Source of the DNA: Marsupella aquatica
Lineage: Eukaryota > Plantae > Marchantiophyta
Assembly (NCBI GenBank): GCA_973895155.1
Contig: OZ316892.1
Coordinates: 15,244,861 to 15,308,860, forward strand
DNA length: 64,000 nucleotides
Direction of reading: 5' to 3'
Positions 1 to 64,000 of the stretch are shown in pieces. Each line of letters starts with the position of its first letter. Position 1 is the stretch's first letter. The notes beneath the pieces were generated by a model. The model saw nothing but the letters and a program-made list of their open reading frames with translations. It was not told the origin of the DNA and ran no database searches. Made by a program: the position numbers and the translations under genes.

Positions 1-522
1 AAAAGCCGGGTATGTCGCAAAGAGTCCATAACTAGGACTTACAACCGGATTCCCGCAAGAGCAGTTCACCGGTACTTGTAATAATTCTCCTTGGTCGATC
101 AATGTGTTAGCGGTTATACCATTCGCTTGGCTAATCCAATCTGACTGAGACAAGCCTTCAAATATGCTATCTGCGATTCTGATAATGGTGTCGTCCAGCT
201 GCACTGAATACGTGTAACTGTGGCTCAAGAAACCGTCCAAGCACTCGCAAGGAAATGGAAAAAGGATAAAGTCGCCACTTAGAATGACGTTCTGCAAACC
301 TATGGCATTATAAATCTGCACGTCAGCTAAGGTAGTCTGGAACCGATTAACCAAACTAAGCAGATCGTCTCCCCTTTGTACCGTGTAATATGCCAATGCC
401 GTGCTGCAACCCTTTCGCGGCACACATGCGCTTTCTAGAAGTTGTATCCAGTTGTAGAAGCAGTACACAACGATAACCATTGACCACAACCATGGCCTCT
501 TCTTCACTATTCTATTCCTCAT
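1..522 (-). CDS. LysM-domain receptor (CERK1/LYK-like), N-terminal ectodomain; runs off the left edge
   Basis: Manual translation from ATG at 522: MRNRIVKKRPWLWSMVIVVYCFYNWIQLLESACVPRKGCSTALAYYTVQRGDDLLSLVNRFQTT...FPFPCECLDGFLSHSYTYSVQLDDTIIRIA...LQVPVNCSCGNPVVSPSYGLFATYPAF. It has a signal-like N-terminus, LysM repeats separated by CxC motifs, and the 'VPVNCSCG..VS..YGLF.TYP' signature of CERK1/LYK ectodomains. The kinase domain is not in the window. Confidence 0.9.
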   Translation of the reverse strand, partial: MRNRIVKKRPWLWSMVIVVYCFYNWIQLLESACVPRKGCSTALAYYTVQRGDDLLSLVNRFQTTLADVQIYNAIGLQNVILSGDFILFPFPCECLDGFLSHSYTYSVQLDDTIIRIADSIFEGLSQSDWISQANGITANTLIDQGELLQVPVNCSCGNPVVSPSYGLFATYPAF

Positions 523-2330
523 TGCCTCAAGAACAGTCCACGATCCAAAATCCTCGCATCCAAAAATTATCTACCGTGTCTTCTTTTAACTCAGCCTCTC
601 CGAACTCGTTCTTTGGACCCTGCAGCTCATCCCCCTTCTGTCACTTCTTCTACAGACCTCGTTATTCGTGGAATTCCGCCCCGCTCCCCCGCCTCCACCA
701 CCTACTTGCTCAACTCATCCGTCCTCCGTGAATACCCTGCCCCTCTTCACACGGCATGGCTCCCTCCACCGCGTACCGTACAGCAGCTTACTGGACCGTA
801 CTGGCGAACGAAGTCTCCTCTAGTCAATAGAGCCTGCTCATCGAGTCAAAAGGCGCATCACATCACACTCACCGATGACCGATGTCTTCTCAACTCGAGG
901 CAGCACTCCACATCATCAGTCCTGATAACTCACGAGTCACACTCACTACTCTTTCCTACCTAAACCCCGGTGAGCCCCGGTCCTACCTGCGTTCTCTCGT
1001 ACTTGCGTTGTGCAGCAGTAGTCTCGTCATAGCTCGGATGGCCACCTACACCTACTAGTCTTAGTGTACCGTCATGATCAACGATACCATCAGCTCTCCA
1101 GTAGTCCCTCTCGCCCTTCCGCTTGGACATCATCCTTCTTTACAATCACTTCGGTCCCTCACTCAACCTCCGTGACGAAGCACAGTCGATCGTTCTGTGT
1201 CCCTCCACTAACTCTTCGTTCGTGTCTGCATACTCCTAGACAGACGATCCTGCTCATCAATTTCCTGCAGGCGACTGAGACACAGAAGAGCAACAGCTGA
1301 TGAGGTCGATTGTGCATTAATTTGGTTTCTTCTTCCTCCCTCTTCCCATGTGTTCTTGTTTGCACCAGCAGGAGCATGTTGCCGCCCTCGAAGGTTCGTA
1401 GTTTCATTCGTTTCCGAGAAGCAGGAACTCAACAACTTACCGTACTGCCATTTGACTAGGCGCGTTTGCTTTTCTTATTTTTCCCAACCTTCACTACCAT
1501 CAATTTAATTTCAGGGTCTTGTGGGCCAAAAAAAAACTTGGACGAATATCAAAACAACCCCCAATGTAGATTGTACTCAGGAGCTCTCTTTTGCATGCTG
1601 GGTCCAAGTCCAAGTCATAATGCAACATTGGTCATTGTTTCTACACCTTCTTCCGCAAGTGACTTGCAAGGTACATTGGCGGGTATCTCTCTCTCTACAC
1701 ATACACACTCTGCACACCCAGGCGATGAAGGGTTTTGAACATAAGCCTGGCAGTTCCAAGTCTCAATCCCCTGGCCACATGAGCTGGATCACTAGTTCTC
1801 ACTCAAGTGCTTCATGTTTTAAAACATTTCCAAGATACTAAATATGCACTTCATTAGAATACCATATAACATTAGAAAAAATCCGATTCTTTATGTATTT
1901 TACCTAAATCTCTGAAGAGATGGGGAGATCACTTGAGTATAGACTATGTTATGACACCCCCTTTGCATCCATTATATTCACATTTAGTACAGGGCGCTTT
2001 CGGATTTCTACATATTATAACCTTGTTTCAGAAAATGAAACAATTATTGAAATCTCCAAAACTTGTGAAGGGTGAAGAAGGAGATTTTAATTAAGCTTAC
2101 ATGAGATCGAAATGACGGTTTTGGGCTTAGAATATAGAATAGGAAGTTGCAACGACTGACGTTGGTGTAAAGGTCCATGCTGTAAGGAGCAATGTTCAGG
2201 GTAAGTGTGTGTAGTACTTAGAGGAAAAACAATTTATTGCCAAGTACTTGACAGAGAGTAATCGATTTGGATTGACAGTCCTCAGGGACTGTCAACGTCA
2301 GCATGCCCTTGGCATGAATTTCTCTTCGGT

Positions 2331-2428
2331 ATGTGCTAAGGATATGAGGATATGTGTATGCTAAGGATATGAGGATGTGTGTATGCTAAGGATATGAGGA
2401 TACGGTTGTGGGCTAGGGATATGAGGAT
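2331..2428. repeat. Short tandem repeat, ~24-bp unit (gtgtatgctaaggatatgaggat) x4
   Basis: Core 'gcta(a/g)ggatatgaggat' occurs four times in succession. Confidence 0.85.
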
Positions 2429-4011
2429 TAGGACACCTGGTGCTGAGGAAGTGAATATGTCAATCTGGACTGAAAGATCACTTGCTTAGGAAAGGAACTC
2501 AGCGACAAGATCAAGATCAGGTTTTGATTCGTCAATTACGAAACCAAAGACTGTCCAAGAAAGATGAGTTTTGTTTCTATAGGTGAAGGACGTGAGGTGT
2601 CTGCTCAAATTACAAAAGCTCATAGAAATCAGCAGACACTCTCTCACTGTCAACAACGTAACGAGGTGCCGCGGAAAAAAGCTAGAAAAGCTACATTGAG
2701 CATCGTTTTAAAGTTAGCACGAAGTTAGAAAGATGTTAGTCAATGGTTGGGAATTCAGTGATGACAATTATAACAATTCCACCTACGATTATCACTATTA
2801 CAAAGAAAATTGGAAGACCAACAATTTAACAAGCTACTATAATGTGAGTGTGACGTGAGACGACTGTAACTCTGTGAAAATTTATATGTCGAGTACTGAC
2901 ACTTCCATATTATGGCCATGAGTCACCCACGGAAACACGTAAAGTATACATCTCCAGGTTTCTTCACGGATTGTTAAAGTCGGCATGCATAATTCTGAAA
3001 ACAGTGTACAACTGTAATTTCAGACGTTGCTTCTTAAATTTACAATACCATTTTTCATATTTCACAAACCATGTTCAGGTGGCCTTGTAGCCCGAAACAT
3101 CCAACGACGAACCATGTTCAGGTGGCTTTCTAGTGACTATAGGCCCATCTCCTAGGCCGAACCGAGTAGTCCATCTCCACTGTCCTTTGCAGATTTTCAA
3201 GACTACGGAAAACAGATTTGGTTTTGCAAGTCGTTCCAGACTTTCTAACCGTAAAAGTTCGAAAATCAGGACGGCCAAACTTGAACTTCGGGGACGCCAC
3301 GGAAGAAATGCTGTAACTCTAGAGTCAATGAGTTAGTTCAAATTGACCGCTTGACCCAAAATGAGCCATCACAAGGCTCAAGTAAAAAGCATGCTTTTAC
3401 AGATTCACTACTTCACAGGCCTTCCAGGCATTTGGGCATATCGAAAAGAAGACATTTGTAGTGTGGGAAAGAATAATATTACCCCGGTTGAGTATGAAAG
3501 TACTAGCCCTAACATAACCGAACAACTGCCCTTCGTTACAACATCTGAACAGAAATTTGACGCAAATGATCTAACCATGAAGCGTTTTGCATAAAAGACG
3601 CACACAAAACGTCTAAAGAATGACGCAACTTACCCTCACTCCAAAAATTTTCGAGCAGCTTCAGTGTTCATTTCATCTGGCAAAACTTGCAAAATACTGC
3701 CGACAGCCTACCAATACATAATACCAAGTGGTAAACATTTTGCTACTGGATCCGAGGCAATGTGGAAGCTGTTTTCGAAGTGTCATTCGACTTCAGTGCA
3801 ATACCTCTAGCATTTCACTACATCACTACATCGAAAGTCCCATAACCCAAGATATCAATAATTCAGTGATTCAATACTCAGTCGATGTTTGAACTTGCAG
3901 GAAATGAAGCAAAAATTCCACAAAGTAACTACCACGTGTTGAACCCACGTACATGTCAAAGGGGATGAAGCATTTTAAGCAGATCATGGGAAGATGATTG
4001 ATGCAGGTAGA

Positions 4012-4548
4012 TCATATAAAACTGGAGCAAGCCCAATCAGCTGGCCAAGACAAATTTTCTGTACAGAAAGATACCTTTGCGAGCAACCCTGAAAAGGTCA
4101 TGGCATCTTTGTCCCCATCGGCAAGAGAGTTGCATACAGGAGGAACTTGAAAGAGATCAACGCTGAGTGACTTAGACAGGAACCCCACTTCAAACCAGAT
4201 GATGTTCGGGTTGTTCTTGTCAACCTCGATACTTGTGATTGACACCCAGAAGAACTCTTTGGCCTGAATACCAGCGAGATTCTTGATCTGTCCATAGCTC
4301 AACTGGCCTGTGATAGACTCCTTGTAGTAAACATTCTCTGAGCCAATTTTGGTTGTGCACGCAGAATCCAGGGTCACTTCAAACTTACCATTCTCAGATA
4401 TAGAGTAACTCTTCACTATTCCAGGCAGTAAACCCTTGGGCAGTCCATTCTCCACCAAAATCTCAACTACACTGTTCGTAGCTAGTGTCTCAACCACAAG
4501 TATGGCGAGAACAACCACAGCAAATATAGAACTGACAAAGGTGGCCAT
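4012..4548 (-). CDS. DUF538 family protein with signal peptide
   Basis: 'EILVENGLPKGLLP...VKSY...GKFEV.L...C...Y...ITG.LSYGQI.NL.GI.AKEFFWVSI..I' is the DUF538 pattern. A probable donor (AAG|GTATC) at ~4075 means the true C-terminus may lie in a further exon. Confidence 0.88.
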   Translation of the reverse strand: MATFVSSIFAVVVLAILVVETLATNSVVEILVENGLPKGLLPGIVKSYSISENGKFEVTLDSACTTKIGSENVYYKESITGQLSYGQIKNLAGIQAKEFFWVSITSIEVDKNNPNIIWFEVGFLSKSLSVDLFQVPPVCNSLADGDKDAMTFSGLLAKVSFCTENLSWPADWACSSFI

Positions 4549-6338
4549 GAGACCTTATTCACCTTCTTGAGCAAGTAAGCAACCACCAACACCCCTGACC
4601 TCCAACCTGCATGAAAAATGGCCCGTACTCACTGTAACGGGAGCTTTGCAAATTCTCAAGGTGCAACAGAGCAGACTGTTCGCAAGGCTCAAAATTAAGT
4701 AGAAATGGCTCAAAATGCCCTGAGCCACGTCTTTATAAGATACTCAACTCTGCTCTCCCTGTAAAGCAGGGAAGCAGAGCAAATTCGGAAGGAAGGCAAG
4801 GCAAGAAAACCCCATCCTCGTGCGAAGCAAAGACAACTTGTCTGTGTTTCAAGGCTGTGAAGGTAAGTGTCGACAGAAAGGAACTCCCGACCGCAGGAAA
4901 CAAATGGTCTGTTAATCATGAGAAGACTTGAGTAAAGGAACGCAATGTAATTTGAAGTTGCAACTGCTGCCCCTTAGCCCTGTTTGTAGCAATGACTTTC
5001 GTAGATTGGAAAACCACTTCAGTATTGAATATAACATCTGTAGAGAACATTTACGTGTCATCTTGATGACTAAAACTATCCTGCACAGTCCATAATGGAA
5101 CATCTGTGGAGTGACATGACTAGGCTTGTAAACTCTTGACTGAAACAACTTAAATCAATTATTATATACTCACCGTATTAAGACCTATTTCACGTAATAT
5201 ACCCTTGAAGGTTCCAACCCTTTAATAGAAGAAACGCAGAGTACGGACGCATTGTATCATTCATGCGGCATCCCATCGACAAAACCCCACGCTAATTCCT
5301 TCGAATATCGCATTCACTATCCAGCAAAGCCCCCATCAGGCCAGATGAATACCATCGTAGTTCCTGAATACATGCTCGCTTTGTGCTAGCAATGTTCATT
5401 TTAGAGCTCATCGAATTTAAGAAATCAATTGAACGCGGGGCACGACTTCGAATTGCTCTGGGAGACTGCAACGCAAGGCAACCCCATTACACAAAAGAGC
5501 CTTGTGAACATGACACCTAAAAAGTGTGGCAACAACTGTCTGACCTACTGCGATAACTCTCCCGGAACGAGAGTTTGGAGTAATAACTAAGAGTATTGCA
5601 GAGACGAGAGTAATTACTCTCAGAAGGAGAGTACTGAAATTGATTACTGAGGGTATTGCAGCCGTTCTGAGATCCTAATCCCTGAAAGAGGCCACAATTC
5701 TACATAATCCTGTACTTACTTTTAAGGCGGACTAAACGGACCTCTCAATGCCTCACAAAGAAGAAGCAACAGGTCAGACAGCAGGTCCTCACTGATAAAA
5801 TCTAGATCCGGATGAGGGCTCGAGTGATAGGAAAAATTCAAAAGTGCTCGAGTATTAAGCAAACAATCCGAGGCTCCCAGATCACCGGAGCAAGCAACAC
5901 AGTCGTGGTGAAAGTCCAAAATCATCAAAACAAGAAAGGATCCAACTCGACATACTCTCCTCGGGAAAGGCTACTGAACGTACCAGTTTCACGCAGAAGA
6001 AAACTCGAAGCAGAAGCAGAAGCGGCCGGATGTACAGCCACAGTAGCACCACGCTGCTGATGCTAAATTGAGAAGTCCGGGCTCACTCACGGTCTTGCCT
6101 AGAACATAGTGGCACACAGAGGCCACAAGGGAATTGGCTCTGGTTCTTATGGAAAGTACAGTATTTGGGCTGAGGTGCTGGACGACTCCGGCGCATCGTC
6201 CCAAGCTCTCGCGGCTTCGATACCCAATCATCTACCGTTGGCGAAACTCCTCGTCTTTTGACACTTTACTTTAACCGCTACTGTACATCGTCAAACCTGG
6301 TTCACCATCAATCAATCAATTGCATATATATCAGAGCG

Positions 6339-6385
6339 ACATGGTCCAAAAGTTACATGGTCCAAAAGTGACATAGTTCAAAAGG
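6339..6385. repeat. 16-bp tandem repeat (acatggtccaaaagt) x3
   Basis: acatggtccaaaagtt acatggtccaaaagtg acatagttcaaaagg seen directly. Confidence 0.75.
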
Positions 6386-6570
6386 CAAAGCAAAGGGGAA
6401 GGAACATGGCCCCGAGAAGACCAAAGTGGTCCATCATTTATAACTTATTTTAAAATTTTGTAGGAGATTGAAACTAAAGCCCTTCTGGACTCATCTTTGG
6501 TCATCCCCATGATGGACTCCTAGGTTGTCTCTAGTGATCCTGAGATGGACTTTAGGTTGTCTCTAGTTAT

Positions 6571-6894
6571 TGTGAGGAGAAATTAGATAAGGAAAAACAC
6601 TCTAAACATACACGTGCTCAATAGTTACGTGGTTTGCTTCAAGGTTGGCTACATCCACGGGAAGACCAAGCTTTATTAATGGTTATGTGTCTACTCAAGC
6701 ATCACCATAGCTCCCATCTCTTCAAGCTCTCATCTCTTGCTATATCATTATGTTCTCTCTTAAGAACTCTCTTGTGTTTTCTCACACCACATAGAAGTTG
6801 AAGAGATAAGGACCAATCTCTTCAACTAGGGTTTACTCTAACCCTAGTTAACATACTAACCATAGTTCAACCCAAAACTGAGTTAACCTCTACA
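6571..6894 (-). repeat. Copia 3' LTR
   Basis: Aligns end to end with 12295-12618; about 13 substitutions counted by eye. Confidence 0.95.
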
Positions 6895-7088
6895 AACTCC
6901 CCCTTGACTCACGTCTTGGGAGGGTTCATAACATTGTCTTTTCCTTACAAGTTCCTCCGTGGGAAGTTCAAGACAGTAGGGCCAAAAGACCCTCTCCCTA
7001 ATGCAAGGGTTAACTAGAACTAAGCCGTAGCCGATAAGCCATCGGATGGAGTACTCATATAGAGACATTTTCTTGGTTAACTCTATAT

Positions 7089-10000
7089 TTATAATACTTG
7101 TAAATAATTACAATGCCTTGAAAAACTATTGGAGTCTAATACTTTGGTAAAAGTATCCGTTGGATTAAGCTTTCCATCAATCTTGACAAGCTCAAACTCA
7201 TCATCCGATAATGCCTGTCGGATGAAATGATAGCGGACATCAATGTGCTTTACCTTGCCATCCATCACCTGATTCTTGGCAGTGTAAATTACACTTTGAC
7301 TATCACAATGAAGATAGACACAATCTTGTGATAAGCCCATCTCTGTGACAAGCTTTTTCAACCAAATGATCTCTGATGCTGCTTCTGCTGCCGCTACATA
7401 CTCGGCATCCATAGTAGACTTTGCAACACACTTTTGGAGAGTAGACTTCTAACTAATGCAACCACCATCAAGTGTAAATACATATCCAGTTGTCGATCTC
7501 CTCTTATCCAGATCACCTGCGTAGTCTGCATCCACATAACCTTGAAGCACTTTCATATTGTTTGAACTTGCATCAAACAATAAACCCTTCTTAGTGGAAC
7601 CTCTGATGTAGCGCAAAATCCATTTCACTGCTTCCTAATGAACTTTTCCTGGATTTGCCATGTATCTGCTTACCTTGCTAACGGTATAAGCTATGTCTGG
7701 TCGGGTGCATACCATGAGATACATTAAACTACCCACAGCACTTTCATAAGGAACTTTGGACATCAAACTTTTTTTTGTCGCATCCGATGGACAAAATGCT
7801 GCAGAAATATTGAATTGCCTTGCCAAAGGAACACTCATAGCCTTAGCATCTGCCATGTTGAATTTTGAGAGTACCTTCTCTGCATATCTTTTTTGCGTCA
7901 GCCAAAGTTTGGCTTTGTTAACATCCCTAACAATCTCCATGCCTAGGATCCTCTTGGCTGTGCCCAAATCCTTCATCTTAAACTCAGAACTGAGTTGGGC
8001 CTTAAGCTTATCAACTTCGCCCCTATCTTGTGCTGCAATGAGCATGTCATCCACATAAAGTACAAGGATGACAAGCTTAAAACCTGTGTTGTTCACATGC
8101 CTGATGTAAACACATGGATCGTACACGCTTCGCACAAATCCAAGCGATTAAAAAAATTCATCAAAACGCTTGTTTCACTGCCTTGGGCTCTGCTTTAATC
8201 CATACAAGGATTTTAGCAATCTGCATACCAAATTTTCCTTGCCCTTTTGCACAAAACCCTCTGGTTGCCTCATGTAAATCACCTCATCCAATGATCCATA
8301 TAAGAATGTCGTGACAACATCCATTTGATCTAAAACCAGATCAAATAAAACTACAAGAGCACATAGCAAACGTATTGTTGAATACTTTGCTACGGGTGAA
8401 AAAATCTCATTGTAATCTATACCTTTCTGTTGAGTAAAACCCTTGGCTATCAACCGAGCCTTAAATATCTTCTCAACATCCTCCGTGGGTCCATCTTTCT
8501 TCCTATACACCCACTTGCTGTCAATAGCCTGCTTGTCACTAGGGAGACTTGTGAGTTCCCAAGTCTTGTTATCATGAAGTGATTTCATTTCCATGCGCAT
8601 CGCCATCTACCACTGTTGTTTCTCCATAGAAGCTAGGACCTCTCAAAATGAGGATGGATCTCCATCTTTTGTCACCAATGCATCAATAGATTCTTCATCC
8701 AAATCCACTTGATCAGAAGGAAGCCAAGTTCCATACCTTTTCTGGGCTTGACGTTTGCGAGTTTCTCTTCGCACTGAAGACTTTGGCTGATCTGATTGTA
8801 GTGTGCTTTGCCTTACAGTAGTGTCAACATATTCTTCATTTGACACATTCTCTCCTCTTAAATCCTCTAGAGGAGGAGATTGCACTTTGTTAGTAGTAGG
8901 GAATTGATCTATCTCCCCCTCCTTCAATGATTTGTCTTCATTGAAGGATACATCCCGACTAACAAGTAACTTGCAATCAACTGGATCCCACAATCGATAT
9001 CCTTTAACATCACGCTGATAACCAAGAAAAATGCATTTCTGGGCTCGAGGATCTAACTTAGTCCTATTGTTGCTAGGAACATGTGCATATGCTTCACAAC
9101 CAAAAACCTTAAGCTTTGAATAATCAGCAGGTCGATTGTGCCATAGCTCAAAGGGGGTTTTGTAAATAATTGCCTGACTAGGAGAGAGATTTACTAGATA
9201 AGCAGCTATGTTGACAGCTTCCGCCCAAAAGATTTATGGCAATTTAGAGTGGCTCAACATGCTCCTTGCTCGCTCCAACAATGTGCGGTTGAGTCGCTCA
9301 GCAACATCATTTTGCTCAGGAGTGTACACAGTTATGAGATGGTGAGTAATTCCCTTATTTGCACAATACGTGTTGAACTCGCCAGAGGTGTATTCACCAC
9401 CATTATCTGATCATAGATATCTCATATTCTTCGCAGTCTGTGTCTCAACTTGAGCTACCCATTGTTTGAAGATGGAAAGCACTTCAAACTTAATATGGGC
9501 AATGAAGTAAATCCAAACAAACCTTGAGTAATCATCGATAAACGATACATAGTATTGTTTGCCTGAATGTGAGGAAACCGGAGCAGGACCCCACACATCG
9601 GAATGAATATACTCAAATACAACTTTAGAATGATGAATGGCAATCGGAAATGGAGTTCTTGTTTTCTTGCCGAGAATGCAATGATCACAAAAACTCAACT
9701 TGCATGCTTGCAATTCTAATAGGAGATGTCGCTTGTGTAGGATTTCCAAACTTTTTTCACTCATGTGACCAAGCCGAGCATGCCATAAATTGATTTTCTC
9801 CTCCTGAGATGTGACTAAATTGACTTCGGCAAGAAGGGTGCCTTCCAAGACATAGATGTTTCTTTTCCTCTTGTCAATAAGAACTTCATTTGATCTGTGC
9901 GTAACTGTTAATACCCCATCAGTTGCACTCCATTGATAACCCTTCGCATCCAAGTAGCCAAGAGAAATTAAATTCTTACACATTTCTGGAATGTGTTTGA

Positions 10001-11125
10001 CATTTGATAGAGTACAATACTTGCCACCGGGTAGTTGAATCTTTACGGATCCAATCCCTAAAACTTTGCAAGAATGATTATTTCCCATCAAAACAGATCT
10101 GTTGATAGAAGTGTAGGATGAGAAAAGTTCACGCATATAACACATGTGATACGAGCAAGCGGAATCCAAGATCCATTGACAATCCTCAACTTGGGAAGTG
10201 GTACACAATGCAAATCCTTCACTATCATCTTCTCGAACAACTACTTGGGCTGAAGAACCAGCAACTTTCTTGAATGTGTCTTTCACGCGACAATCCTTCT
10301 TCATGTGGCCCACTTTGTCACACTTCCAACACTTTATCTCACGAGTAAACTTGGATGGTGATTTGGATCGAGATCTAGATCTGGATCTAAATCTCCTCCT
10401 ACCAAAGGATCGGTCGTGGAACCTTCCTCGCTCCATGGGAAGTGGGTTAAACCGTTTATTTTCATGAGATGGCTCCCTTGTTTTGCCTCTTTCTACCAAT
10501 AGTGCAGTTGATGATGAGGTTGAGGTAGGATGAGCTGAAGAAACCAGCTTAGACTGCATATCATCGGTCAACAGGGCACTCACTACATCATTGTAGGATA
10601 TAGTTATCTTATCACGGAATAGAAGAACTCGAGACAAAGATTGGTACGAAGGTGGTAGTGAGCTCAAGAATTGTAAGGATTTCTTTTCTTCGCTCAAATG
10701 CTCCCCCAAATTCTCTAGGTCAACCACAAGATCATTGAACTGATCGATATGATCTTGAATCTTGAATCTCCATCAGCCATTTTGAATTCCATGAGCTTCA
10801 GGCTTGCATACATTTGGTTTGACATCTCCTTCTTGTAGTACTTGTTGCGCAATGCTTGAAACAAGTCCGTCACCGTTTGTGTTGCTTTTTCCTCGAACTG
10901 CTTCTTCACATTGTTTTTGAGGTACATGCCAACAATACTTACCGCTTGATCCTGGAGATCATGCCAATCATCATTTTCCATCTCCTTGGGTTGAGATCTT
11001 AGTACCTTGCCTAGGCCCATCGCCCTAAGTGCATCCCTCACGTTACGTTCCCACATTGTATAGTCCATCCGACCATCAAATTTTTCCACCTTAAACTTTT
11101 GACCTCCAATCCTAGTAGTCGCCAT
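7089..11125 (-). pseudogene. Copia gag-pol polyprotein, broken by stops and frameshifts
   Basis: Gag 'KFKVEKFDG'; zinc knuckle CWKCDKVGHMKKDC; protease WILDSACSYHM; pre-integrase LWHARLGHMSE; integrase IHSDVWGP..FIDDYSR; RT LYVDDML; RNase H 'LHCDSQS..KHIDVRYHFIR'. Split across at least six ORFs. Confidence 0.95.
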
Positions 11126-12294
11126 CGCTGGAATGCCAAATGTACTGTGGAGTCACCTTCCGACAAGAAATAAACGTCGAATGCTCAGATGTGGGGTGTG
11201 AAAATAAGGCCAAAAATGAAAGTTGGTGAATTTTGAAACTGATCACTCCTATGTGTAGCCCACAAGGTAACGCTCCAAATTCTGAAAACAGTTTGTCAAA
11301 TGGACTCTCGAGTGCCGAGAATTTTTACTCCGACCGGAGGGGGGTAAAAGATGAAATAATTACCCCTCGAGGGAATCTCTTATTCCAAAGATTCCACTAG
11401 TATACTTTTTCAGAATCGAACGCACCAATACTTGCCTAGCTTCCCCAAGTACGCCTCTCCAAAAGTTGAAGTTGATCCAATTTTATTTGCCGCTCAGAAT
11501 CTTTGACCTTCTGTAAAAATTTAAGCCTCTGGAAAAGAATCTTTTCGGGAAATTCCGTCCGCCCTTGTACAACCCCTGTGGGGGACTTCACAGGGGGCAC
11601 TTCCCCCTGCCCGAGCCATGTCGAGCCCTAAGAGGCCTCCTCGAAGTTTTCGACCTCCTCGCGCGTCCGCGGAAGTCGCGACTACTCGCGGCAGAAAGTA
11701 CCCCTCGGCGGATTCACTCAAATTCCCGTCTCAGTTTTTGACGAAATCCAATTCTGATTTCAGATTCAGAAACTAGACTTCGAGGGCATCAAGATTGATA
11801 TAAAGAACTCTCAAAACGATGGAGTAATGAGGGAGAAACAATTCGGTGAAAGTGACTGATATTAAGTCATCCGCCATAGCCAAAATTTCGAGCTCAAAAA
11901 ATGAGAATTGAAATTAAGATTGCTTCTCAACCGTTTGACGGAATTCAACGATGTTGATATCGAAACGTCTAGAAAGACAAGGCGCTCAAGCGTATCTTAG
12001 TTTCAAGTCCGGATAGAACAATCAAAAAGACTGATCTGAGAAATTGACCTTATCTCTTGCCCGATAATGTAAATTGAAAACTGTCACTTACAATTGTTTC
12101 CGTTTATGACCTCAGGCCTTCATTGCTTCACTGAAATGAGCCCCTGGTTGTGTATTCCACACTTGTGAGAAGATTGAGTCCGATCTTCTTTCAATAGCTC
12201 CGCTTCGAAGAGGAATCATCCGTCGTTCGCTTTGCTTGAAGCAAGTTCTATGGAGTTCCTAATCGACTGAAAAAATCTGAGCTCATATACCAAT

Positions 12295-12618
12295 TGTGGG
12301 GAGAAATCAGATCAAGAAAAACACTCCAAACATACACGTGCTCAATAGTTACGTGGTTTGCCTCAAGGTTGGCTACGTCCACGGGAAGACCAAGCTTTAT
12401 TAACGGTTATGGGTCTACTCAAGCATCACCATAGCTCCCATCTCTTCAAGCTCTCATCTCTTGCTATATCACTGTGTTCTCTCTTGAGAACTCTCTTGTG
12501 TTTTCTCACACCACATAGAAGTTGAAGAGATAAGGACCAATCTCTTCAACTAGGGTTTACTCTAACCCTAGTTAACATACTAACCATAGTTCAACCCAAG
12601 ACTGAGTTAACCTCTACA
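12295..12618 (-). repeat. Copia 5' LTR
   Basis: Adjacent to the PBS; TG...CA ends; followed by the TSD GTTAT. Confidence 0.95.
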
Positions 12619-13212
12619 GTTATCCCCATGGAGTGTGATAGGACACAAACTACTTTACACTTCTACTAGATACTCTAACTACAATTGGATGGTAAATGCT
12701 CTCATTGGTTATTTATCTACATTTATGTTCACGAAAAAGATGGTGTCATCTAAAAGTCCATTGATAACCTGGATAGAATGAATGGAGGTTCACATTTTGT
12801 GTATGTTTAAAATCTCTAATAGCTCCGCAATGGCAAAGTACTTGAAGCACTCTTTGTAACAAGAGCAACGCAATTGTAAAATATAATTTTTGGTAGCTTT
12901 GTAACGGAACAAAATACTCAAGGGACTCATTGGAGTAGGGCTCTCTGAAAAATATGATTTGGCAACAATATTCCTGCAATTTAAAATCTCAGGTGCCCTG
13001 CACCAAGAAAATTAGTCAAAACCCCCTTACAACAAAAGAAATGCTCTTAAAAAATAGGATTTTTCAACAATACTCATGCAAATTAAAATTTCCTTTAGCT
13101 CCGCAACAACTAAATTCCTAGTAACAAGAGCAATGTTCTATGACAAACAACATTCTACAACAGCATGTTTGGAACTTGTCATATAGTCATATTGCAAAAT
13201 ATGGATGCCCTT

Positions 13213-13297
13213 AGTCACGGAACTTGACTACATTAACACTTAGCTCCAACGTCACTGACTCCGATGCCGAGCTCCTATGTGCATGGTCCAAGCCGGT
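13213..13297 (+). mobile_element. Truncated 5' end of a chromovirus LTR (family of 22118-30814)
   Basis: AGTCACGGAACTTGACTACATTAACACTTAGCTCCAACGTCACTGACTCCGATGCCGAGCTC matches the sense-strand LTR start AGTCGCGGAACTCGACTACCTTAACACTTAGCTCCGGCGTCGCTGACTCCGACGCCGAGCTC. Confidence 0.85.
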
Positions 13298-15964
13298 ATT
13301 AATAGAGAGAATGCAACAAAGCCTTCAATCAATAGTGATCTAACCATTGCTAGAGTGTTTTTGGATGGAAATAGTGACCAAACTAATGATAGGGTAATTT
13401 TTGGACAGGCGTGATGATTTGGTCACTGATAGGGTACTTTTTTGACAGAAGTATTAACAACAATATCCAAGTTAGCACATGTTGGTGTTTCTATGCAACC
13501 TTTAACAGTGGCTAAGTTGTGCCCTAGCTAATCTAACCAGGCGCTAGAGTTAAGTACCAACAAAACTCCCCTAGCTCTAGTCCTAAGTTAACTACCTAGC
13601 AAGCTTACTTCTACTCTCCATATATATATCCATAGGAAATTCTAGAAAGGAAAACCTCCCCTTTGTAACTAGAATTAAGTTGCACCTGATACTCCGTCGG
13701 ATAGGGCATACATAATATTGGGGAAACCATGGTCAACATGCAACCAAGAGCACATGCACCCCAACACATGAGAGACAAGTGGTTCACTCTTCAATGAGGC
13801 TATGTCCTCAAGAACACACAAGAACTTTATTACACCCCTATTGGTCATACCAAGCATCCATAGCACAAGTTCTCCCTATTTCTCAAGTTGTTAGGTGACA
13901 ATCAGCAAAAGTCTCCATGGGGAGCTCTTCCTTGCCGCTCTATATGCTTCTTATCTTAACATTGGAAAACAACAAAACACTTTATTATGCATTCGCATTG
14001 TATGCATTTTGAGTACACAACAGTGTGATCCACCACTTCATCATAGATACAAGATAAGCTGTTGCCTGTTTTACATAAGATTCATGTGAAGAGTTATGTT
14101 GTCTCCTAAAGCACAACTTGTAAGAAACTATCGGCTCAGACTAGACATCAAATGCAAAACATGCTCAGAACATTCAATCTCACACTACACCAACAAGACA
14201 CCATGATGGAGAAATTCCTAAAGGATCGATCCATAGCCGATGAGAAAGTACATGCGAAGAACGAGGGAAAGAATGATCTCCGTCCAACCTATACCCCCGG
14301 GGGGCCTAGATGTGTGGGCCTAATCTAAGCGGATCTTATCCTATTACATCAAGGGTTAACTTACCCTGGTAAGGCCAAAGTAACTAAAGTCAAGGACTTG
14401 AGTCAAATCCTAACACAACTGATATCTTATAAATGTTTTTACCTAATTGTGAGGGATACAAATATAAGAGCGCTAGCGGCTAGCATGAATGTCTTCAAAG
14501 TCTATCTATCTTTCGGGGGCACTATTTGATGTCATGGAGTTGCAGTCATCATCCAATCCTGCCAAAAGATCTGGCTTGATCTTGTCTCAAACCCTTCAAG
14601 ACGGTCTCTCACATACAACCTTGATAGCCTCCGGAAAACAGGTCTACAAGATGGACAATCCACCCAAGTTTTGCCCTCAAAGTCAACAGCCCTACCCTAC
14701 TCCTTGGAACCAAGCCCAAATTCCTCATCATGTATCATTTGGATGTCCTCTGAATGGTGGACATGGATGGTGAACTTTCCACCAAAGGGTCTTGGAGAAG
14801 AGTCACAAAGCCATAAAATGTTGCGCTCCGCTGGACTTAGTCCCTCTTCAGGTGGTAGCTGCTCGTTGTTGTTGCCTCTCGGTGTCTGCTTGTGTAATAG
14901 TCACCAAAATTTTCAGAACAGGGGAAAATGGAATTAAAGAATCATCTGGTCTGACGGTGTCCGCAGGATCATTCAAACTCTGACTCCCATTCAACCTCTT
15001 CTTGTCTCCTTCGCACACTGTTGATGTCATCACAAGACCTCTGCCCAATTCCACAATCCATCATCTAAGGTCTAAAAACTTGCTTGAAAGACAACCAAAA
15101 AGGCGGCCTGGACTCAAAAATATTTTGGGCACCAATGCAAACCCAAACTACTTTGAGCTTTGAAATTTTTCTTTACAGTTTCTAAGACCAAAAGAACTAA
15201 AAAACATCCATAGTAGCCTCACGCGTTAGCGTAGACAAAATGTTCCATACCTAAAAGCAAGTATGATCATAATAGCATAAGGTGCTAACGCCAAAAAACA
15301 AGGCAAGTTAATTGTGCTTAGTGAACTTGTCCAAGAGTCAATAACTAGAATTATTGTTTGCAAGTGACAAACATCATTATATTCTTTTAGCTGTTGACTC
15401 AATAAATGAATTTTGTCCTAGTTATCTTAGCAAAATTCTTTAGAATTATTTTTGAATGATTCCTCAAAGATGGCAAGGAGTTTGAGAAATTGGAAGAAAC
15501 TTGGATTACAAAAGGATGTAATCCCTAAATTAGAGTCTGCTGCTTTTCCATGCCCAAAAATATATACCGTAGCACAACAAAAATGATAATTGTAGCTCCA
15601 TACACTCTAATTTGGATTTATTTCATGTGTTTAAAGATCATAAACACTAAACTCCTCAAATTTTGTGTGGGAGTGAGTCTCATATTAGCTGTTGATGCAA
15701 AAAAATTGAGATAATTTAACATCACAATATGATATGATCGCTAAACTAGTACCTCTAGCTATCTCAATACCCCCTAAATATCTTGTGTAGAAAGAACACA
15801 ATGCTATTATAGTGCCAGACTCTACCATAAATCACATTTTGTTGATGCATAATAAAGTCCATAATTTGATAATAGTATCATTTGCTACATTTCTGACAAG
15901 CCAAAAATAATCACATATATACCAATTGTCAATGGAAGTTTCAGTTTTTGTAAAGAACCACTGA

Positions 15965-16569
15965 ATAATTTGGATGACACAACATCTTTTTTCTTAAATA
16001 ACAACATCTTGGGCGACACAACATCTGTTTTTCTTAATGACATCTTAGATGACATGACATCTTTTGTCTTAATAGCATCTTGGGCGCCATGACACCTTTT
16101 TTTTAACGACATCTTGCTTTTTCACGTCATCTTTTTTCTTCACGACATCTTGTGTGCAACGCACGGGTATTTTCTTCACGACATCTTTTGTTCTCAATGA
16201 CTTCTTGGCCGACACGACATCTTTTGTTCTCATCGACATCTTGGCCGACACAACATCTTCCTTCTCAACGATCTCTTGGCCGCCACTACATCTTTTGTTC
16301 TCAACGACCTCTTGGCTGACATGACATCTTTCGTTATCACCAGCATCTTGGCCAACACGACATCTTTTGTTCTCACATCTTGAGCGACACAACATCTTTC
16401 TACTCAATGACCTTTTGGTTGACACGACATTTTTCTTCTCAATATTACCTCTTGACCGACACAAGATCTTTATTCTCAACAACCTCTTGGTCTACATGAC
16501 CTCTTAGTTTTGTTCTTAACATCTTGGCCGTCACTACATCTTTTGTGTAAGGCATGGATATTGAGCTAG
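15965..16569 (+). mobile_element. Minisatellite-rich non-autonomous Helitron-like element
   Basis: ~36-39-bp units (ttctcaacgacctcttggccgacacgacatcttttg). Contains GTGCAACGCACGGG (within 16151-16170), a classic plant Helitron 3' hairpin, and ends in a degenerate hairpin followed by CTAG|T at 16566-16570. Confidence 0.65.
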
Positions 16570-17836
16570 TACATGCTAATTCTGCGAAAAACAAAACAGA
16601 GGTGAAACGAATGCAGCCTGGATGGGAGTCCTAAAACTTAGAAAGTATTCCTATCATGTAGAACCGGCCCCACCTGCCGTATTACTGGCAAGCATGGCAT
16701 GAGTTAAGTTGATGCCGACGACGTGGTAACAACACCACACAGTGCATCGTGAAAGTAGACTTTAGAGCCAGCGCTCCGCTGTTCTTGTGTTTCGTCCTCC
16801 TCCTCCTCCCTTCCATCCCGCCGCGGCCAAGGCGAGCTGGCAGGCAAGATGACTGTTTCTCGATTCCTCTTTTTCCTTGCATTATTTAGGAACTTTGCAA
16901 TGCGACGATGCGCTTTTGATTCATTAATAAATTAAACGCTTTCGAGACAACATCGAAGAAGAAGATTGGCGGTCGTCCGGTCCCGCAAATGCCGTCGAGC
17001 CGTTCGGTCTCCTGTCCTCGTCCTCGTCCTGCTGCGTGCCTGCCGTGGTGGCTCACTATGGTGGCATGGAGTATTACTAGTAATAACAATAATCAGCAGT
17101 CGAGTCCATATCTATGGCGCATCGTAAACTCCTACCACTATTGCATTGCTGAAAAAGCTGCAGCGGTCTACGCTCCGCCGGTCCCTGCCTCCTACACTAC
17201 TTCTGCTACTGCAGCGCGGACAAGGTTTTCCGGCGACTATCTCACTTGTCTGATGAGATCAGTTTTCCTTGGAGGCACGAATGGTCAATGTGCGACTTGG
17301 ACTGGACTGCGGGCGCGTCTGTCACGAGCTTTGTCACCGGATGTCAAGATCGAATTTGAGTACAGTGAAGTGTGCGCTCTGTCGGTCCTTGGTTTCGTTA
17401 ACATCCTCGTAGGTTCCATGCAAGCCTTGGTAAAATTCCAAGATTTAAATGGTTCAGAAGCGGATTGTCGAGCCTATCTGTGTGTTTAGCTCCGTACTGT
17501 GTCATGGCACATCGTAACTCGGCGCAATTGAACCAGTTTTTCCGCCCTCTGCTCCATTGACGGACAGGCTCGCCTAGGTTTGCACTGTCTCTCATTTTTA
17601 CGCCAATGGAACTGTTGTCCGTCTAGCTTCTTGATACCATTATTTGTACTGCGTGGTCGCAATTCTTCACAATTAGCTTACTGCGATGCCCTGCTATGCG
17701 CTCTATTTACCCTTTGCTCCTTGCAGATCGCAGGGCGATCTGTCACATCTGAATCACACCTCAGTTGTAAAATTGGAGCTGCGTTGTATCTTGGACTCTG
17801 TGGCGGAGACGGCAGTGTTCTGTGCTTGCGTCTACT

Positions 17837-20800
17837 ATGACGAAGGCATGGCGACTAGCCTTGGCAGCATTGTACATTCTCTGGATCGAATTAGAGCTAG
17901 TCGGGGGATCTGTGCACGAGTATCGAAATGCATCTCTTTCACTGATAGGAAACGCTTATATGCTGTATGGTGGTAGTGAGGGCCTTTACGCGTCCTCATC
18001 GAATGCAAATAATCCTGGGGTGGCCAATGGAAAGTCTTATATCAGGTATGCCCAAGTACACTAGCTTAGAATGTGTTTGCTTTATTTTTTGCACCTAGAC
18101 ACCTCAATGTGTGAGCTATATCGCTAAATTTTTGGGAACGGGATTGCGGATCTACTCATACTTGTTCTCCTTACTCTTACATTCCACACAATCTCTCTGG
18201 TACTCTTCATTATGCATAATACGGATTGCCCCTTTGCACTTCCATCTGCAAGCCTCGGTACACCTATTATCTTTGTCTCTGTTATGATTGGCGATGCGTT
18301 TCTGTTGCATTCACCCGGGAGTGCCTATACAGATAACAGCTAGATGTGCGGAAGAAGAAGGTTGTCGGCATGCTGTAGTCGATAGGCTTGAGTTCTTGTT
18401 AACGGGGTCCTCTCTGCTGAGATGTCCTCTTCCAAGAGTCAAGTCGTAGTGTCCTTGACATCTCTGAACTGTTTCCGACATTCTTTATATGCTGGAAGTG
18501 ACGTTTTGCATAGAAATCTGTAAATGGCAATCTCATAGAAGTATCTTTGCACAAAATCTTCAACTGGGATTGGCTCAGTAAGAAGTTGCGAGCTTCACAA
18601 TTCTTCTCTCAAGGATTTTGGTGGATTGCATAGCACATTCCCCTGTTGGCGGACCCTTTCCTAACTGCGTACCCACTACTTTCGTTGAAGAACCTAAGTA
18701 GGGGAGGGTTGTTGCAAGTCAAACATCCCTCCTGCGGCGATCTCAGGGATGCGAGATCCTTTTGATTGTTGGAAACGGCGAAGATCCTGCCCTGTGCTAT
18801 GGAATTAGCTCGCTATACCCATTTTTATGGCCATATTTCAGTTTGCCAGATCGAGTCGACTAGGAAGTAGAATATTTCCTTACACGCACTACTTACTCTT
18901 CTCTCCTCTGTTCAGATTTGACTCTTCTCTCACGCTAAGAAGGCCAGCAGATTCTATCCCTCAATTTCAATCTGGACCGCCTGGTTTAGTGGAGGCGATT
19001 ATTTTTGAGGTAACGAATGCAGACAGGATTGGCAGCCGAATTAATGGACAAAAAGCATTTTGTTGCTCTGCAGACTTGTCAAAACAATTGCCCTGCCGTG
19101 AAGGTGAAGTCATCCTACATCCATCTGCAGAGGATCCGCAATGGCCACTCAATCTACATCTCTATTTTGGTGGCACAGATCTGGAAATCAGGTTTCCTTT
19201 CCAAGAAGTAAACATCACCAGAACGGGAATGTACACCCTATATTTCATCACCTGCGATACCAGACTCTCAGGGCTTGTTGTGGAAGGGAAGACTGTATGG
19301 AAAAACCCTCACGGTTATCTGCCAGGTCGTATGGCTCCCTTAGAGCTATTCTACGGATTTCTCTCACTGTTGTATCTGGTACTTGGAATCTTCTGGTTCC
19401 TTCAATATCTGCGGTTCTGGATAGACATACTGCAGCTTCAGAACTGCATAACTTTAGTTATAGGCTTGGGTATGCTCGAGATGGCCTTATGGTACTTTGA
19501 GTACGCGAACTTTAACCACACAGGATTGAGACCAATGGGCATAACAATTTGGGCAGTTACCCTAGGAGCAGTGAAGAAGACAGTTGCTCGCCTTCTCATT
19601 TTAGTTGTTTCGATGGGTTATGGCGTCGTACGTCCCACTCTTGGGGGTCTGACGTCAAAAGTCCTCATCCTGGGGTCGACTTATTTCCTGGCTGCGGAAT
19701 CATTAGATGTGGTAGAAAATGTGGGTACTATCAATGATCTATCAGGAAAGGCACGCCTGTTTCTTGTGCTTCCAGTGGCAATTTTGGACGCTATTTTTGT
19801 TCTCTGGATCTTCACGTCTCTTTCTAAAACTCTGGAGAAATTGCAGGTCAGTAAATTTGTAATCTTTCTTCTTGTGAAGCCCTGGATAGGAGTAGTTCAT
19901 AACTCATTTTTTCTGTACGATGCCGAAATTTCATGCTCAAACATTCCATGACTGTATAATATTGGCTAAATCTTCTCAGGGGACTTGTTGGAGTGCAGGG
20001 GAGAAAACAAGTGGCGAAATTGGAGCTGTACAGGAAATTTACTAACTCCATGGCCGTTTGTGTCATCATTGCTGTCCTATGGATAGGTTATGAGGTGACT
20101 TTACTTTTGTCTCTGTTACCAAATTTGTCATCAGAATTGTGTAACTTTTTGTCTCAAAGTCTATAGTTAAGAGACGATAGTAGGAATGACATGTTATGGA
20201 AATCCAGATCTGACAGTTTTGTAGAATTGTTTTGCATTTGTTCGAGGCATCCTGTGCTTCATTCATTTGCATTTCCAGAACCAAGCTTTTCAAGTCATAG
20301 GATGAGCTGCGGGTCTTAATTAAGGACTCTGTTTAAACTATGGAAATGCGATGCTTGTATTGTGCAGCTGTACTTCAAAGCGACTGATTCTTACAGTGAG
20401 GGCTGGCAAGATGCATGGATAATTTCTGCGTTTTGGAGTATCTTAACCTTCTTACTACTATGCGTAGTTTGCGCTCTCTGGGCTCCGTCACAGAACTCCA
20501 CTCGGTGAGTTGGCAGTCAGGGCTGTCGATGGAGAATCAGGATCTGCGTGACTGAGCATTATTTTCGGGACACAGTTTTCCATTTCGCACCATTCTATTT
20601 CCTAAGGTGGAATTGATGTACTGTGCTTCTATAGCAATGATTTTCTCACGCCTGTCTTATTTTTCTGCCTCAGTTTTATTTAGTACAGATTGGTCCTGTC
20701 AAGTCATCCATGTTTCTGGATCTAAACTGTTTTCTCATGTAATATCCAATCCTGACGACAGATATGCCTACTCCGATGAAGCGCCTGAGGATTTTGATGA

Positions 20801-20948
20801 CGAGGCATCTATCGCTTTGACATCATCTGGTGGAAGGAAGCCTACATCAACGGGGGACCTAGAGAAGGGCGATAAGAAAGAGAGGAACCCGATAAATACT
20901 GAAGTATTCACTTTGGATGATGATTTGGAGGAGGACAAACGAGAGTAG
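17837..20948 (+). CDS. Lung seven-transmembrane receptor family (TMEM87/GPR107-like), 5 coding exons
   Basis: Exons ~17837-18045, 18916-19846, 19999-20094, 20368-20504, 20762-20948, all GT-AG. Signal peptide; 'HEY...F/YGGSEGLYAS'; 'WKNP.GYLPG.MAPL..FYG'; 'VSMGYGVVRPTLG'; 'WAPSQNSTRYAYS'; acidic C-terminus EEDKRE. Confidence 0.93.
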
Positions 20949-21762
20949 GGTGATGTCACACTTGAAAACGCTTTGGCATCCAGAATTCTCTAATGCAACC
21001 ATTCGTTGTACCGGCTCTGACTTGATACGTGTGAACTACTGTTGCTGAATAGTACAGTTGTTGGGGTGCATCTTTTGACCTCGTAAGCTTCGTTTGACCG
21101 GTGTGGACCAACGTCACGGAACTGTGCCGTCATTGAGATGCAAATCAGCCACTAACATCGAAGCAATGCATTTTATGTACTAATGCAGAGTCCAAGTCAT
21201 TGGTGTTGGGAACAATCAGGATGCTTAAGTCGAAGTCTGGGAGCCGTATTCATGGTTAGAAGGACTATATGGATTGGGCTAGGTGTTATGATGTTGCAAA
21301 GGGGTTCGTGACAAGTTTCATATTGTTCCACTAAAGAAGAAAGGAGGATTTTCCATTTTCAGCACAGCTGTTCAAGACTTGTTGTCGAATTTGATCTTTT
21401 CACAAATAATTGAGTAAAGCGGTTTGGAACTATTCAACCTGTGGAAGCTAGCAGTGTTACCTTTATACATATCAGAGAACAGAATTCAGTATGAGACGCT
21501 CTGCTTGCATATCTGGGTTTGACCAACAGCTGGTGAAGTATGACCATCCTAAGAAAATACTGTGTGTATTTTCTTTGGAATGCTTATTGAATTCGTTTTT
21601 GTTTCTTCATTGGGAAAACTGGATGGCATCTGTTGACAGGAGTATTTTTTATTCTCTGGAAAGATTCATAGGGAAAATTTATGATCTTTTTTTAATTTTT
21701 GGAAGTAGTCATAGTGACAATCTATCTAATGGCTCCGATGGAAAAGGTATTTAGAGGGGATC

Positions 21763-21911
21763 GATGAAAAAGGGAAGGGGTCATTCAAGTCATCTTTGAG
21801 ACTAGTAAAAGAGTATGAGTGAATGAAAAAGGGAAGGGGTCATTCAAGTCATCTTTGAGACTAGTAAAAGAGTATGAGTGAAACAAGGAAGGGGCCATTC
21901 AAGTCATCTTT
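21763..21911. repeat. ~59-bp tandem repeat x2.5
   Basis: atgaaaaagggaaggggtcattcaagtcatctttgagactagtaaaagagtatgagtga occurs twice, plus a partial third copy. Confidence 0.9.
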
Positions 21912-22117
21912 GTTGAACTAAATATGAATAAAAATTTAAAATGTATATTTTGTCTAATCAGGTGTGTTTTTGTATGAGATTTCTGTTAGCTGTGTTTTTA
22001 ATTAGACTAATTATAAAATTAATATAAGCTTAGTGTGACCTTAACTTAATTAAGGGCAATATTAACATAGATTAGGTGTAACATTAACCAGGCCCCTTAT
22101 CCAAGAGGGTTTGGCCA

Positions 22118-23616
22118 AGTGGTGGACCTCGTCACCCAACGCCCTCACCCTCACCAATCCCAGCACTTGTGCCTAAGTGCCCTTAGTGTCCGAACGCTTC
22201 CATGGAATACCTCGAGCAAGTATCCCAGTGTCTCTATCACTACCTGCGGCCCCTCTCATACGAAGCCGCACTTGCTCATCTACACGATCGCTACTCAACG
22301 GTCCTCACAGTCTGCACAAGCAACCAAGCACCTCGGTAAGTAACCCCTCCGGATCTAGAACTCGCCAAGTCTAGCCTCCTAACTCAAGCTCAACAGACGT
22401 TGGTAAATAGGTCAGCGATAGGTCCTCCCGATGCCATAAGCCGGAACCAGAACCCATGCCCATTGTCCGTCCAGGACAGCTCCTTCCTTGGGCGCGGCCC
22501 GGGTCCCCCTCGTACCTATCCATCACCAATTGACCGCCCTGACCTCAGGACATGCTCATGGCCCAAATAGCGTAGCTTGTCCTAAAGCTTGTCCCAAGCT
22601 TGTCTCAACACGCCGGGACCAGAACGGCCCCGACTCTAACAACCACTTCCGGTTCGCCCCACTGATGGTCTAGGGACCGAGCACCCTTGGGACTCAGCCT
22701 CCATACCTACTTGGCCTTGCCTCCCCAACGCAAGCTCCCTTGGGAGGCTGAACGCGGCTTGGCTGCTGTTCGCCAGGATTTGGCAAGCGAGCGAGCTAAC
22801 ATCCGCAAACCACGAGAACCCATGGCACCCCCGGACCCATCGGAGCTCAGGAGGGCATAGCCCTCGTCAAGATCTTTCCAGCGCACCCAAGAAGTCCTCC
22901 AACAGACTTCCCGTTGGGAAGATATCGCCATTTCCGTTTGGCGGTTTCCCTTAGTGTCGCGACCGCCGCGGCTCACGACTTCGGCTCGGCCTTAGCCCCC
23001 AGGGAGACACCACTCCCCTCATATATGCTTATGGAGACCTGCCACCCCCGGACCAACTTTGGTCCCTAAACATTTGGCCCCCAACCCGGATCCCATCGCG
23101 CATAATGGGCGAGCCACCAACTGGCAACGCCCATAATTTTCTTGATAGGCATCTGCAAGTGGAGTGCCTTAGCCCATTGTGACCGGGCCAACCCAGTGCT
23201 CATGCCTAGGCCCTCAGGTCTGATCGCCGCTCTGGGCCCCCGACCGGCCCAACCTGGATCGGGCCATAACTTGCACCCCAAGCGTCCGTTGCCAATGGCG
23301 TCAACTCCATTGGCCTTGGGCCCAAGAGGAGCTCACTCCCAAGCCCTCAAAACTCGAAGCCCATCCGATAGTCCAGACGGCCATCCTTGAGTCCGACCCG
23401 TTTGCCCTTGACCCGACCAGCCATAGGCTAGTCCAAGCCCTTAGTGTGTGTCCCCGACTTGGCCCCTTGCCTCGCCAGAGCCACGTCTCATTGCCCACAA
23501 GTCTCCCCATGCTAAGTCCTCCCCGGATGGCCTATCCGGGCCTGGACCATAAGGGAGCTCGGCGTCGGAGTCAGCGACGCCGGAGCTAAGTGTTAAGGTA
23601 GTCGAGTTCCGCGACT
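22118..23616 (-). repeat. Chromovirus 3' LTR
   Basis: Begins AGTGGTGGACC and ends TTCCGCGACT on +; adjacent to the PPT. Confidence 0.95.
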
Positions 23617-24054
23617 TGCACCCCCCCTTAAAAATGGTCACGTCCGCGTGACCTCAGTAAACGTTCCAATACACATAGACCATTTTGGGCCTTAAAAAAT
23701 TTTATGAGGTAACAAATGGTTTGCCCATAAGGCTGATGCAAACCAGGTTGGTATGCGCATTCCAAACTTAGGAAATTCCAACCTATCCCACTTATCCAAG
23801 TAGGATGCCAGTCCAAACGGGTAAGCTAACTCCAAACTCGTCGGACCCATTGTCCCCCCTTGGGGCGCTCCCCTTTGGTTCGAACTAGCCCGCCCACAGA
23901 TGTAGGGCGGGCACCATCAACTTCCACTCGCAAAAAGCAAATCGGCCGCCCAACAACCTCTAGCACCAACGCAATCTGACTTTATCCTTAAGAGGCCGAG
24001 AGGAGTGAAACTAGGATACAACTCACAAAGGTAGCTACAGCTGCCTGTACCAGT

Positions 24055-27000
24055 TCACAACGGCGGTAGGCCGCTTCGCTTACGATAGCTTCCAAGGATC
24101 TCTGAGGCATTACCCAAATTTTCCTCCGGCTCCCAAGTACTCTCGGCCTGGTCGTAGCCAGCCCACTTCACCAAATACTCTAAGATTTGCCTTCCCAACT
24201 TGCGTTTGTAACGGTGGTCCAGAATTGCCTTTACCTCAAACTCCTCCGCGTCCTACACCAGCATGGCGTCCGGAAGCAAGACCTGATCCCGGTTGGGATC
24301 ATCGTCTTTAACAAACTTCTTGAGCCGACTAACATGGTAGCTTTTGCCCATGCCCATTTCTTTGGGTGTCTCCAACACCACCGAAACCGGATTATCCTTG
24401 TGGGCCCATCGTAGGATGCAATAGGGCCCCGCATATCTGGGAGCCAGCTTCCTACTTATGTTCCCGTGGTATTGCTCAGGTCTCAACTGCAACCAGACGC
24501 TCTCCCCAATTTCAAAGTTTATCTGGCGTCGATGTTTATCCCCTTGCTCCTTGTACCGACTTTGGGCAAGGGTCATACCCTTGGTAGCCGCTTCCACAAC
24601 TAGGCGCCGCTCTCGAATAAAATTGTCCGTAGAAGGAACCTTGCTTTCTGTCCGCCAAGCTTCCGGATTTATAAACCAGGAGGACGCCAAGGGCGTCCTC
24701 CCTGTGGCCAACACAAACGGCGCAAACCCCGTCACCGACTGCTTGGTCGAGTTATACCTAAACTCGGCCATTGTTAAATGCTTTGCCCAATCCTTCTGAT
24801 TGGCTATCACAAAGTGATGCAAGTAGTCCTCCACGATACCATTAACCCGTTCTGTTTGGCCATCTGTCTCATGATGATACGCTGACCCCCTGGTCAGGTC
24901 CGTTCCAAATAACCGGAACAACGCCTTCCAAAAATGGCCCGTGAACTTGGTATTGCGATCGGACAGGATATGCAACGGCAATCCCCACTGTCAAAAGACA
25001 TTGTCAAATACTAGACCGGCAACCTCTCGGGCCGAAACCATCTTCGTAGTAGGCAAGAAATACGTCATCTTGGAAAAACGATCCACGATTGTTAAGATGG
25101 AGTTACTGCCGTGGGACTCAGGTAATCCAACAATGAAGTCCATGGAGATAGACTCCCATGGAGCCGCAACTACTGGTAAGGGTTGTAATAGTCCTCCTTT
25201 TGCCCTATAGACCGTTCGGTTCTTTTGGCACGAGTAACAACTTTGCACGTGTTGAAGGACCGATTGCTTCATGTCCGGCCAATACACATCTCGCAACATG
25301 CTGCGATACATAGCGGCTTGTCCTGTATGCCCTCCCTAGGGTGAGTTGTGGTACTTTTGCAGAACCTCTAACCTTAGAGACTCCGGTATGTACACACGCC
25401 TCTGCTTGTATCGCCATAACTGGACATTATGCGTCTTATCCAACCCCAACAATACGTGCCTTACCTTGCCTTGGCTACCCCCATTGCTTTGCCATTCCTT
25501 AGCTAACCTGTCATCCTCATACGTTGCGGCCAGAATCTTTGGCCACTCGGATTCAAGCATTGTAATCCCATTGACACGATGTTGGTCCTTACGCGATAAC
25601 GCGTCGGCTACCGTGTTTGTCTTCCCTGGAACGTGGCGGACTTCGAAATCAAAATCCGCCAAGAACATCTGCCAGCGCATTTCCTTGGGGTTCAGCCTTG
25701 GCTTAGAACTGAAGTACCCGGCCGACGAGCTATCTGTGTGGATTACCACTTTGGGACCATTCTTAAGGTAAATCTCCCACTTCTTCAACGCGTAGATCAC
25801 AACATACATTTCCTTTTCCGGCGTGATCCAGTGATTTTCCAACTTACATGACTCAAAGGCCACAGGACGCCCATCTTGGTGAAGACGGGCGCCGATGGCA
25901 TAATCACTTGCGTCTATCCAAATCTCGAACGGCTTCCCCATCTCAAGTAACTTTAGAACCGGCGGTGTTATCATTAACCGCTTAAGTTCTAGGAATGCTA
26001 ACTCGCAATCCTGTGTCCACACAAACACTTTGTTTTTCAACGTTAGCGCATTGAGGGGCCTCGCGATCCTTGCATAGTCTTTCATATATCTCCGATAGAA
26101 CCCCGTAAATCCTAAGAAGGCTCTAACTTGCCTTACATTGGACGGACGCTCCCATTCTTTGATCTCCTTAAGCTTGTCCTGACTAGGCGTAATCCCTTCC
26201 GGGGTAAAGGTATGGCCGAAGAACTGAATCTCGTTCATCGCAAACTTGCACTTGCTAGGTTTAGCAAAGAGGCGAGCCTTACGAAGGCGAGAGAACCCTT
26301 CTCTGAGCAATTGCTCATGCTCCTCCAACGTTTTTGAGTAGATTAGGATGTCGTCAATAAAGACGACCACTCCTTGGTCCAACAAGTCATGAAAGATGGT
26401 ATTCATCATCTTCATGAACGTTGCAGTTGCATTACACAACCCAAACGGCATGACCAAAAACTCATAGGATCCGAACCTTGTGCGCATTGTGGTCTTATAC
26501 TCGTCTCCCTTAGCCATGCGGATCTGGTAATACCCAGACCGCAAGTCCACCTTTGAAAACTTCTTAGCCCCGAAGAGGCAATTGAAGAGGTCATCCATAT
26601 GAGGTAACGGGTACTTGTTCTTTACCGTTTGCTTATTGAGGGCCCGGTAATCTGCGCACAATCTCAAAGTACCATCCTTTTTGGACACAAACAGCGTAGG
26701 CGCCCCGTAAGGACTCTTACTAGGGCGAATGAACCCTTGGTCGATCAACTCTTCCAAGGCGTTCTTCAGCATCATTCGCTCGTTCAGGTTCAGACGATAA
26801 GGAGCTTTAGCCCGAGGAGTCGATCCCGGCTCCAACTCAACTTGGTGATCCACTTCTCTCCGCGGGGGTAAACCTTTAGGTAGCTTCTGTGAGAGCACGT
26901 CGTTGAATTCCTCTAAAATTTCAGGAATTTGACCACAGTCGGGCCTGACCTTAGCTGACTTGACCTTTGGCTGTGACGCAGCCTCCTTAGTTGGGTGGAG

Positions 27001-29175
27001 ATGAAAGAAGAAACATTCATGTCCACCCTTGAAGTCTTTCCACCATTGCTTCGCCGATACACACGGAGACATCCATGACACTTTACTTACTTTAAGAAAT
27101 CTTTCTTTATTTTCGGTAATTTCGTGTACAAAGATGGGCTCACCGCCCTTATTGGGAAAATGGAGCACCTCACCCCCGGGTTTCAAGGTAACATTGTGCT
27201 TTCTGAGATAACCTACCGACAAAATGAAGTCTACGGCTAGACCGTCTAGAACGTAGAACATCTTCTAACTAACAAAATTTTGTTGTTCGCCTATGACCTC
27301 TACCCGAAGTCCATGCACTACTCTCGACACTATCCACTTTGTGTCGTTGGCAAACTTGCACACTAACGGTTGTAACAACTCTTGCACGTCCACCCCAAGA
27401 CAAGCTGCCGCCTGCCCACTTATGAAGCAGGCGGTCGCGCCTGTATCCACCAAAGCAACACCCAGATTACCATTAGAAGTGACATTCACAAAAATCAGTT
27501 TTTCAGGATCCATTGTCTTAACTTTAGGTATCTTCTCTCGCAACAACACCCTCTCTCTGTTAGGGACATCCCCTACAGGGACCTTGTCAGCTTCTAAGGG
27601 TTCGGTTAGAGCGATACTTACCTTAATGCTCTTCTGCCCTCCACCATCTCCGTTTGGCTTGCCACCTTTCGTGGAACAATCCTTACTTTGATGGCCCATG
27701 GCGCCACATGTGAAGCACGAACCTTCAGCCCGCCTCTGCTCCATGGTTGCCTGCTTCTTTGCTTTTTGTGCCGATGAGGCTCCGATCTTAAAGTTGTCAG
27801 CCTTCCGGTTTCGCTTAGCTTCTCCATTCTGGGGTTGGGAATCCGAACCACTGGCCCCCGCCCCCTCAGGTTGCTTACACTTATTCCCGGGACCTTTTGC
27901 TTTCCCAGCTTCCCCCTTGGATCCCTTGCCATCCACCTTTGCCAAGTCCGGTCAGTTATTCACCAACGTAGTGGCCTTGTCGAAGGCGTCAGAAAGCGTT
28001 TTGAACTCATGACGCTTTTCTTGCAACTTTTCCCTGAGCAACGGCGGGAGCTTCACGATAAAGTTTTGAAGTTGTGTATGCAAGGTCTCTTGTCCCGCCG
28101 GGATACAAGCCAACTGATTTTGGTAATAAGCGATGAACTTTTGGATATCACCCCTGAAGCTCATCTCAGTTACACATTTCTGAGCGTGCCGCTCCGAGTA
28201 CTTAGTGGTGACATGAGCACGGAGACCATCAACCAGGTTTTCCCAAGTTAACGGCAAGGAGTCCTCTCGCGACTTCTTCCATGACTTGTACCAAGTCAAG
28301 GCATAGTCCTTCAGGTAAGGAGCGGTTGCGGTAGCCCAAGTGGAACGCTCAATGCACGCTTGGAGATGAATCTCCATCGTGGAGAGCCAACTCAGGAACT
28401 TTTGTCCACTTTGTTTGTAGGCCCCGTCGTAAGTTGGAGGAGTCGGTAGTTGGTTCACTTGGAACATACTCCGTCCAACTACCATTCTCCCCTCGGGACG
28501 CGACGCCCTTTGACTACCCAGACTAAGTAAGTACTTAATCTGGGCCCCCTTGTTGTGTTCCAACTGCTCATAGATGAGTCGTTGGTCTTGAGTCAACGAA
28601 CCCAGACCATCGTCAGCGGCCGGGCCCTTGCGGGTTGTATGAGGAGGGTCCTCCAACCGTCTTTCCTTTGCGGGCCGCCTATCCTTAGGTTCTCTTATGG
28701 ATTTTGGTGATACCCCTCGCGTCTTGCGAGCACCATGACCCCCCGGGACTGAGGTATCACCCACGTCATCCTGGTTTTGCTTGGTCAAATTATCCACGAT
28801 GACGTCCGTCTCGACATCATCCTCTGGTTTTGCATTCAACCCTCTCAAGGCTGGGATCAATTCCTCCTCTGGGTCCTAACCCTCTTCCTCTATTTTGGCT
28901 TCAGCCTCGTCATCGCTTCCTTCTATGTCAAAGTCATCGTCATCCGACCCATCCTCTGAAGGATCAGCCACCTCCTTCCCTTTAAGTCGATGGCGCTCTA
29001 CACTCGACTTGTTTGCCGCAGCGATCGACGGTTCGGCCGTTGCGTCTTCTTCATCTTGCTTGTAATGTTTGTCTAGGGCAGTCGACCCATCTTCCTTTTA
29101 TTCATCGTGAACTTGGGCTCTCCCCTTGGTGGTGGGAGCCTGCTTGCCACTCTTTGCGCGAGTGTTTTTTGCCAT
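24055..29175 (-). pseudogene. Chromovirus gag-pol, one frame of 1706 codons with 7 in-frame stops
   Basis: ATG at 29175 (MAKNTRAKSG). Knuckle CFTCGAMGHQSKDC; protease LVDTGAT; RT YPLP and VFIDDILIYS; RNase H IDASDYAIGA; integrase SISMDFI and DGQTER; C-terminal chromodomain EEFEVKAILDHR...EYLVKWAGYDQAESTWEPEENL. All the track ORFs share one frame. Confidence 0.94.
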
Positions 29176-29320
29176 GTCCCCAGCGACCAAATCTGCCCGC
29201 AGTCGACCCGCCGGGCACGTTGAAGCACTAAGTCCCCGCAAAAATCCGTTAAGATTTTTGGATTCCGACTTAACGCGACCCCGGCCCGGTGTCTATGCCG
29301 GCAATTGCTCTGATACCACA

Positions 29321-30814
29321 AGTGGTGGACCTCGCCACCCAGCGCCGTCACCAATCCCAGCACTTGCGCCTAAGTGTGCTTAGTGCCCGAACGCCTCCAT
29401 GGAATACCTCGAGCAAGCATCCCAATGCCTCTATCACTACCTGCGGCCCCTCCCATACGAAGCCACACTTGCTCACCTACACGACCGCTACTCAACGGTC
29501 CTCACAGTCTGCACAAGCAACCAAGCACCTCGGTAAATAACCCCTTCGGATCTAGAACTCGCCAAGTCTAGCCTCCTAACTCAAGCTCAACAGACGTTGG
29601 TAAATAGGTCAGCGATAGGTCCTCCCGATGCCATAAGCCGGAACCAGAACCCACGCCCACTGTCCGTCCAAGATAGCTCCTTCCTTGGGCGTGGCCCGGG
29701 TTCCCCCTCGTACCTATCCATCACCAATTGACCGCCCTGACCTCAGGACATACTCATGGCCCAAATAGCATAGCTTGTCCTAAAGCTTGTCCCAAGCTTG
29801 TCTCAACACGCCGGGACCAGAACGGCCCCGACTCTAACAACCGCTTTCGGTTCGCCCCACTGATGGTCTAGGGACCGAGCGCCCTTGGGACTCAGCCTCC
29901 ATACCTACTTGGCCTTGCCTCCCCAACGCAAGCTCCCTTGGGAGGCTGAACGCGGCTTGGCTGCTGTTCGGCAGGATTTGGCAAGCGAGCGAGCTAACAC
30001 CCGCAAACCACGAGAACCCATGGCACCCCCAGACCCTTCGGAGCTCAGGATGGCGTAGCCCTTGTCAAGATCTTTCCAGCGCACCCAAGAAGTCCTCCAA
30101 CAGACTTTCCATTGGGAAGATATCGTCATTTCCGTTTGGCGGTTTCCCTTAGTGTCGCGACCGCCGCGGCTCACGACTTCGGCTCGGCCTTAGCCCCCAG
30201 GGAGACACCACTCCCCTCATATATGCTTCTGGAGACCTGCCACCCCCGGACCAACTTTGGTCCCTAAACATTTGGCCCCCAACCCGGATCCCATCGCGCA
30301 TAATGGGCGCGCCACCAACTGGCAACGCCCATAACTTTCTTGATAGGCATCTGCAAGTGGAGTGCCTTAGCCCGTTGTGACTGGGCCGACCCAGTGCTCA
30401 TGCCTAGGCCCTCAGGTCTGATCGCTGCTCGGGGCCCCCGACCGGCCCAACCCGGATCGGACCACAACTTGCGCCCCAAGCGTCCGTTGCCAATGGCGTC
30501 AACTCCATTGGCCTTGGGCCCAAGAGGAGCTCACTCCCAAGCCCTCAAAACTCGAAGCCCATCCGATAGTCCGGACGGCCATCCTTGAGTCCGGCCCGTT
30601 TGCCCTTGACCTGACCAGCCATAGGCTAGTCCAAGCCCTTAGTGTGTGTCCCCGCCTTGGCCCCTTGCCTCGCCAGAGCCACGTCTCATTGCCCACAAGT
30701 CTCCCCATCCTAAGTCCTCCCCGGATGGCCTATCCGGGCCTGGACCATAAGGGAGCTCGGCGTCGGAGTCAGCGACGCCGGAGCTAAGTGTTAAGGTAGT
30801 CGAGTTCCGCGACT
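29321..30814 (-). repeat. Chromovirus 5' LTR
   Basis: Same termini as the 3' LTR; separated from the PBS by 2 nt. Confidence 0.95.
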
Positions 30815-30916
30815 GGCCACAATAGGGGTGAAGTGAAAATTAAAAGCAAGTATCAAATATTAAGGGTTTGGCCACAATAGGGGTGAATTGAAAAATAAAA
30901 GCAAGTATCAAATATT
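30815..30916. repeat. ~55-bp tandem duplication; the chromovirus inserted into the first copy
   Basis: ggccacaataggggtgaa(g/t)tgaaaa(t/a)taaaagcaagtatcaaatatt occurs twice; the second copy keeps the intact junction agggtttGGCCAcaatag. Confidence 0.88.
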
Positions 30917-33198
30917 GTCTATTATGTCACCAATGGGATTGTCTTGTTGGTAATAGATGAGTGGTTGAATTTATTGATTAGACTAAGAAGCTAAGTGTTG
31001 AACAAAGACTACATTCATAACAGCAAATCCATGACTATCCAACGCACAAGTACAATAGTCGACATAGATAGATATGTAATTCATCTCAGATGAGGCTACG
31101 TACACGGGATCACAATAGAGCTTTATAACATTCTAGGCCCGTCAGCCATACCAAGTTTCCGCAATAGAAAATCTATGCATCTCTCAACAATGAGACTAAG
31201 TTCCTCTTATCCAAGCAAACACCATTTTGGATATAGTGTACAACATGACTAGTCTAACCAAGTTTGTGACTAAGATTAGCCCTAACTATGGTTATAGTCA
31301 TAACCTTAGACCTAAAAGTAAATGCCTACCATTGGGGTTTCTCAATCTTCACTTATGATTTTCTAAAATCTTTAAAACTATCATGATTTGATATGCAAAT
31401 GTGTAAACTTCTTAATTCATCTCTTGTGTAACAGCAAATAGAATTCATGTTTCTATAAGATTATTCTTAAAAACAATTGTTGCAAACACCTATGATAGAG
31501 TGATTATCCATATTCATGTAAGAGAACATACAAAATCTTTCTGTGGGAGGTAAAGATCATTCATTTAAGTTTGTTTGGAAAAATCATAACAAATACAAGG
31601 TAAATAATAACTATTGACATCATATGTGCATGATACTTGCAATAGCATAAATTAGAATTGAAATATATAAAATTGAGAAGTTGGTGGAAGATTTAACAAG
31701 ACAATTGGTTAACCTTCCAACACATCTATCTAACCTCTACCTTAACTCTGCGGAGCTAAAGTACATGGGTGTGACAATGTCAAATCCTTAAGTATCTCTC
31801 CACGTCTCATCCACACTAAATAGTACTTCTTTGCCCAATACATATGGGATTGCATAAGGATTTGATGTTACTACATGAAGGTGCACTCTTCTCACCAACA
31901 ATAATTTTGTCCTTTATTTACCTTTGCAGATAATGAGCTCATTAGCAGGGACCCCAAGCCCGCCAACAAGGTTCATGAGGGAGGACCAAAAAATCAATCT
32001 CTACATCATTTGAGTGGTGCCTCAAGTTGGCAAAACTACCAGCTCAGAATCCTGAGGTCTAGGGTTCAAATTGTAACTTCTAACTTGAGAATTTTGTGCA
32101 AGTATATTAATAACCTTTTGGGGGGTAGGAACTCGTGAGGGAGCCTAGGTTCCCGCTAACAATTTAAGCTCAGAGGTGGCTTTGTAGTAATGAGCTCAAT
32201 TTCACTCTATTGTTCTGGGTGGCCAAAATCATGCAACCATGTATTAGTTTCTGCATGGTCATGTGCAGTTTGGGTATCCATGAGGGCATCCTCTTTGACA
32301 TACTTGCTATTTGTTTACATTGTTGTGAAGAGAATTATTATTACAGTGCTTTCTTAGTGGTCTCAAAGTACTAAAGAGACTAAACTACTAAAGAGTCAGG
32401 GGTACAAACTTTTGCTTTTTCCAGGGGTGAGATCACCTTGGTGTCACTCTCAAATTAGCCAATTTGGCCCAAAAGCATAGTGAACCACAAACAAGTTGCT
32501 AGAGAGTGACTTGACATGACACTCATAGTGATACAAGTAACCAGTCAATCCTTGGAGACATAGGTATTCTTCTTTCATGATGTACCACTCTAGTCAACTC
32601 AATTCCAGGTATCTCTTGGTTTTTGGACAAGTTTTGGAAAATGACATTGGGCATATCTCAAACATGGGTTTGATACTTAGAGAAATCATTTTCTTAAAAC
32701 GACTTCTAGTGTAATTTAGTGTAATTTAATTCGGCCTTTGTGACCGACCCCCTCTGTTCGTGCCTGGTCTATTTTCGCTTTTTCCGAAACAGCTTCACGG
32801 TGTTTGGCTTTCCATTCTCTCCTAGAGTCGTCTGGCTTCGATGTGGACCATAAACCCTGACCTATTCGACGCTGCCGTTTGATTGAGGAGCCTAAAGCCC
32901 TAAACCCCTCAATGCCCTATTCACCTTTCTAAAGGGATTGGAGTTTCTTTGGGAAAGGATCGTTACAATTAAATCGGAGCACGGAGTCTGGTATACAATT
33001 TTTCACATTGGGCCCTTTCCTGAGCTCGACGGCGAGGCTCCAGTCTCGTGTTGAGCCAAGCGTTTTGAACAGAAGTGCACGTCCAGTCAGGTCCGATTGA
33101 TCCAGACCTCGGCGGGATTCTACACTACAGCAGAGAGTGCGGCCTGCTCGAATTTTGTTGAACTCTGCTCCGCTCCCAACCTGCCCTTCTCCCAAACG

Positions 33199-36163
33199 AT
33201 GACCATTTGTTGCGAATTCGTAGCTCTTGCGGGCGCATTTCCGTTCTGCTCGCCTCTGCCTTCTTCCGCTGCTGCACTCGTCGTCTCCCTTCTGCCGCTG
33301 AACGGCTCACACCACTGGCCGCACCATGGGAGGAGGAAGAGTTGTATCAGACGGAGGCCAGGGGCGTTGAACAGCAAGGATCGGCTTCGTTGGTTTCAGG
33401 ACTCGGAGAATCCATTCTCCGATGAAGTTATTGGTAGTTGTTCGCATTCTTCTTCGTCTGCTGGGCAGTACTTCGGGTTTCCGTCGTCATCGTCGAAGCG
33501 TTGTGGGTCCTCTCCTCGGGCTGAAGCGGAGAACGGTATCTGGGGGGCGGACGATCACGACCACACCTCACCCCTGAGCCCTGACAATGGCGTTTCTCTC
33601 TTTGATTACGCTTCGCTTCATATCGTTGGCTCTCCATCTCAGGCAACGCCTTTGTCACTTGATCGCTCGCGTTAGATGGAAGTTCTGTCCTTAATTTGGG
33701 AAATAGAAAACAGCCTTTGCTCCTGCTCGTACTGAGACTTTTGATGTTTTGCGTTCCGAATAGGGTGATGCGTCGTCGAGCCCAGCCTCTTTAATTGTTG
33801 CTGGAGCTGCTTCAAATAACCGTGCAGGGCTACATCGTACTCCAATTTCAGGAGGTGTTCAAAGTGCCACTTCTTCTCATGGTCTGCCACACCCAGCCAT
33901 AGCTGTTCGTAACTTGATTGAACAGGCAAGTACCGTATTGTTGTGTCTCTTTCAAGGTCATTTTTATCTGGTAATATGGTGTTGTCAGCAGCAGTCAACT
34001 GTGAGCTCTTGTTGTACAGGAGTGATTATCTAGAAAGCTTGTACCGGGTAGATGTTATTCAGCAAGAAGGTTTTCTCTGGGACCAAATTTAATTCAACTG
34101 TCTTGAAAGCATTTAGCGTGACTCGATTGGTTTCTTTGTCCAGCGAAGTTTCTGGCCACACTTTCTAAATTGGATAGTCACCTTCATGGTGATTTTCAGG
34201 CTCGTTATGCACACCTCTGTTCTATCATGTCTCGCATGCACCATCGGAGACGTGGGTATCCGTTTGGTTCGCTCGTGGAATTCGCCACCGATTCTTCAGG
34301 ACGTAAGGCATTACTAATTTCGTCCTAGCATTATCCTATTGGTTGCGGCATTTGGGGCCTTTATCAGGATCTTGAGTCGCGTTTGTGTGAGGTTCATGTG
34401 ATTGTTTTAGTTTCGGTTACACAGCTCTAATGGGATTGCCACTGCCAATGTAGCTGCGATTCTACTCTGCTCTGATTTAGCATTTGTATTCGTGGATTGG
34501 AGGATGGAGTGAGTTCTGATTCTTAGCCCGTCGATAACCTCCAAGTGGAGCTGACTTTGCTTACTGTCCGGTATTCCAGATCCGATACTTTCTCTGTCTC
34601 CTTTGGCTATCCATACCAGGAACCTCCTTGCAGATCCCCGTTGTACGTTGGTGGTCCAGGTGCCGTTCAGAACCAAAACTTTAAGAGCTCTGCGAGTCTG
34701 TAATATTAGTGAATGTTTTCAGCTGTGATTACTCCATTAACTGTTGTCTTGGTTTTGTCCTCATGGATAAAGGAAACCGTGGCGGACCCTGATTATCAGC
34801 TGACGCAATGATATTTGCCTCTGGTCGTGAATCAGGGACCTCGAGATTTTGTACTTCGGATGTATAATTTCGTTGTCATGATTCTGTACTTTAATCTGAT
34901 ACAACGGAATACAAGGCTTCATGAAAAATCTCGGACTCCTATTTATATTTGTCGTTTTATCTGAGTTAAAATATCTTAGCGGAATTCTACTTTCCATCCG
35001 TGTGAGCACGTTACTACATGCTGATGTGCGATTCTGCCAGGTACCTGGGTGGAGTGGTCTAGCAAATGCGAGGGTGACACTATTCGGTGACGTATATCCG
35101 CTTCCTCCCGAGCGACAGGTAAGGAGTTATGAAGTACGTGGGCAGCTTTTGAATTGCATTGAAGACTAGTGATGGTTAGAAGTACTTCAAGTTTTCTATC
35201 ATAAAGAGCAGGAAAGAGAGGATTTGACGTAGCCTGACGCAGGAATGGGCACACAAACATTACACTGTCAAACATCAACACGGGGCATCCCAGCAGTGGG
35301 GAAACTTCAACTATTATCGAATGGAGACTATCAGGTCTGGTTTCTGTTAAAAGTAGCCCATGAACAAAACAAATTAATCTTTCTAAACTACAGGTCGCTA
35401 AACCATGAACCCTAAAACTCGCACTACTAACAACTGGGTAGTGTCCTGGAATTCGCCACAGTGATGTCTACTTCGTCGGAGGATTCGGGACAGTCGCATG
35501 GGTGGATGTGAATGAGTACGAGAGTGCACTTCCAGATGTTATTGCTGCCCGTGGTTCTGAGCAGACATTGCAGGTTTGATTCTTGCCTCCTTCTTAGTCA
35601 TATCTTATATTATTTTTGCCATGAGCCACACGTGAGCAGTAGCTAGATCCAAGATAGTTAGAATCTCTTAGAGCGGACTTTTCAGCTAAGGGGTACGCTT
35701 GGAGTTTTGGAGGTAGTGAAAGTAAAATTCAAGAAGAAGTCTTGTATGGTATAATCATTCTGTTTTGCATTGTCTGCAGGAGTTGAATTCAAAGTTCTCC
35801 AGACCGCTTAGAGAGGTTCTATCAATTGAGTCAGAGGTTGATGATGCTGCTCTTATCTCGATTGACAGCAAAGGTGTTGATATCCGCGTCCGTCAAGGGG
35901 CTCAGGTACGATTATGTGGACCCAAGAAAAAACATCGATACTCCCGTATGCTATTGTTATAATCATCGCCAAGGAGTGCAATTGATATTCAGATATATGC
36001 AGAGGGGTTTCCATCCTTTCAAGGAGTTGACTTGTATACCCTGGTTGCGCAGTTCAACGTACAAAGGTTACCATTTCTGGAAGATCACGGTGTGGAAACT
36101 TTGGATCAAGCAATCGCGGCTCTTCAAAAGGTCTTGGATGATGCCTCAAAAATTTCGCACTAA
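33199..36163 (+). CDS. Pyridoxamine 5'-phosphate oxidase-like (FMN split-barrel) plus DUF2470 protein, probably plastid-targeted, ~9 exons
   Basis: Spliced translation: RAGLHRTPISGGVQSATSSHGLPHPAIAVRNLIEQ|ARYAHLCSIMSRMHHRRRGYPFGSLVEFATD|..SPLAIHTRNLLADPRCTLVVQ|VPGWSGLANARVTLFGDVYPLP|EWAH..QQWGNFNYYRM|DVYFVGGFGTVAWVDV|..ISIDSKGVDIRVRQGAQ|FNVQRL. Exons ~33763-33925, 34200-34302, 34580-34659, 35041-35118, 35243-35334, 35462-35573, 35780-35905, 36053-36163. The end of exon 1 is uncertain. Confidence 0.9.
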
Positions 36164-38469
36164 TCTTGCAGCAGTTCTACTCAATTTTGTGGTAAGGAAG
36201 TAAATCGTCTCCTAAACACAAGTCCCCTTTAAGAGTTCAATACGCTACACACGTTTCACCTGTTGCTACCCACCTCAGGAACTCCTACGAACCTACGAAT
36301 GCTTTGCACCGTGAGTTGGGCAGTACGTTTAACAATCTCAGCAGTAGGGATGAATTAAGATCTGACACCACTCATTATGCATGAGCCGTCACCGGACCAA
36401 TTACTTCCTGTGACCGCATTTGTCCGCCAAAGTTTCGGATTTGATTTGCTTCCGGTTTTGAAACTCGTATTTTAGCTGTCATGTACACACTGTAAAAAAG
36501 CCAGGTTATAGAGGAGGGCAGTTGCGGAAAATTCTGTTCACCGAAGCGTTTTAAAGCCTCATCCCTCGTCACTGTGACACATAAATTTTGTCATTGTATT
36601 TAGGCGTCTTAGATGGAGCCTAGCAACTCATACATCGTTACAATCCCAATACTGAGCTATTATATGTATTATATGATCATTGACGCACCAAGTTTGAAAG
36701 CGAACATTCTGAATTGCTGAAGCCTATTCTAAAGTCTCCATTATGGATCTTGCCCGAAGGCTTTAAGGATCGCATTTGAATTGGAATAATGGTACAGGAA
36801 AACTATATTCTATAAGATTTCTAAAACATCCTTCTTGAATCAGTTGTTGTGCTCCCCTGTTACTCTCGCTCTCGTCACTTGACATCCTGGAAGAGAGATC
36901 TGGAGTACATATTCAGTGTTGTTTTGATTTTATCTCACCAATTTAAGAGATGCCTAGTTTACCGCATGGGCTCATACCAAGTTCGACCCATTTGGGAGGC
37001 ATGTGACTCTCAAAGCGATCAAATTGATGCTCATTTATGTACCTGCTTGCTCATGGCCAGAGTGACTGACAACTATGAACAGGTTGTCTACAAACTCTGT
37101 TCACTGTACATCCAATGGCCCACGCATTGCTTTGAGACCTTTGCGTCTGGTATGATGTGACAATTCTTGGCCTAAGGCTAAAATAAGGTTATCTGTGGCC
37201 AATTCTCGAATCTAACAGATTATCTCCAGTCCAGGAAACCCAATTTGGGGAACTCAACCATTTTCGTGAGGACAAAATGTGGTCTCGTCCTTATACATGT
37301 GCCCGGACATGTGTAAATAGTACATTACCTCTTTTGGAATGTTTTGGACAATCATTTGGACAAAAGAGCCTTCTTCTTGCCTCGATTCACTCTGATACGA
37401 GAGGAAACACTTTTGATATATACAGATCTCATTGATGGGACTCTCCTTGCTCTCGAAGTCCAGTGGGATTGAAATAGTGTTATGTAAATCTCAAAATCGT
37501 GCATTTTAAACAATTGTTTTTGGCCCAGTGTAAAGAAGATGGGTGCCACAAGTTATGCATGTAGTTGGTCAGGGTTTGGTCGTGCTGACATTGTCATTAA
37601 AACTCTGCAGTCGCAATCCCTACATAAGATGTCCCTTGCATGTTACATGATTGGCTATGCTTATATTATTGCAGTTTGGAATGAACTTACCAAGCTTGGC
37701 GGTGTGATATTGTTTTGAATTCATGTACAGAAATGGAGCCCTTGTTGTGATTTGACTTATTTCCTCGGTTTGATAGTAGGCAAAAGTGAGCCTCCTTGGT
37801 GACTTCTAAATATTTACTTTGACCATAATTTTGTCAAGCTGTTGGGGTTAGCAGGCGTGATTGGGCATAGTAGTGAGAGGATTCGTCAGGCTCGACCTTG
37901 GACATGTGTTGTTGGAGCCCAAAACACCCTCTTAGTGTGTTATTAAGTATTGGTTGCTCATCTATGTCTGCAACCTAAAATCCAGACGGTCTTGAGAATT
38001 GCATTTTAGACAGATATATACATATTCCTTTGCATCCTGAGCCGTCGTTTTCGAGCAATACCTCCTGCTTCTCTTATCTTGTCTTCCAGCGCTATTCACT
38101 ATCAAATCAACCAGGGTTCAACAAAGTAGGAACCAAATACTCATGTCAACCATATAAGTTGGGAGCAACTTGGGAAGACACAAATCTGTACGCGATGTAT
38201 TAAAGTTTGCCCCCTGCAAGTGTTGTTCATTATGAGCCTTATGCCTGTGTAGCTTTTCAATTCTCATCATTAATGTGCACACAATGGCCCTAGTCTTGGC
38301 ATTTCGGATGTACATGCTACTGCATCTTTGGGGGGATCTGACCTTGTTTGCCTTACCTGGCCATTGCGGCAAGTACCTCGATCGTCAGGCCTTGTAGGAT
38401 CAATCCACTATGGGTCTGTGTTGAAATCCATGATGATGTTGCCAGCACTTACTACCTCATTCATAAAGT

Positions 38470-38810
38470 CTTCACCAAAAACATCCACTCCATTTTCGCA
38501 AGAAAATAGCCTCTACTTCTATAAGATTAGTACCACGAGAGACATGAACTTTGAAGGTAGTGGTGGTAGGACACTGGTAATGAAAGGCAAAGAGAATTTT
38601 GTACAACACTGGTCGTTTGGGCAACCAATATGGATATGGAATACCTTTTTCATTAAGTTTACCCAACAAATACCAACAACGCCCAATCCTCTTACTTTCA
38701 ATCCTGTCTCTCTAATCAATTGAGCACATACTCCCCATTCCTTGCCCTTGAATGCACCTCTACAACCCCGACTCTTACCACTTGTTGAGATGCGAGCCAA
38801 AAAGAACATC
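38470..38810 (-). pseudogene. Decayed C-terminal fragment of a bryophyte/fern-type transposase-like protein
   Basis: Frameshifted translation FLARISTSGKSRGCRG..C..LIRE / YW.CPNDQCCTK..VLPPLPSK / VSRGTNLIEVEAIFL. Resembles from memory the C-termini of SWIM-type TE proteins of mosses and ferns. Confidence 0.45.
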
Positions 38811-38819
38811 CCAATGTCA

Positions 38820-41560
38820 TTTGTGCCCAGTCGATTTGGTTGGAGTCCAGGTGAGGGGCCAGAATTAGCAGGAAATGGTTAGTTTGACGATGGCAGGTCA
38901 AAAGCATATATGAGGGGAATGCATGGTGTCTCTCTCAATGGTCAGGAGCAAGCACAAGCCTGGATGTGGTTTGCTTGAATGTGCTACTAAGAGTAGATAC
39001 CAAATAGAAATGATGATATCTTCTCAAGAGAAAGTCCATTTGGGACTTGTTGAGTACGTTGGAAAACTCTTGAGTGACACCTCCTCACAATATCAGCCAG
39101 TCTTGGTATGAATTTGGTCCACACGGTTTTCATGGACTAGCTTGCTTGTCTACTTGCCAGAAGAGCAGCCAATTCACGTTTGATTTCCACAAAATTTGCA
39201 TTGGAGTGGCCATTTGACAGGCCTGGGTGTTGAAGGCCAAGTTTTTCATGCCCTAACAAGCCTAGTTGAGTTGTACTCATTGAGATGGTTATGAGAGTCG
39301 GGATAAGGTTGATCTCGACGCTTGGGACAAACTTCATAACAACCTAGCTATTTGGGCCATGGGCATGTCTTGGAGGCAGGGCAGTCAGCCAATGATGGAT
39401 GAAAGTGAATAAGCCCAAATGCCACCGGATAGAGGGACTATTTTTTTACGACTAATGGGTGTCACCCTTAGCTTCAGCTTATGCCTAAATCTATCCGCTA
39501 CCCTACTTACTAAACACTGTTGAGTTGATGCAAGACAAAAAGGTCTTTGGTGTTACCGGTTGGTTTGTTTGCTTGTGCCAACTGTAAAGGTTGTTGATTA
39601 AAAATAGTGTTGATGAGCAAGTGCGGCTTCATACGGAAGTTGTTGCTGGAAATGATAGGAGCACTAGATTGCTTGCTCGTGGAGTTTTTTATAGGGGCTT
39701 GGGAACTCAAAGTACCTAGGTATTGAGTTTGGTGCTCGGTTTGGTGAGGGTGTATGGTGACTAGGTCCACCACTACGCCTAACAAGGAAGTTATGGATCG
39801 AGCAAGTTTGCTTTGTGCCCACTCAACTTAGTTGGAGTGCAGGTTGGGGGCCAAAATAGGAGACCAAAGTTGGACTGGGGGTGGCCTCACCAAAATCATA
39901 TATGAGGGGAGCATAGCCTCTCTCAGTGGGCTAGGGGCGAGCCCAAGTCTGGATGCATGGCAGTCCCATTACTTACAGGAGACACCAAATTGAAAGACAA
40001 TATACCCTCAACTAGAAGCCCTTTAGAGGACTTCTTGGGTGCGTTGAAAATCTCTAAGAAGTGTACCTTCTCAAGATATCATCTATGTCTTGGGCAGACT
40101 TTGTTCCTCACAGTTTGCATGGACTATCCCACTTGCTTGTTGAACCTGCCAAAATAGCAGCCAATCCACATTTGGTTCCCACGAGAGCTTGCATTGGAAC
40201 TGGCCATACAGAGTAGGCTTGGGTGTTGAGGTACAAGTTCATGGTGCCATAAGGATCCTAGTTGAGTTGGGCCATTAAGACGGTTACTTACAAGAGCTGG
40301 GACGAGGCTGGTCACGACGCTTGGGACAAGCTACAAGCTAGCTATTCGAGCTATGAGCATATCTTGGAGGAAGGGCGGTTAGCCACTGACAAAAATAAAG
40401 TGAAGAAGTTTGGGAGACATCCAATAAAGGGACTATACTAGATGAACAATGGGTGTCAATTTTAGCTTCAACTTATGGCAAGGTATCCAATAACTTATTT
40501 TCTAACAACTATAAAGCTGCCTTGATACAAGATGACAGTCTTAAGTTTTGCGACGGAAATGATTACTTACTGGTTGGTTCGCTTCCTTGTGCAGATTTTA
40601 GAGGTTGTTGAGCTGCAATCGCGTTCAGGAGCAAGTACAATTTTGCATGGGAGTTGCCACTGATTACGATAGGGGCACCAGGTTGCTTGTTCATGAAGTT
40701 TTGTGTAGGTGCTTGGATACTCATAGTGCCTAGGCCGAGCTTCCAACCGTTGCTGGATGATGGGTTGCTAGGTCCACCACTTTACTCAAGCGCATCCAAA
40801 CCCCTTGGTTGGACGATTGGGCGTAAGGTTAGAAGCTAAACATAGGGGACCAAAGTTGGTCCCAGGTAGACGTATCTCTAGAAGCATACATGAGGGGATT
40901 GGTGTCTCCTCTAGTGAATAAGGGGTGAGCCCAAGGCATGGGGCACAACGATTGCACTGCCAAAGGAAAATATCATATGGAAACAACAATATATTGTAAT
41001 GGGGAGTCGGTTGGGGGACTTCTTGGGCTTGTTTGAAAGCTTTTGAGAGTCACTACTTTCTCAGTTAGGCCCTCTGATAACTTTGGTTGTCATGATTTGC
41101 AGGGAAATTGAACCTGCTTGTTGATCTTGTCAAAATGGCAGCCAAGCGACATCGAATCTCCACAGGGACTCCATTTTGGGGAGGCCAATGCCCATAGACA
41201 AGGTGTTGAGGGCCAAGTTTGTCATGCCCTAGTGATTCAAGTTCAGTTGGACCCATTGGGACAGAAGCTAGACTTAGAAATGGATTGGTCTTGACACCTT
41301 GGAACAAGATAGTTGCTTAGGGCCATTCTTATGTACAAGAGGCAAAGCGATCAGTTATGGATAAATAGAAAATGGGGAAACAAGGATACATCCAATAGAG
41401 TTACTTCAGACAAACAATTAGTGTTGACCCTTTGTTTATACTTATGGCAAGACTGGCACACTATGAGAAATTCTATTTGCTAACCAACTTACTAATGATT
41501 GTTGAGTTTGGAACAAGACAATCATTAAATTGTCCCTTGCTATCTTGAGTGAAGTATTTA
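38820..41560 (+). repeat. Three head-to-tail, ~1-kb, diverged partial copies of the chromovirus LTR
   Basis: The TATA-region motif catata(t/c)gagggga recurs at ~38905, ~39897 and ~40885. The LTR terminus GGTCCACCACT ends at 39774 and at 40781. The internal motif gctatt(t/c)g(g/a)gc(c/t)atg recurs in units 1 and 2. Confidence 0.78.
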
Positions 41561-42509
41561 CCTTGTCCATGACACAAGCTACATTGTTCACCGTAATTAG
41601 TGTTATTACGTAATTAGTGTCAGATTTTGAGTCCAAGTAACACATATCTTTGTCGGTTTTTCCAACAACGAAAAAAATGCTTTTTGTTAAAATTGCTATT
41701 TGTTAAAATTGTGTATTTTTCAAAATAGATTTTCCTCTATAAACACTTTGGTTACCACAGCAACACTAATTCATGTGCACATAAAATTAGTGTGACTAGC
41801 ATTAATTGACTAATAGACCCTTGAAATTGATGCTCTTGAATTATAGCATGTTCATCCTAATACATGTCTATTTTGACTTATCCAAAAGAATTTGAAACAA
41901 TCATTATAAGAGTTAATGTAAGGATAGATTTTAATTTGACTATTTTATGAAACACAAGTATTGAAAGAATGATTATAAGAACCATAATGAAAAAAATGCA
42001 CACTTTTCTGAAAGTGAGAGAAGTACAGTACTCTATGGGTGAGACAAAGTGCATTAATTTGAAGGCACTTGTCAATGTACCTGTATAGATACAATACTTT
42101 GTGATTCAATGAGAAGTAAGTTAACCTTGTTCTCTTTTAATTTTCTGCTCTATTTGGTGGTGCTTTCTAGGTAACACTGTTGATAAATAAACCATAAACA
42201 TAACCATTGGAAACTTTAACCAATGGACATTCTAAGCTGCACTACATCCATAAAGAGAATACTAGTTGCTTGGTTGAAGGGTAGAACCCTCTCATGCAAG
42301 TAAAGGAAAATGCCACTTAAAATGAAAAATAATATTCAGAGAACCTCATAAAAATAAAGGAAATGAAAAGAATTAAAGGGGGTGCCAAAAATGACTAAAT
42401 TCTAAATAGTACATTACTTAAACATAGATTAGACCAGATTAACATAAAATTAAATACATTACATGCAATTTGGATCAGACAAGATAACCGGAGAGTGTAC
42501 TCATTATGA

Positions 42510-42900
42510 TTAACACTAATTCATGTGCACATAAAATACCAACATTAAATGACAAATAGATCCTTGAATTGATTCTCTTGAATTAGTGTTAGTGACACTA
42601 ATTAAAATTACCAACATTAATTGACAAATAGATCCTTGAATTGATGCTCTGGGAATTAGTGTTAGTGACACTAATTCAGATGACCAATATTAATTGACAA
42701 ATAGATCCTTGAATTGATGCTCAAATAGATTCTTGAATTGATGCTCTTGAATTAGTGTTAGTGACACTAATTCAGATGACCAATATTAATTGACAAATAG
42801 ATCCTTGAATTAGTGTTAGTGACACTCATTCAGATGACAGCTGTAGTTTTATAAGAGTGTAATTGCTCTTAAATAAATGTTAGTGACACTAATTCATATG
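42510..42900. repeat. AT-rich minisatellite with palindromic core (gaattagtgt-tagtg-acactaattc)
   Basis: About five copies of aattagtgttagtgacactaatt interleaved with attgacaaatagatccttgaattg; a related unit lies at ~41760-41840. Confidence 0.85.
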
Positions 42901-43661
42901 AACTGTGTAACAGCGTAATTTTTTTCTTAGGGCCATGAGCATTTAGGGAAATTTTCATAGGGACAAATATGCATGCAATGAAGAGAGGGAAATTTTTATG
43001 GGGACAAAAATCAGTGGTTTCAGTCTGGGTTGGCAGATTGTGAATATTTTTAAGTCTCTGGCGATGGCCAAAGGCAAGGGGAGCCTACACAAAGCCGGGA
43101 ACCCGGGCTGGCGGTTGTACTATCCCTCCCGCGATTCCAGTTGCAGGACCATTGCAAGAGCAATCCAACCCTGTGCCACACAGTGCAAGCGATAACAATA
43201 AACTTGATACATAAGGGCATTCAGGCACTCAAACGTCCTAGGACCTAAGGGCAGGCAAATGGAAGGAGAGGAGGAAAATCCGAGTCCAGAGTCCTAAATG
43301 TGCCACGGCAGTTTCCCAACTATTGAACCGTAACTCAACTAGAATTTGACATACTCATTCAATCAAAATGTTGTTAAAGAGGAAATTGAACGCAGCACAT
43401 CGTGTGGGCAATTTCCATTTTCAGTCAGATTGACGTGCTTCATTCAATTTCATTAAATATCTTCCGTAGTATCTGACAACATTCCAAAATTTGGAGCGAA
43501 GGTTTCCTTCCCAACATCTTTATCAATGGTGTAAGCAAATTTTACGGTGCAATGTCATCGTAGAACTCTTGAAGTTCACAATTGCTACAGCCCTGTGCAT
43601 GACCTGTGCTTTGGATGTTCCCCGTCAATTCGAGATATTGTCAGAAGCTTGTGTATGAGCG

Positions 43662-46600
43662 CTAGGAAGCTTGAATATAAGCCTTAGGCTTGGGTTTAAC
43701 TTCCGCTTCATTAACACTGCGCACAAATACAGCGTCTGGTTCATGTCTGCATAGGAAAAGTAGAACGAAAGTGGTCAAGGTTAGTACAAAGTATTTATGA
43801 GTGCACAATATTTTCTTATCTATAATAAATCCAACAGATCACAGGTGATGGAGAACCTGCAGCACGGAGAAAACCTAATTTGAATACCTGCATACAATGA
43901 ACTACATGTTCGGAACTATACTAGGAAGACTTTGCAGTACTCTGCTAGAAATTTTTCTTGCCAATCCTCATCAAGGCATCACCATCACGACCTAGAATCC
44001 GAACACAGGAAGCGGGAGATCTGTGAATCATAAACGGAACTACACTAAGAAGACTTTGCAGCATATTTATAGAAATTCTCTTGCCAGTCTTCATGGTATG
44101 TCACCGTCACTACCTAAATTTCTAACAAAGGATGCGAGAAATTTGGGAATTCAAAATAAATAAACCTAGAAGAGCCGCAATGAAGGCTGACGAGTTCTTT
44201 AGAGACAGCCTCTTAAATCAAACTCTTTAGCAACCAAATTAGCAAGGAAAACTCACCACTGAGTCTCCTTTAAGCTATGCACGCCATGGATTCACAATGA
44301 CGCCGATCACTCGTTCTACTTTTGATTTTCAAAGCGAAATAACAACATCTGAGGTCCGAATTATTAATCCCGGATTCGTGCATGACACTGTCCCTTTCGT
44401 TTACCTCCCGGGTTCCTTTCAGCATACTTATTATTCTTTAATTACAGGCCTGTCTAGACAGCAGGTTCTCTGACGGCCTCCGTCAACGCAGTTTAGCCCA
44501 CTAAAAGTGCACAAAAGAGTCCATCCTACCTGACGCTGGAACAAGTGTGATAGCAATAGACTAGTGATCATCAGAGTTCATAAAATTTGGCGCTTGTTGA
44601 GATCTAGTAAAAAGCGCTCCCCCTCCCTCTAGCTATGAGAAAGTCAGTTGGTTTAGGGGCACTAAGAATGACGCCTAAAATAAGATAAGTAATACCCTCA
44701 CAGCTCCAACTCGAAGGAAGGAAATGATTTCTATATCAGCAGATCCTCAGTGAAACAACGGAAACCGGGAGCAAAGTAAAATCATGAAAACAAGTCATAG
44801 TAAAACTCAATTCTTACGGTTTGTCTCCCTCCTCAAATGTGTAGCTTGAGGCCACTGCAAAGAGGCGTCCATCCCTGCTAAATGAGAGGGCAGCTATGCT
44901 TGAAGGATACTTTGAGTACTGCAAAATAGACCCAAGTCATTGCGCGTGAGATGCGCCTCAAACTTATGCTTTCGGCAAACTCAGTTCCAGACCAAGCCAA
45001 ACCTACAGCGCTAGCTTCTAACAGTAACGCAGGTTTACATTCTAAGAAGTACTCAGATTACAATCAGAAAACCCCAGAACGGACATTTGAGCGTGACTGA
45101 GTGGAATCGTATAAATGTAGTGCATCAACGATCTTCAGACTTTTCAATTGCCATTATGGGCCCCTCTAGAAACGCAATTGCATTCTGATAACCTGGTAAA
45201 GTCGCTTCTTGTTGCTGCCATCCCAAACGTTGACATATCCGTCGCAACCACCAGTTGCAAAAGTACCATAACTGCATGAAATGGTCTAACAGTAAGTACC
45301 TTGGTAAGCAAAGCAACCCTAAAAATCTGCCATACAAACATTTACTTGGAAAAAAGAGACCTTGATTGATACAGTCGTTTAAAAAAATCAGACTCAGGTC
45401 TTGCCAACTAGACAAAAACAATCAACTCTGTCAACAAAAGTAGAACAGTTCTCAGAGTAGCATTGCAGTTTATGATGTCCGAATCAGAACTAGACCGAGA
45501 CGGAACTCTCACACTGGATGGAAAGCTATCGCGTTCACTGGATACACCGTATCTCGACCAGCCTCGGACTTCCGATGACACTTGAATGCATACCTGAGAT
45601 ACAATGGCATCCATTACGCGGATAAAGTAGGTGCGTTTAGGGTTTCAAGAGTGGAGGAAGGCTAAACATGCCTGTGCAGTGAAGATTGAGGCATGTAACA
45701 ATTAAAGAACTTAAACGAATAGGTCCTCACCACATAGCTCCACTATTTGACTGCGATAAGCCACTTTGGACAATTTGATAAACAAAGATATTTGATTCCG
45801 TCCTTGCTAGGATTGCCATAAAAATAATTGCTAGAAGCGACTTATCTCCGCGCTGGGCCACACCATGGGTTAGCTCGGAGGACTCATGGAAAGCCGCTTG
45901 CACCTGTGATTTTAGGTAATTCATTTCACAGAGATGGGAAGAGTTGCACGAGTGCGCTTACTTTTTGGCTTGGCCGCTCTCTGATAAGTCAAAAAATTCC
46001 ATGGCGACACGGCCTTCTACGGAACTGAGTGCATAACCTGCCAGGAATCATAAGACGTTACCCAGCCATTAGTCAAGACGCTCGTTTTGGCATTCGCGTT
46101 CCCCATAGGACTGCGAAAGATGTGATGCCGTGAGAAAGAGAGCATGGTACGGACTGTAGGAACGTGGAAAAGGAGCATATAGTACACCACTTCCTGCATC
46201 CGGACCAAATTTTCAAAGAACAGTTCCAGCACGTAGCGAGTGTGCCTATCATAAAAATCCGACTCTTTATCGTTTTCGCAGATATACCTGTTCCATTGGG
46301 ATAGCATCTCACGCATCTAGTCTGGTACTTCAGAGATGACTCTCGGCGCTGTTCTGGTTGGGACATATTGCGAAGGTCGTAGACATTTATGTGCCTGCCA
46401 GCCGTAGCCACTACAAGGCGGTGTCCAACGAGAGACATTGAATACACGCGTTCCGGCTGCGGGCATGTCTCAAGTCCACCGGACGCGCGAGCATCCCAAC
46501 ATCTCAGAGTCTTGTCCCAGCTTCCGGTAATGACTAGTCCTGCGCCGTGCCCAGGAACATCAGCACAAACACGAACACTAATGTGATATTGCCACTAATA

Positions 46601-47430
46601 TTGCTTATAAAGAACGCACAAATTACCCATTGGACCGACCTGTTTCATGAACTAAAATGACAGGATTCAATTCTACGTCCTTCGCCGACTCTTCTCTTCA
46701 CAGTGCTATTTTCAAACCTCAAGCCACAAAACGAAGCGTACCTGTCGCATGAGAGTACTCTACACATCTCACTGGAGCTTCGTGGGACCCTAAAACATCC
46801 TCCCTTCCTGTGTTAAAGTCATACCTGCACAAGCCCAGTAAAACATAAGAAGTGAGCGGAAAACTTACAGAATTGTGCAACATCTTGCCATTCAAAATTT
46901 TCATCTTGAAACTCGTACTCATCAACAGGACATTGACTGAAACAGCTTTGATTTTGAGAAGCATTGCAAAAAAGAGCTAGGTGAAGGCTGGAAGGAAAAT
47001 TTGTGCTCTCCTCCGACGAACCTTCGAACAGTCCTATCTGCGCTGGCGCTAAACCCAGAAGAATCGTCATGAAAACAGCAATCCAAGACAGGGCCTCTGT
47101 GCGCAAATTGACCTTTCAACACATTGGCACTTGCATCATACAAGCGTACTTTCTGCAAAAACCAGACCAACCTTCTCACAAGTTCGTAACATTGCAATCA
47201 CATTATCAAAACACGCCCACTATCATGAATTAAACGCAACGGAATCTCTCTCCTCTGTGAACCGCAATGAACCGCAAGGCTTTAGCCCGTCAGAGGATTG
47301 CCAGACGACGTACACAGTCCCAAGACGAAACTAGCAAGTGATCACTGTGGTTCGAAAACCGCACAGTGGAGATGCCATCCGTGGGTGGCGAGCTCAACTC
47401 CCGCCCCGATCCGCTTGTACCTCCGATCAT
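43662..47430 (-). CDS. BUB3: Mitotic checkpoint WD40 protein BUB3, 9 exons
   Basis: Exons 47430-47314, 47152-47022, 46824-46742, 46539-46288, 46037-45962, 45593-45513, 45271-45193, 44918-44818, 43746-43662. Motifs [87 protein letters not shown]. Confidence 0.96.
43912..44151. repeat. Diverged ~124-bp tandem duplication in the last BUB3 intron
   Basis: ggaacta(t/c)acta(g/a)gaagactttgcag...tagaaatt...cttgcca...tcacc(a/g)tcac(g/t)accta occurs twice. Confidence 0.75.
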
Positions 47431-48069
47431 ATCGTTTGGCTCCTCGACAAAGAAGAGCCCACACAATGAAATGGATGCCTACGAAACGGAGATGGGACTC
47501 GCGAGCGAAGTGAGGGCTTGTCCGTTCGCAGGGAAAATTGCACGGGACAGGGGAAGAAACCGGGCGGGAATCTTAACTTTTGTCAGTTGCTGGTTAGACC
47601 GCGATAACCGGGAGTCCCGCTTGCCGCAGAAACATTCACATGCACTGCAGCAGCCATCATTGCAGAAAGTTTAGTAATTCAAATTTCAATGAATTCAAGA
47701 AAAGGCCACGGACAGTATTTGAGAAGCAAAGATTTCTGTCCTCAGCTTCGCTAAACCTAATGCAGTAGCGAACGAAAACGAGACAGAGTGTGAGTAGATC
47801 GCGCTCAAGATTTTTTTGAGGGAGCTCGACTTGGTTGCGAAGGACTTGAACGAGACAGTGTTAACTACAGTAGTAAAGCTCACCCTGCTGCGCGGAGCTT
47901 CAACAGAATGCATCAAACCCACTAAGTAATTGGATACGAATAGACGAATCAAACGAGCGCTCGGAAATGATATAAGGCGAGAGCTATTTTCTTGTCGTAA
48001 TACTAATTAGTCCCTGTACCCCTTTCAATAGTATGTTTTTCAAGAAGAACAAGCGCTATATGAGTGGCT

Positions 48070-49265
48070 TGTAGTGTCGGCCAAAAGGTTGTTGAGAAGA
48101 AAGATGTCATGTCAACCAAGATACCGGTGAAAACAAAAGATGTCTTGATGATGATGTTGTGTACCCCAGATGGAGATAAGTGATCTCATCAATTATCAGT
48201 CACTTTCATCAGTGTACCTGATATCAACTGCCACCTCATCTCAGAGAAATCGTCAAGTTGTGATACGAAAAAGAAAAAAAGAAAATTTGAAGGAAAACTT
48301 TTTTTTTTCAAAATATTTTTTGCCATGAGGCGTTCGTACCGTACGGACACCTATCTCGGTGAGCCCAACCGAGATGGGAAAAAAATTTCCAAATTTGTGG
48401 TTTTTTTTTTTCCACGTTTTTTTCCGGTTCGTACGCCCCATCTCGGCGAGGCCAGTTGAGATGGGGAAAAAAAATTCAAATTTTTTTGGGGGGGGAATTT
48501 TTTTGGTTTTTTTTTGTGGATTTTTTTCTGTCCGTACGCCCATCTCGGCAAGGTCAGCCGAGATTGAATCAACCTCGGCTGCCCAGCTGAGATAAGCGGA
48601 AGTTTGAAGGCCCCATCTCAACTCCTCAACTGAGATTCTAAAATTTTTGAGATAACTGATGATGTTGTGTACCCCAGATGTCTTGTTGGTCAAGATGTCG
48701 TTGAGAACAAAAGATGTCATGTCAGTCAGGATGTTGATGAGAACAAAAAATATCGTGTCTGCCAAGAGGTTGTTGAGAAGAAAGGTGTCATGTTGGCCAA
48801 GAGATTGTGGAAGAAATAGAGGTCATGTTGTCAATGATGTCATTATGCCGAAGGTTTCTTTAAGTATAACAATGTTGTTAAGTACAAAATAACTCAATAT
48901 ACGTGCATTGCACAAAAGATGTTATGTCGCCCAAGATGTTATTATGTGAAAGATGTCGTGAAATAAAACGATGTAGTTAAGAAAAATGAAATTGTTTTGC
49001 CAAAGATGTAGTTATGTGAAAGACATTGTGAAGTAAAAAGATGGTGTTAAGAAAAAAGAAGACATTTTGCCAAACATGTCATCAAGTAAAAAGTTATTGT
49101 CAAGTAAAAAATTGTCATTAACAAAAAAGAAATCGTTCATTTGCCAACGATGTTGTTATGTGAAAGATGTCATGAATAAAAACATGTCATCGAGTAAAAA
49201 GATGATGTGGTGCCAAATGGGTTATTATGTGAAAAATATTATGAAGTAAAAAGATGTTGTCAAGT
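48070..49265 (-). mobile_element. Second array of the Helitron-like minisatellite (reverse orientation), interrupted at 48148-48675
   Basis: Units such as gttgagaacaaaagatgtcatgtc..ccaagatg are the reverse complement of the 16-kb array. A Helitron-end-like segment (reverse complement catcttttgtgcaatgcacgtatattgag) lies at ~48893-48921. Confidence 0.65.
48148..48675. mobile_element. Small insertion with 24-bp direct repeats and three hairpin-forming internal units
   Basis: TGATGATGTTGTGTACCCCAGATG at 48149-48172 and 48657-48680. Flanking duplication AGATGTCTTG at 48138-48147 and 48676-48685. Three internal units 'cgtacg..catctcgg..(c/t)gagat' separated by A/T tracts. Confidence 0.55.
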
Positions 49266-50469
49266 AAAAGTGTGTCCCTCGCCCGACACATTGCCATCAA
49301 TGCAAGTGCCATGATCTTTACTATGTCTTTGGTCTTTATAACTTTTATTTTTTTGGCAGTGAAAATGGCACAAAAAATGAATGTAAAAAATCACCTTAAA
49401 TATTGGGAGAATAATGTTTTATTTGATTAGTGTATGTACTACACTATTGACTGAAATAGTATCTGAAATTTAACTCCTACCAATACTACACCAAACTATG
49501 CACGATTTCACTCTATTGAGAATATACACCTTATTGAGTATGTACAATACTCCCTATCATGGATCATGGAGGGAGTATACTCCTTGTGCATTGTGTTAAT
49601 GACATCATTTTTCTGTTTCCTTATCCCATTTGATTCCCTTCTACTGGGACATTGGTGTGACTCTTTTCCATTCCTACTACACTAGATTTATTTTGTCTTT
49701 ATTCCTTCCTTCTACCAGATTTCTTATTTTTTGTGCCCTCCAAATTTGAATGACGCCCACTGTAAAAATGGGCGCAACTGTTTATTATAGTTTAGGATGG
49801 TGCATGGTAGGTGAGTAAGCGATGATGTGAGTGACTGATAGGTTTAATTGCATAGATTGATGCAAGTATGAGCATAGGATTAATAGGCTCCATTCTATAT
49901 TTCTATTGATCTATGTGAAAAGAAACATCCCAATAAATGTGACTTAAAGTATATTTAATTGATGAAGCATGAGTGAAGTGTTCTACAAAATGGCCAAAAT
50001 GATATCAATGAGTGTACTAAGCTAGGTCAATGTTATATGTGTCAAGTTTCTCAAGTGGGGTGAAGCTTGCATTCACTGATGGCACCTCCAAGGAGCTCTT
50101 GAAAGTGCTGGATGACCTAGCAAAGACATCCTCTTGGACCCAGCAAAGATGCCCCTCATAAAACTGGTGGAGGAGTGGCTGCTACATTTTTGGATTGAGT
50201 ACTCAATCATTTTGGAGCCCCACTTAAGGTGTTGATTGACTAGGGCACACAGTTCCATGAAGAGTTTAATTGAGAGTTTGTGTGAGCTTGATCATCGTAC
50301 TACTTCACGATCATCTTGAGGTAGAATTTTCTGAGAGAGTTGTAGAAACTGTGAAGAGAGGATTGTGCAAGCATGGTTCGCAGGTCAAAGAAGCATTTTT
50401 GAGCATTACTAGGGCAAGTGAGCTGGCAAGATTTAGAAGAGATGTCGTTGGGTTGAGGTCCAAGTTGAT

Positions 50470-53080
50470 CATCTTCCAACAAGTTACAATGGAGACAAGG
50501 TGTATGAGCTTCCTCCGGTGGATTCAAGATTTGGTCATGGTCAAGGGCTTCTTGACATGGACTGTGACAATGACGGCTACCCTTGGACCCAATTGGTCAG
50601 TACTTCAACTAACGTGAAGCCACATAATCACTGGTCTATTTTCAAGGTCTATTGCAGTGGTGTTGTGCAGTGTCAAATTTGAATTGTTCAAGAATCAAGG
50701 AGAGGGGAGTGAAGAATGAAGTGGCACTTCCAAAAAGATCACTTCTTACCAATGCCTTCCAACCAAGAAGCCTGGTCTTGGAAGGAGGTTTGGTTTGTGG
50801 CTTTTGTGACGAGACCTTTTTGTGTGAGGCCATGTCCAACAAAGATGTTTTATGTGTATGCAAAGCCTACTTTGAACTCAATTTTTCACAACACATGTCT
50901 TGACTCGCGGTGCATATGGGAGTTCATGATCATCTGATCTGGACCGAGAAGTGTTGAATTTCCAAGGAAAAAGTGGAAGGAGGTTATTCAAGGTGTTCAG
51001 TTAGCTCATCCCTTAGCAACACCTTCTCGGGTGAAGAATATTTCAATAGGTACATTGATATCGCTTCTTCATCTTGAGGCATGCCATGATCTTTCTGGGG
51101 ATCTCTCAAAAGAAGAGGAGGTGGAACTCAATGAAAGTTGTGTCTTCATTTGAAAAATTCCATGCAATTTTTGGAGTGTGAAAATTGGGAATCCCAAGAA
51201 AGGTGAGTTGGATTTGCTTCATGACATGCAAAGGCCCGTGAGATTTTCAATCCTACAGCGGTTCATGTTCCCCGGCCAGGCTGGCAAGTCCATTTGGGCG
51301 CATGTATTCAAGATGAGTACCAAGGGTCCGGATCCGGAGTTGACATTCTCAATTGGATGCAGTCGCAAAACTCAACTACCTTAACACTTAGCTCCGCGCG
51401 TCGCTAACTCCGACGCTGAGTTCCCTAATGGTCCAGACTCGGATAGGTCATCCAGGGAGGACTTATATAGCATGGGGAGACTTGTGGGCAATAGGGGGTG
51501 GCACTGGCGAAGACCAAACGCTAAGCTAGTGACACACACTAAGGACTTAGACTACTTGAGGGTTGGTCAGGTCAAGGGGAAAAGGGCCAGGCTCAAGGTT
51601 GACTGTCCGGACCCCCGGACGGACTTTGAGTTCTGAGGGCTTGAGTGAGAGCTCCTTTTGGGCCCAAGGCCAATGGACTTGACTCCATGGGCAACTTAAC
51701 GGACGCTTGGGGCGCAAGTTATGGCCCAATTCGGATTTGGTCGATCGAGGGCCTTGGGCGACAATGGGATCTGAGGGCCTAGACATGAGCACTTGGTCGG
51801 CCCAATCACAATGGGCTAAGTCACTCCACTTTTAGACCCCGTTGCGGACGCCTAACTAGAAAGTTATGGACATTGTCAGTTCGTGGCGCGCCCAAACATG
51901 CGGGTTGGGGCCCAGGTGGGGGGCCAAAATTTGGGGACCAAAGTTGGTCCGGGTGGCATGTCTCCATAAGCATATATGAGGGGAGTGGTGTCTCCATGGG
52001 GGCTAAGGGTGAGCCAAAGTCGTGAGCCACGGCAATCGCAATACTAAGGGAAAACGTCAAACGGAAATGGCGATTACTTCTCAATGAGAAGTCCGTTGGG
52101 GAACTTCTTGGGTGCATTGGAAATCTCTCAATGAGGGCTACATCCTTTTGAGCTCAGATGGGGTGCCATAGGTTCTCGGGGCTCGCGGGGGCTATCTCGC
52201 TTGCTTGCCAAATTTTGTCAAAATAGTAGCCAAGCTGCGTTCAGTCTCTCAAGGGAGCTTACATTGGGGAGGCAAGGCCAAGTAGGCGTGGAGGTTGATT
52301 TCCAAAGGCACTTGGCCCTTAGACCATTAGTGAGGCAAGAAATGGGAGTTGGTTGCTATAGTTGGGGCCATTCTGGTCCCTACGTGTTGGGACAAGCTTA
52401 GCATAAAATTTACGACAAGCTACGCTATTTGGGCCATGAGCATGTCCTGGGGGCAGGGCGGTCAGTTGGTGATGGATTGGTACAATGGGGAACCCGGGCT
52501 GCACCCAAGGAAGGAACTGTTATGGATAAACAGTGGGTGTCGGTTCTGGTTCCGACTTATGGCATCGGGAGGACCTATCACTGACCTAGTTACCAATGTC
52601 TATTGAGCTTGAGTTAGGATGCTAGACTTTGGAGATCTAGATCCTAAAGGGTTACTTATCGAGATGTTTGGTTGCTTGTGCAGACAGTGAGGTCCGTTGA
52701 GTAGCAGTCGGGGTAGCAATCCAATTTAAGGGCAAGCGCAGCTTTGTATGGGAGGGGCTACAAGCGGTGCAAGGGACACCAGGTTGCTTGCCCAAGGTAT
52801 TCCGTGGAGGCGTTTGGGCACCAGGGTCACTTAGGCCCGGGTGTTGGGATGGTGAGGGCACTGGGTGGCAAGGTCCACCACTGATGCAAAAAGGTGGAAT
52901 TTTAGAGGGAGCTTGGGTGAGTTTTGATGTGCTACACAGAATAACTATAGGTTAGTTAACTTTTAGTCCTCATGTCTACAATCACACTTATTGCGCTTTT
53001 GTACTATCTTCACTTGTGAATTGATTGAAAGTTGAGGATGTTGAATCACTGCAAACTACATGGCGTTTAATGTTGGAAGT
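50470..53080 (+). pseudogene. Decayed DNA-transposase-like gene interrupted by a solo LTR
   Basis: Translates with lesions as HLPTSYNGDKVYELPP..DMDCDNDGYPW..VYCSG..C.NLNC..VCGFC..AVHMGVHDH..FPGQ..VFKMSTKGPGSGVDILNWM|QKGGILEGAWVSFDVLHRI..HVYNHTYC..LKVEDVES. The frame continues across the solo LTR. Family assignment (MULE/SWIM-like, moss/fern type) is from memory. Confidence 0.65.
51361..52882 (+). mobile_element. Solo LTR of the AGT...ACT chromovirus family
   Basis: Colinear with the reverse complement of 29321-30814. Starts AGTCGCAAAAC and ends GGTCCACCACT. TSD GATGC at 51356-51360 and 52883-52887. No PBS or PPT. Confidence 0.93.
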
Positions 53081-54016
53081 TGCTTTGATAACGATATTTG
53101 CAATGTTGATTGTCACGCGATTGACAGAGGTCTTAACACCAAAAATATCACTATTGGGTGCCAAAACCATCTCCTTGTACCTGAGGATCATGAAGGGATG
53201 CTGTGAAGGCCGGTAAACACTAGTTTATGCCCTTAACACCAGACTATCATAGCAAGACTTTGTCACACATCACCCAAGCTCAATCCCTAGGAACCAAGGT
53301 TGGGAATCAGATCCTGTGCTCATGATAGTTCTGGTGAGAAGAGATCTTCATATTGGGCCCATACACACAGGGCCTAGCGCTACGGTGCGCATATGTCTAT
53401 ACGTATGCTTACTGTCATAGGTATATTTTTATTCCACCGCTGTCATGAGGTTTTCTTCCTAAGGGAGAAATCCTCATGTTTAGCTTGTGCAAAAGAAGAG
53501 AAAGAAAAATATTAAAAACATGCAACTTTTGCATTTTTTTGTGGATAGACAAGTAAATAATGGTGATACAAGTATAATGTAGAACCAATAAGGAGGTAGT
53601 TGGTAGGTCCTACATGGTTGGATTCCATGTTTCTTCCTTTTTTTACTAAAGTTAAGTTTGACCAAAATGGGCTAATAATAGAATTTTTTTTGCATTTCTT
53701 ACTATTTTTAGTAACAAAAAATGGGAGCAAATTGGCAAGATTAGTTTGGCCAATGGGATCATTAACAGGAATTTAAGATCCAATGGCAAAGAAGATAGAG
53801 CCACTTCATATTTTTGCTTACTAGCTTAGTAATGGGTATTTATTTATCCACTAATTATGTACAAAGCTTATTTTTTTGGAGAAAATAGGATTATTTGGAG
53901 TAATTTAACCACGGTTAAGTACCTAGCTAGGGAGGTGGCAAGCTTGGGTTTGAAGTTCAAAGGAGAGGATCAAAGATGACTTGTTGGCTACCTCCTATTC
54001 ACTTAGATCTTACTCA

Positions 54017-54280
54017 AGTTAAAATGCTAGTTAAACCGATAAGGTGGGAGTTTCCGGTTTGCAAGCAAATGAAGGGGAGACAATTGTTAGGTGGCATGTG
54101 CAAGAAATAGGGCTCGAGCTTTGGAGTGCAAGACAAGCTTGGGTAGGTGAAGAGAAGGGTTATGGCGTGGTACTAATGACCACCCCTTCTTACCAGAGTT
54201 AAAAGAGTTGTTAAACCGGTAAGGTGGTAGTTTCCGGTTTGCAAACAAATGAAGGGGACACAAGTGCTGGTGTTGGCATG
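54017..54280. repeat. Direct repeat with ~180-bp period in degraded repeat DNA
   Basis: gttaaaccg(a/g)taaggtgg(g/t)agtttccggtttgcaa(g/a)caaatgaagggga occurs at ~54030 and ~54210. Confidence 0.75.
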
Positions 54281-55788
54281 GCTAAGGGTGAAGCTCAAGC
54301 TTGAGTATGACAACTCAAGCTAGGAGACAAGGTCGAGCCTTGCCTTGGTGGTGGGCTACTATTTATGGAGGTTAACCAGGTGGTTGAGTTCATAGAGGTG
54401 GCAAAAGCTAGTTGAACTGCAAGTTAGGCCTTGACAAGTGTTGGGGAGGCTTGGAGGGTGGTTGGAGCTCGAGTTCAGGTTGGATTGAGATTGGTCCATG
54501 GTTTTTCTGTTGTCTGGTCCTTTTTTGCTCAAGATTCACTTGGATTTAGTGCTTGGTTTATGGTGAAGAGGTGGTGGGCAGTTGTTGGGCTGCTAGTGAA
54601 TTGCTGCCAAGTGCTTGGTTGGTGTGAAGTGGGATGGAGGAGGAAGTTGCAAGTTCTGATGCGGGAGGCAGGTCAAGGGCTTAAGGGAGAGCTTGAAGGG
54701 AATGAGGGCATCATTCTTCATTCTCACTTTCTCAGAGTTGAGAGTTTGGAGGTGGGGAAGAGAGATATTGTCATGATTGTGAGTAAAAGAGCCATAGCTC
54801 CTCTCTTCTAGGTGCCTAATGTTTGAAGGGCCTAGTTGAGAGTTGGGAGGTAGTTTCTTTGATGGAATAGGGACCTGGGGAAGTAGATGTGAAGGAATTG
54901 GGCTTATGTGTGCTTGGAGGTGTGTTGCCTAACCTTGAGTGCAGCTGCCTTGGTAATCTACCGGTGTGGATTTGTCTTGCCTTGGGGGTCTATGTAGCTT
55001 GGAAGGGGCACCTTTGTTGCAATCCTTACCCAATATCTAGAACATTGAAGGTAAGGTGGAAATTATTGGCTTCACTCTTGTGCGGAAGCGCTGACCAATT
55101 TTCCACTCAGTTTGGGAGAAGGAACATTGAAGGATGATAAGTAAGGAGTATGAAAGGGGAAGAGCTTTTCTCCATGGTTGAGGCTTTGCTTGCTTGAGAG
55201 TTGAAGTTCTTGAAGTTGTTATGATGGTGTAGGACAAGAGTAGATAGGCTATTTCGAAGCCTTGTTTTTGATAGACTTGTTGGAGGGGTTGAGATGCAAT
55301 CTTATACATACTACTTGGTGTTACTTGCTAGGAGGGTCTTGAATTGATGGAGACCTACTTTTGACTTAGAAAAACCTATAGGTATTGATTATTGAGGAGA
55401 AGTTGTCCTCAATTTTGTAAATGGATGAGTTACTTTGCTTTGGCTATGGATGAGGTGGATAATTTTGTGATGCTTGGTTGATTAGAAGTCTTGTTGCTTA
55501 GAGTTGTCTTGTTGGTAACCGTCTACTATCTCAAGCAGCCATACACCCAACGTGTTTCTCAAGACCTTTCCCACCTTTTTGTTTATCCTCGGGACACCAT
55601 TGGAATGTACACATAAACCAGTGACTCCTGACTGATTCCTGGCTTAGGGACTTCTAAGCCATTGCCCCACCACTCAGCCATGCCACTCTAAGCAATCAGA
55701 GCTGTGATAGCCCTCATCCAACCCACTTCAATGCACCCGGTACACCTCTCAGTGGCGCTGCTAGTCTCATCATATACTCAGATTGCCT

Positions 55789-55808
55789 CACACACACACA
55801 CACACACA
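55789..55808. repeat. (CA)n microsatellite
   Basis: Run of about 10 CA units. Confidence 0.85.
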
Positions 55809-57499
55809 TCCATGAGAGAAATGAGGCTTGAGAGGAAAACTCAATTAGATTCAAACATGTGCACAATAGTTCATTGAGAACACTTGATCCAAACACTAGG
55901 CCCAAAGGCTATCTCCTCTAGATAGCGACGTGCTTGCCCTGTAAGCTCAATCCTGAACCTGAGCCCGGCTCACTCCAGATTATGATGGAAGATTGGACTT
56001 GAACTAATCCCATACTTGCCTTGCAAACTCAATCCTGAACTCAAGCTCCTTCACTGCACTTCATTCTTGGGGGCACGTACAGATCTCACACCTCCATTTC
56101 AGAATATCAAGTTACGCATGCACAGTTGACTCGACTTCAAAGCTGGTACCAAGCCTAACGACGATCTACCCCAGACTATAATGAGGCCTGGCCTCATGCT
56201 TGCCCTGCAAGCTCAGCTCTGGCCATAAATCCCTTAGTGCTCTCTACCAAACAAAAGTCGGGACTCCCCATGGATCACGTAGTCTTGCCAGACTAAACTG
56301 TAAATGCTCCTCCTATTGCCCCGCAATCAATATCTCAATGAACCCCCCTAATGTGCTCACCGCAAATCAAATTGAAATCCTCCCCACAGTTTACAATCAC
56401 CAATACATCACCTATCACCAAGGCTCTGTATCGGGGGAAAAGAACCCAAGTGTGTTGCCCACTAGAAAGAGCCACAATCCAGCTTGCAAACTTGGCCAAC
56501 TGTTATTGTGAAGCGTGGTTGATTACTCCCTGAGTCATAGCACAACCAAGCTCTCCCAAGCACATAGCTTCCGAGCCCAGCCTTCCTTGCACAAAGCTCC
56601 TCCCTACTGCTCAATCTACGTGAGATCACACAGTTGAAGTCCCCCCCCTTGCCTCTACCGGGGGATGCTCTATATACTCTCACATTGAGCCCAAATGGGT
56701 AGATGCTACACTGTTGGAGCCCCATCCCAGCCCTAATAGAGCCGCCACCATCTCTAACTACTGAACCGTAACTTGTAGCTTTATTTCTATCTCGAATTGG
56801 CTATGTACTTCAGATTTGACAGTCTCACTAGTAGCAGTAGGTGGCATGGTCTTCACTGCTTCTGCATGGGAAGCAACAATTGGAGTGTCCTCATAGAGTG
56901 TAGCTGCCAATCTGAACACTTCTGTAGGACCAATTCCCAAGTTCAGCATGTTTGTCGCTGAAAATAATGGGGTGCATACTATGGCAGTAGCCGCCCCCAG
57001 CAAGGTACCTATCATCCCTACTGCATCACTACCTGATTCTGTCAACTTACCCTGACTAGGGTTTGTCTAAACCGGGTTCATAGAGGCAGTGTGCACTGTC
57101 TCTGACAATGTGAAAGATTGGGGAAGCTTTGTCTGCCAGCGTGCATTCCCCCTCTGTGGATCTAGCTCCACTATTGCTCCTCGGGGCTCAAGAGCTTTGG
57201 CTGCCCCACGTGTCAAAGGTGCTGATGCATCAATATGTGCAGTGCCACACATGAATCCTATGGTGGTAAGATCTCCATCAGCTCCATAAGATGTGGAAGG
57301 ACCATGGGATATGGAAGGTCCATAGGATGTAGATGCCCCACATTAGCAGTTGTTTTCACCCTTTTTGAGCACATTGAGCTCAATATGGTGAATGAGAAGG
57401 TGGTGACTTCCGGATTTGCCAAGGAAGCACCAAAGGCTGCATCTACATCCACACCACAGCCTACTGCATGAGAGTCTACCAGCCAAAGACCTGTGCCCT

Positions 57500-57906
57500 T
57501 TTGTGCTGGATAGCAGTCAGGATGTTGGACCTGTGGTGGGGATCATGCACAGAGATATTGCCCAGATCATAGAGGATCAGGGGGACCATCAACGCCTGAT
57601 CAGCAACAGTGTGATCATTGTGGAGCTCTCGGACACACCAAGGATAGGTGTTTCTCACTCCATCCTGAGTTACAAAGAGGAGGATCCCGTATACATGATC
57701 AGGGAAGAGGAGGAGGAGGTAGAGGTGGTGGACGTGGTCGTGGCAGGCCACATGTAGGGAGACAGGGAGGTGACGTTGCCCCTGCTATAACCATAGATCC
57801 AAAGGATGCTAAGATTGCTTAATTGGAGCAACAGCTAGGTGCCATGGCTAGTTCCCAGGTGAGACCTACTTCTGGTGATGGGGCTCACTTGCACCCGACC
57901 TCCTGA
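57500..57906 (+). pseudogene. Retrotransposon gag nucleocapsid remnant (two zinc knuckles plus RGG)
   Basis: Manual frame CWTCGGDHAQRYCP...QCDHCGALGHTKDRCFSLHPELQRGG...GRGGGGRGGGRGRGR...KIA*LEQQLGAMASS; this frame is not in the ORF track. Confidence 0.75.
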
Positions 57907-58253
57907 TCTTCACACTTAAAAAGGTGTATATCAGTCTTGTAGAACTCATGGCTAGCTAGAATTAGGGGACCTTACTCCCAACTAGGGGGGCGATTGTGGG
58001 TTTTGGACATGTGTGGACATGAGTTCCACTTGTATTCCATTCTCTTGTGTTTGTGATGTGGCAGTGTGACTATGTTTGGATGTATGTGATAAGCGATGTA
58101 TGTTGTGTAGCAATGTGTATGCGCATGACAAATTCTTAGATGCCCACCTAGGGAGATATTTCCTACTGTTGAGGAATTGATACGTACACAGACCTCTATC
58201 TCCACAGAATACTTATAAATGGGAGAATTTTGCATATAGTCCTGATTCAAACT

Positions 58254-59310
58254 ATGAGCCTACTGAAGGACCTCTACTCCATCACTACCGTCCTGAACAA
58301 AGATTTTCTAGGGATAGCTCCCTTTTCTGAAGATTTTGATCCCCCTTCAGATGGTGAATCATTTCCACCTTATGACATACCTATATCTAGTTCACCAAAT
58401 CAGGGATTTGAGGGAGTTGATGCTGCATGCACTTAGGTCTAACCCTAATATGGTAGTAGTTGTCACCTCTTCTACTCAAATACCCAGGAATGCCCTTATA
58501 CAATGAATGGAACCTAGGAAACCCAAAGAGCAAGTCCAAAGATATGTAACTATTTGCAAGATCATCCAAGCAAATATGCCACCTATTAATGAGTTATGGA
58601 GATTCTACCACCTGAAGAAAACAGAGGCCAATTATATTTTTGATCTCAAGACCATGAGTGCTTCCTGATTGGAGTTGTCTCAATTTGATGAACATTAGAC
58701 AGACTCATTCTACTTCAGACCTATTCTTGCCATTATGTTCCTACAAGGAGATTTAGAAGTGGAAGATCCTGATTTGATCTTGGCATACCTCGGCAACATT
58801 GCAGCTTACTCTCTAGACTTCATCATCATGTTTCTCAAAGAGAGCAAGAAGTCCACCACTACTGATTGTGACTTCATCCCTATAGCTCCCCTTACTATGA
58901 CGAGCACTTTGGCACAGGAACAGAGGATCTGGAATAACATCACCACTCAACAACTTGCTCAGTTCAACCGGTACTTATAAGATGTACAGTGGAGGCTACA
59001 TCCCTTTTATTCCAGGATGTTAGATATTGAGACCTTTTTATCTCACTATCCATTAGTCTATGCTGACACTTGTAATCATTTGGATGTACTTGGAGCGCTC
59101 AGAGAAGCTTTTCAAATTGATAGATGCTATCTAGTGAGAAGAATGCCTCTCATGTATCATGAGAGACAAATTCAGTGTCTTCCTTACTCTTCACGTTACC
59201 CACATCAGGTAGAAATCATGGAAGCAACCCTCACTCGACTGTTGGAAACGTGGAGATACTCAAACCAGAGGACATTCGACAACAAAACACCTGAGGCGGA
59301 TCATTTCTAA
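58254..59310 (+). pseudogene. Degraded ORF of unknown function
   Basis: ORFs 58735-58980 and 59017-59310 are in the same frame, separated by one TAA. Upstream pieces from ~58254 also read as coding. No recognisable domain. Confidence 0.4.
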
Positions 59311-59952
59311 GTGTTGAATTACAATTTTAGTTTTAGTACATCTTTCCAATTTTATTTAGCATTTTCCATGACTCTAAAAAGTCTAAAACATGTTTAGTAG
59401 TTAGACTTTACATAGGAAAACCTACCCCCAAAGTTTTGGCATTAGTAGATTTTTATGTAGAAAGTTAAAAATAGTTAAAGTAGTTCAATTTTACTATCCC
59501 GCAAGTAAGAGTTTACGCGATTACATCTTTAAACACCTATTTAGTTAATAGTGTTACTTTTTCTTTCCAGAAATTCCCAAATGTATAATTATTAAATTAA
59601 TAATAATAAACAATTAATAATAATATTATTATATTAAAAAAGAATACATGACAATAGCAATAAAGTGTCTAAAGTTACCAACAAACACTACCATTTCATC
59701 ATTTTATTGGTAAACCCCAACTCTATAACAAAGGATGGAAATCATGTACTCTTAAGTATGAAAGATACTCATCCAAACACTAACAATTTTCTTTGAAACA
59801 CAATCACAATAAAATGCATGTATAAACACATTTTTATTTATCCAAAAACCAGTAGAGACAATAAACTAAGTAAAAATAGGATACTAAAATGCTACTTATA
59901 TTGTTTACATATATAAAACTCTATATCTATGCCCCACCAGAGTATCTAATTT

Positions 59953-60660
59953 TTATATTCCACCAAACTTGAATTCATATTCATTAAACCTTCTCAAATG
60001 TTCTATGTCACCCTTCTCTTTAATCCATCTACATTTCCATGAGTCCCTATTTTTTTGCCAATCTAGAGTCATTGATTGTTGCGACCAATCCGGATAGTTC
60101 ATCTCTATATAGTCACATGAGGAACAATTTGATTTGAAAAGTTTTGAAAGAAAAGGAATGAGTATATCCTTCAAAAACGAGTCTTCTTCATTACCCATAT
60201 AGGTAGGTGGGTATAAAGATGAGAAAAAGGGATTACATGAGGTCTTAAGGAGTGAATCATCCAAAAGAGTCACATTTCCCCTTATCTTGTGTGGCATTTG
60301 AATGAATACATCTGTGATGATTTTGGCATAAAGATCATTGGCGTTTTGATCCCGGCCAATCAGTTGTAATTTTTCTTTGCCAAAGGAGAATTTGAGAGAA
60401 AATCTTTCTTCCTTGTTGAGCACGAGACTCAAGTGCTGACCAAGGTCCCGTACTGGCATACACGACCAAACTCCTACATCAAAATATTTGAAACAGAAAT
60501 TCAAAAACTCATGCAAATATGGCCTGAGTACTATTGTTTTATTTTCCATGTTCAAACCCCTTGAGTTGTTGATAGTACAAGACGAAGATTGTGAATGGTA
60601 AAGAAGAAATCCATCCATGTCAATAACAAACAATCTTTTCGCCTTGGATAAATGCACCAC
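59953..60660 (-). CDS. FCP1/NIF (HAD-superfamily) phosphatase-like domain exon
   Basis: 'RLFVIDMDGFLL...LRPYLHEFLNFCFKYFDVGVWS...K.I..VF...NVTLLDDSLLKT..NP...LYPPTY' matches the FCP1-homology pattern; acceptor CAACAG|GTG at ~60660. Confidence 0.8.
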   Translation of the reverse strand: MVHLSKAKRLFVIDMDGFLLYHSQSSSCTINNSRGLNMENKTIVLRPYLHEFLNFCFKYFDVGVWSCMPVRDLGQHLSLVLNKEERFSLKFSFGKEKLQLIGRDQNANDLYAKIITDVFIQMPHKIRGNVTLLDDSLLKTSCNPFFSSLYPPTYMGNEEDSFLKDILIPFLSKLFKSNCSSCDYIEMNYPDWSQQSMTLDWQKNRDSWKCRWIKEKGDIEHLRRFNEYEFKFGGI

Positions 60661-60844
60661 CTGTTGATTGCAATAAAAAATCAATTAACACTAATATGAT
60701 GAAAAACATAAACTCAATTAGCCAAAATATATAACAAGAAAACAATTTAGAAGAATTGTATTCAAACAGAATTTATATAAATTGATATACTTTGTTTTCA
60801 AATGTATAATGACTCAAATGTTTTCCCATCAGCTAATTCCACTT

Positions 60845-61600
60845 CTATACTAAAAGAATATAAATACTAAATCTTTTTCTCCAACAATTGACAAACCACT
60901 TTTCTTCTATTTTAGGGTCTGTCACTCCAATGAACCTATATGGTTTTCCTAAACTCTCACAATCTGCAAACATTATCAAAAACATCCCACAATTGTGAGA
61001 ATCAGTTTGCTTGGGGATATTCTTGGGAGACAAATGCCTCCAACTGTAACTATTGATTGGCGCCAATTTTTGGGCACTAGCCTCATCCGCAATGTACCGT
61101 GCTAAGTTTAAGAGCACTTCAGGTTGTTCATTGTGGTAAGAGTCAAGATAGGTTAAAGTTCCATTCTTGAAGTCAATTACCCCTAGAGTCCAATGCACCC
61201 CGAGATGAATAGGAACAAGTATTTTGTCACAGTCAAAAATACTGTATCCTAAATTTGCGGACCACCGAGCCATTTTAGAGTTGTAGGAATAACCTTCTTC
61301 AGCAAGTTTAGTGTAGAACCAGGTATTGAAGAAATGACATCTTAATGATTTGCAAGACATAATTATTTCTCTGTCTTTCAACAAAATCATGTATGCGTTA
61401 ATAACATCCGACTTCAACCATTCTCTTGGGCAAAGACATCTCATTACTTTTCGAGTAATATTGAAATCTTTGATTGTTGTCGTAACCTCGTTCTGATCCA
61501 ATCTTGGGCTGAGGCAATTGTCTACAACAACCTCGCTACTTTTATCAACTCGAATAAGTATTATCTGCAAGCATCCAATTTCTTCTCATCAATTGATTCT
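60845..61600 (-). CDS. Ulp1/SENP-like C48 cysteine protease domain exon
   Basis: 'CLCPREWLKSDVINAYM...FFNTWFYTKL...DKILVPIHLGVHWTLGVIDF...YLDS...PKQTDSHNCGMF'; the catalytic His, Asp, Gln and Cys are all present. Confidence 0.92.
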
Positions 61601-61671
61601 CTATCAAAAAATCTTATGTTGTACATGTATTTAAACATTGTAGAAACAAATTTTAAATTTCATTGGTCATA

Positions 61672-63507
61672 CCTTGGGAATTTGGGATCCAGATGTTTCG
61701 GATGCAGAATTTATCTCCCTCAGGTCAGAATGTGAAAGCCTCGCTTTTCCTCTTTGAGTTGTTGACTCTTCTTGCTGATCCAATTCACTTGGCTGAAGGG
61801 CATTGGATGATCAATTAACGGGCGTGTGTGTATATCTGTTGGCGAAATACTCTTTTGTCTATTATTTGACGGAACACTGTTTCGTGCATTTTTTGGAGGA
61901 CCATTTGGAGATACGAAGGTCAAACTCGCTCCGGAGAACACCACATCTTTCACATCTTGTAACTTGGAGTCAAATGAAAGTTGTTTCTTTGCCGACTCTG
62001 ACTCTACACCAAGAGATAATTTTCCTTTTCTCAACTTTCGTCCACCAAATGGGGGCCGCAGCTCCCGCAAGGTGTTAGCACACTGCTCGTCTGTAGCCGA
62101 ATCAATTTGGGGATTCTCATCCATAGTATCAATCAGTTGTATGTCTTTCTTCTCTTTTAGTGGCTCCTTGCCCTTCCGGTGGATATTTTTCTTCTTCCTA
62201 CTCTCGCCTTTCTCTTTCCTATCACTCTCCTCCTTGTTTCTATCATTCTCCTCCCTCTCTTTCCTCCATTCTTTTTCCTTTTTGTCATTTTCCTCCTTCT
62301 CTTTTCTATCTTGCTTCTCCTTCTCTTTTCGATTGTTCTCCTTGTTCTCTTTCCAATCCAACTCCTCTGTCTCTTTCCGATTGTTCTCCTCCTTCTCTTT
62401 TCTATCTTGCTCTTGCTTCTATTTCTGATCTTGCTCCTCCTTCTCTTTCAGATCTTTCTCTGCCTTCTCTTTTCTACCCTGCTCCTCTTTTTGTTCTATA
62501 ACGTTCTCTTTCCGATCGTTCTCCGCCTTCTCTTTTCTGTCCTGCTCTTTCCTCTGTTCTCTATCGTGCTCCTTCTTCTGTTCTCTATCATGCTTCTCTT
62601 TTCTATCCTGCTCTTGCTTCTCTTTCCGATTTTGCTCCTGCTGCTCTTTCCAATCTTGCTCCTGCTTCTCTTCCCGATCTTTATCTGCCTTTTCTTTTCT
62701 ATCCTGCTCCTCTTTTTGTGTTCTATCCTCCTCCTTCTTCTGTTCTCTATTGCGCTCCTCCTTCTCTTTTAGATCGTTCTGCTCCTTCTCTTTTCTTTCC
62801 TGCTCCTCTTTTTGTTCTCTATCCTTCTCTTTCCGATCTTTCTCTTCCTTCTCTTTTTGATTGCTATCCTTTCTATCCCGCTCCTCTTGTTGTTTCTTAG
62901 CTATTCTTTCCTTCCTATCTTTCTCTTTGTTCTCTTCTTCCTCCTTCAATTCTTTCTCTTTCCTTGCTTTGTTCTCCTCATTCTCCTTTTGATCATGCTC
63001 CTCTTTGTCTATTTTCTCTTTCTTATCCAGCTCATCCATGTTCTCTTTCCCTTCTGTATCCTTCTCCTCCCTCTCCCTTGCTTCTTGCTTGAGCTCTACT
63101 TGTGGCTTCTCTTCCGCCTTCTCAACTTCTTCCTCCCACTTTCCTTTTTTCTTGGCATTCCTTTTCTTTGGTCCCTCATAGTCATCGCTATCATCCTCTC
63201 CAAGTTGTCCGCCGGATCCGGATGCCTCCCATTTGTGGTCAGAATGCGGTTGATCATTTTCACTAGTAGGTGGACTCAACACCTCTTTGTACTCAATGTG
63301 GAGTTTATCTTCTAAAAACTTGGAACGTCGTTCTTTCATTGGGGAGTCATCACCACTCTCACCACCATTCAATTTGTCTGTCACTTGTGTATTTTTCCCG
63401 GAATGACTACTAAAATCTTTCCCTCCATTCATACAATGTAAATATGATGTCTCAGGATGTTCATCCATGATCTCAGTAGGATCACCACCTAGTGCAACCA
63501 TTTGCAA
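61672..63507 (-). pseudogene. Lys/Glu-rich low-complexity exon upstream of the Ulp1 domain; gene continues beyond the window
   Basis: ORFs 62419-63507 and 61720-62361 are in frame across one TAG. Repeated 'DRKEKEEQ'-like octads. Donor CCAAG|GTATG at ~61672; a probable frameshift lies near its end. Confidence 0.7.
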
Positions 63508-64000
63508 AACTTTAATATAAAAGTTAATGCACTTTAGACATATTTCAAGAAATTATACAAGACATGGAGAAACGTTCTATACTTAGGGATAGACGTCAAC
63601 AAGCATTTAAACTAATTTACAAATTAAGTGAAAAATAATACTTCATAATAACAATTGGAAGACAAGTACAAATTGATGAGTTGGAGAAGTGTTGGGGATC
63701 CTCTGCAGAAACCTTACACCCTATACTAAATCCTCTTTTGCTCTACCTCTTAAAGGTCCTATTGGGATACTGGAAGGAAGCTCATAAGGGAAAGAGTCTC
63801 CCATAGGGTCACTTGGCTCTTGAAGGCCATAATTACTCGTTAATTACCCGAGAGATTTCAATATCCTCCAATCTGTAGTTCTCTTTTAGGGTGTCTAACA
63901 TATCATCTCGAACTTCAAAGATAGTTTTCTTCTTCATTATTTTCCGTTGCAGAAGCTTCTCAAAAGTCTTTCTATCAGGGCATTGTTCGGGTACTTCATC

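Follow-up and report, generated by a model that had tools for sequence, protein, structure and literature searches.

The window analysed here, a stretch of 64,000 nucleotides of the leafy liverwort Marsupella aquatica, contains an LTR retrotransposon with AGT...ACT ends. We consider it highly probable that this copy, now decayed, belongs to an abundant Ty3/gypsy family with a chromodomain, whose likely lineage is Galadriel/Galahad, and that the ends reflect an integrase which likely joins CT-3' to host DNA in place of CA-3'. In textbooks, the terminal CA counts as invariant in the integration of retroviruses and LTR retrotransposons.

Structure of the element

The element occupies positions 22118–30814 (8,697 bp) on the minus strand. 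It comprises a 5' LTR of 1,494 bp (29321–30814), a TG spacer (29320–29319) which together with a 12-nt primer-binding site (PBS) covers 29307–29320, a single gag-pol frame (24055–29175), a T-tract with a polypurine tract (PPT) and a TG-CA abutting the LTR start (23617–23634), and a 3' LTR of 1,499 bp (22118–23616), all on the minus strand. The PBS, TGGTATCAGAGC, is of what we take to be the initiator-Met tRNA type. The protease, reverse transcriptase (RT), RNase H and integrase lie in the order expected of Ty3/gypsy elements between direct LTRs, accompanied by the PBS, the PPT and a target-site duplication (TSD). The two LTRs are 96.4% identical over aligned columns (K2P 0.037).

The gag-pol frame specifies Gag, a CCHC knuckle, protease, RT, RNase H, integrase and a chromodomain. 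It contains no frameshift but seven premature stop codons, starting at 29100, 28878, 27954, 27267, 25338, 24993 and 24255, and the copy at 22118–30814 is therefore dead. Its relative P0128 has an open frame of 1,672 amino acids with a matching layout. No env-like frame, that is, no third ORF of at least 150 amino acids, was found in the element. The chromodomain (24058–24252, minus strand) is of type I, matches Pfam PF00385 with an E-value of 1.7e-17, and has F, W and Y at the aromatic-cage positions; this bears out the preliminary description, which had called the element a chromovirus.

LTR termini in the window and across the family

On the plus strand, the left copy of the TSD, GGCCA (22113–22117), is followed by AGTGGTGG from 22118, while GCGACT runs up to 30814 and is followed by the right copy (30815–30819); no strand is assigned to either copy. 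In the element sense (minus strand), both LTRs are bounded by AGT...ACT, in the form AGTCGCGG...GGTCCACCACT. TG and then the PBS come after the 5' LTR, and AAGGGGGGG-TG-CA stands directly before the 3' LTR. These termini, the TSD, the PBS and the PPT are visible in the sequence as first described, and so is the perfect inverted extension of two nucleotides, to CAAGT/ACTTG, at both ends, for which the chance expectation is 1 in 16. The insertion struck a short tandem repeat of the host in one of its units, and the neighbouring unit (approximately 30860–30916) represents an empty site with a single GGCCA; taken alone, this unit fits a TSD of 3 or 6 bp as well as one of 5 bp.

A solo LTR of the same family (51361–52882, plus strand; 1,522 bp, 83% identical) represents a second, independent insertion, with AGT...ACT ends (AGTCGC...CCACCACT) and a perfect duplication of GATGC on both flanks. 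Three old tandem LTR relatives, truncated at their 5' ends, are found at 38778–41510 (plus strand; 67% identical), and both of those that reach the U5 end finish in GGTCCACCACT (at 39774 and 40781). A short LTR-start fragment (13213–13299, plus strand; 86% identical) begins with AGTCAC. The 11-mer at the U5 end occurs exactly five times in the window and, with up to one mismatch, seven times as against 1.04 expected (0 of 100 shuffles). Since a neighbouring copia element has canonical TGT...ACA ends and a TSD of GTTAT, AGT...ACT is not an assembly artefact or a host-wide effect.

Public-run contigs were matched to the element and their exits into unrelated host DNA were scored in four runs, which are not independent sets of insertions. 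The host junctions of other copies coincide with both boundaries. At 23616, exits were observed in at least 36, 118 and 120 contigs in three of the four runs, with diverse flanks (agreement 0.33–0.37); in the fourth run (X5), none of the matches listed had a loose end at 23616. At 29321, all four runs contained exits, in at least 12, 39, 36 and 13 contigs (agreement 0.35–0.44). The constancy across the family that the preliminary description had asked for is thereby confirmed at both ends: AGT...ACT holds across a many-copy family and not just in the window copy. Both LTRs, the solo LTR and the family-wide junctions all have AGT...ACT where canonical elements have TG...CA. The latter is a typical and not a defining trait of Ty3/gypsy elements, and is also missing from errantiviruses according to the text available from PMC5408687.

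Integrase loop and end joining

The integrase active-site loop up to the catalytic Glu (24850–24885, minus strand) reads YHHE as against YHPQ in relatives. It aligns without gaps to PFV YHPQ and Ty3 NHPQ, which places His and Glu at the positions of PFV Pro214 and Gln215. A conserved proline, predicted to lie against the end of the DNA, is missing from this integrase. Proline occupies the Pro214 position in 100 of 105 distinct loops. It is kept in 136 of 146 library matches, and is missing in 4/4 matches above 50% identity and in 6/142 distant ones. The window family, with His, and its sisters P0138 and P0455, with Ser, are without it, and the Riccia clade keeps it, as in P0313. As far as these alignments go, the absence of this proline from a whole close clade is new here.

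In the passages available, the PFV residues Pro214–Gly218 part the strands and stack on adenine (PMC6784120), and the scissile dinucleotide runs over Pro214 (PMC3395085). One may speculate that the change from Pro to His or Ser in this DNA-end-fraying loop accommodates a terminal T. Termini having been read for the window family only, the changes in loop and ends are seen together in a single case (n=1).

The ends could be generated as follows. Reverse transcription primed by the initiator-Met tRNA would leave TG as two additional bases on the U5 end, while the PPT end would probably carry two extra bases and possibly four (TGCA); we infer cDNA ends of CAAGT...ACTTG. The integrase would trim the extra bases, insert the element with a 5-bp stagger and join host DNA to CT-3' ends instead of CA-3' ends. 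Perhaps the bryophyte Galadriel branch, consisting of this family and its proline-less sisters, switched from CA-3' to CT-3', enabled by loss of the adenine-stacking loop proline. On that view, insects and liverworts would have arrived separately at AG...CT as a second stable solution, which libraries filtered for TG/CA would have hidden in plants. We put this scenario forward tentatively.

Specificity may instead have been relaxed, the terminal base being only weakly read, with drift from TG...CA through TG...CT to AG...CT and a proline loss that was unrelated or permissive. We regard such drift as possible but doubtful. It would accord with the repeated, non-monophyletic origin of TG...CT and other last-base variants in plant copia elements (PMC9804982), with the PFV contacts quoted for the loop region, which are stacking and van der Waals contacts (PMC3395085, PMC6784120), and with RSV integrase, in which Ser is tolerated at the Pro214 position and which nevertheless has CA ends (PMC7955051), as far as the excerpts of these papers extend. 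Against it, both termini are constant in copies whose divergence is K 0.2 or greater, and among the public-run matches listed there is no variant at 29321–29332, which suggests selection on ACT and not indifference. Over the longer interval of 29311–29332, into the PBS, no variant is present among the best 40 of 42 matches. In the portions available of two published plant surveys, moreover, the first T never changes.

Position of the element boundaries

The true ends might be GT...CT with a 6-bp TSD, the leading A being a target-site base, and a perfect 6-bp duplication (TGGCCA; GATGCA) does fit both window insertions. We consider this very improbable. Family contigs exit after 23616 and not after 23615, so that the A belongs to the element, and the fragment at 13213 likewise starts with A. 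Under the 6-bp reading, the sixth base of the flank beside the U5 end would also have to be invariant, yet in none of the four runs is the base it calls for the most frequent one. TSDs of 5 bp, which were found in 93.4% of plant elements in the part of PMC6317226 available, count against it as well. This ambiguity in both insertions was not mentioned in the preliminary description.

Alternatively, the ends could be canonical but mis-drawn or shifted in register, with TG...CA just inside or outside, or could have mutated after insertion. There is a CA two bases inside the U5 end (CCA-CT), TG-CA directly precedes the U3 start, and in the window copy the homology between the LTRs extends two bases beyond the U5 end. 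The two bases inside the U3 end are, however, TC and not TG, and TG...CA boundaries yield no TSD in either window insertion; no TG...CA solution with a TSD of 3–6 bp exists within 10 bases of either end of the two. The empty-site tandem unit is without the AG, and junction contigs number at least 100 at 29321, summed over the four runs, versus 14 among those listed at 29319 (5, 6 and 3). The four LTR ends of the element agree with one another and with the solo LTR and two old relatives, a pattern that post-insertion mutation cannot yield. Canonical ends can hence be given hardly any credence. A 3-bp TSD with a CA-extended LTR was likewise ruled out by the public-run junctions and the window boundary tests.

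Phylogenetic placement

A tree of the RT-RNase H-integrase region was constructed from 37 sequences using IQ-TREE (LG+G4), with REXdb references, SM-Galahad and errantiviruses outside the sampling. The window element groups with Calypogeia fissa and P0128 (100/100), then with P0138 (100/100) and then with the Riccia clade (100/98). The sister of this window/Riccia group (100/100) is a clade of angiosperm elements, with chromodomains that match the Galadriel motif of PMC3350952 and with one cluster that has a tomato member. The chromodomain is C-terminal to the integrase in the same frame, and RT-RNase H-integrase groups with chromodomain-bearing elements, as in chromoviruses. The tRNA-Met PBS, single ORF and type I chromodomain are traits of Galadriel/Galahad elements from non-seed plants. 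Membership in the Galadriel/Galahad lineage is likely on these indirect grounds; since the family is without the TG...CA ends of SM1-/SM2-Galahad, we file it as a Galahad-related lineage rather than as a Galahad member.

The Tcn1 clade, which in the part of PMC6317226 available is self-priming, without a tRNA PBS, and groups with fungal/vertebrate Tf1/Sushi elements, is ruled out by the Met-type PBS and by the separate clade that fungal and amphibian sequences form in our tree. Tekay, Reina and CRM (seed plants, type II or CR chromodomain) were rejected based upon the liverwort host, which is likely a leafy species close to C. fissa, the kept aromatic cage and the separate position of the other angiosperm clades, whose names in the tree are putative. 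Errantivirus membership, or a horizontal transfer or recombination event in which an insect element of errantivirus type supplied the ends or the integrase, would account for AGT/AnT ends (excerpts of PMC5408687 and PMC3601003) but is extremely unlikely, given an RT-RNase H-integrase firmly nested among plant chromoviruses beside the Riccia element in a tree drawn without errantiviruses, a chromodomain on the integrase, a PBS of the plant Met type and the lack of an env-like frame of at least 150 amino acids.

Comparison with known elements

By description (available passages of PMC3350952), the nearest published elements are SM1- and SM2-Galahad of Selaginella moellendorffii, members of the Galadriel clade of approximately 7.5 kb with LTRs near 1 kb. 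They share with the window element a single gag-pol ORF, a CCHC knuckle, a tRNA-Met PBS, a type I chromodomain and a 5-bp TSD. Their ends are TG...CA/TGT...ACA, whereas the window element has AGT...ACT, 1.5-kb LTRs and a length of 8.7 kb. Relative to the TGT...ACA of SM2-Galahad, the outermost base pair alone is flipped and the penultimate C:G pair is unchanged.

That AG-starting ends are known from insect errantiviruses, as the preliminary description stated, agrees with published AGT/ACT ends. The Drosophila errantiviruses (gypsy, ZAM and Idefix subgroups) start with AGT, end with AnT and are Ty3/gypsy elements like the one in the window (PMC5408687, in part), and the Zam HMM has ends of AGTTA...TAAYT (PMC3601003, in part). 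They are insect, env-bearing elements with sequence-specific targets, in contrast to a plant chromovirus family with two differing TSDs and diverse flanks; the likeness is most likely convergent.

The excerpts available on plants describe Tos17 (TG..GA), TARE1 (TA..CA), AtRE1 (TA..TA), lotus elements with TG..CT and others, and Rosaceae elements with TG..TT and AA..CA. Like the window family, these are real, transposition-competent departures from TG...CA, and TG..CT shows that CT-3' can be joined; this one-sided CT-3' joining is recorded for 6,203 lotus copia copies and three soybean gypsy copies. They are mostly copia, with LTRs of about 300 bp, mostly non-palindromic and T-starting except for AA..CA, while the window family belongs to the gypsy chromoviruses, has long LTRs and shows the outer base pair flipped symmetrically at its two ends. 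The expectation that plant exceptions start with T and are mostly copia thus stands in its second part, but not in its first, A-starting AA...CA copia/TRIM families having been published from Rosaceae.

Searches of an open-access library, direct motif queries among them, returned no description of a plant AG...CT element, and the passages available on Blasia and Ectocarpus hold nothing on termini. Going by those searches, the symmetric AG...CT ends are the unreported part in plants. That pipelines filtered for TG/CA would miss such a family, as had been predicted, is documented for REXdb, which was built from TG/CA elements only, and implied by the motif list of LTR_retriever, which searches for TG...CA and seven other motifs, those named in the text available all T-starting. 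Intact copies would likely be under-counted in bryophyte genomes, while their pol genes would still be visible to domain-based tools.

Among the contig collections, protein scans of viral_contigs returned 0 relatives, the four junction-pattern matches there all being unrelated. Nothing close was found in metagenome_contigs (four loci at 35–36% identity, with old LTRs at 82% that are uninformative on ends) or in genome_contigs (two short loci at 36–41% identity). The nearest named neighbour in the tree is a set of predicted proteins of C. fissa (CAM6102883.1 and others), which belong to the same family and have the same HHE loop; the C. fissa protein is 86% identical to P0128 and is annotated just as 'unnamed protein product'. 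A high-copy plant family combining a clean flip of the outer pair with a clade-specific change in a base-contacting loop amounts to a natural experiment in the reading of DNA ends by integrase, and open-frame relatives such as P0128 make in vitro testing possible.

Element termini and boundaries

The left host flank (...GGGTTT) is followed by the target site duplication (TSD) GGCCA at 22113–22117 and by AGTGGTGG starting at 22118; on the right side, CCGCGACT runs up to 30814 and precedes the second GGCCA copy. The LTRs, located on the minus strand at 22118–23616 (3' LTR) and 29321–30814 (5' LTR), are 96.4% identical, differing by 44 transitions and 10 transversions (K2P 0.037). Read in the element sense (coding strand minus), both begin with AGTCGCGG and finish with GGTCCACCACT. 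After the 5' LTR come TG and then the primer binding site (PBS) TGGTATCAGAGC, and AAGGGGGGG-TG-CA stands directly before the 3' LTR. The preliminary description, which had reported non-canonical AGT...ACT termini together with the TSD, PBS and polypurine tract (PPT) side, agrees exactly with the window sequence. The element inserted into a host tandem duplication of 55 bp (30814–30916), whose intact neighbouring unit retains the empty target site.

Because homology between the LTRs of the window copy continues for two bases beyond the U5 end, a single insertion is insufficient to define the boundary. A solo LTR at 51361–52882 (83% identical to the element LTR, K 0.20) runs from AGTCGC to CCACCACT between two copies of GATGC. 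Both insertions were scanned at every shift of up to 10 bases with TSD lengths of 3–6 bp; within these limits no TG...CA pair with a TSD was found in either, and a 5-bp TSD with AG...CT ends fits both. A 6-bp TSD with GT...CT ends is also compatible with both insertions; it was rejected on contigs from public sequencing runs. Among the matches listed, these leave the LTR after 23616, and in none of the four runs is the flank base required by this reading the most frequent one. Since the contigs track the LTR through 23616 before diverging, the leading A belongs to the element.

Counted at the best-supported positions, and not as independent events because the runs share insertions, 36, 118 and 120 contigs among the matches listed pass at 23616 into unrelated DNA (runs X1–X3; flank agreement 0.33–0.37), and 12, 39, 36 and 13 do so at 29321 (X1, X2, X3 and X6; 0.35–0.44). 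Run X5 gave no 23616 junction among the matches listed. The alternative junction at 29319 was represented by 5, 6 and 3 contigs, against the pile-up at 29321, among the matches listed. Two old LTR relatives (67% identical) keep the GGTCCACCACT end at 39774 and 40781, and an LTR fragment at 13213 begins AGTCAC. As an internal control, a copia element at 6571–12618 (minus strand) has TGT...ACA ends, a GTTAT TSD and LTRs of 324–326 bp that are 96% identical. The AG...CT ends are a real, family-wide feature, as the junctions in three runs (23616) and four runs (29321) bear out among the matches listed.

The AGT/AnT end type is published for Drosophila errantiviruses (available text of PMC5408687 and PMC3601003), that is, in insects, whereas it is seen here in a plant chromovirus. 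In the portions available of each source, the first T is the sole invariable end base in a 50-genome plant survey (LTR_retriever preprint) and is present without exception in lotus LTRs (PMC9804982), REXdb admits TG/CA elements alone (PMC6317226), and the Rosaceae copia/TRIM families with AA...CA ends (PMC5659011) are the one A-starting plant case found. No plant AG...CT element was found in searches of the open-access literature; as far as that literature goes, the end type has no earlier report from plants or chromoviruses.

Coding content and phylogenetic placement

A single gag-pol frame extends from the ATG at 29175 to 24055 (minus strand), specifying Gag, CCHC, protease, RT, RNase H, integrase and chromodomain. 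The chromodomain lies in the same reading frame as the integrase, which establishes the chromovirus identity initially proposed. There are seven premature stops and no frameshift; the window copy is therefore dead. An open relative, P0128 (1,672 aa), is 82–83% identical to it in pol. Calypogeia fissa accounts for 5 of the 15 members listed in the closest RT cluster, and the product of a host gene at 18809–19948 matches a C. fissa protein at 93% identity, against 79% for Riccia and 77% for Marchantia. The DNA therefore probably comes from a leafy liverwort close to Calypogeia.

RT-RH-IN trees were built with FastTree (the window element and the 88 of 183 homologues having at least 90% coverage) and IQ-TREE (37 rows). 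In the latter, the element, C. fissa and P0128 cluster (100/100), joined next by P0138, a sister lineage protein (100/100), and then by a clade with a Riccia sorocarpa element (100/98). The sister of this group (100/100) comprises the angiosperms Prunus, Helianthus, Camellia, Melia and Hibiscus, with the protein P0318 at its base; the chromodomains of this angiosperm clade match the Galadriel motif of Novikov 2012 (PMC3350952, available text). The same text gives Selaginella SM1/SM2-Galahad a Met PBS, a single ORF, a type I chromodomain and LTRs of about 1 kb with TG...CA ends, in contrast to AGT...ACT here. From this tree, built without reference elements, we infer that the element is of the Galadriel/Galahad lineage; Galahad was originally defined on short RT amplicons (PMC2864245). 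Tcn1 membership is ruled out by the tRNA PBS (criterion in the available part of PMC6317226) and by tree position.

Integrase active-site loop

The loop ahead of the catalytic Glu, AYHHETDGQTER, aligns ungapped with PFV PYHPQSSGKVER and Ty3 ANHPQTDGQSER. It thereby has His and Glu where PFV has Pro214 and Gln215 (residues counted from the catalytic Asp, taken as Asp185). A loop pattern survey gave 107 distinct matches from 247 of 446 stored proteins, or 105 after removal of two spurious RT matches. Pro was present in 100 of these; of the five loops lacking it, two belong to the element family, two to its sister P0138 and one to an unrelated row. The best 150 matches from 1.84 billion representatives covered the loop in 146 cases, 136 with Pro. 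The residue is missing from all four matches with more than 50% identity (3 His, 1 Ser) and from 6 of the remaining 142.

In PFV, Pro214-Gly218 separate both strands and stack on adenine (PMC6784120), and the excised dinucleotide passes over Pro214 (PMC3395085). RSV integrase has Ser at this position, yet CA ends (PMC7955051; all three as available in part), which weighs against a simple loop-to-end reading. Ends were read in the element family alone, so loop change and end change coincide as a single event. The clade-specific loop change makes the question of end specificity directly testable.

Proposed mechanism and route

AGT...ACT ends abut a variety of host sites, and both insertions whose two flanks could be read carry 5-bp duplications. 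In the established mechanism, integrase acts through the 3'-OH of the final base that it keeps, which makes CT-3' the likely joined end on either side of the element. Minus-strand synthesis would begin by copying the TG between LTR and PBS, which would then need trimming. If the PPT primer were cut at the CA preceding the U3 start, a symmetric CAAGT...ACTTG end would result; cutting behind the G run would instead leave four bases. The integrase may tolerate CT (relaxation) rather than prefer it (switch), although we hold relaxation to be less likely than not. AGT...ACT differs from TGT...ACA in the outer base pair alone, and an evolutionary route via a TG...CT intermediate is plausible because TG...CT copies are known from lotus (6,203, all copia; PMC9804982) and from soybean (three, all gypsy; LTR_retriever preprint), according to the parts available.

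Additional observations

In the control copia element, TGGTATATGAGC after the 5' LTR is a variant of the usual Met PBS. Three tandem, 5'-truncated old LTR relatives lie at 38778–41510 (plus strand) with a spacing of about 990 bp and no internal sequence between them. Degenerate 36-bp-type repeat arrays at 15970–16580 and 48070–49270, in opposite orientation and about 80% complementary, are possibly subterminal repeats of DNA transposons. Adjoining frames at 59953–63552 (minus strand), namely a NIF-type phosphatase-like frame, a Ulp1 (Peptidase C48) frame and a long Lys/Glu-rich 24-bp repeat frame, may be DNA transposon cargo.

Among database proteins, P0121 (MFH3613180.1), an RT fragment on a 2-kb contig labelled Acinetobacter baumannii, falls in a 90% cluster with the element family and is probably plant contamination of that assembly. 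Ty3/gypsy polyprotein contigs within two GTDB bacterial MAGs (loci L009 and L010) are probably eukaryotic contamination. Three chromovirus-like polyproteins (P0336, P0357 and P0359) include a dUTPase domain (PF00692) and fall together with algal elements.
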